Shown: one piece after another, positions 1 to 64,000 of the stretch
Layout of the letters: the number at the start of each line of letters is the position of its first letter
Position numbering within the stretch: the stretch's first letter is position 1
NCBI GenBank assembly: GCA_964016885.1
Contig: OZ024747.1
Coordinates: 66,278,001-66,342,000, forward strand
Reading direction: 5' to 3'
From: Eledone cirrhosa
Lineage: Eukaryota
Length of the DNA stretch: 64,000 nucleotides
The notes under the pieces: generated by a model
What the model was told of the DNA's origin: nothing
The model's database searches: none
Seen by the model: the letters and a program-made list of their open reading frames with translations, nothing else
Made by a program: the position numbers and the translations under genes

Positions 1-190
1 AATCGATACATTATATTCGATTTCGTCACATAGGGTGGGTCAATTTGAAATTTTTTTTTCCGATGTCTTCGCTAGGGCTCAATGTACAAGTATAGCAATT
101 TCGGTGCAATTCCGTGAGAGATTCTAAGAGGAGATGTGTGCCAAAAATCGATAGACAGACAGACAACCACAGTTTTATATATATAGATGA
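1..190 (-). mobile_element. Helitron/Helentron-like non-autonomous element end (partial)
   Basis: (GACA)n followed by ...gttttatatatatagat, read as a 5'-TCTATA end on the minus strand; same layout as 7290-7400. Confidence 0.35.
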
Positions 191-476
191 GAAATGCTGA
201 TATCACATTATATATATGGTATTATACATAATAGCCTATGTAATATCTATTATAAAATAGATATCAGTGTGAGATATAACAATGTCAGTGATATGTAAGC
301 TCAATTAAGATGATGCATATTTCTTGAACTAATTATATTCTTGCAGATGCTAGTTTCTATAAATACTGGAGCATATGGATAATTAAACAGCTTGAGTTAG
401 ACCCCTCATATTCACTCGCCCCTTCTATCTCTCCCATCCTCCCTTCCTCTCCCTTTCTTTCTTTCGTTCTTTCTTT

Positions 477-524
<48 letters not shown>

Positions 525-1789
525 CTCTCTCGATCTCTCTCTCGATCTCTCTCTCTCTCTCTCTCGATCTCTCTCTCTTGTTGGGCTTCTGGCTAAATCA
601 GAAACCATTATCATTATTATTATCGCTTTTAGTCAGGTTAATCGTTAAGTGAAGATCAGAAATACATCATATTCTTTTGGCAATATTTGGCATTCAAAAT
701 TTCGATTCCTCGTGGCAAATTCAAATCGGGTATATATATACTCTCTTTCTCTCTCTCTAAGTCTTTATGACAGTAAGTAAAACACTTTACCCATTAAGCC
801 ACGCACCATCACTATATTATACGTTGCATCTTAATTTGAAAAGGACAAGCAGAACGTTATTTAATAAAAGATCTCAATACATTATAAATGTAGAGTAAAT
901 ATTCCTTTATTTGATTATTTTTAGATTAATATTTTGACAGCAATAGTGTGATTTGTAATTATTGTTTATTATAATTTTGTTGTCATCAAAACTTCCGATC
1001 AACCGATCTGTACACAATACTGTGTCTACTCTATATCGATTATTTTTATCCACCAAATAGAGTGAGTATTGAGTCAGAAGAGGAATATTTAAGTTAATTC
1101 TTAATTCTTAATAGCTATCCATACTTCAGCGAGAAGACTATCAACAATGACAAATATATTGGACATGTCAGAAGAAGTATCGTGTATCTGATTGATGGTT
1201 CATTCATACACGGAACGAATGACTGAAAAACATCGTAATTGGATATTATGCTATTGATGATGGCATAATTAATTATCTTCCATCTGCACCACATAACTTA
1301 TGAAATTGACACACAGATTGATTGGGGGGGGGGGGGGGGGGCTAATTAATTTTTTGAAGAGTAATTTTAATTCTATTTCATATTTTAAATTATTTTATAT
1401 TTAAGATTATTCCACAAAACCTAAAATTATTCTATAAAAAGTCATGCAACGTTATAAATGAATATTCACGCCGTTGGCTCTTTCTGAATATATCAAATTC
1501 TGAAAATAAATTCTCGACTGGACAAACATGCTTGGGAAAAACAGCAGTCTGGTCTGTGTTTGGAGATGCGAGACAATTTTTGACACAAAGTTCCAGTCAC
1601 AATTTGTCTGCATCAATATTGCACAGTCCTAAATTACCTATAGATCAGTATTAGACATTTTTACATATACAAAAGCAGTTTAGTAGATTTTAAGCGAAGG
1701 GAAATTTGCATAATTAAAACTAAAAGGAGCGAAGAAAAATATTTTCAGTTGTCCTAGGAATAGTTGTCCAGCAGTCAGTTGTCAGTGTG

Positions 1790-2031
1790 TTGGTATGGTA
1801 TAAGGTGTGTATGTGTGTGTGTGTGTTGGTTTGGTCTGGTATAGGGGGTGTGTGTGTATGTTGGTTTTGTCTGGTGTAGGAGGTGTGTGTGTATTGGTTT
1901 GGTATGGTATAGGAGATGGGTGTATGTTGGTTTGGTCTGGTATAGGGTGTGTATGTGTTTGTGTTGGTTTTGTCTGGTATAGGCGGTGCATGTGTTGCTC
2001 ACCTATACCAGACCAAACCAACATACACACA
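1790..2031. repeat. ~38-bp degenerate minisatellite with an inverted terminal unit
   Basis: About five tgtgtatgttggtttggtctggtatagg-like units, then the reverse-complement unit cctataccagaccaaaccaacatacacaca at ~2002-2031. Confidence 0.8.
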
Positions 2032-2366
2032 CAACCTAAATATCAAATAATCACAAAAATTGCACAAAATTTCTCAAAATCTCGCATAACCTTACAAAAG
2101 TTCCCGTAATCTTTAATAATTTTACCAAATCTCACAAAATTGGACAAAATCTCTCAAAATCTCACGAAATCTCACAAAATCTCACGAAAACTCACAAAAT
2201 ATTGTATAACATCATATCTCACGTTAACTTACAAATCTCCCGTTATCAATTCTTCCGTGTACAATTTCTCATAGTCTCGCGTAATCTCTCATAATTTAAC
2301 ATTATCTTATGTAATCCCTCATAATCTCACACAATCTCGTGTAATGTATCATTTATCTTTATTCAG

Positions 2367-2587
2367 GGCACAGAATCTCAGAAATTCCACAACAACGCCA
2401 CTGAAGTGATATTAATATATTGTGTAGACGCCACCTTGCCCAGTTTCCAACAGTTGATCTACTGTATTTACCAATTCATTATAATGTTTCTGGCTCCCAC
2501 CTTAATTTTGGCTATCTGTTACTCAAAGGTCATATATGTATTGTGGGTTAGCACCAAACAACTAGCCCAGATGACCTTCACAGAAAG
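2367..2587 (+). CDS. Class A (rhodopsin-like) neuropeptide-type GPCR, internal exon (ECL2-TM5-start of ICL3)
   Basis: Acceptor tttattcag|GGC, donor AG|gtcagt; encodes GTESQKFHNNATEVILIYC...YQFIIMFLAPTLILAICYSKVIYVLW (TM5 P/Y pattern); ends phase 2, matching the exon at 48602. Confidence 0.88.
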
Positions 2588-2589
2588 GT

Positions 2590-3365
2590 CAGTGACATTT
2601 ACATTATTTTTGTTATTACTGTTGCTATTACTAATGTTCTTGTTGCTGTTATTGCTGGTGTTACAGTTGTTGTTGTCACTGATGTTGTTGTTCTCGTTGT
2701 TGTTACTGCTGTTGTTAACGTTGTTGTTACTGATATGGTCTTACTATTGTCGTTGTTGTTGTTGTTACTGCTGTTGGTGTTGTTGGTGTTGTTGTTATTG
2801 ATGTTATGACTACTGGTGTTACTGTTGTTGTTACTGCTGTTGTTATTGATGTTACTGCTACTGTTGTTGTTGCTGCTACTGTTGTTGTTGTTGTTACTGT
2901 TGTTGTTGTTGTTGTTGTTACTGCTGTTGGTGGTGTTGTTACTGCTGTTGTTATTGATGTTACTGCTACTGGTGTTACTGTTGCTGCTACTGTTGTTGTT
3001 GTTGTTGTTGTTGTTGTGGTTGTTGCTGTTACTGTTGTTGTTACTGCTGTTGGTGTTGTTGTTGTTGTTGTTACTGCTGTTGGTGTTGTTGTTACTGCTG
3101 TTGTTGTTATCGTTGTTGTTACTGTTGTTATCGTTGTTGTTATTGTTGTTACTGTTGTTACTGATGTTGTTGCTATTGTTGTTGTTGTTGCTGTTGTTGT
3201 CGTTGTTTTTGTTACTGCTGCTGGCATTGCTGCTGTTCTTATTGTTGCTGTCATTGTTATTGTTGTTATTACTGTTATTGTTGTTATTGATATCGTTGTC
3301 GTTGCTACTGATGTTATTTTGTTATTGTCACTGCTGCTGTGTTATTGTTACTGTTGTTGTTATTG
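2590..3365. repeat. Degenerate (GTT/GCT/ACT)n trinucleotide tract
   Basis: Low-complexity tract directly after the splice donor; explains the poly-V/L/T ORFs. Confidence 0.9.
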
Positions 3366-3959
3366 TCACGGGGTTTTATCAACCCCGAATGGATTGAAGA
3401 AAAACAGCTAAATTGTACACAAATCACGCTCTTCTGTCTATACAAAATAGGGGAATCATTTGAGGTGTTCCAGCTCCGTCGTTTCCAACGACTGGTGTTC
3501 TAGTTGTTTCAACAATGACACAGACTTTTGTGAAATTGACGTGCTTGAGTAATTCACAGAACACGCAACCATAGCATTGTTCTCGGGGAGATTCGGTGTG
3601 ACATAATGTGTGACAAGGCTGGCGATTTGAAATGACGGTACAATTCATTTTTGCCAGCCGAGTGGATTGAAGCAACATGAAATAAGTATCATGATCACGG
3701 ACACCAGGTGCCCCACGGCAGTCGATCTCACGACGTTATGATCGTGAGCCCATCACTCTAACCAAAACACCACGCTCTTACATATTTGACAATACAGTAA
3801 TTCTTTTCAATAAAATTGGAATAGATGACTGCTGGTTTCTTCGGTGAATGCTCTAGTTGTCTAATCAATGGAACAGACTGATCGTGAAATTATGGTGTAA
3901 ATGGGTAAAAATCGCACAAACACGTTTACCCTTAATGCAATTCTCAGGTGCAATATGTC

Positions 3960-4310
3960 CGAACACGGAAGAGCCAAACTCCTACCGTCATCGCCCGCAT
4001 CTCTCTCGCCCTCCCTCATCACTCTGTATAGTGAGAAAATGGGGTCCCACGTGCTGGCCGCCCCACAGCCCCGGCGGACAGAAGGGAGAAGGCGTTTCCC
4101 CGGAGGATAGTAAGGGAGATGAAATGGAAGAGCCTTGCCATTACGCGAGGCTCACACATGCAGCTGGCCAGCTCAGCGCCTATGGTGGTGAGTAGGGAGG
4201 TAGCCCTAGGGCCAAGGACACCAGAAGTCTCCACTGCCAAGGACACGACCGCAAACCTGTCGGAGAGCGACCGATACTTGGAGAGTTTGCCCTCCTCAGC
4301 CCGAAGTGCA
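3960..4310 (-). mobile_element. CRE-clade non-LTR retrotransposon 3' fragment (restriction-like endonuclease C-terminus)
   Basis: Minus frame ALRAEEGKLSKYRSL..FAVVSLAVETSGVLGPRA..LFHFISLTILRGNA fits the AExxKxxKY..AVETxG..QRGNA pattern; stop at 4019; GC-rich island. Confidence 0.7.
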
Positions 4311-4766
4311 ACAGAACTTGGGTTTGATATTTGCCTAAGATGTCACAAAGTGGGATCGAGTCCAGGACTTGATATTTGCAATGTGAACAACTTAAGCATT
4401 CAGCCATGCTGCGATCATAAAATTAAAAATAAATTATGTTCACCTATAAATAGTTAACTCAGGTCACATATGTATCCGATATTTAATATACAGATAAGTT
4501 TTGATTAGAAATACCAACTTCCCAACAGCAACTCTTAGTCAAACATTACAATATTACAAGCTCAAATATTACATTACAGAAGTACTCACACCAAAAGAAT
4601 CAAATATATTAGAACTAAAAGATAATTTGTAGATTTAACGAAATTTCCATTTCTAAGCTCTGATGAAACATTCTGCGAAAATATCGAAATGGTGCTGAGG
4701 CATAGTTAGTTGAGGAAACAAAAACCTTTACATGTTCACACACACACATATACATATAAAGGTTTT

Positions 4767-4873
<107 letters not shown>

Positions 4874-5834
4874 GTAATAATAATAAAATGAAGACTAAAA
4901 TCCAAAGAGGGCTCGATAAGGAAAATATATATCAAATATATAAGAACCGTAGAGCAAATATTTATTAAAATAACAGATTAAAGTTTAAGCAAAGAATCGC
5001 TGCTTTCACCCTTAACGGGATCTTCTGAAACTAACAAAGTCAATCTGTAAACGCAGAACTGGATATTTCAAAAACCGTTGCAACCGGAGGAAGACAGGAA
5101 GACGATACTTTGGTTCGTGGAAACGTTCGCTGGCAAAGAACGGGGGAAAACGAATAATACGTCATTAATAGGAGCGGTGAAAAACAATTACGCGCAAAGA
5201 CAGAACCACGTATATGGTATAAAAGAGGTCGTAGACTAATGTTCTCTTAGGTGGTTCATAGAGACGTTCTCTGGCAATGAACGAAAAAACGAAGATAATA
5301 AGTCATATGTGGAGCGTGGAGAACAATAGCACGCAAAGACAAAACCTCGTAAATGGTATAGCAGAAGTTGTAGACTAAAATTCTAATTAGGAGAGCAAAT
5401 GAATCTCCGCTACAGAGTTAAGAACAAAGTAAATAAATATAATACAGAAGTAATAGAGACAAATAAGTACATACACGCAAACAGATACGTACATACACAA
5501 GCATACGCAAAACCTTACCATAGGTATACAAAACCACGCACATATAAATATGTGTGTGTATGTACGCTTGTGTACAAATAAATAAATAATTATATAAATG
5601 TATATAAGTAAATAAATACGTATATAACAAGCGCACACACATACCTACAAATAAATACACGAATGTTCGGAGACGTAAGTCAACTAAAACAAGAAGTACA
5701 CATATACACACACCCACCATACGTACGAACCTGCATACTCACGCAGACGCAAAACTCCCGTATACACATAGCCAAACCCTAAATACCAGAATATGTAAAA
5801 ATTATACGCCATAACAGTCAAATATATATATATT

Positions 5835-5893
<59 letters not shown>

Positions 5894-6347
5894 ACGCCTA
5901 CATACAGAGAGAGACTGTGTTGACATAAATGCCAGTTTAAGATAAAAACAAACATTACCAAAGAATCCAGCAAATTAATATCTTGTGTATAAGTATTCTG
6001 AAAAAGGAAACTTAATCAATTTAGTCCGCTGTGACCTAATCGAATTATTTATCTGTCCTGTCTAGATCATTTCATATTTGTGTGTTTGCTTAATGTAAGA
6101 CTTCTGGTACAAGATAGAGATAATATTTTCTAAGGGAGAGAAGTGGGCATTGGAACTGGATTTAAAATTAGGTTATGGTGAAACCTAACTAATGACTGCA
6201 AGGCATTTTCTTTCGTTGCTTTCGCGTTTCTGCTGTTAGAGTTGTTGTTTACTTAAAGCTCTTAAATTTAACAACATAATTATTCAAAGATGTATACATA
6301 TATTCATATATACATACATATAGATATATTTGTACTTTTATATTATA

Positions 6348-6845
6348 CTAGCAGAATGGCCCGGCGTTGCTCGGGATTTGCTCTAGGGTTCTTATATATT
6401 TGATATATATTTATCCTTCTCGAGCCTCGTGAAGTAAATACGTTTGTTTATATTTTGTTATTGTGTATGCAAAAATATCTGTACACGAATATATAAATAA
6501 CAGTACAGAGAAGTACGGAATACCTCGGCCTCGGGTTGGTGTCTACATCTTGTGCTTATAAAAAAATTTCGTCGTACATTACCAGGGTTTTTTTCCGTTC
6601 GAAGAAAATCAATACTTTATCGCGAAATAAATACTTTTGTTTATATGTGTATGCAAAAATATCTGTACACAAATATATAATTATATATATATATATATAT
6701 ATATATTAAAATAACAGATAAAAGTTTAAGCAATGAATCGCTGCTTTCACCCTTAAGGGGATCTTCTGAAACTAAAATAATAAATCTGTGAACGCAGAAG
6801 TAAATATTTCGAAAAACGTTACACACTATATATATATACACACAC

Positions 6846-6880
<35 letters not shown>

Positions 6881-7400
6881 CGCGTCATAATGACGTAATG
6901 CAGACAGCCAAGCATACAGACAGATATTATAAGGCCGCAACCAAGGGGCGGTGAATTGGCAGTATCGGTAGAGGGTCGGACGCCATGCTTTGACGCATAG
7001 AGTTACGGCCCTTGCCATTCTGAGTTCAAATCCCGCCGAGGTTAACTTTGCCTTTCATCCTTACGGAGTCGATAAAATAAAGTACCAGTAATGTACTGGG
7101 TAATTTGCTGGCCTTGTGCCAATAGTAGAAACAATTATAAGGGCGCAACGTAATATCTATGTATCTATCTAAAAAGAGAAAGACATAGAATTATAGAGAT
7201 GGATCGCTAAATCGCCTAATGCGGTCCCTAGGGCATTGAAAATTTGAAATTTCTTTTGCTCAAAACACTCACGGGACCATAAGTATTACATGTGTAAAGT
7301 TTGAAAACAATCGGTTGGGTGGTTCTCGAGTTTTAGTGATTGGACAGACAGGCAGACAGACAGACAGACAGACAGACATTCTCTGTTTTAGTAATATAGA
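6348..7400 (-). mobile_element. Helitron-like non-autonomous element with nested insertions
   Basis: Minus 3' end cccgagcaacgccggg hairpin + CTAG|T at 6348; 5' TCTATA end with (GACA)n at 7400; joining the two ends is inference. Confidence 0.5.
6942..7133 (+). mobile_element. tRNA-head SINE (Meta-like core) with 16-bp TSD
   Basis: A-box-like tggcagtatcgg, B-box gagttcaaatccc, core gcctttcatccttacggagtcgataaa; flanked by attataagg(c/g)cgcaac. Confidence 0.85.
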
Positions 7401-7559
7401 TTATATTATATTATATTATATTATATTATATTATATTATATTATATATATGGTATGGACTCGTAACTCCTGGGGAGGCACCATAGTAACATACGGCGTTT
7501 CTATGGTATTTTTTAAAAACCAGCGGAGCCCATCTCCTCTCCAGGCCTGGATACAGGAG

Positions 7560-7705
7560 ATTTCTTCCAGAAAAGGATAAAAAAGTGAGAGATTGCAAGT
7601 GAAAAAGAGATATAGAGGAAGAATCGACCCCAGTACTTGACTAGTACTTTTTTATCGACCATAAATGGATGAAAGGCAAAGTTAACCTCGGTGGGATTTG
7701 AACTT
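7560..7705 (-). mobile_element. SINE fragment, same core family
   Basis: Reverse complement of B-box and core (ttatcgacc..ggatgaaaggcaaagttaacctcggtgggatttgaact). Confidence 0.7.
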
Positions 7706-7771
7706 TGTTATAGTTATATCTACGTTCAAATTTATGTATTTGATAGTCCCACCTGCTTATTTACACATCCA

Positions 7772-7844
<73 letters not shown>

Positions 7845-8017
7845 ATGTAAAAGATGCTTTCGGAAGTCGTCAGAGTTCGTTTATCTCAATAGTTTAGAGC
7901 GCTCAGACGGAATTTGCGAAATACGAGATTCGATACTTTGTAGCTGCTGCTATTATTTATAGCCACCAACTGTAGTTGCAGTTATTTTCTCCGTTTAGAT
8001 CTTCTACATTTCCTAAG

Positions 8018-8152
<135 letters not shown>

Positions 8153-9719
8153 GCACGCACGCACGCACGCACGCACACACACACGCACACACGCGCGCAC
8201 GCACACACATTTAAACATTTTAATGAAACAACAGTAATAGATAAAGAATTTTACAAAATCTACTCAACTGAACAATAATGAGTTGCTAGTTTTTTTCTGT
8301 CAAAGAAGAAAGATTAAAAAATATTTAAAAAAAAAGCCATTAAAGAGAAATTTGTTGAATCATTTCAAATGTGGAGATCAACGTACTTGGAAATTAATAT
8401 ATATAAGATATTTCCATGGCAAAGTATTGTAAAAAGTTCAGCTTAATATTGTTTATCCGAAGCTTGTAAATTACAGAAGATTTAAAAGTTATATAAAACA
8501 CTAAAGATGTTAACTAGCTAAAGTTGAACTTCATTGTTTTGTTCACAAATCAGATAGTTGTTTACAATGTATTGAATAGAATTTCAAATAATTGTTATTC
8601 GTGTGATATTGTTTTAATTTCTGATGAAAATTTAATTTAATTTTCCCATAAGGCAATTAAAATCCTGCAATATTTTTGCAAAATCCAACACATTATATTA
8701 TATTATATTATATTATATTATATTATATTATATTATATTATATTATATTATTATATTATTATTTTATTATATTATATTATATTATTATATTATATTATAT
8801 AAGAAGACATACGTCAAGCAACTTGAGGACGATACTGGATGCACTGCGGAAGAACTGGCAAACGCTATGAGAGACATAGATGGATGGAGGAAACGTGTCG
8901 TAGAAAGCCGAGCAAGCTCGACCTGATGATGATGATGATATTATTATATTATATTATATTATATTATTTTATGTTATGTTATATTATAGTGTATTATGTT
9001 ATGTTATATTATATTTTGTATTCATTGCACTATAATACATGACAAAAAGGTTTCTGTTATCATATCTGTATATAGTGAAGTAGTCAACATTTTGTTGGTG
9101 AGTAATCAAGTTGGCCTTGAAAATACATATACGACCACAAATACCACAAATCCAGCTTGACCTATACACTTCACAAATTGTGTATTTTCGTGCCGTTCAC
9201 TTAAATTTTGTATGACAGATGCTTTCTGCACCATCCCGTGTCCATTTTGTCCATTGGTGGCAAGGAAAAGCATTTCTTTCCCAGTCGTCCTCACATATTT
9301 CAACTGCTTTCAAGGAGACTTTGACACAGTCACAGATAGTGCAGGGAGGCGTTTTGCGCATAATAAGCTCACCAAATAGCATCTGCCTCGGTTCTGATCC
9401 TTCGTAAACAGTCGTTGTTTAACATTTCAGAAAAATGTTCAATCAAGTGGCCTGCAATCTCTGTTGATTTAGTGAATATATCTTCAGAATGCAAAGGTGC
9501 CAATACTGAATTTTCTGTTCCGTAATCCTGCCTTATGAGACGATAACGATTATTGTTACTAGTATCAGCGGCAAATTGAATGTCATGAGAAAGACCGTCT
9601 CATCGGTTGTTCTGTATTTGCTTAGGCGATCGTGGTCCTAGATCTATTAATCTATTAACATTTCCCTACCTTCACAGTTCTATCTTCAAAATAGGAATCT
9701 TATTATTAGTGGCGTATTA

Positions 9720-9939
9720 AGGGCGGTGAATTGGCAGTAACGGTAGAGGGTCGGACGCCATGCTTTGCAACATAGAGTTACGGCCCTTTATGATCTGAGT
9801 TCAAAACCCGCCGAAGTTAACTTTGCCTTTCATCCTTACGGGGTCGATAAAATCAAGCTCCCGTCACGCACTGGGGTCGATTTAATCGGCTTTCCTCTCC
9901 CCCCAAATTGCTGGCCTTGTGCCTATACAAAAAAAAAAC
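9720..9939 (+). mobile_element. tRNA-head SINE with 18-bp TSD
   Basis: Same head and core as 6942; TSD attattag(t/c)ggcgtatta at 9702-9719 and 9940-9957. Confidence 0.85.
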
Positions 9940-10170
9940 ATTATTAGCGGCGTATTATTCCCGTGAATTGCAATATATGCAAAAGATCATGTGACTAATA
10001 GTAAAATAATGGACGGCTGATTAGGAAAATACTCAACGGTAGAAGCCTGATGGTCTTGAAACGTTAAAAACTTGTGGCTCACTCGATATGCAAATTGAGG
10101 CTGCTCAGCCATTAATATGCATAAGGAAAGTATATACTTTCAAACGTTCAATCATCTGACAGGAAGGTAT

Positions 10171-10213
10171 ACGATGCTGACGATAGCTAAGAAGCTTGAA
10201 ACTAGTTCATCGT
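10171..10213 (+). ncRNA. Minimal type I hammerhead ribozyme (family A)
   Basis: acgatg-CTGACGA-t agc taagaa gct t-GAAA-ctag-TT-catcgt; 6-bp stem I, palindromic stem III. Confidence 0.7.
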
Positions 10214-10477
10214 TCTTTTGTCAGTGTTGAACAAAAGGGCAACGATGGTTGCCGAACACTGTACGGCTTAATTCGGGCTGTTTGTTTACAAACAAACCGA
10301 GCATTATAATAAATGTTCGGTAAACCCATACGTACATATATATATATGTGTGCATGTATGTATATATATACATACTACTGTACGTCTGTATACATATATG
10401 TATGTACGTATACATACTTATATTTAAGAATCAGCCGTACTAAGAGTGAGAAATTTCATTTCATTTCATTCTTTTCC

Positions 10478-10557
<80 letters not shown>

Positions 10558-11197
10558 AGATAAATCTACCAAAAGTTTACGGTAGTGTCCAATCCGTATG
10601 AAGAACTCAATGTAATCCGGATATCATGAAAAGAGAAGATGCATTCAAAAACTACTTTCGGTGAAAATAAATATACCCATCAATTAAATTAATTTATATT
10701 CTTTTCATAGATGTATTTTTTTCACTAACATTCTTATCGTAAAACTTTAGTCACCTTAGATATTTGTATTGGCATTACTATTTTATAACAGCAACTGCTT
10801 GTATACCTTTTACTGACCACCTGACCTATTTTCACCCCTAAAATAAGCTTCAATTACTACTATTTTACCATTTGGCCAATTATTAATTTTCTATTGGTTA
10901 ATTCTAAACTTCTTACCAAACAGACAGAATATATTAGATCTTTGTTGGTTTTATTCAATGAACAAATAAAATTATTTCTGAGGTCAGCATAAGACCTATT
11001 TCTTCCCTAAAATAATCCTTCATTCATAATATTCTTTTCCATCCAAAACTGAAATCTACCTTCCTCTACCCATAATTTAAGGTTCTTCTACTACTATATT
11101 ACTACCTTGACCCTCACTATCTCTCTATTGGTCAATTCAAAACCTGTTCCCAAACAGACCTATTGTATTGAATCTTTGTTTTTTCAATAAACAAATA

Positions 11198-11339
11198 TCA
11201 TTATTTCTGAAGACAGCATATATATGTGTAGGTATGTATATTCCCTCTGATAGTTTGTATAAATATTGTACATAGATCTATAGAATATGCATACCAACTC
11301 TAACACATATATATCCTAGAAACGATCGTAAAATGATGA
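11198..11339 (+). ncRNA. Type I hammerhead ribozyme with ~100-nt stem II (family B)
   Basis: tcattattt-CTGAAGA-cagc atatatatgtg...cacatatatat ccta-GAAA-cgatcg-TA-aaatgatga; 9-bp stem I. Confidence 0.68.
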
Positions 11340-11392
11340 ATTTTTTTTAATATAAGGAACTGTTTCTTTGTTTATTCATTATTTTATTAATT

Positions 11393-11534
<142 letters not shown>

Positions 11535-11559
11535 GTGTGTGTGTGTGTGTGTGCGTGCG

Positions 11560-11760
11560 TGTGTGTGTATAATAGTTGAACACTGGAGGGTTATATCCGT
11601 AATAGTAGAGCACTCAGTTCATGGGACGAGTTTGGTAGAAGAAGTTCCACAACAGTTAGTTCACCATAACGAGAACAAATGTTTCACCTTATGCGGATCT
11701 TCATAAGGTGAAACATTTGTTCTCGGTATGGTGAACTAACTGTTGTGGAACTACTTCTAT
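11560..11760. mobile_element. PLE-derived terminal fragment with fold-back inversion
   Basis: ~50-bp inverted arms 11643-11693 / 11702-11752; homologous to the HHR-bearing repeat at 26482-26630. Confidence 0.6.
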
Positions 11761-11785
11761 ATATGTATATATTTAATCTGTTATA

Positions 11786-11837
<52 letters not shown>

Positions 11838-11935
11838 TAACAGATTAAAGTTTAAGCAAAGAATCACTTCGAGCCCTCTTTGGATTTTAATCTTCAAATT
11901 TATTATTATTACTATATATATATATATATATATAT

Positions 11936-12125
11936 ATAACAAAGGAATTGTGGTAAGGAACCAGATGGACCATAACACACCAGAGTACTCAATACTTAGT
12001 GTAGTAGAGTGGGAAATAGGAAAATGTATGACCCCGACGGCAGAGCTCATGCCGTTTCGACGGCTATTTCTGGACTCAAAATACCCGTCGAAACGGCTTG
12101 AGCTCTGCCGTCGGGGTCATACTTT
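11936..12125 (-). mobile_element. PLE 3'-terminal fragment (relative of the 20-25 kb element) with fold-back
   Basis: Homologous to the reverse complement of 25640-25780; inverted arms 12026-12063 / 12085-12122. Confidence 0.7.
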
Positions 12126-12180
<55 letters not shown>

Positions 12181-12653
12181 GCACACACAAACGGTTAATT
12201 AACACTTATTTACATAAAACACAATACATATAGACATATAGCACCTGCATATAATCCGGAATTATTAGATGGGATAGAATCTAACCAGATAGAAATTTGA
12301 AGAACATACGCAGTATCAAATGTTAGACATTAGCATGCATATGACGAAGGACGCAAGCAAAGCAGGGTAAAAGTAGCAAGCTGCAAAAAAAAGTGTGTAT
12401 TTAGGTTGAAGTAAAAGACAGTACAAAGACGGGTGTTGTGTTGGTGTAAATGGTAGCACAGTGGTCCGGATAACCAAAGATGTGGATTCGACTCCCATGT
12501 ACGTCAATACGCATCTTTTTTTTCCATTTCTTCGGGGGTTCTTAACCCCACTATCAGGCTAAATAATTTCTTTAATTTCTTTAGTCAAAATACGGCGATA
12601 GCTAACATTTCTAATAATTTCAAATCCACTCGCTGTTTCGAAAATATTCTTAC

Positions 12654-12694
<41 letters not shown>

Positions 12695-12751
12695 CATATT
12701 TATGCATAATAGCAACAAAACCTCTGCTTCAAGCAAACTACAATACTATAT

Positions 12752-12802
<51 letters not shown>

Positions 12803-13463
12803 GTGTGTGTATCAAATGATAAATAATTTTAGAGAATATTCCAATATAAAACAACTCACACTGAAATATGTTTAGCACAATTGAATAAAAGCATTCCTCA
12901 ACATATACAAAATAAACATAATGCATATAAACATTACAGCCTGAATATAACTGTATTTTCTTGACAGGGAAACTTCTATTATATATCATGTAATAGATTT
13001 ATGTATAAGACATTTATTTCTCTTTTATTAAATTTGACATGGACATATTATAAACCAAATATATATTCAAATATAGCATACGCATTGCGTTCTGTATCAG
13101 GTATTGTTTAACTTTCTTTTAATATAGCTTTATGTATCTCAGAAATTTATACATTATGATATATATAAACACAATTAAAATGAAACTTTGAAAAACCACT
13201 CAGTACATATATATATGTGTGCATGTATGTATATATATATACATACTACTGTACGTCTGTATACATATATGTATGTACGTGTACATACTTATATTTAAGT
13301 AACAGCCGTACTAAGAGTGGGAAATGAAATTTCGTTTCATATTTTCCGTTTATCGTTTTCGGTGCACCCGGCCGATTAACCCACTCGATATACAGATTGG
13401 GCTACTCAGCCGTTAATATGCATAAGGTAAGTATATACGTTCAACAATCTGGCAGGAAGGTAT

Positions 13464-13506
13464 ACGTTGCTGACGATAGCTAATAAGCTTGAAACTAGTA
13501 CAGCGT
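13464..13506 (+). ncRNA. Minimal type I hammerhead ribozyme (family A, second copy)
   Basis: acgttg-CTGACGA-t agc taataa gct t-GAAA-ctag-TA-cagcgt; GUA site; stem I differs from copy 1 but still pairs. Confidence 0.75.
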
Positions 13507-13704
13507 TCCTTTGTCAGTGTTGAACAAACGAGCAACGATGGTTGCTAGACACTACGGCTTAATATGGGATGTTTGTTTACAAACACACCGAGCATTATAA
13601 TAAATGTTCGGTGAATCCATACGTACATATATATATGTGTGCATGTATGTATATATATATACATACTACTGTACGTCTGTATACATATATGTATGTACGT
13701 GTAC

Positions 13705-13813
<109 letters not shown>

Positions 13814-14027
13814 AGTGCGTGCGTGTGTGTGCGTGCGTGCGTGCGTGCGTGCGTGCGTGTGTGTGTGTGTTGAGTAATGAAAATAGAGCAAAAGTCAAAG
13901 ATTCTTAATTAGTTCATTGTTCTATGATCATTACGATTATTTTCGATATATGTAAGGAGGCTGAATAGGCCAGTCGGATATCCCCACCGGGGAAAATTAA
14001 TAAATGAAGATAAAGATAAATTAATAC

Positions 14028-14093
14028 ATCAGAGATAAAGAAATAAAAGTAGAGAGATTATAATCTCTCTACTTTTATTTCTTTATCTCTGAT
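14028..14093. repeat. Perfect 66-bp palindrome
   Basis: atcagagataaagaaataaaagtagagagatta|taatctctctacttttatttctttatctctgat. Confidence 0.9.
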
Positions 14094-14369
14094 ATGTATT
14101 ATTTCTTTATCTCTAATATATTATCAGACAAAAGACAAGGAGTAGAAAGTTTACAAAAAAAAATGTAGTGTAGAAGGTTAGAAAAATAGATATGAAAAAA
14201 TATCTTACACATAAACAATAGTATAATAAGTACAGGGCTTAATCTATGATAGGGACCCTTTTAGAGGTAAAAATATAATAAGTGAGTCAAGACGTAAATA
14301 GATATTCGAACTGCTTGACCGATGTCGGCTTTATGCCTAACAATCACTCGTCTGTAAAGTACCTTAGAG

Positions 14370-14641
14370 CAAAGTTCCCCAACCACCGGGCTGCAGACCC
14401 ATACTGGTCCGTGGATCATTTGCTACTGGGTCGTAACATTATATAATAGATAAATTGAATTGAACTTTAATTTTAAAAAATTTACATGAGAATCAAAAGA
14501 TTATACACTTTTTCTTCCCTTTTTATTATTGCTCTCTTGATCGAAATACACTTAAATAGCACATATCTGCAACTACCCGTCCGCGGAAAGATTGTCCGAC
14601 ATGAAGCCAGTTCGTGATATAAAAAAGGTTGGAGATCTCTG
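14370..14641. mobile_element. hAT (Charlie/MER1-like) MITE
   Basis: Ends caaagttccccaacc / ggttggagatctctg; 8-bp TSD ccttagag/ccatagag. Confidence 0.75.
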
Positions 14642-15337
14642 CCATAGAGGATATTCTGTTGCGTGTGCTCGATTGACGGGGCTACGTCCATAGGTACACA
14701 TACACATAGGCTTATAGAGAGAAAGGGACATAAAGAGACGTTAAAAGACAATTTAGATCATTCTTAACTAATTTGTTGCTGACCGTTTTAGCTTGCGTCT
14801 AAAATAATTATTCTCGTACATACAATCCTTCTCTTACAATTGAGGTTACATAGGTATACACATGTTTATATAGACTCAGATACGTACATATTTATATATT
14901 CACACACATGTATATCCACACACTTATAAACATATACATATTCATACGCATACAGATATACAGACACGGTCAGACACACGCATTATATATATTTATATAC
15001 ATATATATTTGTTTTGCGAGGTTTTTGATATGAAATCGTGTGTCAAAACAAATATTGTTATACTTGGGGAGAGTCATGTTGTAATAATATTGCCAGAATT
15101 AATAACAGAACACACTCACTGTTGGTTGGTTTTCGCTTCTGTATCTTTTATATCAATTAATTTATTCGGTCCTCAATGTTTACCATTGACTGACCAACGG
15201 TAAAAAATACCGATATAATATAGATATAAACACATATATATAGTCTAACAAAGTTCTTTCGTTGCACATCTGCAACATCGTCAGTGGTGCTATTATGTTT
15301 CCTCCTGTTGTATTGTATGTCTACGCCATCTTTTCAT

Positions 15338-15480
15338 ATTAGATTTTTAGCGTGGTAATAAATAGCCACGAGCATAATTGGGCTATTTATTACCACGCTA
15401 AAAATCTAATTTAGTCCAGTCCAGAAATGGCTGTCGAAACGGCTTGAGCTCTGCCGTCGGAGTCTTGAACATTTTCCTAT
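15338..15480 (+). mobile_element. PLE 3' fragment with 30-bp fold-back and HHR 3' half
   Basis: Arms 15338-15367 / 15381-15410, then gtccagaaatggctgtcgaaacggcttgagctctgccgtcgg, homologous to 25641-25685; ends in (TA)n. Confidence 0.65.
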
Positions 15481-15598
15481 ATATATATATAAACCTGTAG
15501 GCACAAGTATTGAGCACATTTGCACAAACTATTGACAACTACATATATGTATCGCTTATCTTTCCTTTTTTTCTCTCTCTCGATACTTAAACATTCTC

Positions 15599-15693
<95 letters not shown>

Positions 15694-15820
15694 TCATTTA
15701 TTATGGCTATTGGTGACCTTTGTTACTTTAACGTTTCACCTGCGCACTCACACACACATGTAAGTGTATGTACACCCGAGTATGTATCTGCGTGAATATA
15801 CGAATCAATCTATGTACGAA

Positions 15821-15910
<90 letters not shown>

Positions 15911-15965
15911 TAAAAAAATAATGAATAAAACAATGAAACAGTTCCTTATATTAAACAAAAAAAGT

Positions 15966-16113
15966 TCATTATTTAACGATCGTTTCTAGGATATATATGT
16001 GTTAGAATTGGCATGCATATTCAACAGATCTATGTACAAAATTATACAAAATTATACAAACTATCAAAATTAAATATACATACCCAACACATATATATGC
16101 CGTCTTCAGAACT
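15966..16113 (-). ncRNA. Hammerhead family B copy (stem I degraded)
   Basis: Minus strand: CTGAAGA cggcatatatatgtg...cacatatatatccta GAAA cgatcg TT aaataatga. Confidence 0.5.
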
Positions 16114-16134
16114 TCAAAACTCTTGGTAGATTTA

Positions 16135-16198
<64 letters not shown>

Positions 16199-16231
16199 CA
16201 TACTTATACATACATACTTATACATACATTC

Positions 16232-16271
<40 letters not shown>

Positions 16272-16325
16272 TAGTTTTATATGTGTGTGTGTTTTATATA
16301 CATTTGCCTATCTATTTATCTATTA

Positions 16326-17690
16326 CAGGTGGTGGAGCTCTCTCAAGAGAGCAATTAGAATAGAATCGATAGCATTTAGCAAGGGAGTAGCTTTAGAAAA
16401 AAACAAAACTGAAAAGGAACTGGTAGCTTAAGTAGAGAGGCATTTAGGAATGGCAGTACAGCTGGTGTGCTAGCGGCGAGAACGGCACTAGACAAGTTCT
16501 TCAACGTGAAACACGAAGGTTGTATTGTCAGAAGTAGAACACGTGCTCTAAGAAATGAGGGAACCAAAGCTGTTAGCTGGGCCCGAGTGGCAGAGGCGAA
16601 AAGTGGCAACAAATCCACAATTCCTGGCCGATGAACCGGTGTGGCTGACGTTTGTGAGACATGAGATAAGCTCTTCCACAACTCGTCTCACTAACAGAGC
16701 TCTAATCCTGGGTCAAGCGAAGACCGAAAATGGGTGCCTGTCACCTTGTGTGCCTTTAGGCGTTCACAACCCTCTACGAAGCGGAAACGGCAATCAGCGG
16801 AGACTCCACTTCGACATTCTATAGGGGATTAGTGGAGGATAAGTGTGACGACATTCTCGGGGAGGCATTGAGGAGGACGAACTGACCAGTCTGTTCGGGA
16901 GGACTTTCCGTCCAGGGCCTATGGATAACTTCCAGAGGTCTCTAGCCAGGAGCTCTACCAGTTCAAGACAAAATTTACAGGCACGGACGCCCTGGCAGAG
17001 ATCCTGCCAAAAGGACCTGTCCAAGATGCGAACAGGACATCGAAACCGTTCTGCACGCAATTGTTCAGTGCCCAGAGGTGACCGACCTGTGGAATTATGT
17101 CGAACAGCTACTGTCACGTGTGGGACGCATCCAGTTGTCAGCCGAGTCCATCGTGAGGATCACCCCACCACCTTCATTTAAGAATGAAGGAGAGGCGGTT
17201 TTCTACTGTCTGCTGGCTATGGCGAAAGAGGTAATATGGTGGACGAGGTTAAAAGGACTGAGGGCAAACACCTTTCTCTCCGGACAACAACTTATCCCCT
17301 TCTTTAAGTACCACTTCAGAAGGAAGGTGAGGGTGGAGAGAGAGATGCTACACCCCAGTAAATTCGCTGAAAGGTGGGTGAATGTGACGAAAATGGCCCG
17401 AGTGAATGGGCCTTCTCTGTATATAAACCTGTAGGTTGAGGAAGATGAACAGAGGGAAGACGGGAACACTTACAAAACGTGTTCCTGGTGTTGAGGGTAT
17501 TCCTATCCACGAGTTGTAAAACAACCCTGCAGTAACGTTCCCCCCTACTGGGGATTTCAATTGTTATTTTATTATATATAGTTTATTGTTATATATTAAT
17601 GTTAAAGTTATATGATTTTTATGTAAACTCCCCGCCGTCACGTCTTGTAATGTCCCATTTTTGTACGCCCCTGTGGCAAATAAAGAAAGA
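16326..17690 (+). mobile_element. L1/Tx1-like LINE, internally deleted and decayed 3' portion
   Basis: Fragments WWSSLKRAIR..., frameshifted CCHC (C-P-R-C..ETVLHAIVQC), DLWNYVEQLL...; ends ...aataaagaaaga; related fragment at 27370-27640. Confidence 0.65.
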
Positions 17691-17868
17691 TATCTATCCA
17701 TCTATCTGTAAATCTAGACTATTGATAGACTAGAAAAAGTGTCTTAACGTTTTGAAAACAATTCCTTCATCAGAATATAGAATGAGAAATAAAATATGTG
17801 TGAGAAATAATATATGTATGTGTGTATATATATGTATGTGTGTATATATATATATGTATGTGTCTATG

Positions 17869-17902
<34 letters not shown>

Positions 17903-17927
17903 TGTATGTATGTATGTATGTATGTAT

Positions 17928-18350
17928 GGTGAGGAGGGTGATATTTGGACACCGTGCGGGAAGAAATACAAGACCCGGCAAAGGGCGGCGGAACTCAGCA
18001 GAGTCAACGGTCATCCAAATAGTACTTTTTTTTTCACCTGGGAGTGAAAGGCTCCCAGTTGTTGTCACAACACCTTTCTAGGCGAGGGAAACTCTGAAAA
18101 TAAAACCTGCAGCTTCGGAAGTATCCGATGATGTTGACCAGTTCTCCTTTATGGGTAATGTTTTCGATGCTCAGAGAGTGGGATTGGTCGAGTGCAAGGC
18201 CTTTCTCCACTTAAAAAAACCTTCAAAGCACAGGCATTTCTTGTTCAGGATGTGTTACAGGTTCGTGTGGCTGGCCGTAGCCTAAAAGTGCACCAAACTC
18301 TATAATCTGACAAGCGATTCCAATACTCTTAGCAGAGTTTGCAGCCATCA
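17928..18350 (+). mobile_element. Non-autonomous retroelement with RTE-5'UTR-like segment, in (TATG)n
   Basis: tctaggcgagggaaactctgaaaataaaacctg motif; shares gatgatgttga and gctcagagagtgggattgg with 55120-55400; start related to 37200-37290 (-). Confidence 0.45.
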
Positions 18351-18420
18351 TGTATGTATGTATGTATGTATGTATGTATGTATGTATGTATGTATGTATG
18401 TATGTATGTATGTATGTATG

Positions 18421-18756
18421 ATGGTATTCAATGATGTTGACTTGTTCTTCTTTTTGGTAAATATCATCTTGGTCAAGAGAGTGGGACTGGCTTTGTGCAG
18501 TGCCTTTGCTCACTATAAAAGCTTCACGGCACAGCCATTGCTTTATATCTGGAGATTTCTCTGCACTTGTTGTCACATGGTACCATGGGTCCAGCACTAT
18601 GTGTCAATAATTGTCACAAGTGTAGTGTTTGTACCAGAGTTTTCAAGTCGCTGGCTGGACTAAAAAACCACACTCGTTCAGCGCATCGGTAGGGGTTCTC
18701 CTACTTGGATATAAAGTAGTGGCCGTACTCGAAAACGAGTTGGCAGCCACCACCAT
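18421..18756 (+). repeat. Interspersed repeat bounded by (TATG)n
   Basis: Near-identical inverted copy at ~36768-37100; short copy at ~54697-54778. Confidence 0.75.
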
Positions 18757-18793
18757 GTATGTATGTATGTATGTATGTATGTATGTATGTATG

Positions 18794-18826
<33 letters not shown>

Positions 18827-19339
18827 CTATATATTATATGTAAATAGATTTGTGTTTTAGTTTAGTATTGCTTTTTCAACTTACATTATCTATAATAATC
18901 GTAAGTCCATTTTGGAGAGGAAATTAATGGCTATTTCAATGTTAAAATATATTTGAATGCTTTTGTAAATATTAAAGGACACCTACCTAAACATATGTAT
19001 ACGTGCATGACTGAATACATATATTCTTACATACATATACATATAAATATATATTTATACACACACACACATATATATATATATATTAGTATTATTAAAA
19101 TGTATATTGAAGACTCATTGAGAAATGTAGACCAAAGTAGAAATGGTTGCATTTGAAAAAAGAATAAGTAGAACTCAATAACGGTCGGCATATAGCCAAG
19201 AACACACACAAACACACACAAACACACACACACACACACACATACACACACACACACACACATACACACAGAATACTGAGATTTGCATATAAATCGTAAT
19301 AGACACATATGCACGCTTGCGCACGCACTCACACACTTA

Positions 19340-19422
<83 letters not shown>

Positions 19423-19779
19423 CACATTATATTAAATAAACAAGATAAACACCGAGAAAAACCTAATACTAAAATATGTCGAAAAACAGTCAAATAGTTG
19501 AAGTAATCAGAAATGTGCGTTAACAGCTTAAAAGCAAATAACGAATGAAAACATTTTGTAAAATACTTTGCAAATGCAGATCATTCACTCTTTCTTTCTC
19601 TCTGTCTCCCTCTCTCTCGCCTACATAAATTAATATGTACATTTATATATGTATTTTCATATACACACACAAACACACACACACATACATTAGTTAGATA
19701 GATAGATACTGTATATATATATATATATATATATACTGTATATATATATATGTATATATATATATTTATGTGTGTGTGA

Positions 19780-19826
<47 letters not shown>

Positions 19827-20186
19827 CGTGCGCTTGTCTGTCTACAGCTTTTCTTGCTAATTTCAACGTACAGTTCTGAGAAATAAAAAGGAACATTTTA
19901 AAAAACAAACTCTTCAAGCACAGTAAAAACATAAAAATAAAAATGGCCGATTTCAATATTAGAAAATGTTTCTTGTCAAGGAGTGTTTAACTCAATGAGC
20001 ACGGCAGTAAGCCTCGGTCTGAATGATATATAATTCGATTCTTCATAGCGACTTCCTTTCCGTCTATAAGGGGTCTTTATCCGATTTTCTCAGCTATTTC
20101 TTTTTAACAATTAACTGTATTGACGATTACATACTGCTTCTGAGTTCCTGTCTGCCTGTCTCTCTCTCTCTGACTCACTTACTCTT

Positions 20187-20224
<38 letters not shown>

Positions 20225-20236
20225 GGAACCAGTAAG

Positions 20237-20330
20237 ACCCCGACAGCTGAGCTCAAGCCGTTTCGACGGCTAATTCTGGACTAAATGAAAATTTGTCCTG
20301 GTATTTAAATAGCCGATCTTCTCAAGGGGT
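20237..20330 (-). ncRNA. Type I hammerhead ribozyme, U3-A8 variant (left-arm copy)
   Basis: Reverse complement of 25592-25685. Confidence 0.78.
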
Positions 20331-21427
20331 AATTCCATATATGGTCAAAGTGATTGTCAAAAATCAGTAGTAATTCTGTGGTTGCAAATTAGTTGGGGAG
20401 ATGGTGGCTAAACCTGCCAGTAGGAGAAAGAGGGGAGGGGTGGAGTAGACCCAATCAAGCGTTGGTAGTGCCAGCTACAGCTGGGCATGAGGTCAAAGAA
20501 GATACAGGGGAGGGGGAGGAGGAGGAAGTCGGAACGGTAGGTAGAACAATGGGGGGTAGAAATATATAGGAAAGAAAAAATACTGAGAGTGGAGAAAAGC
20601 AAATAAGTGTAAAGAAAAAAGTAAAGTAAATTCTACGACCTAGGTCTCTAGCTATTGTTAGGCTAGAATAAATAAATAAAGAAAGAAAGAAAGAAGTAAA
20701 GAAAGAAATAAAGAAATAACGAAATAAGTAAAAGAACTAGGTGGGACGGAATAGGCAAGGACCCTTTTAAGAGGTATAAGTACGTAAATGATACGGTGAC
20801 GGGTCAACAAAAGGGGCCAAAATACTAAAGAGACTACCACGAAATAAACAATAAAGGTTTCCATCCCGGGCACAATGCCAGCAACCACCCAGTGCAGCAA
20901 AGTGAACTAGTACGAGATAATAATTCTGAGTCCCGAGAAAAATATATACTAATGCTAACTCTAAAAGATCTAAAACAAGCTACATGAAAGTTCGTACGAA
21001 GTAAAGGTAGAATACGGAAAAATAAATTCAGAATCCACCCCGCCCAAAAGAAAAGCGAAGAAAGAAATACTGAAACGAAAAAATAAGGCATAAGTGCCAC
21101 TAAGAAATATAGAGGGCACAGAGAATAGTGGGAGCGGTCGGAAAAAGGGGACAAGTATCCGGGGTCTAAACCAACTGCTATAAAGGGCGGAGTCCGCCAA
21201 ATCTATCATAGACTAGGGGAGGGGGTGGGGGTACTAAGGCTACAAGGGGCCAAAGGGCAGCCTCGGGTGGGCGAGAAAAGACGCCGACAAAGGAGAAGAG
21301 CTGGGGTAGAAGGACTAAGGAGAGAGGGGGGGGAGGAAATAAAGGAAGCGATAAAAGAATACAAAGAAGATCTTACGTCTCCCTTGGCAAGCAGGGGTTA
21401 CCCATTGCAAAATCGGCAAGTGGGGTG

Positions 21428-23524
21428 TTATAGCCCTAGTCTACCCCCCGGGTCATTATGGGGTTTGAGGGCGAGGTAAGTCCTACGCAATCTATGTTTA
21501 CATGCAGTAACCAGTTCATCTTTCTTGTTTAGGAGTTTGTCCGTCGAAAACAGCATTTGTAAAGTTTCCTCCGAGCATAAATTGCACGGACGGCGTCCTC
21601 CCGTGTAAGAATTGGCTCTGGACAGTAATCTCCAAGTGAGATCATAGGTGATGTTGTTGTCCTTGAGGTCCCATATGTGGCCCGAAAGTGTAGTGGCGTG
21701 ACGCCGGGCCGGGTTTCGGAAGGTATGTCTATGTTGGTATAGCCGGGTCTTGAAGTCACATGCGGTAAGTCCTATATAGGCTTTGTTGGAGGTATCCGTC
21801 CTCACGTTGCACTGGTAGATCACATTACGGTCTCTGCATCTATTGTCGAGTGGGCAAATGGATCTATCCGGGCAGTTACACCTCCTGGTCGGTTCTCCAC
21901 TGCTATTTAGGTTATTTCTGCCATCGGAGTTGAGTTTTTTGTTGTTAGAGGAGACGATGTTTTGTGCGAAGTTTGGTGTAGTGCTGTAAGAGAGTTTGAT
22001 GGTATTTTTGTTAATTATGTTGTGGTAGCGGTGTTGTAATGGGAAGTGTTTTTCAATGAGCCTAAAGAATAGTTTCCCGATGGGAGTTGTCACCTCTGCG
22101 TTGTGGGGAGGATTGAACCATGTTACATTGCGTGAGCGGCGGTGTCTCCTGCTGGTTCCGCTAATGGGAGCTGGACAGTAGGATATTTCCTCCCGGAAAC
22201 CACTCCGCTTGAGGGCCTGGTTGTAATAAGGCGCATGTTCATCGAATATCCGCTCATTAGCTGACAAACGGGATATGCGGAGGGAGATGTTTTTGACCAG
22301 GTTGTTTGTGATGTTCCTAGGATGGTTTGATCGGCGGTGGATGTAGTGCAGATTGTCATTAGGTTTCCTGTATGGGTAGTACAGGTCGTTTTCGAGGTCG
22401 AGGGTCACGTCCAGGAAGTTTACTCGGGTCAGGGACGTTTGTAGGGTTATTTTAAATCCCCAGTCGCGGAAGAATCTGATTAATTGTTTCCGGACCCGAT
22501 CTGTACTACTGGGGTTGTACCCTTTAAGGGTAAGGAGCCCATCATCACGGTACAATCCACCACCGAATGCAGGAAACATATCAGTGAGTTTGGCTATTAG
22601 GAATAATCCTATAAGATCTGTGACCTCCGCCGAATCCGTGGCGCCCATGCTGACGTCGAAGGGTGAGTCGGGAGCTCTTTTTATCCATTTAGAGTCGTCA
22701 AAGAGTAAGACTGTCTTCCTGTCGTGGAGGATAATTTTTCTTTCCTGGTCGGTGATGGGCACAAGTGTTTCGGCGAAGTCCAAGGCGGCAGTAAGTAGCG
22801 GTAAGGTGATTGAAGCATAGTAGCTCTCTATGTCGAACTGTATGAATTTAGTTTCTCGTTTATCCTCCATATTGCTGAACCAGGAGATTACTTTCTGGGT
22901 GTTGATCCATAGGCTAAGTCGGGTGTGTTGCTTGACTTTTGGTATCACGCGGTCTAGGATTTTTTTGCTGATTCTCCCTATGTCGGACTTCGTTGGGTTA
23001 ATAAGCCTGATAGAGGGTTTACGGTCAAAATCGGATTTATGGTCCTTCAGTGTGAAGTATGGTGTCCGTGGGTCTAGAGGTTCCGTGCGGTCGGCGATCC
23101 CGAGGCTGGAGGTAATTTGTTGTCCATCTCGATTTATGTCCTCGATGCAAGAGTGGTTGGCCTTTTTATAGGTGGAGTTTAGGCTGCTCCTGATCAGTGT
23201 GTCGTATCTGTCAGGGTTGACAAAGTATAGGTTCCCAGTTTTATCCGAATGCACCATGATGTCATTTGTGTTATCATACTCTGTTAAGTTGCTACGGAGT
23301 TTTTGTAGGAATCGGTTGTGTCTGGGTTTAAGTTTAATGTTCTTGACCAGTTGGAAGAGGTCATTCTCGAAGGGTGCGAGCAAGGGGTTCAGGGGCGGAG
23401 ATTTGTAGGTAATAAATCCGAATCTCTCCTTGGTGCCGAAGTCTTGGTTGCCGCAATATCTGTCATAGGAAAAAGTTCTCCATCTAAGTCTTTTCGCAAA
23501 TAGATCGATTTTTTGCGTGAGCAT
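21428..23524 (-). CDS. PLE polyprotein: reverse transcriptase + Cys linker + C-terminal GIY-YIG endonuclease (N-terminus cut at the inversion junction)
   Basis: KDHK..IRLINP, FDIESYY, SMGA, LYRDDG, FLDV, CNC..CPL..C, NVIYQC..YIGLT..FKTRLYQH; 698 aa uninterrupted; Nematis-like clade is inference. Confidence 0.9.
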   Translation of the reverse strand: MLTQKIDLFAKRLRWRTFSYDRYCGNQDFGTKERFGFITYKSPPLNPLLAPFENDLFQLVKNIKLKPRHNRFLQKLRSNLTEYDNTNDIMVHSDKTGNLYFVNPDRYDTLIRSSLNSTYKKANHSCIEDINRDGQQITSSLGIADRTEPLDPRTPYFTLKDHKSDFDRKPSIRLINPTKSDIGRISKKILDRVIPKVKQHTRLSLWINTQKVISWFSNMEDKRETKFIQFDIESYYASITLPLLTAALDFAETLVPITDQERKIILHDRKTVLLFDDSKWIKRAPDSPFDVSMGATDSAEVTDLIGLFLIAKLTDMFPAFGGGLYRDDGLLTLKGYNPSSTDRVRKQLIRFFRDWGFKITLQTSLTRVNFLDVTLDLENDLYYPYRKPNDNLHYIHRRSNHPRNITNNLVKNISLRISRLSANERIFDEHAPYYNQALKRSGFREEISYCPAPISGTSRRHRRSRNVTWFNPPHNAEVTTPIGKLFFRLIEKHFPLQHRYHNIINKNTIKLSYSTTPNFAQNIVSSNNKKLNSDGRNNLNSSGEPTRRCNCPDRSICPLDNRCRDRNVIYQCNVRTDTSNKAYIGLTACDFKTRLYQHRHTFRNPARRHATTLSGHIWDLKDNNITYDLTWRLLSRANSYTGGRRPCNLCSEETLQMLFSTDKLLNKKDELVTACKHRLRRTYLALKPHNDPGGRLGL

Positions 23525-23532
23525 CCGAAGGT

Positions 23533-24494
23533 ACGACCTGTACTACCCATACAGGAAACCTAATGACAATCTGCACTACATCCACCGCCGATCAAACCAT
23601 CCTAGGAACATCACAAACAACCTGGTCAAAAACATCTCCCTCCGCATATCCCGTTTGTCAGCTAATGAGCGGATATTCGATGAACATGCGCCTTATTACA
23701 ACCAGGCCCTCAAGCGGAGTGGTTTCCGGGAGGAAATATCCTACTGTCCAGCTCCCATTAGCGGAATCAGCAGGAGACACCGCCGCTCACGCAATGTAAC
23801 ATGGTTCAATCCTCCCCACAACGCAGAGGTGACAACTCCCATCGGGAAACTATTCTTTAGGCTCATTGAAAAACACTTCCCATTACAACACCGCTACCAC
23901 AACATAATTAACAAAAATACCATCAAACTCTCTTACAGCACTACACCAAACTTCGCACAAAACATCGTCTCCTCTAACAACAAAAAACTCAACTCCGATG
24001 GCAGAAATAACCTAAATAGCAGTGGAGAACCGACCAGGAGGTGTAACTGCCCGGATAGATCCATTTGCCCACTCGACAATAGATGCAGAGACCGTAATGT
24101 GATCTACCAGTGCAACGTGAGGACGGATACCTCCAACAAAGCCTATATAGGACTTACCGCATGTGACTTCAAGACCCGGCTATACCAACATAGACATACC
24201 TTCCGAAACCCGGCCCGGCGTCACGCCACTACACTTTCGGGCCACATATGGGACCTCAAGGACAACAACATCACCTATGATCTCACTTGGAGATTACTGT
24301 CCAGAGCCAATTCTTACACGGGAGGACGCCGTCCGTGCAATTTATGCTCGGAGGAAACTTTACAAATGCTGTTTTCGACGGACCAACTCCTAAACAAGAA
24401 AGATGAACTGGTTACTGCATGTAAACATAGATTGCGTAGGACTTACCTCGCCCTCAAACCCCATAATGACCCGGGGGGTAGACTAGGGCTATAA
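23533..24494 (+). CDS. Inverted duplicate of the PLE thumb + GIY-YIG region (5'-truncated)
   Basis: Matches the C-terminal ~320 aa of the 21428-23524 ORF except T/I and K/Q. Confidence 0.8.
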
Positions 24495-25591
24495 CACCCC
24501 ACTTGCCGATTTTGCAATGGGTAACCCCTGCTTGCCAAGGGAGACGTAAGATCTTCTTTGTATTCTTTTATCGCTTCCTTTATTTCCTTCCCCCCCTCTC
24601 TCCTTAGTCCTTCTACCCCAGCTCTTCTCCTTTGTCGGCGTCTTTTCTCGCCCACCCGAGGCTGCCCTTTGGCCCCTTGTAGCCTTAGTACCCCCACCCC
24701 CTCCCCTAGTCTATGATAGATTTGGCGGACTCCGCCCTTTATAGCAGTTGGTTTAGACCCCGGATACTTGTCCCCTTTTTCCGACCGCTCCCACTATTCT
24801 CTGTGCCCTCTATATTTCTTAGTGGCACTTATGCCTTATTTTTTCGTTTCAGTATTTCTTTCTTCGCTTTTCTTTTGGGCGGGGTGGATTCTGAATTTAT
24901 TTTTCCGTATTCTACCTTTACTTCGTACGAACTTTCATGTAGCTTGTTTTAGATCTTTTAGAGTTAGCATTAGTATATATTTTTCTCGGGACTCAGAATT
25001 ATTATCTCGTACTAGTTCACTTTGCTGCACTGGGTGGTTGCTGGCATTGTGCCCGGGATGGAAACCTTTATTGTTTATTTCGTGGTAGTCTCTTTAGTAT
25101 TTTGGCCCCTTTTGTTGACCCGTCACCGTATCATTTACGTACTTATACCTCTTAAAAGGGTCCTTGCCTATTCCGTCCCACCTAGTTCTTTTACTTATTT
25201 CGTTATTTCTTTATTTCTTTCTTTACTTCTTTCTTTCTTTCTTTATTTATTTATTCTAGCCTAACAATAGCTAGAGACCTAGGTCGTAGAATTTACTTTA
25301 CTTTTTTCTTTACACTTATTTGCTTTTCTCCACTCTCAGTATTTTTTCTTTCCTATATATTTCTACCCCCCATTGTTCTACCTACCGTTCCGACTTCCTC
25401 CTCCTCCCCCTCCCCTGTATCTTCTTTGACCTCATGCCCAGCTGTAGCTGGCACTACCAACGCTTGATTGGGTCTACTCCACCCCTCCCCTCTTTCTCCT
25501 ACTGGCAGGTTTAGCCACCATCTCCCCAACTAATTTGCAACCACAGAATTACTACTGATTTTTGACAATCACTTTGACCATATATGGAATT

Positions 25592-25685
25592 ACCCCTTGA
25601 GAAGATCGGCTATTTAAATACCAGGACAAATTTTCATTTAGTCCAGAATTAGCCGTCGAAACGGCTTGAGCTCAGCTGTCGGGGT
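25592..25685 (+). ncRNA. Type I hammerhead ribozyme, U3-A8 core variant (family C), in the PLE 3' region
   Basis: acccc-TTGAGAA-ga(t)cggcta...ggac..gtcc...tagccgtc-GAAA-cggct tgagctc agctg-TC-ggggt; predicted GUC cleavage after 25680. Confidence 0.8.
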
Positions 25686-25796
25686 CTTACTGGTTCCTAT
25701 TACCCACTCTACTACCTCAAGTATTGAGTACTTTGGTGCGTTATGGTCCACCTGGTTCCTTACCACATTTCCTTCGTTATATATATATATATATAT

Positions 25797-26378
25797 ATCC
25801 ATGTGCAACCATGCAGTATTCTTCTCCCCTTGCTTTTCATATATATTTACCTAAACTGCGATTATCTGTTTCTCTCTTTCTCTCTTACTGCTCCCCCGTT
25901 CTCTCTGTTTCTCTTACCTTCTTTCGTCCCCTCTGTCAGTTAACACTTTCTCTCGACTGACCTCTTCCTCGCACTTCCACTCACTCACTCTCTGTTTCTC
26001 TCCTTCTCACTTCCTCCCGTTCGCTAGTAGTGGGGTTCCTTCTTTCTCACACCGCATTCACGGCGAACGGTCTGCTTCTCTGACCGCTCAAGAAATTCAC
26101 CCAGCTTATGCTGATCGGATAACTATCATGTTGCTTGCTGTTTTCCCAACCTTCGGTTTGCTTTTCCTTCTGTTGTTTACTTGTCTCACTCGCTTTACGC
26201 GTTTCACTTGTCCCAATAGCTTATTTTAGTTATTGCTCGCACCAACTTGAGGTATCTGATTTTTAATACGATGAAATACCAATGATGGATGGCAAATCAC
26301 TGATGAGGGACTAATTTTATAATATGTAATCCATGTGCAACCATGCAGTATTCTTCTCCCCTTGTTTTTCATATATAT
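25797..26378 (+). repeat. Repeat with ~48-bp terminal direct repeats (pLTR-like remnant)
   Basis: atccatgtgcaaccatgcagtattcttctccccttg at ~25797 and ~26329; isolated CTGATGA at ~26300; flanked by (TA)n. Confidence 0.5.
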
Positions 26379-26390
26379 ATATATTTTTTC

Positions 26391-26424
<34 letters not shown>

Positions 26425-26574
26425 ATATGATAACATTAATAAAGATGCTGATGTTACATAAATCGTATAAATTATATATATCGTGGTGGAACACTGGAAG
26501 GTAATATCCGTAGTGGTAGAGCACTCAGTCCAAGGGACGAGTTAGGTAGAAGTGGTTACACAACAGTTAGTTCA

Positions 26575-26624
26575 CCATACCGAGAACAATTGTTTCACCT
26601 TAGCAGATCTTCAGCTCGGGATGG
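26575..26624 (-). ncRNA. Minimal type I hammerhead ribozyme (family D)
   Basis: Minus strand: ccat c ccgag-CTGAAGA-t ct gctaa gg t-GAAA-caattg-TT-ctcgg t atgg. Confidence 0.65.
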
Positions 26625-26786
26625 GCATGGTTATAGGAACAGGGAGGACAACCGTACGAACGCCCATGCGCAGAAACCCGGTCACCTCACACAGGCAATA
26701 CTAGACTGCGTGCGAGAGGTGTAAGGGAGATAACTGCGAAAGTCCGAAAAGTTTTTAGGTTGAAAATAAAATAAAATTACAAAGAA

Positions 26787-27200
26787 TCAGTCCGGAGCCT
26801 TGTAGTTATGTAATAGGTGTTTCTTGTTTTCAGTTGTGTTTAAACTTGTGATGTTAGTTGTTTTTGTTGTGGTGGTGGTGGAGGTTGTGTTGGTAGTGTT
26901 GTAGTTGTTGGTGTGGGCAAAATCGGTGTTTTTTTGTTTGCTTGGGAACAGGCAGCCCTCATGTGACCTCTGCCACCACAGAGGTAACAAGCGGGTCGTC
27001 TACCCTCCACTGTGATGTGTAAGTAGGCAAGCCCATCCAGCAATATGCGGTCAGGGATCCTAGCAATTCGTTCTGGCTGCATTTGCACCAGAACTTGCAG
27101 GCTAGTTCCACCGAACACGTTGCTGGAAGACTTACCTACCGAAATTACTGCATCCTCTTTCAAGTCGAGGAGGCCACACAGTACCGCCCAGAAATCAATA
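26787..27200 (-). mobile_element. LINE ORF1 (gag-like) fragment with CCHC knuckle
   Basis: VEGRRPACYLCGGRGHMRAAC (CX2CX4HX4C); decayed. Confidence 0.65.
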
Positions 27201-27369
27201 TCTGGATCGAAGAAAACAAATACAAAGGGGGAAGTTTACATACAATAAAAACGTGTAAAATACTATCACAAATACAATTTAAAATTAGTCGATTTTCCCC
27301 AATAGGGGGAGACATTACATATGGGTAACACATACCCCCGAAAAAAATGTGCAACCCTCATCTCCAGGA

Positions 27370-27640
27370 GTACGAAGAGTGAGTACCGCCTTCCTCTCTT
27401 CCTCTTTTTCCTCAACCTATAGGCTGATATAGAGAGAAGGCCCATTCACTCGGGCCATTCTCGCCACTTTCACCCACCTTTCATAAAACTTACTAGGGTA
27501 CAGCACCTCTCTCTCCATCCTGATTCTTCTTCCAAAGTGGTATTTGAAAAAAATAATCAGTTGTTGGCCGGAGAGAAAGGTGTCTTACCTCAGCCCTTGT
27601 AACCTTGTCCACCATACAACCTCTTTCGCCATAGCTATCA
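27370..27640 (-). mobile_element. L1/Tx1-like 3' fragment
   Basis: Reverse-complement similarity to 17215-17470. Confidence 0.65.
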
Positions 27641-27905
27641 CACAAAGGATAGATAGATAGATGGATGGAGGGACAGACATAGAGACAGACAGACTGTTAG
27701 ATAGATACACAGAACAAAGTGATCGTGATTTAGTGGATATATCTTTGACAAGGATTAAAGAAAAATCATCAACATCATCTCCTCCTTGTTAGGACATACA
27801 GATACAAGGAGTACCTATTCTAAACATCATACACACATATGCGTCTGCTTGTGTGTGAGATGTGCACATGTCTGTGTGCCTGTGTATGTGTGTATACGTA
27901 TCTAT

Positions 27906-27971
<66 letters not shown>

Positions 27972-27984
27972 ATAGACACGTATA

Positions 27985-28074
<90 letters not shown>

Positions 28075-29037
28075 GAAAAATGGAACGGGAACAAAAGAGA
28101 GAGGCAGTACGAACAAAGGTTTATTAGTTTCACGCTCTTGAGAGTGGGTGGTGGTGGCGATTCCGGAGGCTGAGTGTGTATATATGTGGGGGTACGCACG
28201 TGTGTGTGGTGTTTATACGTATTGTGGAGTAGGTGGCGTGGTTAGAAAAAAAATTTGTGAGTGTATGTCCGTGGGTAAGTTCCTAAGGTAGTTCTGTAGA
28301 GGATGTGGTGAGTACCGGATATTTTCCTTGTGATGGAGTTGATGGTGGGAACGATGGCCGGTGTGTGTAATCCGTGGTTGTGTTGGTCGGAAGAGGGAAG
28401 ATGTGGGGTGCGCGCGCAACAGGAAGTGGTCAGAGGTTCAAGGCAGGAGGAGGGTAGAGGAGAATGACAGGTGGAGAGGGCTGTGTGTCTGTGTGTGCGG
28501 AGAAGTGGTCAGAGGGTCAAGGCATAGCAGCAGTAGAGAAGAATGGCAGGTGGAGAAAGTCAGTGTGTCAGTGTGTGCTGAGGTGCGGTGGACAGGGGTG
28601 AGGATGGGTAGGTGTGAAAGGTGGAGTGGGGAGGGGTCGTGCGGGGGGAGGGGATGTGTATTAGTAGAGGTGTGTGTGTGTGAAAGGGTGTGGGTGGAGC
28701 GGGGAGAGCGGGGAGAGGGAGAGAAAGGTGTGGGGGTCAGTGGAGGGAGTGTAGTGTACTGGTGTGTGTGTGTGCGTGTTTGGATGAGTGTATGTGTGGT
28801 GAAGGGGGTGTTAGTGGGTGTTAGTATACTGGTGGTGGGGTGTGTAGAGTGGGTGGTGTAAGTGGGTGTGGGTGGGTGTGTGTGTTCGTGTGCGTGGGGT
28901 CGGGGGGATGTTAGTGGTATTAGTTGTGGGGTGGTGGGAGTGGATGTGTGGGTGAGGGTTAGTGGTGGTAGTAGGGTGTGTGGATGGTGTGAGTGCGGGT
29001 ATATATGTACCGGTGTGTGCGTGATAGGGGGAGGGGG

Positions 29038-29090
<53 letters not shown>

Positions 29091-29097
<7 letters not shown>

Positions 29098-29483
29098 TAA
29101 ACGGAATAGAAAATGCTGACAAATTGTTCACAGTTGAAAAATGGTTTAATTAGGAATAAAAGAGTATTAGTGATTGTATGGGTTAGTATTCAGTTGTGGT
29201 TTTAAGTTTTTAAGTTTTTACCGGTTGCGCATTTCTAAATGCTTTTCAAAAATAATTTTGAGATAGAGTGTCCGTGCTGTTTGCTCTGATCTGATTAGTT
29301 TTGGGAATTCTACCTGTTCTTTTATTGTTAAGATTGTTGATGTTCTATTAAGAGAACCGATTTTACTGAAAAAATCGAATAATGTACACCATTTTACCAG
29401 GGGGAAAAAAATACTGGTCCACCCACACACACACATGTATACACAAACACATACACACGCGTACATCAACATACAAAGAGACT

Positions 29484-29552
<69 letters not shown>

Positions 29553-29705
29553 CTCCGTATAAGACAAAAGCTGAAAAATATCTTTTGACCTTCGAATGAC
29601 TCTGCTGTGTGTATGTACGCACACACACACACACTTATCTTAATAGCCATTTGACACACATCGCTGCTGGCTATTGTCGCAGCATCGAACACCTTACTAC
29701 TACTA

Positions 29706-29757
<52 letters not shown>

Positions 29758-30241
29758 TTGTTGTGAAAGAGTCATTTCTCAATCTTGGCGCAAAACCAAT
29801 TTTTTATCCACATGACCTCTACCGACCAATCAAAATTGTTTTGACCAATAATTTTTGCTGGAGCCACTTTTCTAACATTTTACCATAAAAACAGTCTTGG
29901 CGCAAAATCAACTTTTTACATTCACATGACCTCTACCGACCAATCAAAATTGTTTTGACCACAAGCATTTTTGCAACACAAAAATAACGCTGGAGCCATT
30001 TTTTTAACATAAAAACAGGTAGAATTCCCAAAACTAATCAGATCAGAGCAAACAGCACGGACACTCTATCTCAAAATTATTTTTGAAAAGCATTTAGAAA
30101 TGCGCAACCGGTAAAAACTTAAAAACTTAAAACCACAACTGAATACTAACCCATACAATCACTAATACTCTTTTATTCCTAATTAAACCATTTTTCAACT
30201 GTGAACAATTTGTCAGCATTTTCTATTCCGTTTACCAATAT
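29091..30241. repeat. 228-bp inverted repeat pair (29091-29318 / 30014-30241) carrying a mutated U3-A8 hammerhead
   Basis: Arms are reverse complements; + copy 30080-30116 ttt-TTGAAAA-gcatt taga aatgc-GCAA-ccgg-TA-aaa; spacer holds a ~115-bp tandem duplication (29782-30015). Confidence 0.8.
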
Positions 30242-30273
30242 ATAATAACTTGTGTGTTACACCTCTATTCTTT

Positions 30274-30318
<45 letters not shown>

Positions 30319-30769
30319 GCTTCTACATGAAGAATGAAACAGTTCTATTCCTGTAGAAGCCATTTCTATATTAAATATTTATACTCTGCCTTCTTTGAGT
30401 ACCTTACTTATTGTGGTTACCTACCGATTGAACCTGGGATAAACTTATATATATAAGTATGGATTGAGGGAGACGAGGCTGTGTGGTTACTGATAATTAG
30501 TGTTAGAAAGTAAAGCGACACAAACAAGAGAAGGACAGTTTCCCTTCGTCAGTTGTCTACTACGGGTCACAGATGTTTCAGTGCGTTATAGACAATACAT
30601 CTATCCATAGCGCGCCCATAACCTTTTATCTATCAAAAAGCCATGAAGGCAGAGGGCGTTAGTAAGAGGGATAGAGAGAGAGAGGGGGAGGAAGAGGAGG
30701 GGAGGGGAGTTAATCCAAAAGGTGGCACGACGCACGTGCAACCAGGACCAACAACCAAGCGAGATCGAT

Positions 30770-30821
<52 letters not shown>

Positions 30822-31154
30822 GGAGAGAGATGGAGAGAAAGGGAAGGAGTTGATCCAAAAGAGTGGCAAGATATAAGTCCGGTGTGTGTGTGTGTACGTA
30901 TGTACGTTGCTATATATGTATGTATGTTCTTCTGGTTTTATAATTTCACAAAGTGTTACCAATAGAGAGAGAGTCGGTTTCTAACATAGACACAAGACTC
31001 TCTCATTGGAATTTATACAACATCAACTGGGTAGATATGTATGTATGCATGCATGTGTAGATATGGATGTTATTGTATGTGTGGATGTGTATGTTCTGAG
31101 TTGTATGAGTGCATGTGTATATGTTTTGTATCTGTACATGTGTATATGCAGTTA

Positions 31155-32125
31155 TTAGATGCAACATTTTTGGAATGTTTTACATATTTTTACTGTTCCA
31201 TTAATGGATTGTACTTGTAATTTCCTAACTAGTTGTGTTCTTTCTGTTCCTGTGAAGCCTAGCTTCTCAAGATTTGTATTGAGGCAGTTACTAACATATC
31301 CCAGTGCCCCAATAATCACAGGCATAAATCTGAAAGTGTAATCAGGGTGGAGTATCTGCAGATTTCTCATCAGTTCTGCATAAATATTCTCCTTTTCACT
31401 AATCTTTGATATTATATTGGCATCTGCTGGGCAGCTAATTTCCACTATTGTGCATGTTTTCGTCTCCCTGTCCCATATCATAATATCTGGTCTGCATTTT
31501 ATTGGGGTTTTTACTGGAACATTCCACCAGTAATCTTTCATATTATGTACATGGATGTCCTCCACATTGTTGTAGCTTTTAATGTGTTTATTATCAGGGC
31601 TATCTTTTTTACGAACTGCATTGTACAGTGTTTTGGCCACTACATCATGCCTCATAGGCAGATAGTACCGCGATGACAACTTTGGACAGCTGCTGATGAC
31701 ATGGGTGATATCCTCGATGTTAGTTCTGCAGATTCTGCACTTGTTATCACATCTAGGTGTTTTGCCTGCATCCCTATCTCTTTTGTGAATCAGGTATTTC
31801 GTGTTAATCTCCTGTTCCTGAATTGCAAAAGCGTATCCTTCAAAGTGGGAGCCAATATAGCGGTTGTTGGTCCAAGATAGACTACTTTCCTTATCTATAT
31901 TACTCTCACTCTGGAGCTTCCTGGCAACATATCCATGCATGATTTTTTGCGGATAGGCATGCAGTTTTTCATCCATGGATTCACTGCGATACTGCTGAGC
32001 GACATCCCTGGGTGTGAGTTTTTGATTATCACACAGGGAATATCTCTCAAGGACTTCCTTCCCAACTCTCATGATCTTATCTGTTTCATGCAGATAGACT
32101 TGCTCGAGAAACGGGCTGTTGAATT
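31155..32125 (-). mobile_element. Dong/R4-clade LINE 3' fragment (second family, 5'-truncated)
   Basis: CRICRTNIEDITHVISSC knuckle, RHD, RPDIMIWD..EISCP..K..Y restriction-like endonuclease, VIIGALG. Confidence 0.85.
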
Positions 32126-33230
32126 TGCAAAGTACTTTATATAATGTATTCATTATTACTCTTCTTTTTAAGCTGTTGAATTTAATTTAAGATTATTTCA
32201 ACTATGTATGTATGTATGTATGTATGTATGTATGTATGTATGTATGTATGTATGTATGTATGTATGTATGTATGTATGTATATCTATCTATATAAAATGT
32301 ATTATGTGTACGCTCGTGTGTGTTTATGTGCATGCGAGTGTGTATGTATTCATGATGAAGTTGTATCTGTATCTGTATCTGAAGAGTGTAGAGGCAACTG
32401 AGACTGTATAAATGTATATATAACTTTACCCATTTTAATATACAGACAGAAATAAAACATGCCAAAAGTATTTCTCTTTAATTTGAAAACATGTTAAATA
32501 TTGTCAGAAGTTATGAATATCATCTCAACACCCACAACGAAAAGCAAAACCGAGCTGCTTATATAACACTTACAGCAGTATCTTGAAATGGACATACTAA
32601 TTTGCATATCGTTAGTCGCATGGTATATAGTGCGAGCTTGAACGGCTTGGAATAATTAGAAGTACTAACATCGCGTGATTCATAGTAGCCGGCCAAAGAG
32701 GCATCTCCAGCAGATATTTTAAACGCAAAATCTAGATGTGATATAGCATGTTCTTCTTCAAGTACCGAGTGACTAAACGTCATCGATGGTGGATAAAAAT
32801 CCTAACGTTCTCACATGGATATTGAGATAGTCGTTATGTGATCAAAGCTTCAAATATTCATAGTGAGACTTATATGTGCTATAGATCTCAACACAAATGC
32901 ATGCTACCTGAGGTTTTAAATTTCATCTAACATAGAATATAGACTTTGCGTATATTATTTATGTTGCTTATTGCATTTAACTGAATTTTAGTGTAGTTTA
33001 AGTGCATTTGCTTGACTCCGGTCTGTGAACTAAAGTGATATTAAAATAGTGGTATTTTGTGTGTCCAGACCTGTATTTTTCCAAGGTGAGAGGAGTTCGG
33101 ATCGCATATGGAAGCGTTCTCTGAAAAACTCATTTTTAATATTTAGATATTTCTCAGCGGACTTCAGACCCGGTAATATTCTAAATGTTTTGATTAAGCA
33201 ACGTGAACACCTCTTTCTTTCTTTCTTTCT

Positions 33231-33365
<135 letters not shown>

Positions 33366-33500
33366 GTCTATATATTTATTTATGTATATACGTATGTATC
33401 TATTCAAAAGGCAAACAGAAATAACGAAGCAAACGACACAGTAGAATAAAGGAAATATATATATATACACATATATACGCACATCTACGCATACGTACGT

Positions 33501-33536
<36 letters not shown>

Positions 33537-33768
33537 GTATACACACATATATCTATTTATAATTATTTTTCTATCTGAGTATTTGCAAAGTACTTTATAA
33601 AATGTATTCATTTATTACTCTTCTTTTTAAGCTGTTGAATTTAATTTAAGATTATTTCAACTATTTGATCGCTTTTCAATGTTTATTAGTATTACTACTT
33701 AGAACCTCCTGTTTATCATGTTTATACAGACACACATACATACACACGCACACTCAGATACGTGTATA

Positions 33769-33897
<129 letters not shown>

Positions 33898-33981
33898 AGA
33901 GAGAGAGGGTGGAAAGAGAGGAGACAGAGAAAGGGAGACGGATATACAAAAAGAATTGACCATTTTCATATATATATACAT

Positions 33982-34047
<66 letters not shown>

Positions 34048-34346
34048 GTCTTTGTATTGTGTGTCTGCTTATATGTGTACGTGTGTTCTGTGTGCGCGCG
34101 CGCGCCTGTATGTGTGCGTATGTGTGCATATGTATGTATTATGTGTATATGTACGTGTGTATGCGTATGTGTGAATGTGTGTCGTTCATGAATAACTTTT
34201 AGTAATTTTAGAACGGCAGTAATTTTATATTGATTTGGTTCTTTTATCTATGAATTTAAAATTTTAAATACCCATTTTATATTCAGCAAAGTTTTTGACG
34301 GTCGTACACACACACGCGCGCAGAAACACACACACACTCACACACA

Positions 34347-34424
<78 letters not shown>

Positions 34425-34627
34425 CTCTCACCCACACATATAAACATTCAAAGTGCCTAACTGGTATCTGGGAGATTCGAGATTTGATGGCAAGTTCTTT
34501 TTCCGTCTTTAAGTGTCTTCACCCAGTGTTATAAGCTATATTATAGCATCTCCGTGCATGAGCGCACCTTATATATATATATACATATATATATAGGAAA
34601 ATGTGTGAAATCCTTGGTACAGTTAGC

Positions 34628-34782
34628 TATATTTGAAAAAAGGAAAAGAATGTCTTCACTTGTAGTTGGTGTTCTAAACAATTTCATATAATAATTTTAG
34701 TCAAATTGCAAAATTATTAAATGAAATTGTTTGGAACACCAACTACAAGTGAAGTGTCATTCTTTTCCTTTTTTCAAATATA
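34628..34782. repeat. ~155-bp imperfect fold-back hairpin in (TA)n context
   Basis: tatatttgaaaaaaggaaaagaatg...cacttgtagttggtgtt / aacaccaactacaagtg...cattcttttccttttttcaaatata. Confidence 0.85.
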
Positions 34783-36112
34783 TATATATGTGTGTGTATT
34801 GAAGAGTGTGTATTGAAGTGTTTCATATTCATCGTGGACATTTTTATTTTTGGAATCACCTCATATCAATTTCGCCCTGAATGCATTTTACATAAAACTC
34901 ACACAAGCGAAAATACGAGGAGATACGACTTTATTTAGGAGTTGCATTGCTGCTTTTTGAATGCTAAATAGGAAAAACATTCGCTTCAACTCTTGTTAGT
35001 TGTAGCCATGCTGCATTTTTCCCGTTTATCACTTTGTACATGCAGGCGACATTTCTACCGTTTATAGGATTCTAAATAAAAAATAAATTAACCGTAAATT
35101 TAAACTAAGTATGTGGAAATAATTCTACATCACTGATTTGATTTCAAGAAGTATTTGATATCACTTTGATGAGATGAGATTTTCGACATTTGATTTGATA
35201 ATTCGGCAATATAATTTGTTAAAAATAAAGTTCTAATGCAAGGTCCATTGCATTGTTGGTTCAGTGCTGGTTTTGTTAGCGAATAGTGAACATGTTGGTT
35301 TTCGACTAGTTCCATCCGTTGTTATAAAGTTAGGAAATAATTTTCTTCTCTTTTGCTTTTCATAGCTTGATTGGGTTCCATAAAGGCTCGTTAAAACAAA
35401 ATTGATTTTGTTTTTCATCTTTCACAGAGAATAAAAACATTGGAAACCAGAAAAGCCATTTGGCTGCCCGAGGAGCAGTTATCTCAGACTCGACTCCACT
35501 CCAGCTGTTGTGTTTTCTCTACCATCACGTCGAACTTAGGGAGCCATTTTCAGTTGCCGTAAAAATATTAGCCAAAAGATCCAGAAAGTTTAGGGAAAAG
35601 AAAATACCCCAACCAAAAGGGGAAAAAAAACATTCGCACTTCAATCGAGAAACTGTATAAGGAGTATCAATGACGGAAAAAAGAAAAGTCAAAGATGACT
35701 GACGTTGCATGTAATCAAGATAGTTCTGTTCAAAGAACAACTTAAGCTTACACCACGTGATTCGAAAGATCTAGAAAAATTCGTTTCCGGTTATGAATTA
35801 TAATCATAAGCTGTTTCTCTATTCAACCCCAGTATGATTGTGTATTTAGAACATATTCCTCCTGCTTATTTTCATTTCATTTCATTCTGTCGTGTGGTTT
35901 CCTCATTGAATTAAGTAAAGTAAACAGATAGGAAAATATACCACAGCCCACGCCCAAAACATCGTCATAGATAAAAAGATGTGAAAGTGTGCAAACACTC
36001 AATATTATTCAACTGACCTATAATTCAACATCTCTCGTTATTTCATCAATTCAAACACGGTCGTAATAAACATGACATGATTGGTGAATAGTTTGCAAAA
36101 TGAAACACCCAA

Positions 36113-36162
<50 letters not shown>

Positions 36163-36201
36163 GATATTAGCAAATGGAAACTATATTTATAAAACCATAT
36201 T

Positions 36202-36266
36202 TATTTTATTATACATATTTCAAGGACACCACGTTAAATTATGGTGTGCTTTCATCAGACAAAATA
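36202..36266 (-). ncRNA. Type I hammerhead ribozyme (family E)
   Basis: Minus strand: tattttgt-CTGATGA-aag c acacca taatttaacg tggtgt c ctt-GAAA-tatgta-TA-ataaaata; 8-bp stem I. Confidence 0.68.
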
Positions 36267-36377
36267 CACTATAGATCAGTTTTATAAATAAATATTGACT
36301 TACCCTTAAAAAATGCAACCATTACTGTTGGAAGCTCCCGGATAGCTGTATCCCAACAATTTAAATAGAACTTTTGC

Positions 36378-36430
<53 letters not shown>

Positions 36431-36491
36431 TGAAAACGAAAATGCAACTGGAGTCTTATTTAAAAAAAATATATATATATTTATTTGGTTC

Positions 36492-36527
36492 CTTTACCGG
36501 TTTCGCAGTTCTTCTGCTTTTCAAAAG
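36492..36527 (-). ncRNA. Minimal hammerhead, U3-A8 variant (family F)
   Basis: Minus strand: ctt-TTGAAAA-gcag aagaa ctgc-GAAA-ccgg-TA-aag; stem I only 3 bp; same layout as the 30080 motif. Confidence 0.55.
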
Positions 36528-37566
36528 TAGATTTGAGATGGAGGGTTGCCACTGACTGACCAATGGTCAAAAATACAGATACAATATAGACACAAACATA
36601 TATATATAGTCTATCAAAGTTCTTTCGTTGCACATCTGCAACATCGTCAGTGTTGCTATTATGTTTCCTCCCGTTGCATTGTATGCTTACGCCATCTTTA
36701 TTTAGTCTGTTTATTTATTTGTTTATTTTTTTGTCTTCTCTGCGCATGCGTTTGCGTATATATATATATGGTGGCTGCCAACTCGTTTTCTAGTACGGCC
36801 ACTACTTTATATCCATGTAGGAGAACCCCTACCGATGCGCTGAACGAGTGTGACTTTTAAGTCCAGTCAGCGACTTGAAAACTCTGGTACAAACACTACA
36901 CCTGTGACAATTATTGACACATAGTGCTGGACCCATGGTACCATGTGACGACAAGTGCAGAGAGATCTCCAGATATAAAGCAATGCCTGTGCCGTGAAGC
37001 TTTTATAGTGAGAAAAGTCACTGCACAAAGCCAGTCCCACTCTCTTAACCAAGATGATATTTACCAAAAATAAGAACGAGTCAACATCATTGGATACCAT
37101 CAGGGTTGCAGGTGTTATATCAGAGTTTTCCTTCTCCAAGAATTCTGCCTTGATAAAAGCTAAGGGGGTCATCTCTCCCGGTGATTTTGGATGGCCATTG
37201 ACTCTTAAGAGCTCCTTTGCCCTTTGACAGGTTTTGTTTTTAGTCCTGCAGGATGTCCAAAGTCACCCTCCTCACCAAGAAACCTTGGTGGGGTTGCCAG
37301 TTTAGTCGCCACCGACCCGACCATGAGACAGGTTGTACTGGGATACATGTTACCAGTAGCATATATATATATACGTATGTATGTATACATACATACATAC
37401 ATACATACATACATACATACATACATACATACATACATACATACATACATACATACATACATGATGGCTGCCCCCTCATTATCGAGTATGGCCATTGCAC
37501 GAGAAGAAAAAAGTAAAATAAAATAAAATAAAATAAAAAAAATTAAAAAAATTAAAAATAAAATAA

Positions 37567-37613
<47 letters not shown>

Positions 37614-37614
<1 letters not shown>

Positions 37615-40600
37615 GGGAAGAAGACGCACGAGGTGACGGAGGTCATGAAATCGCTCCCGTAAGTTTTGAATTTTTAACATATTTAAATCATTTGTGAAAT
37701 AACAACTCTTAGTACAAATGCTACGTAAAGCACCCGGCTTGAGCCCCCAAAAAATTCGGACCCAAAATATATTGTTATAAGGCTCAAATATTCAAATATT
37801 CAACTTTGTATTGTACACTGTATATCCAAAAAAAAATGGCTATAAATGGAAGAAGAAGAACCCCCCCCCCCCTCCTCTCCTCTGGCTACACTATATAGGA
37901 CAGCTAAACTCACCAACACCAGAAACTAGATACACCACCCACCCCATCATCTGTGTACACTAAACACAACAGCATTTTCACCTTCACCGCCACCGCTCAC
38001 TACGGCCATCATTACCACCACTATCCCATCACCGCCGCCACCACCCCTTGACTCCTTCACTGCTGCTGCCACCGCTACAGCACCATCACTACAGTAATAC
38101 GGCTCAAATATTCAAATATTCAACTTTGTATTGTACACTGTATATCCAAAAAAAATAAAATGGCTATAAATGGAAGAAGAAGAACCCCCCCCTCCTCTCC
38201 TCTGGCTACACTATATAGGACAGCGAAACTCACCAACACCAGAAACTAGATACACCACCCACCCCATCATCTGTGTACACTAAACACAACAGCATTTTCA
38301 CCTTCACCGCCACCGCTCACTACGGCCATCATTACCACCACTATCCCATCACCGCCGCCACCACCCCTTGACTCCTTCACTGCTGCTGCCACCGCTACAG
38401 CACCATCACTACAGTAATACGGTCGCATCACCGCCACCACTGCCTCGGTATCGACACCACCACCACCACTGTCTCAGTATCGCCAACGCCGCCAGTCTCT
38501 GCTGGCTGCCACTTCCACATTATAGAATTCCTACTACTAACAAAGAGGAAGGCATCAAAATATATAGATAGACTCAAAAGAAAAAAGAAAAAACAAACAA
38601 CAAAAGCAGCACAGCAACAACAGCAAAAAACGAGAAAAACAAACAGAGAAAAACAAAAACAAAAAAAGACACCCCAAAAACGTAAAGAAAATAAGAATGA
38701 AGAGAGAAGCAGGCGGACGGACAGAGAAGAGGGGGGAAAAAGTAAAACTTAAAAAACAAAAACTAAGTCAGACATTCGAATACTACATTACAATGAAACT
38801 TATGCTTATTCATTTTTGGGGCCCTTTCTGCCCGTGTGTTTGTTTGTTTATGTGTGTCCGTATACAGCGTGGTGATAATGCCACACAAGGGCCAAGTGGG
38901 ATGGCGGATCCACAGATGGCTATGTAAACATACATTCGCCAATCCTCGATAAGAGTGTTTAAATATCGAACATAAACAGTTCGAATAACGGTGAAATGGA
39001 GACTAGAACGTCATGTGACAGACTCTCACCCAACAGGTGCCCCCTGGCTCAGCAGCAGGAACCTGACTGTCAACCAAATACTGCTGATGTTGGAGGAAGA
39101 AGAAGAAGGAAAGGGGCCAGAACCAACTGGACGAAAGAATTGAATAGAACTGTTATGCAATGCTACCTGAAAAGTAACCCCAAGGAGAGGGGCTACAGGA
39201 GACGGATGCATAACATCTGGAACGAGATTGGTTTATTTAAATTAGATGAACAAAAATTGGCCGGGCAGGCTCGGGTAATAAGAACTAATGGGTGGATAAG
39301 CGAGCTGGAACTGGAGGAACTGAGCAGAGAGAATGGCTTGGAGATGGCGGGTGTAGTATGCCAGACAAGCGAGCCGGCGGGAAATGAAGGTGAGGAGGTC
39401 CTGAGAACGGAGGAACCACCCGAAGCAGACAATGATCTGAATACTGAGATAAATAATACCTGGAACAGAGATACGGCCACTGAGGAGATGAATGCTGACG
39501 GGCTAGGACAAGATTCGGTTGACATCCTAAATTTAGTGGTAGATGAGTTGAACAATGATAGTGGGAGACCTATGAACCTAAGATTTGTAGACAGGAAAAA
39601 GTTAAAAGAAACAACAGCTAAGGTAAACAAAGTCATCCCATACCTTGAGGCGAGGAGTCTTCACCAGTGCAACAATATCCTCAAAGCAACAGCAAATACG
39701 GTGAGGAAACTACTTGGTATAAAAGCGAGAGGAAACAACAGACAAGAAAGAGCAGAGCCGTGGTGGAAGAAGCGACTGAGTGGGCAAATCGAGGAAATGA
39801 GAAATGACATAGGAAAGCTTGAGTCACTACTGAATGGGACACTAAAAAACATAGGCACTAAAAATAGACTGGAAATAAAATACAAAACTAGGAGTAAAAA
39901 GCTAAATATTATCATAGAGGAATTGAAGCAACGCATTGTAGCAAAGAGTGCCAAAATCAGGCGATACGAGAACAGAGTCAGTCAGTATAAACAGAACCGC
40001 ATGTTCGACAACAACCAGAAGATGCTGTTTGGACAGCTTGAGGGGAAAGAAAGAGGCAACGACTTGATCCCTGGGGCGGAACAAGCTAAAACATTCTGGA
40101 GAGGAATATGGGAGCAGGATGTTAGACACAATGCCCAGGCAGGGTGGATTGAGACAGTACAGAGGGAGATCGGTGAGCAGGCACAGCAACAGACTGATTT
40201 GAGTATCACAGTTGAAACTCTTAAGGGGCAAGCCAAAAAACTAACCAACTGGAAATCACCAGGCCCAGATGGTGTTCAGGGGTATTGGATTAAACATTTA
40301 ACATCCCTCCACCCGAAGCTGACGGCCATGTTCAATGACTGATTGGTGTCGGGTGAGGTGCCAGAGTGGTTGACAAAAGGTACCACAGTTCTGATAATGA
40401 AAGACCGAATCAAGGGTAATGATGTTACCAACTATAGACCTATCACATGTCTGCCCGTAATGTGGAAACTGTTGACGAGCATTGTGTCTGAGGAAATCTA
40501 CCATCACCTCCACACAAACAACTTGTTGCCGGACGAACAGAAAGGATGCCGAAAGAAGTCACGTGGTACAAAGGACCAGTTGCTTATTGATAAGATGGTA

Positions 40601-42490
40601 ATGGGGAATTGAAGGAGGAGACACACTGATCTTGCCATGGGATGGATAGACTACAGAAAGGCATTTGACATGGTGCCTCATTCCTGGATCACCAAAAGCC
40701 TGGAGATCTTCAGGGTGGCAGATAACATCAGACAGTTGCTGGGCAGGAGTATGGGGTCCTGGGAGACAGAGTTGACATCAACTGGAGTATCCTTGGGAAG
40801 CGTGAAGATCAAGAGAGGTATCTTCCAGGGAGATAGCCTGTCCCCTCTGTTGTTTGTCCTTGCCCTGATGCCCTTGACCATTATGCTGCGAAAAGTGAGA
40901 GCAGGATACAAGTTGGGAAGGGGAGAGCTTACCATCAATCACCTCCTCTTCATGGACGATCTTAAGCTCTTCGGGAAAAGTGAGAAGGAGTTGGATGTGC
41001 TTGTTGACACTGTCCGTATTTTCAGCAGTGATATATGTATGCAGTTTGGTATTGGTAAATGTGGAGTCATTGTGATGAGGAGGGGTAGGTTGAGCAGAAG
41101 TAACGGGATCCAGATACCAACAGGTGAGATGATAAAGGAAATTGACTCTGAGGAAGGATACAAGTATTTGGGCGTTCTGGAGGCTGATGGCATAAAGAAC
41201 AAAAAAATGAAGGAATTGTTAAGAACTGAATACATTCGGAGAGTAAGGAGCGTATTGAAGTCACATCTGAACAGCAGAAATGCCATAAGCGCAGTAAATT
41301 CCCGAGCTGTGTCTATTATTAGGTACAGTGCGGGAATTCTGAGATGGAATGTTGCTGAACAAAAAGAAATGGATAGGAAGACTAGGAAGCTATTGACTAT
41401 CTACAACATGTTCCACAAGAGGAGTGATGTCGATAGACTCTACCTAAGGAGATCTGAGGGTGGAAGAGGTCTTATCAGCATAGAGGACTGTGTTCAGATG
41501 GAGAAAAACAACCTATACAAATACGTGACCTATAGTAAGGAGCCAATGCTCAGAGCTGTACTGAAGGAGGGGACAGTAGGCCAGGGGATATCCAAGGAGG
41601 AAATAACATCAAGGAGGAAGAGCAGCCTTAAGGGAAAATCCCTTCATAGTACCTTCTTTGAGAAAACTGAATTTAGAGATCCACAGACATGGAACTGGTT
41701 GAGAAGAGGAGACCTCAAAAAGGCTACAGAAGGAATGCTAATGGCTGCGCAGGAGCAGGCCCTCAAAACGAAGTGGTTGAAGCACCATATCTACAAGGAG
41801 GAGGCTAGCCCACTGTGCAGGATCTGTGGAGAGAGAGAGGAGACTGTGGCTCACATTGTGTCCGAGTGTAAACACCTAGCCCAGACCCACTATAAGGGCT
41901 GGAGACACGATGTGATGGGCAGGGTGATCCACTGGCACCTGTGCAAAGTAAACAATCTACCACATTCTGAGAAATGGTATGAGCATAGGCCAGAGGCGGT
42001 GATGGAGAACAGTCAGGTGAAGGTGCTGTGGGATTTTAGGATACAGACGGACAAAAAACTGGAACACAATAGACCTGACCTGGTGGTTGTGGACAAAGAA
42101 AAAAGATCGTGCCTGATTGTGGATGTGGCCTGCCCGTTCGACACGAGAGTGCAAGAGAAGGAGAGGGAGAAAATTAACCGATACCAGGACCTAAAGTGGG
42201 AGGTGAAAAGGATTTGGAACTGCCATGAAGTCAAAGTGATCCCGATTGTCATAGGCGCACTGGGGACTATCTCCAAAGGTTTCCAGGGATGGTTAAAGAA
42301 AATCGGCCCCTTCACGCTTTTTGGAACGCTTCAAAAGGCATGCTTGCTTGGAACGGCAAGAACCCTCCGATACGTCCTGAATATCTGAGGCTGCAGGTAG
42401 TGGCTTGATATTCAATCCAACGGACTTTCCAGTTAACCAACATCAATGACTGAGATTCAAGGAATAACAATAACAATAATAATAATAATA
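37614..42490 (+). mobile_element. Apparently full-length Dong/R4-clade LINE in a (TAA)n repeat
   Basis: (TAA)n on both sides; ~1.38-kb 5' UTR with a 320-bp tandem duplication (37781/38101); near-identical to 55467-60318 (-). Confidence 0.92.
38996..42388 (+). pseudogene. Dong/R4 RT-REL ORF with two in-frame TGA codons (40340-42, 40610-12)
   Basis: Colinear with the intact 1130-aa ORF at 55541-58933; both TGAs replace TGC (Cys). Confidence 0.85.
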
Positions 42491-42606
42491 ATAATAAATA
42501 AATAAAGAAAAAAAAGGAAATATATATATATATACATACATACATATATACATACACACATACATACACATACACACACATATACACACACACATACAAT
42601 AATAAC

Positions 42607-42656
<50 letters not shown>

Positions 42657-42670
42657 ATAATAATAATACA

Positions 42671-42860
42671 AGAAAATCGGCCCCTTCACGCTTTTTGGAA
42701 CGCTTCAAAAGGCATGCTTGCTTGGAACAGCAAGAACCCTCCGATACGTCCTGAATATCTGAGGCTGCAGGTAGTGGCTTGATATTCAATCCAACGGATT
42801 TTCCAGTTAACCAACATCAATGACTGAGATTCAAGGAATAACAATAACAATAATAATAAT
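42671..42860 (+). mobile_element. Short 5'-truncated Dong/R4 3' end in (AAT)n
   Basis: Repeats ~42297-42480 with about 2 substitutions. Confidence 0.85.
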
Positions 42861-42946
42861 AATAATAGCAATAATAATAATAACGACAACAACAATAATA
42901 ATATACATATTCATATATATACACACACACACGCACGCACATAAGC

Positions 42947-42959
<13 letters not shown>

Positions 42960-42980
<21 letters not shown>

Positions 42981-45452
42981 GATAGCAACTAACAGTGCTG
43001 CGATCGAATGTGGCTTTTTAGCCCAGCCAATGATCTAAAATGTCTTGCACAGAGTCGGCAACCAAAACATTCACTGGGAATAGTCGGCTGTGGTTGGAGT
43101 TCGTGTACTTTTGCATGTCGCTTGAGCCCTCCTGCTGATTTACATTCTCTACCACATGTTTGGCAAGCATGATGAGTAGCATCTCCAACAGCAGCCTGGT
43201 AGTCAACCACTGGTCTTACTTTATGACTGCGAAGACGACTTTCGAGTCCAGCTTTGCTTAGGCAGAGTCTCGCACAGACGCTGCATGTCAGCACCATAGG
43301 AGGACCCTCGCCGTCCGGAAGTGCAACAGCAATGCCCTTCCTCACATCCCGCTTTACTTTCTCGTGTGCGATTCGAGATGCCTCAAAGGCAACTTTTCCC
43401 TCATATACAGTCTTTCTCCATTTATTACGATCAGCAGCAATATTTTCCCATGTATCAGCAGACATGTTAGCATCTTTCAGAGAGGCTTTCAAGGAATCCT
43501 TATACCTCTTTTTTGGTTTATGTGGCGGTCGTTTTCCTTTAACCAACTCTCCGTAGAAGAGTTGTTTTGGTATTCTAGAATCCTTCATCCTGGCAAGGTG
43601 ACCACTCCAACGGAGTCGTTGCTTAAGCACAAGAGCTTCTATACTGTCACACATAGAGCTTTCCAAAATCTCGACATCACTGATGTGGTCCCTCCAGTGA
43701 ACGGCGTGGATCCGTCTGAGACACATCTGATGGAAACGCTCCAATTGCTTAAGGTGGTGTCGATATGTGACCCAGGTCTCGCAGGCATAAAGAAGACAAG
43801 ATAGTACACATGCCCTGTACACCTTTACCTTTGTCCTCCTGCATATGTCTCGCCGACCCCAGAGTCGCCTTTCTAGCTTTCCGAAAGCATCACTTGCTTT
43901 CCTAATCCTAAGTGAGATTTCACTGTCAAGGTTGCCGTATCGATTGACAGTGCTTCCCAGGTAGACAAACTGATCAACCACTCCAAGTCGTTTGCCATAC
44001 ACATAGATGTTTGGTTCAGTATACTGCTTACTAGGGGCAGGTTGGTACATGATGACGGTTTTCTTGAGACTGACAGTCAAACCCAGGGCAGTGCAAGCGT
44101 CAGAAAATGCATTCAAAATGTGCTGCATATCACTCTCTGTGTGCGCTACAAGATCGCAATCATCTGCATACAAGAGGTCTCTTATGATTGATGTAAATAC
44201 TTTTGTCTTCGCAGCAAAGCGCCTGATGTTAAATATGCTGCCTGAGGTTCGATATCGGATGTAAACACCATGCTCGCAATTCCTTAATGCAATACAGAAA
44301 CCCATTGCAAAGTATATGGCAAACAGGGTCGGTGCTGGAATATCCCCCTGTTTCACTCCATTTTTTACTGAGATAGGCTCCGACATGTTACCTCCGACAT
44401 TAACCCAAGCCTTCATATAGTCATGGAAAGACCTAACTAAAGCAAGGAACTTATCAGGGCAACCAAGTTTCTGGAGAACCTTCCATAATGCATCTCTGTT
44501 GACAGTATCGAAAGCCTTTGTCAGATCGACAAAAACCTGATACAGATCCAAGCCTTGTTCAATGCACTTCTCCTGGAGCTATCTGGCTGAGAAAATCATA
44601 TCAGTAGTGCCGCGTCCAGCACGAAAACCAGATTGACTTTCAGGAAGAACACAATCTGCAATGTGTGTCAGCAGACGGTCCAGAAGCACCCTACATAAAA
44701 CTTTCCCTACGACAGAAAGCAATGATATACCTCTGTAGTTCCCACAATCATTCCTGTTACCCTTTCCCTTGTACAAGACCACCATTACTGCATCTCTCCA
44801 GTCCTCAGGTACGAATTCATTAGCCCATATCCTTCCAAACAAAGAGTGCAGATGTTGCAGGAGTCTCTCACCACCATATTGTAGGAGCTCAGCATGTATG
44901 CCATCCATACCTGGAGATCTTCCACTGTTTAGCTTCGAAATAGCCACTACAACCTCCACAAGCGTCGGAGGTTCTGCGAGAGCTACTTTCACAGGACTTT
45001 CTGGAATGAGATTGAGGAAATCTTCACTGACGACAGACGGCTGATTCAAAAGATCATCAAAGTGCTCTCGCCACCTTCGTAGAATTCTCTGTGAGTCACG
45101 AAGAAGTTCTTTGCCATCCTTGCTGCGAAGCGGTGTCACCAGAGAAGAAGACGGTCCATAAACCTCACGAAAGAGATTGTACAACAGCTTTGTGTTTGTG
45201 GAATCAGACGCAGTTTGTATCTCACCAGCCTTCTCACTCCACCACTGATCCTTCATCTGAGAAAGACTCCGCCTAACACGTGATTTTACATCCCTGAGCT
45301 CCTCATGCAACGTATTCCTCTCCTGTGGTTTTGCCGTCAAGTAGCGTGACAGAGCATGCCTCTTATCAGCCAACAAGTCTTCTATATGTACATCATTCTC
45401 ATTAAACCAGTCCTGATGTTTTCTCTGCACCAATCCCAGAACACGCCTGCCT
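42960..45452 (-). mobile_element. RTE-clade LINE, 5'-truncated, premature stop at 44579-44581
   Basis: RT motifs YRGISLL, FVDLTKAFD, GVKQG, YADD and C-terminal C2H2 fingers; highly similar to 61463-63940; joined to (CATA)n at the 5' break. Confidence 0.92.
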
Positions 45453-45487
45453 ACATACATACATACATACATACATACATACATACA

Positions 45488-45605
<118 letters not shown>

Positions 45606-45810
45606 AACATAAATTATCGAGAATCGTATTTCGGCCCACGAAATAACGAAAAGCAACCTCCGAGATGTGTGGCAAGTGCTCAATGATTCAGATGAACCAG
45701 AGCTATAACAAACGTTAAAGGCCAAACACACTGAGACGATGGTTAAACAATCATTCGCATAGCCAAAAAAAACGATCAAGTAATTCGGGTCAAACAAATA
45801 AAAAATATCT

Positions 45811-45958
<148 letters not shown>

Positions 45959-45965
45959 TGTGTGT

Positions 45966-48236
45966 GTGTATAAATCTACCAAAATATACGGTAGTGTCCA
46001 ATCCGTATGAAGAAAGAACTCAATGTAATCCAAATATCATGAAAAGAGAAGATACATTCAAAAATTTTCGATGAAAATCACAGGAAAACAGAGTCAAGAT
46101 AAATTAATAAAAACAATGAATAAAACAAAAAACAAGTTCCTTATATTAAAAAATTCATGATTTTACGATCCTTTCTAGGATATATATGTATGTTGGTATG
46201 TATATCATATAGATCTATGTAAAAATATTACAAACTATCAGAGGAAATACACATACCTTCACATATATATATGCTGTCTTCAGAAACAATGAGATTTGGG
46301 TTATTGAAAGAAAACAACAAAGATTTAATATAATAGGTCTGTTTGGGAACAGGTTTTGAATTGACCAATAGAAAAGTAGTAAGAAGTCAAGTTGATAGAA
46401 TAGTAGTAGTATAAATTTATTTTAGAGGTAGATGAATGCAGACTTATGTTTTGAATGGAAAGAATACTTTGAATGAAAAGAATACTTTGGGGGTGAAAAG
46501 AGGTCAAGCCGATGAAGGGTACACGAAAATTTGATGTTATTAAAGAATAATGTTAAAAACGAAGGAGAGTAAAATTTTAGGGTAAAGGTATTAGTGAGAA
46601 ATACCAATCTTATTTAAAACACAAAGAATTTAGATCTATAACAAGAAATTAAATTAATTGATAGGTATACTTGTAAGGATAAATTTATATTAATTCATAT
46701 GGATGTGATAAATAAGAATTAGATGTTATTAAAGAATGTTGTTAAAAACGAGGGAAAATAAAATTTTGGGATAAGTGTAGTAGTGAGAAATACCAATCTT
46801 ATATAGACTACAAGGAATCTAGATTCATAACAGGAATTTATATGTATACTTTTAGGTATTAAATTTAGGAAAAGAGAGCTGTAAAAGGGAAATAAAATTA
46901 TGAAGTTCTCTGTAGTAAAGTACTAATTATAGGTTAACTAAATTAAAAAAACTAATTATAATAATATGTAAAATATAAGTGTAAGGTGTATATTAATTAG
47001 GTTTATAATATTTGAAAGTTCTTCTAATTCTATAATTGCAAGATATAATTAATTCTTGTCGCTTATTAATAGGATATCCTTAGATTTCATTATTTCAAAA
47101 AGTTCCTAGGAAGCATAATCTACACTCATATCTGTTATTTTGATAAGGGGTGGCCCTTTTGAGCACACTCCAGGTCAGGTTGTAATCAATATTCTTTTTT
47201 CTATAATTATTAATTGTTTCAGCCAAGGATGTTGTATTAGCTAATGCGGCATTTTTAAAACTATGTTTGTGGGTATTAAATCTTACTTTAAATTGGTTAG
47301 ACGTAGCTCCTATATATGAGTAAGTTGAGTCCTTAGTGCTAATTTTACATTTATATACTATGTTATTAATAAGACAATTTCCCTTTAATGGGCAATTTCT
47401 TTTGTTTCTAGAGTTACAACCATTCGTGAATATTATATCAGGGGAGTTAGTCAAATTTGGAGTGGAATTTACTCGACTTGTTATATGTGAAGGAGATGGT
47501 TGTTTGTTGCGGTTTATTTTAGTATTATGGTTGGTTTGATGTGTTGGTGGTATATTCGTGATTATTTTACATTTATATGCGGTGTACGCACTTATATTTT
47601 GTTGTATATTTTTGGTAGTGGAGTAGGAAAATTTGACGGTTGATCTATTTAAAATTTGATGGTATTTATGGTTTGGCGGGAAGTTTTTCTCTAGGATAGT
47701 AAAATATTTTTTAGGGATATTATCTTTAATTTGTAGATTAAATGGAGCATTATACCAAGTAACTCGTCTATTACGGTTTCGATGTTGTTTTTTATATTTA
47801 TACCATGTATCAGGATGTTTACTAAGAGAGTTAGTATTAGTGAATTTATTATATATAGGTTTAGTTAGATTAACTGATTTAGGTGTTTTAGTCTGATTAT
47901 TAGTAATTTTGTTAGTAATGTTATTAACGTATATTGGAGTATTATGATGAATGGTTTTTTGAAAGCTATTATATTTTATGTGAGAAGAAGTAGAGAAATT
48001 AAGTTTTAGGTTGGTATTTCTGGATGTAGTGTGAGTGGCATTTAGGTGTGTGCTTTTCATTTGGTGTTTGTTGGTAATATTGAGTTGTATGTTTGAAGTA
48101 TTATTGGTGCAATGTATATAGACTAATTTGTTTTTGTGGCCGCTTCTAGCTAAAGCTTCGTTATAGAAGGGCGCATTTTTATCGAATACCTCCTGGTTAG
48201 ATGAAAGGTTAGAAATTCTGAGTGAGATGTTATATG
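45966..48236 (-). mobile_element. Second PLE family remnant (thumb + GIY-YIG + 3' UTR)
   Basis: ORF 47095-48236 NISLRISNLSS..VTWYNAPF..CPLKGNC..IVYKC..YIGAT..FKVRFNTH, frameshift near the end; 3' UTR carries HHR family B; palindrome at the 5' break. Confidence 0.82.
46155..46292 (-). ncRNA. Hammerhead family B copy in the PLE 3' UTR
   Basis: Minus strand: tcattgttt-CTGAAGA-cagcatatatatatgtg...catatatatccta-GAAA-ggatcg-TA-aaatcatga; stem III carries a C>G change. Confidence 0.55.
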
Positions 48237-48446
48237 CTATATATATATATATATATATATATATAGCATATAACATCTCACTCAGAATTTCTAACCTGTT
48301 TGCTGAAAATTAAAGTACGTGAGACTGTCACTACTCTAAAACAATAGCGTAAGGTCTTCGAAACGCTTTTAATTAAGCATACATTGTATTGCAAAATACA
48401 CTATATATACATTCATATATATATCGCTATTTCAGAGCACCAATTC

Positions 48447-48479
<33 letters not shown>

Positions 48480-48601
48480 TTCCATCATTATAATAACAAT
48501 ATAATAATAATAAATAGTTTTCGTCTGTATGATATTACATGTATTATAGCTCTAGTATATCGTCTTTGTAAAGAAACAATTCTTTTTATGGGATTTTTCA
48601 G

Positions 48602-48908
48602 ACGACAGAACGATTCAGATGACGAAGGCAAGCAACGACAATCTTTCATGGGTAGCTCCGGTAGCCGGAATTACCGTACTCTGACATCAACGAATGGTTC
48701 TGGTTCCAGTGGCGGTACTGGCTGTTGTAACAGCGCTGCTACCAACAAAATTCCCTGTGGTAACGGCGGTTGTGTAACTGGCAGTGCTTGTAAAAGAGAT
48801 TGTAATCAAATGCAAAGCCCTGATAATAAAAAGTCACCCCGTGCATGTCCTGTATTGAAACGCATGCCCAAAGAACAAAGTGCTGAAGTGTTACATAAAC
48901 GTAGACAG
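48602..48908 (+). CDS. GPCR exon: intracellular loop 3
   Basis: Acceptor atttttcag|A completes AG+A=Arg with exon 2367-2587; ends ..EVLHKRRQ|gtaacg, phase 0. Confidence 0.85.
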
Positions 48909-49129
48909 GTAACGTTGCATCTTTTTATCTTTCTCGGGTTATTATTCAGGTGAAATGTTTTAAAATTTCAGGAATGTTTAGTGGCGATGCATAAAACTTA
49001 TGAATCTACAGATAAACAATGTACCTTGAGAGTATGTATGTATGAACCCATACTCCTTGGCCTTTCTTGAGCCTTTTTAGAAGAAAAAAGATGGCGGAAC
49101 CCACCCCTCTCCAGATTTAACCACAGCCG

Positions 49130-49454
49130 ATTTCTTCCAGAGAAGGAGAAATTAACAAAGATGGGAAGTGAAAAAGAGCTTTAGAGGGGAAAACGACCCT
49201 AGTATCGGATTGAAACTTTTTTTATAGATCTCGAAAAGATGAATGGCGGGATTTAAACTCAGAAAGTGCAGCCGGAACTAATACTGCAAAACATTCTATC
49301 CAACCTTCCAGTGGCTGTGGCTGTGGCTGTGTGTGGCTGGGTGGAGCTGTGGCTGTGTGTGGCTGGGTGTGGCTGGGTGTGGCTATGGATGTGGCTGTAG
49401 CTGTCAGAAAATGAAGCCGGAACTAATACTGCAAACATTCTATCCAACCTTCCA
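49130..49454 (-). mobile_element. Decayed SINE with (GTGGCT)n flanked by a ~40-bp direct repeat
   Basis: Similar to 7560-7705; gccggaactaatactgc..ccaaccttcca occurs at ~49270 and ~49417. Confidence 0.45.
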
Positions 49455-49734
49455 ACGATTCTGCAAAATCGCCATCCATGCCTTAAAAGTAGTGAATAAT
49501 TTATGTTGTGGAAGGCTGTAGAGGAATGAGCTTACAAAGGAGTAGATATGGGCTAGAAAGTATTAGATATTTTATATTGCGGTGGACTGAGCAAACATGG
49601 CGAGCTTGCGGAGGAAATGGAAGCTTGGAAATATTGGGTATTTATGTTTGGATGGACTGTGTACAAATCTCCATACTACCTAAAATTAAACTAAAACTGT
49701 TTTCATTCGTTCCTATTTTCTTATTTTGTTTCAG

Positions 49735-49860
49735 GTGATCAAAATGCTGCTTGCAATTATATTGATCTTTTTGGTATGTTGGGGCCCAAAGCTACTGTTC
49801 CGAATAATGAGACGTGTTGATACAGCTCCCTACTTCACCAGTCCCAGTCTATTTATTAAG
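49735..49860 (+). CDS. GPCR exon: TM6-ECL3
   Basis: tttcag|GTG ... AAG|gtaaca; VIKMLLAIILIFLVCWGP (CWxP motif). Confidence 0.92.
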
Positions 49861-50017
49861 GTAACATGTCTTCCTACACGCCTTTTTACATGTCACATTG
49901 ATTCACCTCGAAGTTTGTTCTATTTCTGATATTATATATATATATATATATATCATATATATATATATATCATATATATATATATATCATATATATATAT
50001 ATCGTATATATATATGT

Positions 50018-50079
<62 letters not shown>

Positions 50080-51421
50080 GTGTATATGTGTGTCTTTGTG
50101 TGTGTGTCAGTGTATGTGGGAATGTGTGCATTATTCGATCACATATACATTGATTTTGTGTGGGAGGACAAACGTGAAAATATATAATAGAACAAAAAAG
50201 TTATTGGAAAAGAAAGATAGGAGATATTTATACACGTCAAGAATTAATCAAACAAAAGTGAGTAGAATTGATATCTTTCTAATAAAAGATGGATATTACA
50301 TCAGAATGAATTATAGAATAAAACTAAGCATGTTTTAACTAGGATTTGAGTGGTTTTCCTTGTTGAAGATAACATTAGTAAAAAGAAGATAACATTAGTA
50401 AAAGGGAAAATATTTAAAGATAAAAATTTAAAGAAAAAATGTTTGACACATCTCATTAATTTTCAATGTCTTTTATGAAGGTAAATAACATTGGAAAAGA
50501 AATTCGTAGCCTGAAAGTATATCACGATGTTTTGTGTCTTAATTCATAGATGATATTAAAAAATGTTATTGTATTTTCCTTTGCTCGCTGTTCAATTATA
50601 TTAAAGTTGTTGTAAGTGTAGTATAAAAAGTATACCACGCTGTAGAAAGGTAGAAAGTGGAAGTTAAGAATTTCAATGAGTATAATAGCAAAAGAAAGAG
50701 GGGGTAACGTGGATGGTATTGGTGGCGGCACCAGGTATGCAGAATTGTTTTGTTTTGTTTTTAATCTGCCTTGATGGAAAGTGGATAACAAGAAAGAAGG
50801 CAAGAAAGAAAGAAAGAAAATTCTTCTATCGAAATATTGTTTATCATCAACCTATAAATAAGTAAATTATTCTATTTTGGTAGTTTCAATCATATGTTAA
50901 ATTTATTCGATTTCTTTTGCGTTGTTTATATATATGTAATTAAGTACTGTATATCTGTTTCTGTCTATCTATATATCTACCTACTTACCTACCAACCTAT
51001 AGTTCCTATATTCAAGTGGGTTTCCCTTCTGCCTGTAGATGGGGACTATCTATTTTTCCCAGTCTGATATATTTTCAGCAAATTATATCTCTTCTAAAAG
51101 ACTGCCTACCATTTGTCTACCAAGATCGTCCAATATTTGGAAAAAGTCAATGCTGATCTCTGAGCACCCACGTATTCCATTGTATAGATTGCGTTTTCTG
51201 CCACGTTTAGTTTTGATAGTCCTTCAACTGGAGGCAGGTTATTTAACACTTTAGCATTTAAACTGGTCGTATCCGGTCAGAATTCTCTGACCTCTTTCTG
51301 TTCAAACTGGCTGTAGGTGGCCGCTCATACATATGTTAAGGTATTGTTCTCAAAATACATAATATCAGTGTCATAGATTCGATATTATATGAGATAATTA
51401 TCATTATCTATAAAAGGCAGA

Positions 51422-51606
51422 GGGCGATGGATTGGCAGTATCGGTAGAGGGTCGGACGCCATGCTTTCCAGCATAGTTACGTCCCTTTACGATCTGAGTT
51501 CAAATCCCGCCGAGGTTGACTTTGCCTTTCATCCTTACGGGGTCGATAAAATAAAGTACCAGTAATGCACTGGGTAATTGCTGGCATTGTGCCTAAAGTA
51601 GAAACA
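51422..51606 (+). mobile_element. tRNA-head SINE with perfect 19-bp TSD
   Basis: TSD attatctataaaaggcaga at 51403-51421 and 51607-51625. Confidence 0.88.
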
Positions 51607-52552
51607 ATTATCTATAAAAGGCAGATTGCTGTTGTTGTGTGTGTGTGCGTGTTCCATGTTTATAGATTTGCACAATTTCAAACCGTTTCGACTCAAAGTC
51701 TCTATGAATGTTGTAAATGGTCTAACTTACGTCAACGACTATTTATTTTTTTCCAACTCACCCACAATTACGGTAATAATGGATAAAACTAAATACATGA
51801 CGCTTTATCCCTCTCTCTAACTCCCCTTAAAATTCGATAAAACTACACACATGCTGCAACTTTCTTTTATATACGCTTAAACCCCCTCCTTACAAACTTC
51901 CTTTAGGAACTCGGAAGAAAGAAGAGAGAAAGAAATGAAGGAGAGATAGAGAGAGAAGAGAGAGAAAGGGAGAGAGAGAGAGAACGTTTGTTTTTGAGTG
52001 TGGAACGGTCAAACCTTTATTTACTTCAATGACAATGAAGAGGACTTATTACATTTCATACGAAACAACAATTATTCAAAAGCAACAGATACATTTATTC
52101 AACAACAACAAAAAATAGCGATAAATCTTTTTTAAAACATCTCTCAACGAACGTGGAAAAAAGAAGTATCAGTTTATTTACTATACACAATAATATCCTC
52201 TATGAGGTCACTAAACCTGCTAGAAAGCAGCAAACTCTCCCCCATATCACCCCCCCCCCCCTACTGTCTTAAATTTAGAAAACACACATTAGACAACCAT
52301 GCAGAACAACTTCATCGCAGCTCTGTTGTTCGGCTGGCATCGTCTACGCGCGTGTTGCGCAAGTACTGTGAAACAATAAATTTCAACACTTCTTTGCACA
52401 GAGATAATATCCATAGGCGAAACTACAATTGTCACTGCTGGCGCAGCTCCTGCTTCGGCAGTCCAGGTCTGCAATTCATTCACCCTGTGCCTGGCAGACA
52501 AAAAAGTGCTGCCATAAAATTGGTGGTGCAACCTAACTTTGGTAACTTACTG

Positions 52553-52583
52553 ACCCCAAGCAACGCCGGGTTTTAATGCTAGT
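52553..52583 (+). mobile_element. Helitron-like 3' terminus
   Basis: ccccaagcaacgccggg hairpin + CTAG|T; 5' end not located. Confidence 0.45.
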
Positions 52584-52651
52584 GTAAGATAAAGCCTTTA
52601 CCATGAAAATACAATAGTATATATAGAGTAATGTAGATGTTAAAGGGTTAA

Positions 52652-53310
52652 AGTTTCTCTTTCGTTCTCAACATATAGCAAGGTTTCAAAATACTCTTTC
52701 CATCTTTGTTCGATTTTGTCTTCGTGTTTTAATATATTTCCGTCCTCGTCGGTAATCACGTTCATTGATCTGATATATTTTTTTTGTTGTGGTCTTTGTT
52801 TTGTTATTCTATAAATTAAGTTTTCGCCTTCGTTTGTGTTGAGTTTGTCATAGAACTCTTTACTAGTATTCCACTTCATCGCTGGAGCCGTCCTCTTTGC
52901 AGTGTTCTTTTCAGACGTGTACTCTTTTTTTTTCTATAAGTTGTTTCTGTCTTTCTGCCATGCTTTGAAAACTCGTTTCTTAGCTTTTAGCTAAGGTTGT
53001 ATTTCTTCTGAGCACCACCATGTATCTTTCATTATTCCTCTTCCAGCATTCATTCTGTCAGAAACCTCTTCAGCTAATTTCAGAATGATCTCCTTCAAGT
53101 GATTCTTCTCAATTGTATTTAGTCATTGAATTTGTTAGAAACTTTTTCTTTGACGTTCGTTCTACATACATCCACGTTCTTTTAGCTTCCATCTTTTGAT
53201 CTTGAGTTTCCAATGAATATTGACATCCATCACTTTTCTAAATTTCAATTTGGCACAAAGCAAGTGATGCTAGGAAGAAACTACTTCTTCCCCGGGTATT
53301 ACTTTGCAGA
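52652..53310 (-). mobile_element. Old RTE (BovB-like) LINE fragment
   Basis: KVIPGEEV..HHLL (end of APE domain) and DEDGNIL..IEQRWKEYFETLL; several stops. Confidence 0.7.
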
Positions 53311-53732
53311 ACTTGAGTTGTATGGGTAAATTTTGTTTATGGCATATGTGCATATAGAAGAGTGGGGAAATATTTGTAAAAAAAATATAGGGAATTTATG
53401 TAAATAGAAAGAATTTATTGTTTTTGAAAAGAATCAGTTTGGAATTTGGCGTTAATCAAAGAATTTAATCACATTCTAGTAATGGTCAAGCATGAATGAC
53501 TAGGTTATAAAATATGTTTTGAGGTAGTTAGTTGGATGAAATTTTCCAAGTAATGTTGGATTTCAAGGACCAAACGTGACTGGATAAAAATTGTCACATA
53601 AGTAATGTTTATGGGGATTGATTTTGTAAGTAGGTGGTTGCTATATATGGGGACGTATGTGTGTGTTAATGTATAAATATATGAGTTCTGTCGTAATTTA
53701 ATATATCATAATTTATGTTTTATACTCCACAG

Positions 53733-53978
53733 ATAATCTTCGATTTTTCGCCGTTCATTCAGTCATGCATCAATCCAGTGGTGTATTTCTTTATGTCACG
53801 AAACTTCCGTAAGAGCATGCGCTGCGTGTGCCGGAAGTATTGTTATTGCACCGACGATAGCAAGGCGAAGGATGTATTCGAACTTGAGACGAAGACCATC
53901 GATGGTAACAGTATAACTACCAGAGGTACGAACTATTGTCGGACTGTTATCAGTAACGATGGAGAAAGGACATGTTGA
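53733..53978 (+). CDS. GPCR terminal exon: TM7, helix 8, C-tail
   Basis: ccacag|ATA; SCINPVVYFFMSRNFRKSM (NPxxY + helix 8); Cys cluster; TGA stop; resembles the CCK/orexin/QRFP-receptor group, ligand unknown. Confidence 0.92.
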   Translation: MIFDFSPFIQSCINPVVYFFMSRNFRKSMRCVCRKYCYCTDDSKAKDVFELETKTIDGNSITTRGTNYCRTVISNDGERTC

Positions 53979-54022
53979 TCACTGAACAAGAGATATTTTA
54001 GTTAGAAAGGAATCATTGACGA

Positions 54023-54066
<44 letters not shown>

Positions 54067-54067
54067 G

Positions 54068-54186
<119 letters not shown>

Positions 54187-55119
54187 TTATATACACACAC
54201 ATATAAGCAAAAAGATATACAAAGATACATACACAAGCGTGTACATACACAAACGCATACACACACACACACACACACATACACACACACATACACACAC
54301 ACACGTGTGTGTGTCTGTTATTTGTATCTTAATTTCGAGTTTATTTCTGACCAACCATCTTCCTGGCATCAAGGTTGTAAAAAAATATCTCTGTCATTCA
54401 TTGCGCAGTGTTTGAATCTTAAGAATGTTTTAGAGAATTTTAATGTTCCAAATATCGTGGTCAGTTGTAGCTTATGTATTAATGAGCTGAGCTTTTTCTC
54501 CAAGAATCCAATGTTAGTCATATATTGGTTCAGATGGATTTGTATATATCCTATAATTACAATAATAGTATTATGAATCTGAACGTGAAAACTCCTCCTC
54601 AATGGTCCACAAACATCCTAAGTATGTATGTATGTATGTATGTATGTATGTATGTATGTATGTATGTATGTATGTATGTATGTATGTATGTATTTCACTC
54701 GTTCAGCCCATCGGTAGGGGTTCTCCTACATGGATATAAAGTAGTGGCCGTACTCGAAAACGAGTTGACAGCCACCATGTATGTATGTATGTATGTATGT
54801 ATGTATGTATGTATGTATGTATGTATGTATGTATGTATGTATGTACAAGATTATGTCAACTGTTGACTTTCAAGAGTTTGTATAGTTGAAGCCGATCGTA
54901 TTACAGTCCAGTATTATTATAATTGCTTTACAGCATAGAGTTATGGCTCCCCACGCTCTGAGCTTGTAATCTTGTATCAGTAATGACGGTAATATATATA
55001 TATATGTGTGTGCATGTAAGTGAGTAGAGTAGCGTGTGCGTGTGTTTGTTTGTATGTATGTGTTGCTGTGTGTATGTCGTACGTATAAGTGTCAATAAGT
55101 GAGTTTTTTTTTTTTTTTG

Positions 55120-55400
55120 CGCGGGGACATAGAAATAATCGGACTGGATGCCCGATCGCGCAGTTAAACCACTGGGAGTGAAGAACCCCTAGCCCTTGTC
55201 AGGGCATTCTTCTAGGAGAAGGCATCTCAGGAAACTGGGTTAACTCCGATATAAAACCTGCGGCTCAGTAGTTATCGATGATGTTGATCTTTTCTTCTTT
55301 TCGGGTTATAGCTACTGTCGCTCAGAGAGTGGGATTGGCTCAGTGCACAGTCTTTCCTCACTTTAAAAATATTCGTCACGCACAGGCATTGCACGAGTGC
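55120..55400 (+). mobile_element. RTE-5'UTR-like non-autonomous element
   Basis: tctaggagaaggc..aaaacctg; similar to 18040-18240. Confidence 0.4.
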
Positions 55401-55426
55401 ATTAATAATCATTAATAGTGTACTAC

Positions 55427-58400
55427 TATTATTATTATTATTATTATTATTATTGTTATTGTTATTCTTTGAATCTCAGTCATTGATGTTGGTTAACTGG
55501 AAAGTCCGTTGGATTGAATATCAAGCCACTACCTGCAGCCTCAGATATTCAGGACGTATCGGAGGGTTCTTGCCGTTCCAAGCAAGCATGCCTTTTGAAG
55601 CGTTCCAAAAAGCGTGAAGGGGCCGATTTTCTTTAACCATCCCTGGAAACCTTTGGAGATAGTCCCCAGTGCGCCTATGACAATCGGGATCACTTTGACT
55701 TCATGGCAGTTCCAAATCCTTTTCACCTCCCACTTTAGGTTCTGGTATCGGTTAATTTTCTCCCTCTCCTTCTCTTGCACTCTCGTGTCGAACGGGCAGG
55801 CCACATCCACAATCAGGCACGATCTTTTTTCTTTGTCCACAACCACCAGGTCAGGTCTATTGTGTTCCAGTTTTTTGTCCGTCTGTATCCTAAAATCCCA
55901 CAGCACCTTCACCTGACTGTTCTCCATCACCGCCTCTGGCCTATGCTCATACCATTTCTCAGAATGTGGTAGATTGTTTACTTTGCACAGGTGCCAGTGG
56001 ATCACCCTGCCCATCACATCGTGTCTCCAGCCCTTATAGTGGGTCTGGGCTAGGTGTTTACACTCGGACACAATGTGAGCCACAGTCTCCTCTCTCTCTC
56101 CACAGATCCTGCACAGTGGGCTAGCCTCCTCCTTGTAGATATGGTGCTTCAACCACTTCGTTTTGAGGGCCTGCTCCTGCGCAGCCATTAGCATTCCTTC
56201 TGTAGCCTTTTTGAGGTCTCCTCTTCTCAACCAGTTCCATGTCTGTGGATCTCTAAATTCAGTTTTCTCAAAGAAGGTACTATGAAGGGATTTTCCCTTA
56301 AGGCTGCTCTTCCTCCTTGATGTTATTTCCTCCTTGGATATCCCCTGGCCTACTGTCCCCTCCTTCAGTACAGCTCTGAGCATTGGCTCCTTACTATAGG
56401 TCACGTATTTGTATAGGTTGTTTTTCTCCATCTGAACACAGTCCTCTATGCTGATAAGACCTCTTCCACCCTCAGATCTCCTTAGGTAGAGTCTATCGAC
56501 ATCACTCCTCTTGTGGAACATGTTGTAGATAGTCAATAGCTTCCTAGTCTTCCTATCCATTTCTTTTTGTTCAGCAACATTCCATCTCAGAATTCCCGCA
56601 CTGTACCTAATAATAGACACAGCTCGGGAATTTACTGCGCTTATGGCATTTCTGCTGTTCAGATGTGACTTCAATACGCTCCTTACTCTCCGAATGTATT
56701 CAGTTCTTAACAATTCCTTCATTTTTTTGTTCTTTATGCCATCAGCCTCCAGAACGCCCAAATACTTGTATCCTTCCTCAGAGTCAATTTCCTTTATCAT
56801 CTCACCTGTTGGTATCTGGATCCCGTTACTTCTGCTCAACCTACCCCTCCTCATCACAATGACTCCACATTTACCAATACCAAACTGCATACATATATCA
56901 CTGCTGAAAATACGGACAGTGTCAACAAGCACATCCAACTCCTTCTCACTTTTCCCGAAGAGCTTAAGATCGTCCATGAAGAGGAGGTGATTGATGGTAA
57001 GCTCTCCCCTTCCCAACTTGTATCCTGCTCTCACTTTTCGCAGCATAATGGTCAAGGGCATCAGGGCAAGGACAAACAACAGAGGGGACAGGCTATCTCC
57101 CTGGAAGATACCTCTCTTGATCTTCACGCTTCCCAAGGATACTCCAGTTGATGTCAACTCTGTCTCCCAGGACCCCATACTCCTGCCCAGCAACTGTCTG
57201 ATGTTATCTGCCACCCTGAAGATCTCCAGGCTTTTGGTGATCCAGGAATGAGGCACCATGTCAAATGCCTTTCTGTAGTCTATCCATCCCATGGCAAGAT
57301 CAGTGTGTCTCCTCCTGCAATTCCCCATTACCATCTTATCAATAAGCAACTGGTCCTTTGTACCACGTGACTTCTTTCGGCATCCTTTCTGTTCGTCCGG
57401 CAACAAGTTGTTTGTGTGGAGGTGATGGTAGATTTCCTCAGACACAATGCTCGTCAACAGTTTCCACATTACGGGCAGACATGTGATAGGTCTATAGTTG
57501 GTAACATCATTACCCTTGATTCGGTCTTTCATTATCAGAACTGTGGTACCTTTTGTCAACCACTCTGGCACCTCACCCGACACCAAGCAGTCATTGAACA
57601 TGGCCGTCAGCTTCGGGTGGAGGGATGTTAAATGTTTAATCCAATACCCCTGCACACCATCTGGGCCTGGTGATTTCCAGTTGGTTAGTTTTTTGGCTTG
57701 CCCCTTAAGAGTTTCAACTGTGATACTCAAATCAGTCTGTTGCTGTGCCTGCTCACCGATCTCCCTCTGTACTGTCTCAATCCACCCTGCCTGGGCATTG
57801 TGTCTAACATCCTGCTCCCATATTCCTCTCCAGAATGTTTTAGCTTGTTCCGCCCCAGGGATCAAGTCGTTGCCTCTTTCTTTCCCCTCAAGCTGTCCAA
57901 ACAGCATCTTCTGGTTGTTGTCGAACATGCGGTTCTGTTTATACTGACTGACTCTGTTCTCGTATCGCCTGATTTTGGCACTCTTTGCTACAATGCGTTG
58001 CTTCAATTCCTCTATGATAATATTTAGCTTTTTACTCCTAGTTTTGTATTTTATTTCCAGTCTATTTTTAGTGCCTATGTTTTTTAGTGTCCCATTCAGT
58101 AGTGACTCAAGCTTTCCTATGTCATTTCTCATTTCCTCGATTTGCCCACTCAGTCGCTTCTTCCACCACGGCTCTGCTCTTTCTTGTCTGTTGTTTCCTC
58201 TCGCTTTTATACCAAGTAGTTTCCTCACCGTATTTGCTGTTGCTTTGAGGATATTGTTGCACTGGTGAAGACTCCTCGCCTCAAGGTATGGGATGACTTT
58301 GTTTACCTTAGCTGTTGTTTCTTTTAACTTTTTCCTGTCTACAAATCTTAGGTTCATAGGTCTCCCACTATCATTGTTCAACTCATCTACCACTAAATTT

Positions 58401-60318
58401 AGGATGTCAACCGAATCTTGTCCTAGCCCGTCAGCATTCATCTCCTCAGTGGCCGTATCTCTGTTCCAGGTATTATTTATCTCAGTATTCAGATCATTGT
58501 CTGCTTCGGGTGGTTCCTCCGTTCTCAGGACCTCCTCACCTTCATTTCCCGCCGGCTCGCTTGTCTGGCATACTACACCCGCCATCTCCAAGCCATTCTC
58601 TCTGCTCAGTTCCTCCAGTTCCAGCTCGCTTATCCACCCATTAGTTCTTATTACCCGAGCCTGCCCGGCCAATTTTTGTTCATCTAATTTAAATAAACCA
58701 ATCTCGTTCCAGATGTTATGCATCCGTCTCCTGTAGCCCCTCTCCTTGGGGTTACTTTTCAGGTAGCATTGCATAACAGTTCTATTCAATTCTTTCGTCC
58801 AGTTGGTTCTGGCCCCTTTCCTTCTTCTTCTTCCTCCAACATCAGCAGTATTTGGTTGACAGTCAGGTTCCTGCTGCTGAGCCAGGGGGCACCTGTTGGG
58901 TGAGAGTCTGTCACATGACGTTCTAGTCTCCATTTCACCGTTATTCGAACTGTTTATGTTCGATATTTAAACACTCTTATCGAGGATTGGCGAATGTATG
59001 TTTACATAGCCATCTGTGGATCCGCCATCCCACTTGGCCCTTGTGTGGCATTATCACCACGCTGTATACGGACACACATAAACAAACAAACACACGGGCA
59101 GAAAGGGCCCCAAAAATGAATAAGCATAAGTTTCATTGTAATGTAGTATTCGAATGTCTGACTTAGTTTTTGTTTTTTAAGTTTTACTTTTTCCCCCCTC
59201 TTCTCTGTCCGTCCGCCTGCTTCTCTCTTCATTCTTATTTTCTTTACGTTTTTGGGGTGTCTTTTTTTGTTTTTGTTTTTCTCTGTTTGTTTTTCTCGTT
59301 TTTTGCTGTTGTTGCTGTGCTGCTTTTGTTGTTTGTTTTTTCTTTTTTCTTTTGAGTCTATCTATATATTTTGATGCCTTCCTCTTTGTTAGTAGTAGGA
59401 ATTCTATAATGTGGAAGTGGCAGCCAGCAGAGACTGGCGGCGTTGGCGATACTGAGACAGTGGTGGTGGTGATGTCGATACCGAGGCAGTGGTGGCGGTG
59501 ATGCGACCGTATTACTGTAGTGATGGTGCTGTAGCGGTGGCAGCAGCAGTGAAGGAGTCAAGGGGTGGCGGCGGCGGTGATGGGATAGTGGTGGTAATGA
59601 TGGCCGTAGTGAGCGGTGGCGGTGAAGGTGAAAATGCTGTTGTGTTTAGTGTACACAGATGATGGGGTGGGTGGTGTATCTAGTTTCTGGTGTTGGTGAG
59701 TTTCGCTGTCCTATATAGTGTAGCCAGAGGAGAGGAGGGGGGGGGGTTCTTCTTCTTCCATTTATAGCCATTTTATTTTTTTTTGGATATACAGTGTACA
59801 ATACAAAGTTGAATATTTGAATATTTGAGCCGTATTACTGTAGTGATGGTGCTGTAGCGGTGGCAGCAGCAGTGAAGGAGTCAAGGGGTGGTGGCGGCGG
59901 TGATGGGATAGTGGTGGTAATGATGGCCGTAGTGAGCGGTGGCGGTGAAGGTGAAAATGCTGTTGTGTTTAGTGTACACAGATGATGGGGTGGGTGGTGT
60001 ATCTAGTTTCTGGTGTTGGTGAGTTTAGCTGTCCTATATAGTGTAGCCAGAGGAGAGGAGGGGGGGGGGGGTTCTTCTTCTTCCATTTATAGCCATTTTT
60101 TTTTGGATATACAGTGTACAATACAAAGTTGAATATTTGAATATTTGAGCCTTATAACAATATGTTTTGGGTCCGAATTTTTTGGGGGCTCAAGCCGGGT
60201 GCTTTACGTAGCATTTGTACTAAGAGTTGTTATTTCACAAATGATTTAAATATGTTAAAAATTCAAAACTTACGGGAGCGATTTCATGACCTCCGTCACC
60301 TCGTGCGTCTTCTTCCCT
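55427..60318 (-). mobile_element. Apparently full-length Dong/R4-clade LINE
   Basis: (TTA)n on both flanks; same 5' UTR duplication as the + copy; intact ORF. Confidence 0.93.
55541..58933 (-). CDS. Dong/R4 ORF: reverse transcriptase + CCHC + restriction-like endonuclease (1130 aa, intact)
   Basis: YRPITCL, WIDYRKAFD, GIFQGDSLSP, FMDD, GGRGL, CRICG..HIVSEC, RHD, RPDLVVVD..DVACP. Confidence 0.93.
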   Translation of the reverse strand: METRTSCDRLSPNRCPLAQQQEPDCQPNTADVGGRRRRKGARTNWTKELNRTVMQCYLKSNPKERGYRRRMHNIWNEIGLFKLDEQKLAGQARVIRTNGWISELELEELSRENGLEMAGVVCQTSEPAGNEGEEVLRTEEPPEADNDLNTEINNTWNRDTATEEMNADGLGQDSVDILNLVVDELNNDSGRPMNLRFVDRKKLKETTAKVNKVIPYLEARSLHQCNNILKATANTVRKLLGIKARGNNRQERAEPWWKKRLSGQIEEMRNDIGKLESLLNGTLKNIGTKNRLEIKYKTRSKKLNIIIEELKQRIVAKSAKIRRYENRVSQYKQNRMFDNNQKMLFGQLEGKERGNDLIPGAEQAKTFWRGIWEQDVRHNAQAGWIETVQREIGEQAQQQTDLSITVETLKGQAKKLTNWKSPGPDGVQGYWIKHLTSLHPKLTAMFNDCLVSGEVPEWLTKGTTVLIMKDRIKGNDVTNYRPITCLPVMWKLLTSIVSEEIYHHLHTNNLLPDEQKGCRKKSRGTKDQLLIDKMVMGNCRRRHTDLAMGWIDYRKAFDMVPHSWITKSLEIFRVADNIRQLLGRSMGSWETELTSTGVSLGSVKIKRGIFQGDSLSPLLFVLALMPLTIMLRKVRAGYKLGRGELTINHLLFMDDLKLFGKSEKELDVLVDTVRIFSSDICMQFGIGKCGVIVMRRGRLSRSNGIQIPTGEMIKEIDSEEGYKYLGVLEADGIKNKKMKELLRTEYIRRVRSVLKSHLNSRNAISAVNSRAVSIIRYSAGILRWNVAEQKEMDRKTRKLLTIYNMFHKRSDVDRLYLRRSEGGRGLISIEDCVQMEKNNLYKYVTYSKEPMLRAVLKEGTVGQGISKEEITSRRKSSLKGKSLHSTFFEKTEFRDPQTWNWLRRGDLKKATEGMLMAAQEQALKTKWLKHHIYKEEASPLCRICGEREETVAHIVSECKHLAQTHYKGWRHDVMGRVIHWHLCKVNNLPHSEKWYEHRPEAVMENSQVKVLWDFRIQTDKKLEHNRPDLVVVDKEKRSCLIVDVACPFDTRVQEKEREKINRYQNLKWEVKRIWNCHEVKVIPIVIGALGTISKGFQGWLKKIGPFTLFGTLQKACLLGTARTLRYVLNI

Positions 60319-60387
60319 TATTATTATTATTATTATTATTACTATTATTATTACTTTTTTTTTTTTTTTTTTTTTTTTTTCAATTCA

Positions 60388-63300
60388 ATGATGTTCCAGA
60401 ACAATATAAAAGAGATAATTGGCAATTTAGGTTCTGGAACAAAAAAGATCATTGGCAATAAGGGCAGGGGCCCCAAGTTATCACAGCCTGGGCCCGCTCG
60501 TCATCGTGCCATTGTAATAGAGCCAAACAAGGCATTTAGTCTTGGCTGCTGGAACGTACGGACGCTGCTTGACAGGGATTCCTTGGAGCGTCCTGAACGA
60601 AGGACCGCTCTTGTTGCAAAGGAGCTTCGACGTTACGATCTTGACATCGTGGCTTTATCTGAGACGAGGTTAGCTGGAGATGGTCATCTTACGGAATTTT
60701 GTGGAGAATATACATTCTTCTGGAAAGGAAGAGATGAAGGAACCAGAAGAGAGGCTGGGGTAGGATTTGCTAAGACTGTACTTGTGAATAAATTAGAAGA
60801 ATTCCCAGTAGGGATTAGTGAGCGTCTTATGTCCATGAGAGTTCCGCTGGACAGAGGAAGATATGCTACCCTGGTGAGTGTGTATGCTCCAACTATGAAT
60901 TCTGTCGATGAAGAAAAACTGTCCTTTTACCATGCCTTGAAAGGTGTTCTAAGAAATATCCCTCAGGCAGACAAAGTCATCGTGCTTGGTGACTTTAATG
61001 CTAGAGTGGGTAGGGATTTTAACACATGGAATGTAATCGGAAGACATGGGGTGGGAAAGTGTAACAGCAATGGTATGCTCCTGCTGCAGATGTGTGAGGA
61101 GCTGGATCTGTGTGTTACCAACACCATGTTCCAACAAAAGAACAAATTCAAGACCACATGGATGCATCCTGCATCTAAAGAATGGCATCTTTTGGACTAC
61201 GTCCTAGTCAGGATGCGTGACAGACAGGATGTGCAGTGTGTTCGTGTTCTTCGTGGAGCTGAGTGCTGGACGGACCACCGCCTGGTACGCGCAAAAGTGA
61301 AACTAATCACCAAACGTAAAATCCAGGCTCCTGGTGTTACCCTGCCCAAAAGATTGAATGCTGCTCGTCTTAAGGATAAAAATGTGAAGAGGACATTGGA
61401 AGAAGAGATGCAGGCTGCTGATCTTGGTGAGGATTGGCCGACCCTTAAAAAGTCGGTTTATGATGTAGGCAGGCGTGTTCTGGGATTGGTGCAGAGAAAA
61501 CATCAGGACTGGTTTAATGAGAATGATGTACATATAGAAGACTTGTTGGCTGATAAGAGGCGTGCTCTGTCACGCTACTTGACGGCAAAACCACAGGAGA
61601 GGAATACGTTGCATGAGGAGCTCAGGGATGTAAAATCACGTGTTAGGCGGAGTCTTTCTCAGATGAAGGATCAGTGGTGGAGTGAGAAGGCTGGTGAGAT
61701 ACAAATTGCGTCTGATTCCAATAACACAAAGCTGTTGTACAGTCTCTTGCATGAGGTTTATGGACCGTCTTCTTCTCTGGTGACACTGCTTCGCAGCAAG
61801 GATGGCAAAGAACTTCTTCGTGACTCACAGGGAATTCTACGAAGGTGGCGAGAGCACTTTGATGATCTTTTGAATCAGCCGTCTGTCGTCAGTGAAGATT
61901 TCCTCAATCTCATTCCAGAAAGTCCTGTGAAAGTAGCTCTCGCAGAACCTCCGACGCTTGTGGCGGTTGCAGTGGCTATTTCGAAGCTGAACAGTGGAAG
62001 ATCTCCAGGTATGGATGGCATACATGCTGAGCTCCTACAATATGGTGGTGAGAGACTCCTGCAACATCTGCACTCTTTGTTTGGAAGGATATGGGCTAAT
62101 GAATCCGTACCTGAGGACTGGAGAGATGTAGTAATGGTGGTCTTGTACAAGGGAAAAGGTAACAGGAATGATTGTGGAAACTACAGAGGTATATCATTGC
62201 TTTCTGTCGTAGGGAAAGTTTTATGTAGGGTGCTTCTGGACCGTCTGCTGACACACATTGCAGATTGTGTTCTTCCTGAAAGTCAATCTGGTTTTCGTGC
62301 TGGACGTGGCACTACTGATATGATCTTCTCAGCTAGACAGCTCCAGGAGAAGTGCATTGAACAAGGCTTGGATCTGTATCAGGTTTTTGTCGATCTGACA
62401 AAGGCTTTCGATGCTGTCAACAGAGAGGCATTATGGAAGATTCTCCAGAAACTTGGTTGCCCTGATAAGTTCCTTGCTTTAGTTAGGTCTTTCCATGACG
62501 ACATGAAGGCTTGGGTTAATGTCGGAGGTAACATGTCGGAGCCTATCTCAGTAAAAAATGGAGTGAAACAGGGGGATATTCCAGCACCGACCCTGTTTGC
62601 CATATACTTTGCAATGGTTTTCTGTATTGCATTCAGGAATTGCGAGAATGGTGTTTATATCCGATATCGATCCTCACGCAGCATATTTAACATCAGGCGC
62701 TTTGCTGCGAAGACAAAAGTATTTACATCAATCATAATAGACCTCTTGTATGCAGATGATTGCGATCTTTTAGCGCACACAGAGAGTGATATGCAGCACA
62801 TTTTGAATGCATTTTCATACGCTTGCACTGCCCTGGGTTTGACTGTCAGTCTCAAGAAAACCGTCGTCATGTACCAACCTGCCCCTAGTAAGCAGTACAC
62901 TGAACCAAACATCTATGTGTATGGCAAACGACTTGGAGTGGTTGATCAGTTTGTCTACCTGGGAAGCACTGTCAATCGATACGGCAACCTTGACAGTGAA
63001 ATCTCACTTAGGATTAGGAAAGCAAGTGATGCTTTCGGAAAGCTAGAAAGGCGACTCTGGGGTCGGCGAGACATATGCAGGAGGACAAAGGTAAAGGTGT
63101 ACAGGGCATGTGTACTCTCTTGTCTTCTTTATGCCTGTGAGACCTGGGTCACATATCGACACCACCTTAAGCAATTGGAGCGTTTCCATCAGATGTGTCT
63201 CAGACGGATCCATGGCGTTCACTGGAGGGACCACATCAGTGATGTCGAGATTTTAGAAAGCTCTATGTGTGACAGTATAGAAGCTCTTGTGCTTAAGCAA

Positions 63301-63930
63301 CGACTCCGTTGGAGTGGTCACCTTGCCAGGATGAAGGATTCTAGAATACCAAAACAACTCTTCTATAGAGAGTTGGTTAAAGGAAAACGACCGCCACATA
63401 AACCAAAAAAGAGGTATAAGGATTCCTTGAAAGCCTCTCTGAAAGACGCTAACATCTCTGCTGATACATGGGAAAATATTGCTGCTGATCGTAATAAATG
63501 GAGAAAGACTGTATATGAGGGAAAAGTTGCCTTTGAGGCATCTCGAATCGCACACGAAAAAGTAAAGCGGGATGTGAGGAAGGGCATTGCTGTTGCACTT
63601 CCAGACGGCGAGGGTCCTCCTATGGTGCTGACATACAGCGTCTGTGCGAGACTCTGCCTAAGCAAGGTTGGACTCGAAAGTCATCTTCGCAGTCATAAAG
63701 TAAGACCAGTGGTTGACTACCAGGCTGCTGTTGGAGATGCTACTCATCATGCTTGCCAAACATGTGGTAGAGAATGTAAATCAGCAGGAGGGCTCAAGCG
63801 ACATGCAAAAGTACACGAACTCCAACCACAGCCGACTATTCCCAGTGAATGTTTTGGTTGCCGACTTTGTGCAAGACATTGTAGATCATTGGCTGGGCTA
63901 AAAAGCCACATTCGATCGCAGCACTGTTAG
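60388..63930 (+). CDS. RTE-clade LINE ORF: APE endonuclease + RT + three C2H2-type fingers
   Basis: WNVRTL, ALSETRL, SVYAPT, GDFNARVG, LDYVL, TDH; YADD; CxxC..HxxxH repeats; open frame; start at ATG 60388 is inferred (the upstream frame is microsatellite); followed by a (TG)n-type tail. Confidence 0.92.
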   Translation: MMFQNNIKEIIGNLGSGTKKIIGNKGRGPKLSQPGPARHRAIVIEPNKAFSLGCWNVRTLLDRDSLERPERRTALVAKELRRYDLDIVALSETRLAGDGHLTEFCGEYTFFWKGRDEGTRREAGVGFAKTVLVNKLEEFPVGISERLMSMRVPLDRGRYATLVSVYAPTMNSVDEEKLSFYHALKGVLRNIPQADKVIVLGDFNARVGRDFNTWNVIGRHGVGKCNSNGMLLLQMCEELDLCVTNTMFQQKNKFKTTWMHPASKEWHLLDYVLVRMRDRQDVQCVRVLRGAECWTDHRLVRAKVKLITKRKIQAPGVTLPKRLNAARLKDKNVKRTLEEEMQAADLGEDWPTLKKSVYDVGRRVLGLVQRKHQDWFNENDVHIEDLLADKRRALSRYLTAKPQERNTLHEELRDVKSRVRRSLSQMKDQWWSEKAGEIQIASDSNNTKLLYSLLHEVYGPSSSLVTLLRSKDGKELLRDSQGILRRWREHFDDLLNQPSVVSEDFLNLIPESPVKVALAEPPTLVAVAVAISKLNSGRSPGMDGIHAELLQYGGERLLQHLHSLFGRIWANESVPEDWRDVVMVVLYKGKGNRNDCGNYRGISLLSVVGKVLCRVLLDRLLTHIADCVLPESQSGFRAGRGTTDMIFSARQLQEKCIEQGLDLYQVFVDLTKAFDAVNREALWKILQKLGCPDKFLALVRSFHDDMKAWVNVGGNMSEPISVKNGVKQGDIPAPTLFAIYFAMVFCIAFRNCENGVYIRYRSSRSIFNIRRFAAKTKVFTSIIIDLLYADDCDLLAHTESDMQHILNAFSYACTALGLTVSLKKTVVMYQPAPSKQYTEPNIYVYGKRLGVVDQFVYLGSTVNRYGNLDSEISLRIRKASDAFGKLERRLWGRRDICRRTKVKVYRACVLSCLLYACETWVTYRHHLKQLERFHQMCLRRIHGVHWRDHISDVEILESSMCDSIEALVLKQRLRWSGHLARMKDSRIPKQLFYRELVKGKRPPHKPKKRYKDSLKASLKDANISADTWENIAADRNKWRKTVYEGKVAFEASRIAHEKVKRDVRKGIAVALPDGEGPPMVLTYSVCARLCLSKVGLESHLRSHKVRPVVDYQAAVGDATHHACQTCGRECKSAGGLKRHAKVHELQPQPTIPSECFGCRLCARHCRSLAGLKSHIRSQHC

Positions 63931-64000
63931 TTGTTATCGTGTGTGTGTGTAGATATGCTTATGTGCGTGCGTATGTGTGTATATATATATGTATATGTAT

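Follow-up and report, generated by a model that had tools for sequence, protein, structure and literature searches.

Introduction

The window analysed here is a stretch of 64,000 nucleotides from the Eledone cirrhosa genome (contig OZ024747.1, positions 66,278,001 to 66,342,000 of the forward strand), and it contains, on both strands, a short motif that reads as a hammerhead ribozyme with the core UUGAGAA, i.e., with a U3-A8 pair. The locus raises the question of whether such a motif cuts RNA in vivo, and of what its core signifies. The core by itself is ordinary. An earlier note on this DNA had made U3-A8 its main point, but the pair is not new: a natural U3-A8 variant was reported by Perreault et al. 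(2011; PMC3088659), who state that U3-A8 is active in vitro, citing Przybilski and Hammann (2007), and U3-A8 occurs in the Cercyon Penelope-like elements (PLEs) of Schistosoma mansoni, with about 1,300 matches (Cervera and de la Pena, 2014; PMC4209133). The ribozyme cores of Hydra-clade PLEs tabulated by Craig et al. (2021; PMC8557442) all begin CUGAnGA; U3-A8 is known in kind, and is new only for the Hydra clade as far as that table goes. The interest of the Eledone family lies instead in a record of insertion breakpoints and in a natural series of mismatches at the 3-8 pair. Our reading, to which we assign a probability of roughly 0.7, is that the motif at the 3' end of this PLE cleaves a minority of element RNAs after C17 in vivo, with mostly uncut RNA serving as the template for insertion.

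A type I hammerhead motif on both strands

The complete type I fold claimed for this site could be read directly from the letters of the window:

25592..25685, + strand: type I hammerhead motif, core UUGAGAA (U3-A8), with a predicted cut at 25680/25681 and conservation across the family
20237..20330, - strand: second copy of the hammerhead, same sequence, in the minus arm; predicted cut at 20242/20241
25592-25596 and 25681-25685, + strand: stem I, ACCCC with GGGGT (read from sequence)
25597 to 25602 and beyond, + strand: core residues U3 (25597), U4, G5, A6, G7, A8 (25602) and A9 (read from sequence)
25604 and 25657, + strand: stem II base pair G10.1-C11.1 (read from sequence)
Beyond G10.1-C11.1, + strand: remainder of stem II, an A-U pair, a bulged U, CGGCUA/UAGCCG and a distal GGAC/GUCC
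25658-25661, + strand: GAAA
25662-25666 and 25674-25678, + strand: stem III
25680, + strand: C17 of the GUC cleavage triplet
25667..25674, + strand: palindromic loop III (UGAGCUCA, from the sequence)
25586..25697, + strand: stem I extension predicted by folding, GGAAUU with GGUUCC, enclosing a 6-nt bulge that is a candidate tertiary-contact site

The copy at 20237-20330 (-) is identical to that at 25592-25685 (+), as had been said of it. The minimum free energy structure of the window motif is the hammerhead fold, with three helices around the core and stem I open, and its folding energy is unexceptional (z -1.4, with 20 of 200 shuffles equally stable). Cofolding predicts that a dimer is possible through the palindromic loop III. 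The bulge in stem I is itself a prediction from folding, and its sequence differs from subfamily to subfamily. An Rfam search of 10-30 kb of the window returned no hammerhead among 131 matches at E<=5; the expectation that canonical CTGANGA searches would pass over the motif was correct, and Rfam overlooks it too. Two fragments at 12085-12115 and 15435-15460, which had been grouped with the motif, do keep stem III, but the 5' core is absent from them, so that they are truncated copies of older subfamilies and not ribozymes. What lifts the motif above chance is its family (see below), and our verdict is that the hammerhead is genuine, carries an already known core variant and belongs to a young PLE of Hydra type.

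The motif is carried by a young Hydra-clade PLE

The insertion consists of two 5'-truncated arms of one Hydra-clade PLE, joined head to head at 23533, and the window holds shorter copies besides:

23533..25779, + strand: plus arm, 5'-truncated, with a partial RT thumb and GIY-YIG, the 3' UTR, the ribozyme and the tail
20222..23533, - strand: minus arm, 5'-truncated, with motifs RWR, DKT, YRDD, CxCx5C, GIY-YIG, CxxC and CxH
23533-21428, - strand: minus-arm ORF, without the first 20 of 717 codons
25700..25779, + strand: 80-nt PLE tail, then (TA)n; it spans the interval from one usual 3' end, 19 nt past the predicted cut, to the other at 99 nt
11937..12130, no single strand: short head-to-head pair of an older subfamily, with only the 3' half of the motif (5' core absent)
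15395..15480, + strand: short older-subfamily copy whose truncation falls just after the 5' core

Both arms terminate in (TA)n, the plus arm carrying the 80-nt tail in addition, and they differ at 3 of 2,168 bases, none of them within the motif. The minus copy had been placed in an ORF-bearing arm, and the ORF is there but incomplete at its start. Full units of the element, found in head-to-tail arrays, are 3,531 bp long and differ from one another by 0-1 bases; these tandem units carry an open 717-aa ORF whose start codon lies 190 nt after the predicted cut of the preceding motif. In a protein search of the genome, every one of the 150 candidates scored, out of 60,392, was 98-100% identical. 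The earlier description of the carrier as a young PLE is supported.

The protein has RWR at position 37, where the clade definition gives RWK, and DKT at 117, lacks GxKF, and ends in a CxCx5C linker, GIY-YIG, CxxC and CxH at positions 572, 591, 670 and 698; copies are inserted into (TA)n. These protein motifs, the (TA)n targeting and the position of the ribozyme near the 3' end are those of the Hydra clade (PMC8557442), an assignment that rests on the text definition of the motifs, with reference proteins compared by eye. By eye, the start of the ORF resembles Hydra-1_Obim and stem II the G...CUA/UAG...C type (PMC8557442). There is a single ORF, and the 3,531-bp unit exceeds the 'generally' <3 kb of the clade definition (PMC8557442) because the 3' UTR is long. 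Relative to the Hydra-clade ribozymes listed there, which have short stems II and III, the Eledone family is distinguished by U3-A8, U3·G8 and C3·A8 cores and a 3.5-kb unit. Pfam gave no relevant match for the PLE protein. A second PLE ORF of the same kind, degraded, with RNxTWxNxP and GIY-YIG-like motifs, lies at 47095-48309 (-) of the window.

The catalytic core is fixed except at the 3-8 pair and position 7

A genome-wide search found 2,149 exact copies of the window-type core UUGAGAA. The mismatched core CUGAGAA (C3·A8) has 978 exact copies, and cores with any G8 and the same anchors gave 48 exact matches. Two core-agnostic patterns returned 1,664 and 2,241 matches, and in the first 100 of each, N7 was A, C, G or U according to subfamily, with only sporadic changes at U4, G5, A6 and A9. 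Extrapolating from 24 of 100 such matches, about 400 further copies join the 978 exact ones, i.e., about 1,400 copies belong to the mismatch stage.

The majority sequences of 11 subfamilies show no change at any of the 12 core positions outside 3, 7 and 8 (U4, G5, A6, A9, G12, A13, A14, the pair A15.1-U16.1 and H17 among them), whereas only 17 of 73 columns of the upstream UTR are unchanged (Fisher p 4e-7; p 0.001 for the 5' core alone), and N7 changed four times, through all four bases. This contrast indicates that the register is right and that the catalytic core looks to be under selection. A register with G7-A-A inserted before 'G8 A9' was ruled out, as it breaks stem II and N7 is freely variable.

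The 3-8 pair behaved differently. It is a Watson-Crick pair in the window subfamily (U-A), and is not one in the U·G and C·A subfamilies. The oldest group, retrieved with a core-blind pattern, has U3·G8 in 19 of 21 copies and A8 in none, and a sister family has the core UUGAUAA in 10 of 11 copies. A first tree, built with the core masked from 102 of 137 copies (35 that were too short were dropped), was ladder-like, its tips shortening from about 0.07-0.16 to 0.005; in a second tree of 102 rows, subsampled from 140 of 163, the sister family joined inside the oldest group. Branch support into and out of the C·A stage was 100/100 and 100/99. From the tip lengths and the outgroup we infer the order U-A (sister family), U·G, U-A, C·A, U-A for the pair, and on this tree U3 of the window is likely a reversion from the C·A mismatch. 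A shift of register to a C3-G7 pair was also considered: G7 is constant through the C3 stage, N7 changes are few, and a few older-type U3-G7-A8 copies suggest that G7 preceded C3.

The U3-A8 pair had been interpreted as a compensatory swap. That description fits when the family is set against other Hydra-clade ribozymes, whose listed cores are all CUGAnGA; it does not fit within the family, where an ancestral C3-G8 subfamily was sought and not found, such copies being scattered single mutants in the trees. Since no such subfamily was found and the pair passes through U·G and C·A, the U3-A8 swap is not obligatory.

Insertions stop at the predicted scissile bond

Insertion stops at the scissile bond offer a test of cleavage that needs a genome sequence and nothing else, and any genome rich in PLEs would serve to repeat it. 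Exact copies number 43,564 for the motif's 3' half and roughly 6,000 for the 5'-core patterns; most insertions are therefore very short. Tail-bearing copies with a break ahead of G12/A13 number 5,529, and in the first 100 of them the 5' breakpoint fell most often on G1.1, the first base past the predicted cut, with 10 cases against a mean of 2.4 per position over 37 positions (corrected p 0.008). Apparent peaks at -20 and -5 were rejected as real stops, being palindromic overlaps shifted there by alignment.

Short fold-back insertions resolve these ends further. With a pattern that admits arm ends anywhere between +2 and about -12, 382 loci were recovered genome-wide, and the junctions of the first 50 were sorted by script. 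Both arms ended at G1.1 with a 1-6-nt insert between them in 22; blunt CCCC/GGGG junctions, which are ambiguous, accounted for 9, and the others had one arm at G1.1 (7), were templated (8) or were of other kinds (4). Where the insert was untemplated, 51 of the 66 arm ends lay at G1.1, 6 at +1, 5 at +2 and 4 upstream. All 50 loci had a tail arm and 48 a clear (TA)n-ended partner arm; with one of each per locus, the fold-backs look like single events from two starts. The short fold-back loci are, in number, about 1% of the 37,754 copies in which the site was read through. Insertions ending at C17, as priming from the cut 3' end would give, were absent from the 12 commonest 3' ends of 419 matches. 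The simplest reading of the fold-back ends is run-off from a cleaved 5' end, and the G1.1 stops likely record reverse transcriptase running off self-cleaved RNA in vivo.

An edge at G1.1 might have other origins. If G1.1 were the transcription start of an internal promoter, cDNAs would run off the primary 5' end, and its position at the ribozyme site would be due to chance. PLE promoters lie in the terminal repeat (PMC8557442), C/G fits a pyrimidine-purine start, and such a start would show no dependence on the 3-8 pair. However, the nine single-base inserts among the first 50 loci were all A or T, and none was C. From a capped RNA, the cDNA would be expected to gain mostly a C, so that the inserts are unlike what a cap would give, and the exact match to the scissile bond is left unexplained; we consider a promoter start very improbable. 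Alternatively, the motif could be of hammerhead descent and now mainly a structural signal for the element's protein, with G1.1 marking not a cut but a reverse-transcriptase pause, located at the three-way junction or where the G run ends. If the enzyme paused before stem III, however, it should do so at C17 (-1), and the arm ends of the same 50 loci sit at G1.1 (51 versus 2 at C17), an edge that coincides with the scissile bond to the base. Nor would a structural signal lead us to expect free variation at N7 alongside fixed U4, G5, A6 and G12-A14, or a return of the 3-8 pair to Watson-Crick.

Several further features of the junctions were observed. Joint G1.1 stops on both arms exceed the independent expectation by a rough estimate (loci L251, L254, L275 and others), suggesting that both cDNAs derive from one RNA or one complex. 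Some fold-back inserts copy nearby linker, resembling polymerase-theta joining. The stem II insert is where most insertions break, about 30-45 nt upstream of the cut site; many of them form head-to-head pairs separated by 14-25 nt, and such breaks are also seen at 11937-12130 of the window; annealing of cDNA via the motif's own inverted repeats is a candidate explanation for them.

The stop persists through the C·A stage, and a second fold is predicted to compete

To assign junctions to stages, they were dated by the linker that follows GGGGT. Linkers of the older C·A stage, one of which may take in some U-A copies, gave 17 loci, with both arms at G1.1 in 4 and 14 of 24 arm ends there; the both-arms rate of 4/17 compares with 22/50 in the main sample at a Fisher p of 0.16. 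The linker common to young C·A copies and revertants, a class that is about 70% C·A by a rough estimate, gave 87 loci, or about 1.0% of the class (its size taken from 24 of 100 matches), and in a hand count of the first 50 both arms were at G1.1 in 18. The G1.1 stop did not fade in the mismatch stage; C·A is then tolerated in vivo, or else the stop is non-catalytic. No kinetic data for a C3·A8 mismatch were found in the literature searched.

The RNA has a predicted competing fold:

25651..25666, + strand: competing hairpin AGCCGU-CGAA-ACGGCU, which would bury G12-A14; predicted inactive

RNAalifold, applied to 14 representatives, prefers this alternative, in which GAAA is hidden inside the hairpin and loop III pairs with A9/G10.1; the alternative is conserved no less than the hammerhead, with 94.9% versus 91.4% paired cells. 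In the window type the alternative comes within 0.4 kcal/mol of the hammerhead, and the share predicted to fold as a hammerhead averages about 0.66 over window-type copies (n=22) versus 0.12-0.19 in young C·A copies (n=19), for whose subfamily the alternative is predicted to be dominant (0.80). Most subfamilies have a single G10.1-C11.1 pair above a 2x1 loop, with a pair probability of <=0.10 outside the A10.2 classes. In the sister family, stem II went from G-C through G·U to A-U in one event; this single compensatory change is common to both folds, and covariation tests, which have that one event beneath them, do not separate the two. By these models the competing fold may be a switch, or else the element's real signal.

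These observations lend some weight to the structural signal: the G1.1 stop is unchanged in the C3·A8-stage classes, about 1,400 copies arose with the mismatch, and the alternative fold is conserved and also carries the one compensatory change. Ribozyme-dead mutants of the anole PLE, moreover, insert in vitro regardless (PMC11167929). Set beside the fixed core and the position of the edge, they leave a mainly structural role unlikely in our judgement, and cleavage of a minority of RNAs remains the preferred reading. Taken further, and at somewhat less than even odds, the G1.1 record of in vivo cutting may run unbroken through C3·A8, with the 3-8 pair dispensable and cleavage rationed by a two-state switch. 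Activity in the C3·A8 stage would then come from protein help or from a shift that pairs C3 with G7, and the conserved two-state RNA switch would limit cleavage, leaving most RNA as intact template.

A proposed partial-cleavage cycle and its relation to known systems

The insertions end at two fixed sites in (TA)n, 19 and 99 nt past the cut site, and the short fold-backs have one arm of each 3'-end kind. In the cycle we propose, the two 3' ends would be two reverse-transcription starts. Read-through RNA would take either the hammerhead fold or the inactive hairpin, and cutting would be partial because the two are near-isoenergetic. On uncut RNA, the enzyme would pass C17, which would account for about 99% of copies. 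Where the RNA is cut, the two cDNAs would run off at G1.1, add 1-6 bases and join, giving ACCCC-N-GGGGT junctions. Selection would preserve the catalytic core yet tolerate U·G and C·A at 3-8 over long periods. The window insertion would be one young, promoterless product of this cycle.

Parts of this cycle have counterparts elsewhere. For insertion, the Poseidon element PAc of the anole uses uncut RNA and two internal starts (Frangieh et al., 2024; PMC11167929), and it shares with the cycle proposed for the Eledone family the two internal reverse-transcription starts that define a tail, the priming on both DNA strands and the uncut main template. Its ribozyme differs in that it overlaps the start of the ORF, has C3-G8 and needs protein, and no trace of its cleavage was found in vivo, no RNA-seq reads ending at the cut site; the single 3-8 mismatches C3G and G8C abolished its cleavage (PMC11167929). 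In R2 elements, the positions of 5' junctions follow those of the ribozyme cuts (Eickbush et al., 2013; PMC3774820), so that the genomic junctions mirror the cut as they would here; R2 is another element with a ribozyme of another class (HDV-like), and cleavage sets its normal 5' end, whereas in the Eledone PLE it would mark about 1% of copies. No report of PLE insertions truncated at a hammerhead site was found in the literature searched, which lay mostly outside subscription journals.

With regard to the motif itself, the Cercyon hammerheads are also type I motifs in PLE terminal repeats, with U3-A8, G10.1-C11.1, a palindromic loop III and high copy number. They came from a minimal descriptor (PMC4209133), whereas in the Eledone motif, which belongs to a different PLE clade, stem III is 6 bp long, stem II contains about 37 nt of inserted sequence, and there is the competing hairpin. 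The variants of Perreault et al. (PMC3088659) show the same base-pair swap; in the accessible text of that paper no evolutionary series through both mismatch intermediates is seen, and the Eledone family has one. Through its ladder of subfamilies, nature offers the same ribozyme with U-A, U·G and C·A, so that the kinetics of the three could be compared directly.

The plus copy lies within a host GPCR gene

Exons of a rhodopsin-type GPCR flank the insertion on the plus strand:

2368..2585, + strand: host GPCR exon (TM5), upstream of the insertion (7tm_1, E 0.0011; a fragment below the curated cut-off)
49702..49860, + strand: host GPCR exon (TM6), downstream (7tm_1, E 0.0014)
near 53730, + strand: TM7 NPxxY exon, after the TM6 exon

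The motif is intronic and sense to this gene, and the degraded second PLE ORF lies in the same intron; the placing of the plus copy in the GPCR pre-mRNA by the earlier note was correct. One might suppose that this copy cuts the pre-mRNA, lowering or altering expression, so that the insertion matters to the host, and the window subfamily is indeed the one best predicted to fold as a hammerhead (about 0.66). However, transcription reaches the 2,168-nt antisense arm first, and this arm can pair almost perfectly with the sequence that holds the motif, with a predicted energy of -186 kcal/mol for the arm pairing versus -25 for the motif alone, which makes a ribozyme role in the pre-mRNA unlikely; the plus copy is probably trapped in a 2.2-kb duplex. 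The insertion is moreover very young, one of tens of thousands, and nothing suggests that the window copy is under selection. Of the readings weighed here, an effect on the host is the least probable, and we give it hardly any credence.

Other elements in the window and the genome

The window also contains two young LINE families, each as a near-identical inverted pair, whose family names are presumed from their motifs:

38185-42497 and 55432-59744: LINE pair 1, with a C-terminal restriction-like endonuclease and a 1,141-aa frame
42954-45456 and 61463-63965: LINE pair 2, RTE-like, with a 1,223-aa frame

A tRNA-like stretch at 12435-12506 (+), just above the Rfam threshold (29.9 bits), is possibly a SINE head. 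Elsewhere in the genome, a pair of young tail-to-tail PLE arms (L021:1009-2030; G000:C9:18396222-18399380) shows 54 T>C changes in one arm and 15 A>G in the other, each by far the dominant class on its arm, and looks like an ADAR-hyperedited fold-back RNA that was copied back into the genome. A loose scan gave unrelated hammerhead-like motifs with the usual CUGAnGA core (L008, minus strand, near 3121; L065, minus strand, near 9949; and L077), and locus L066 carries the RT of another PLE type.
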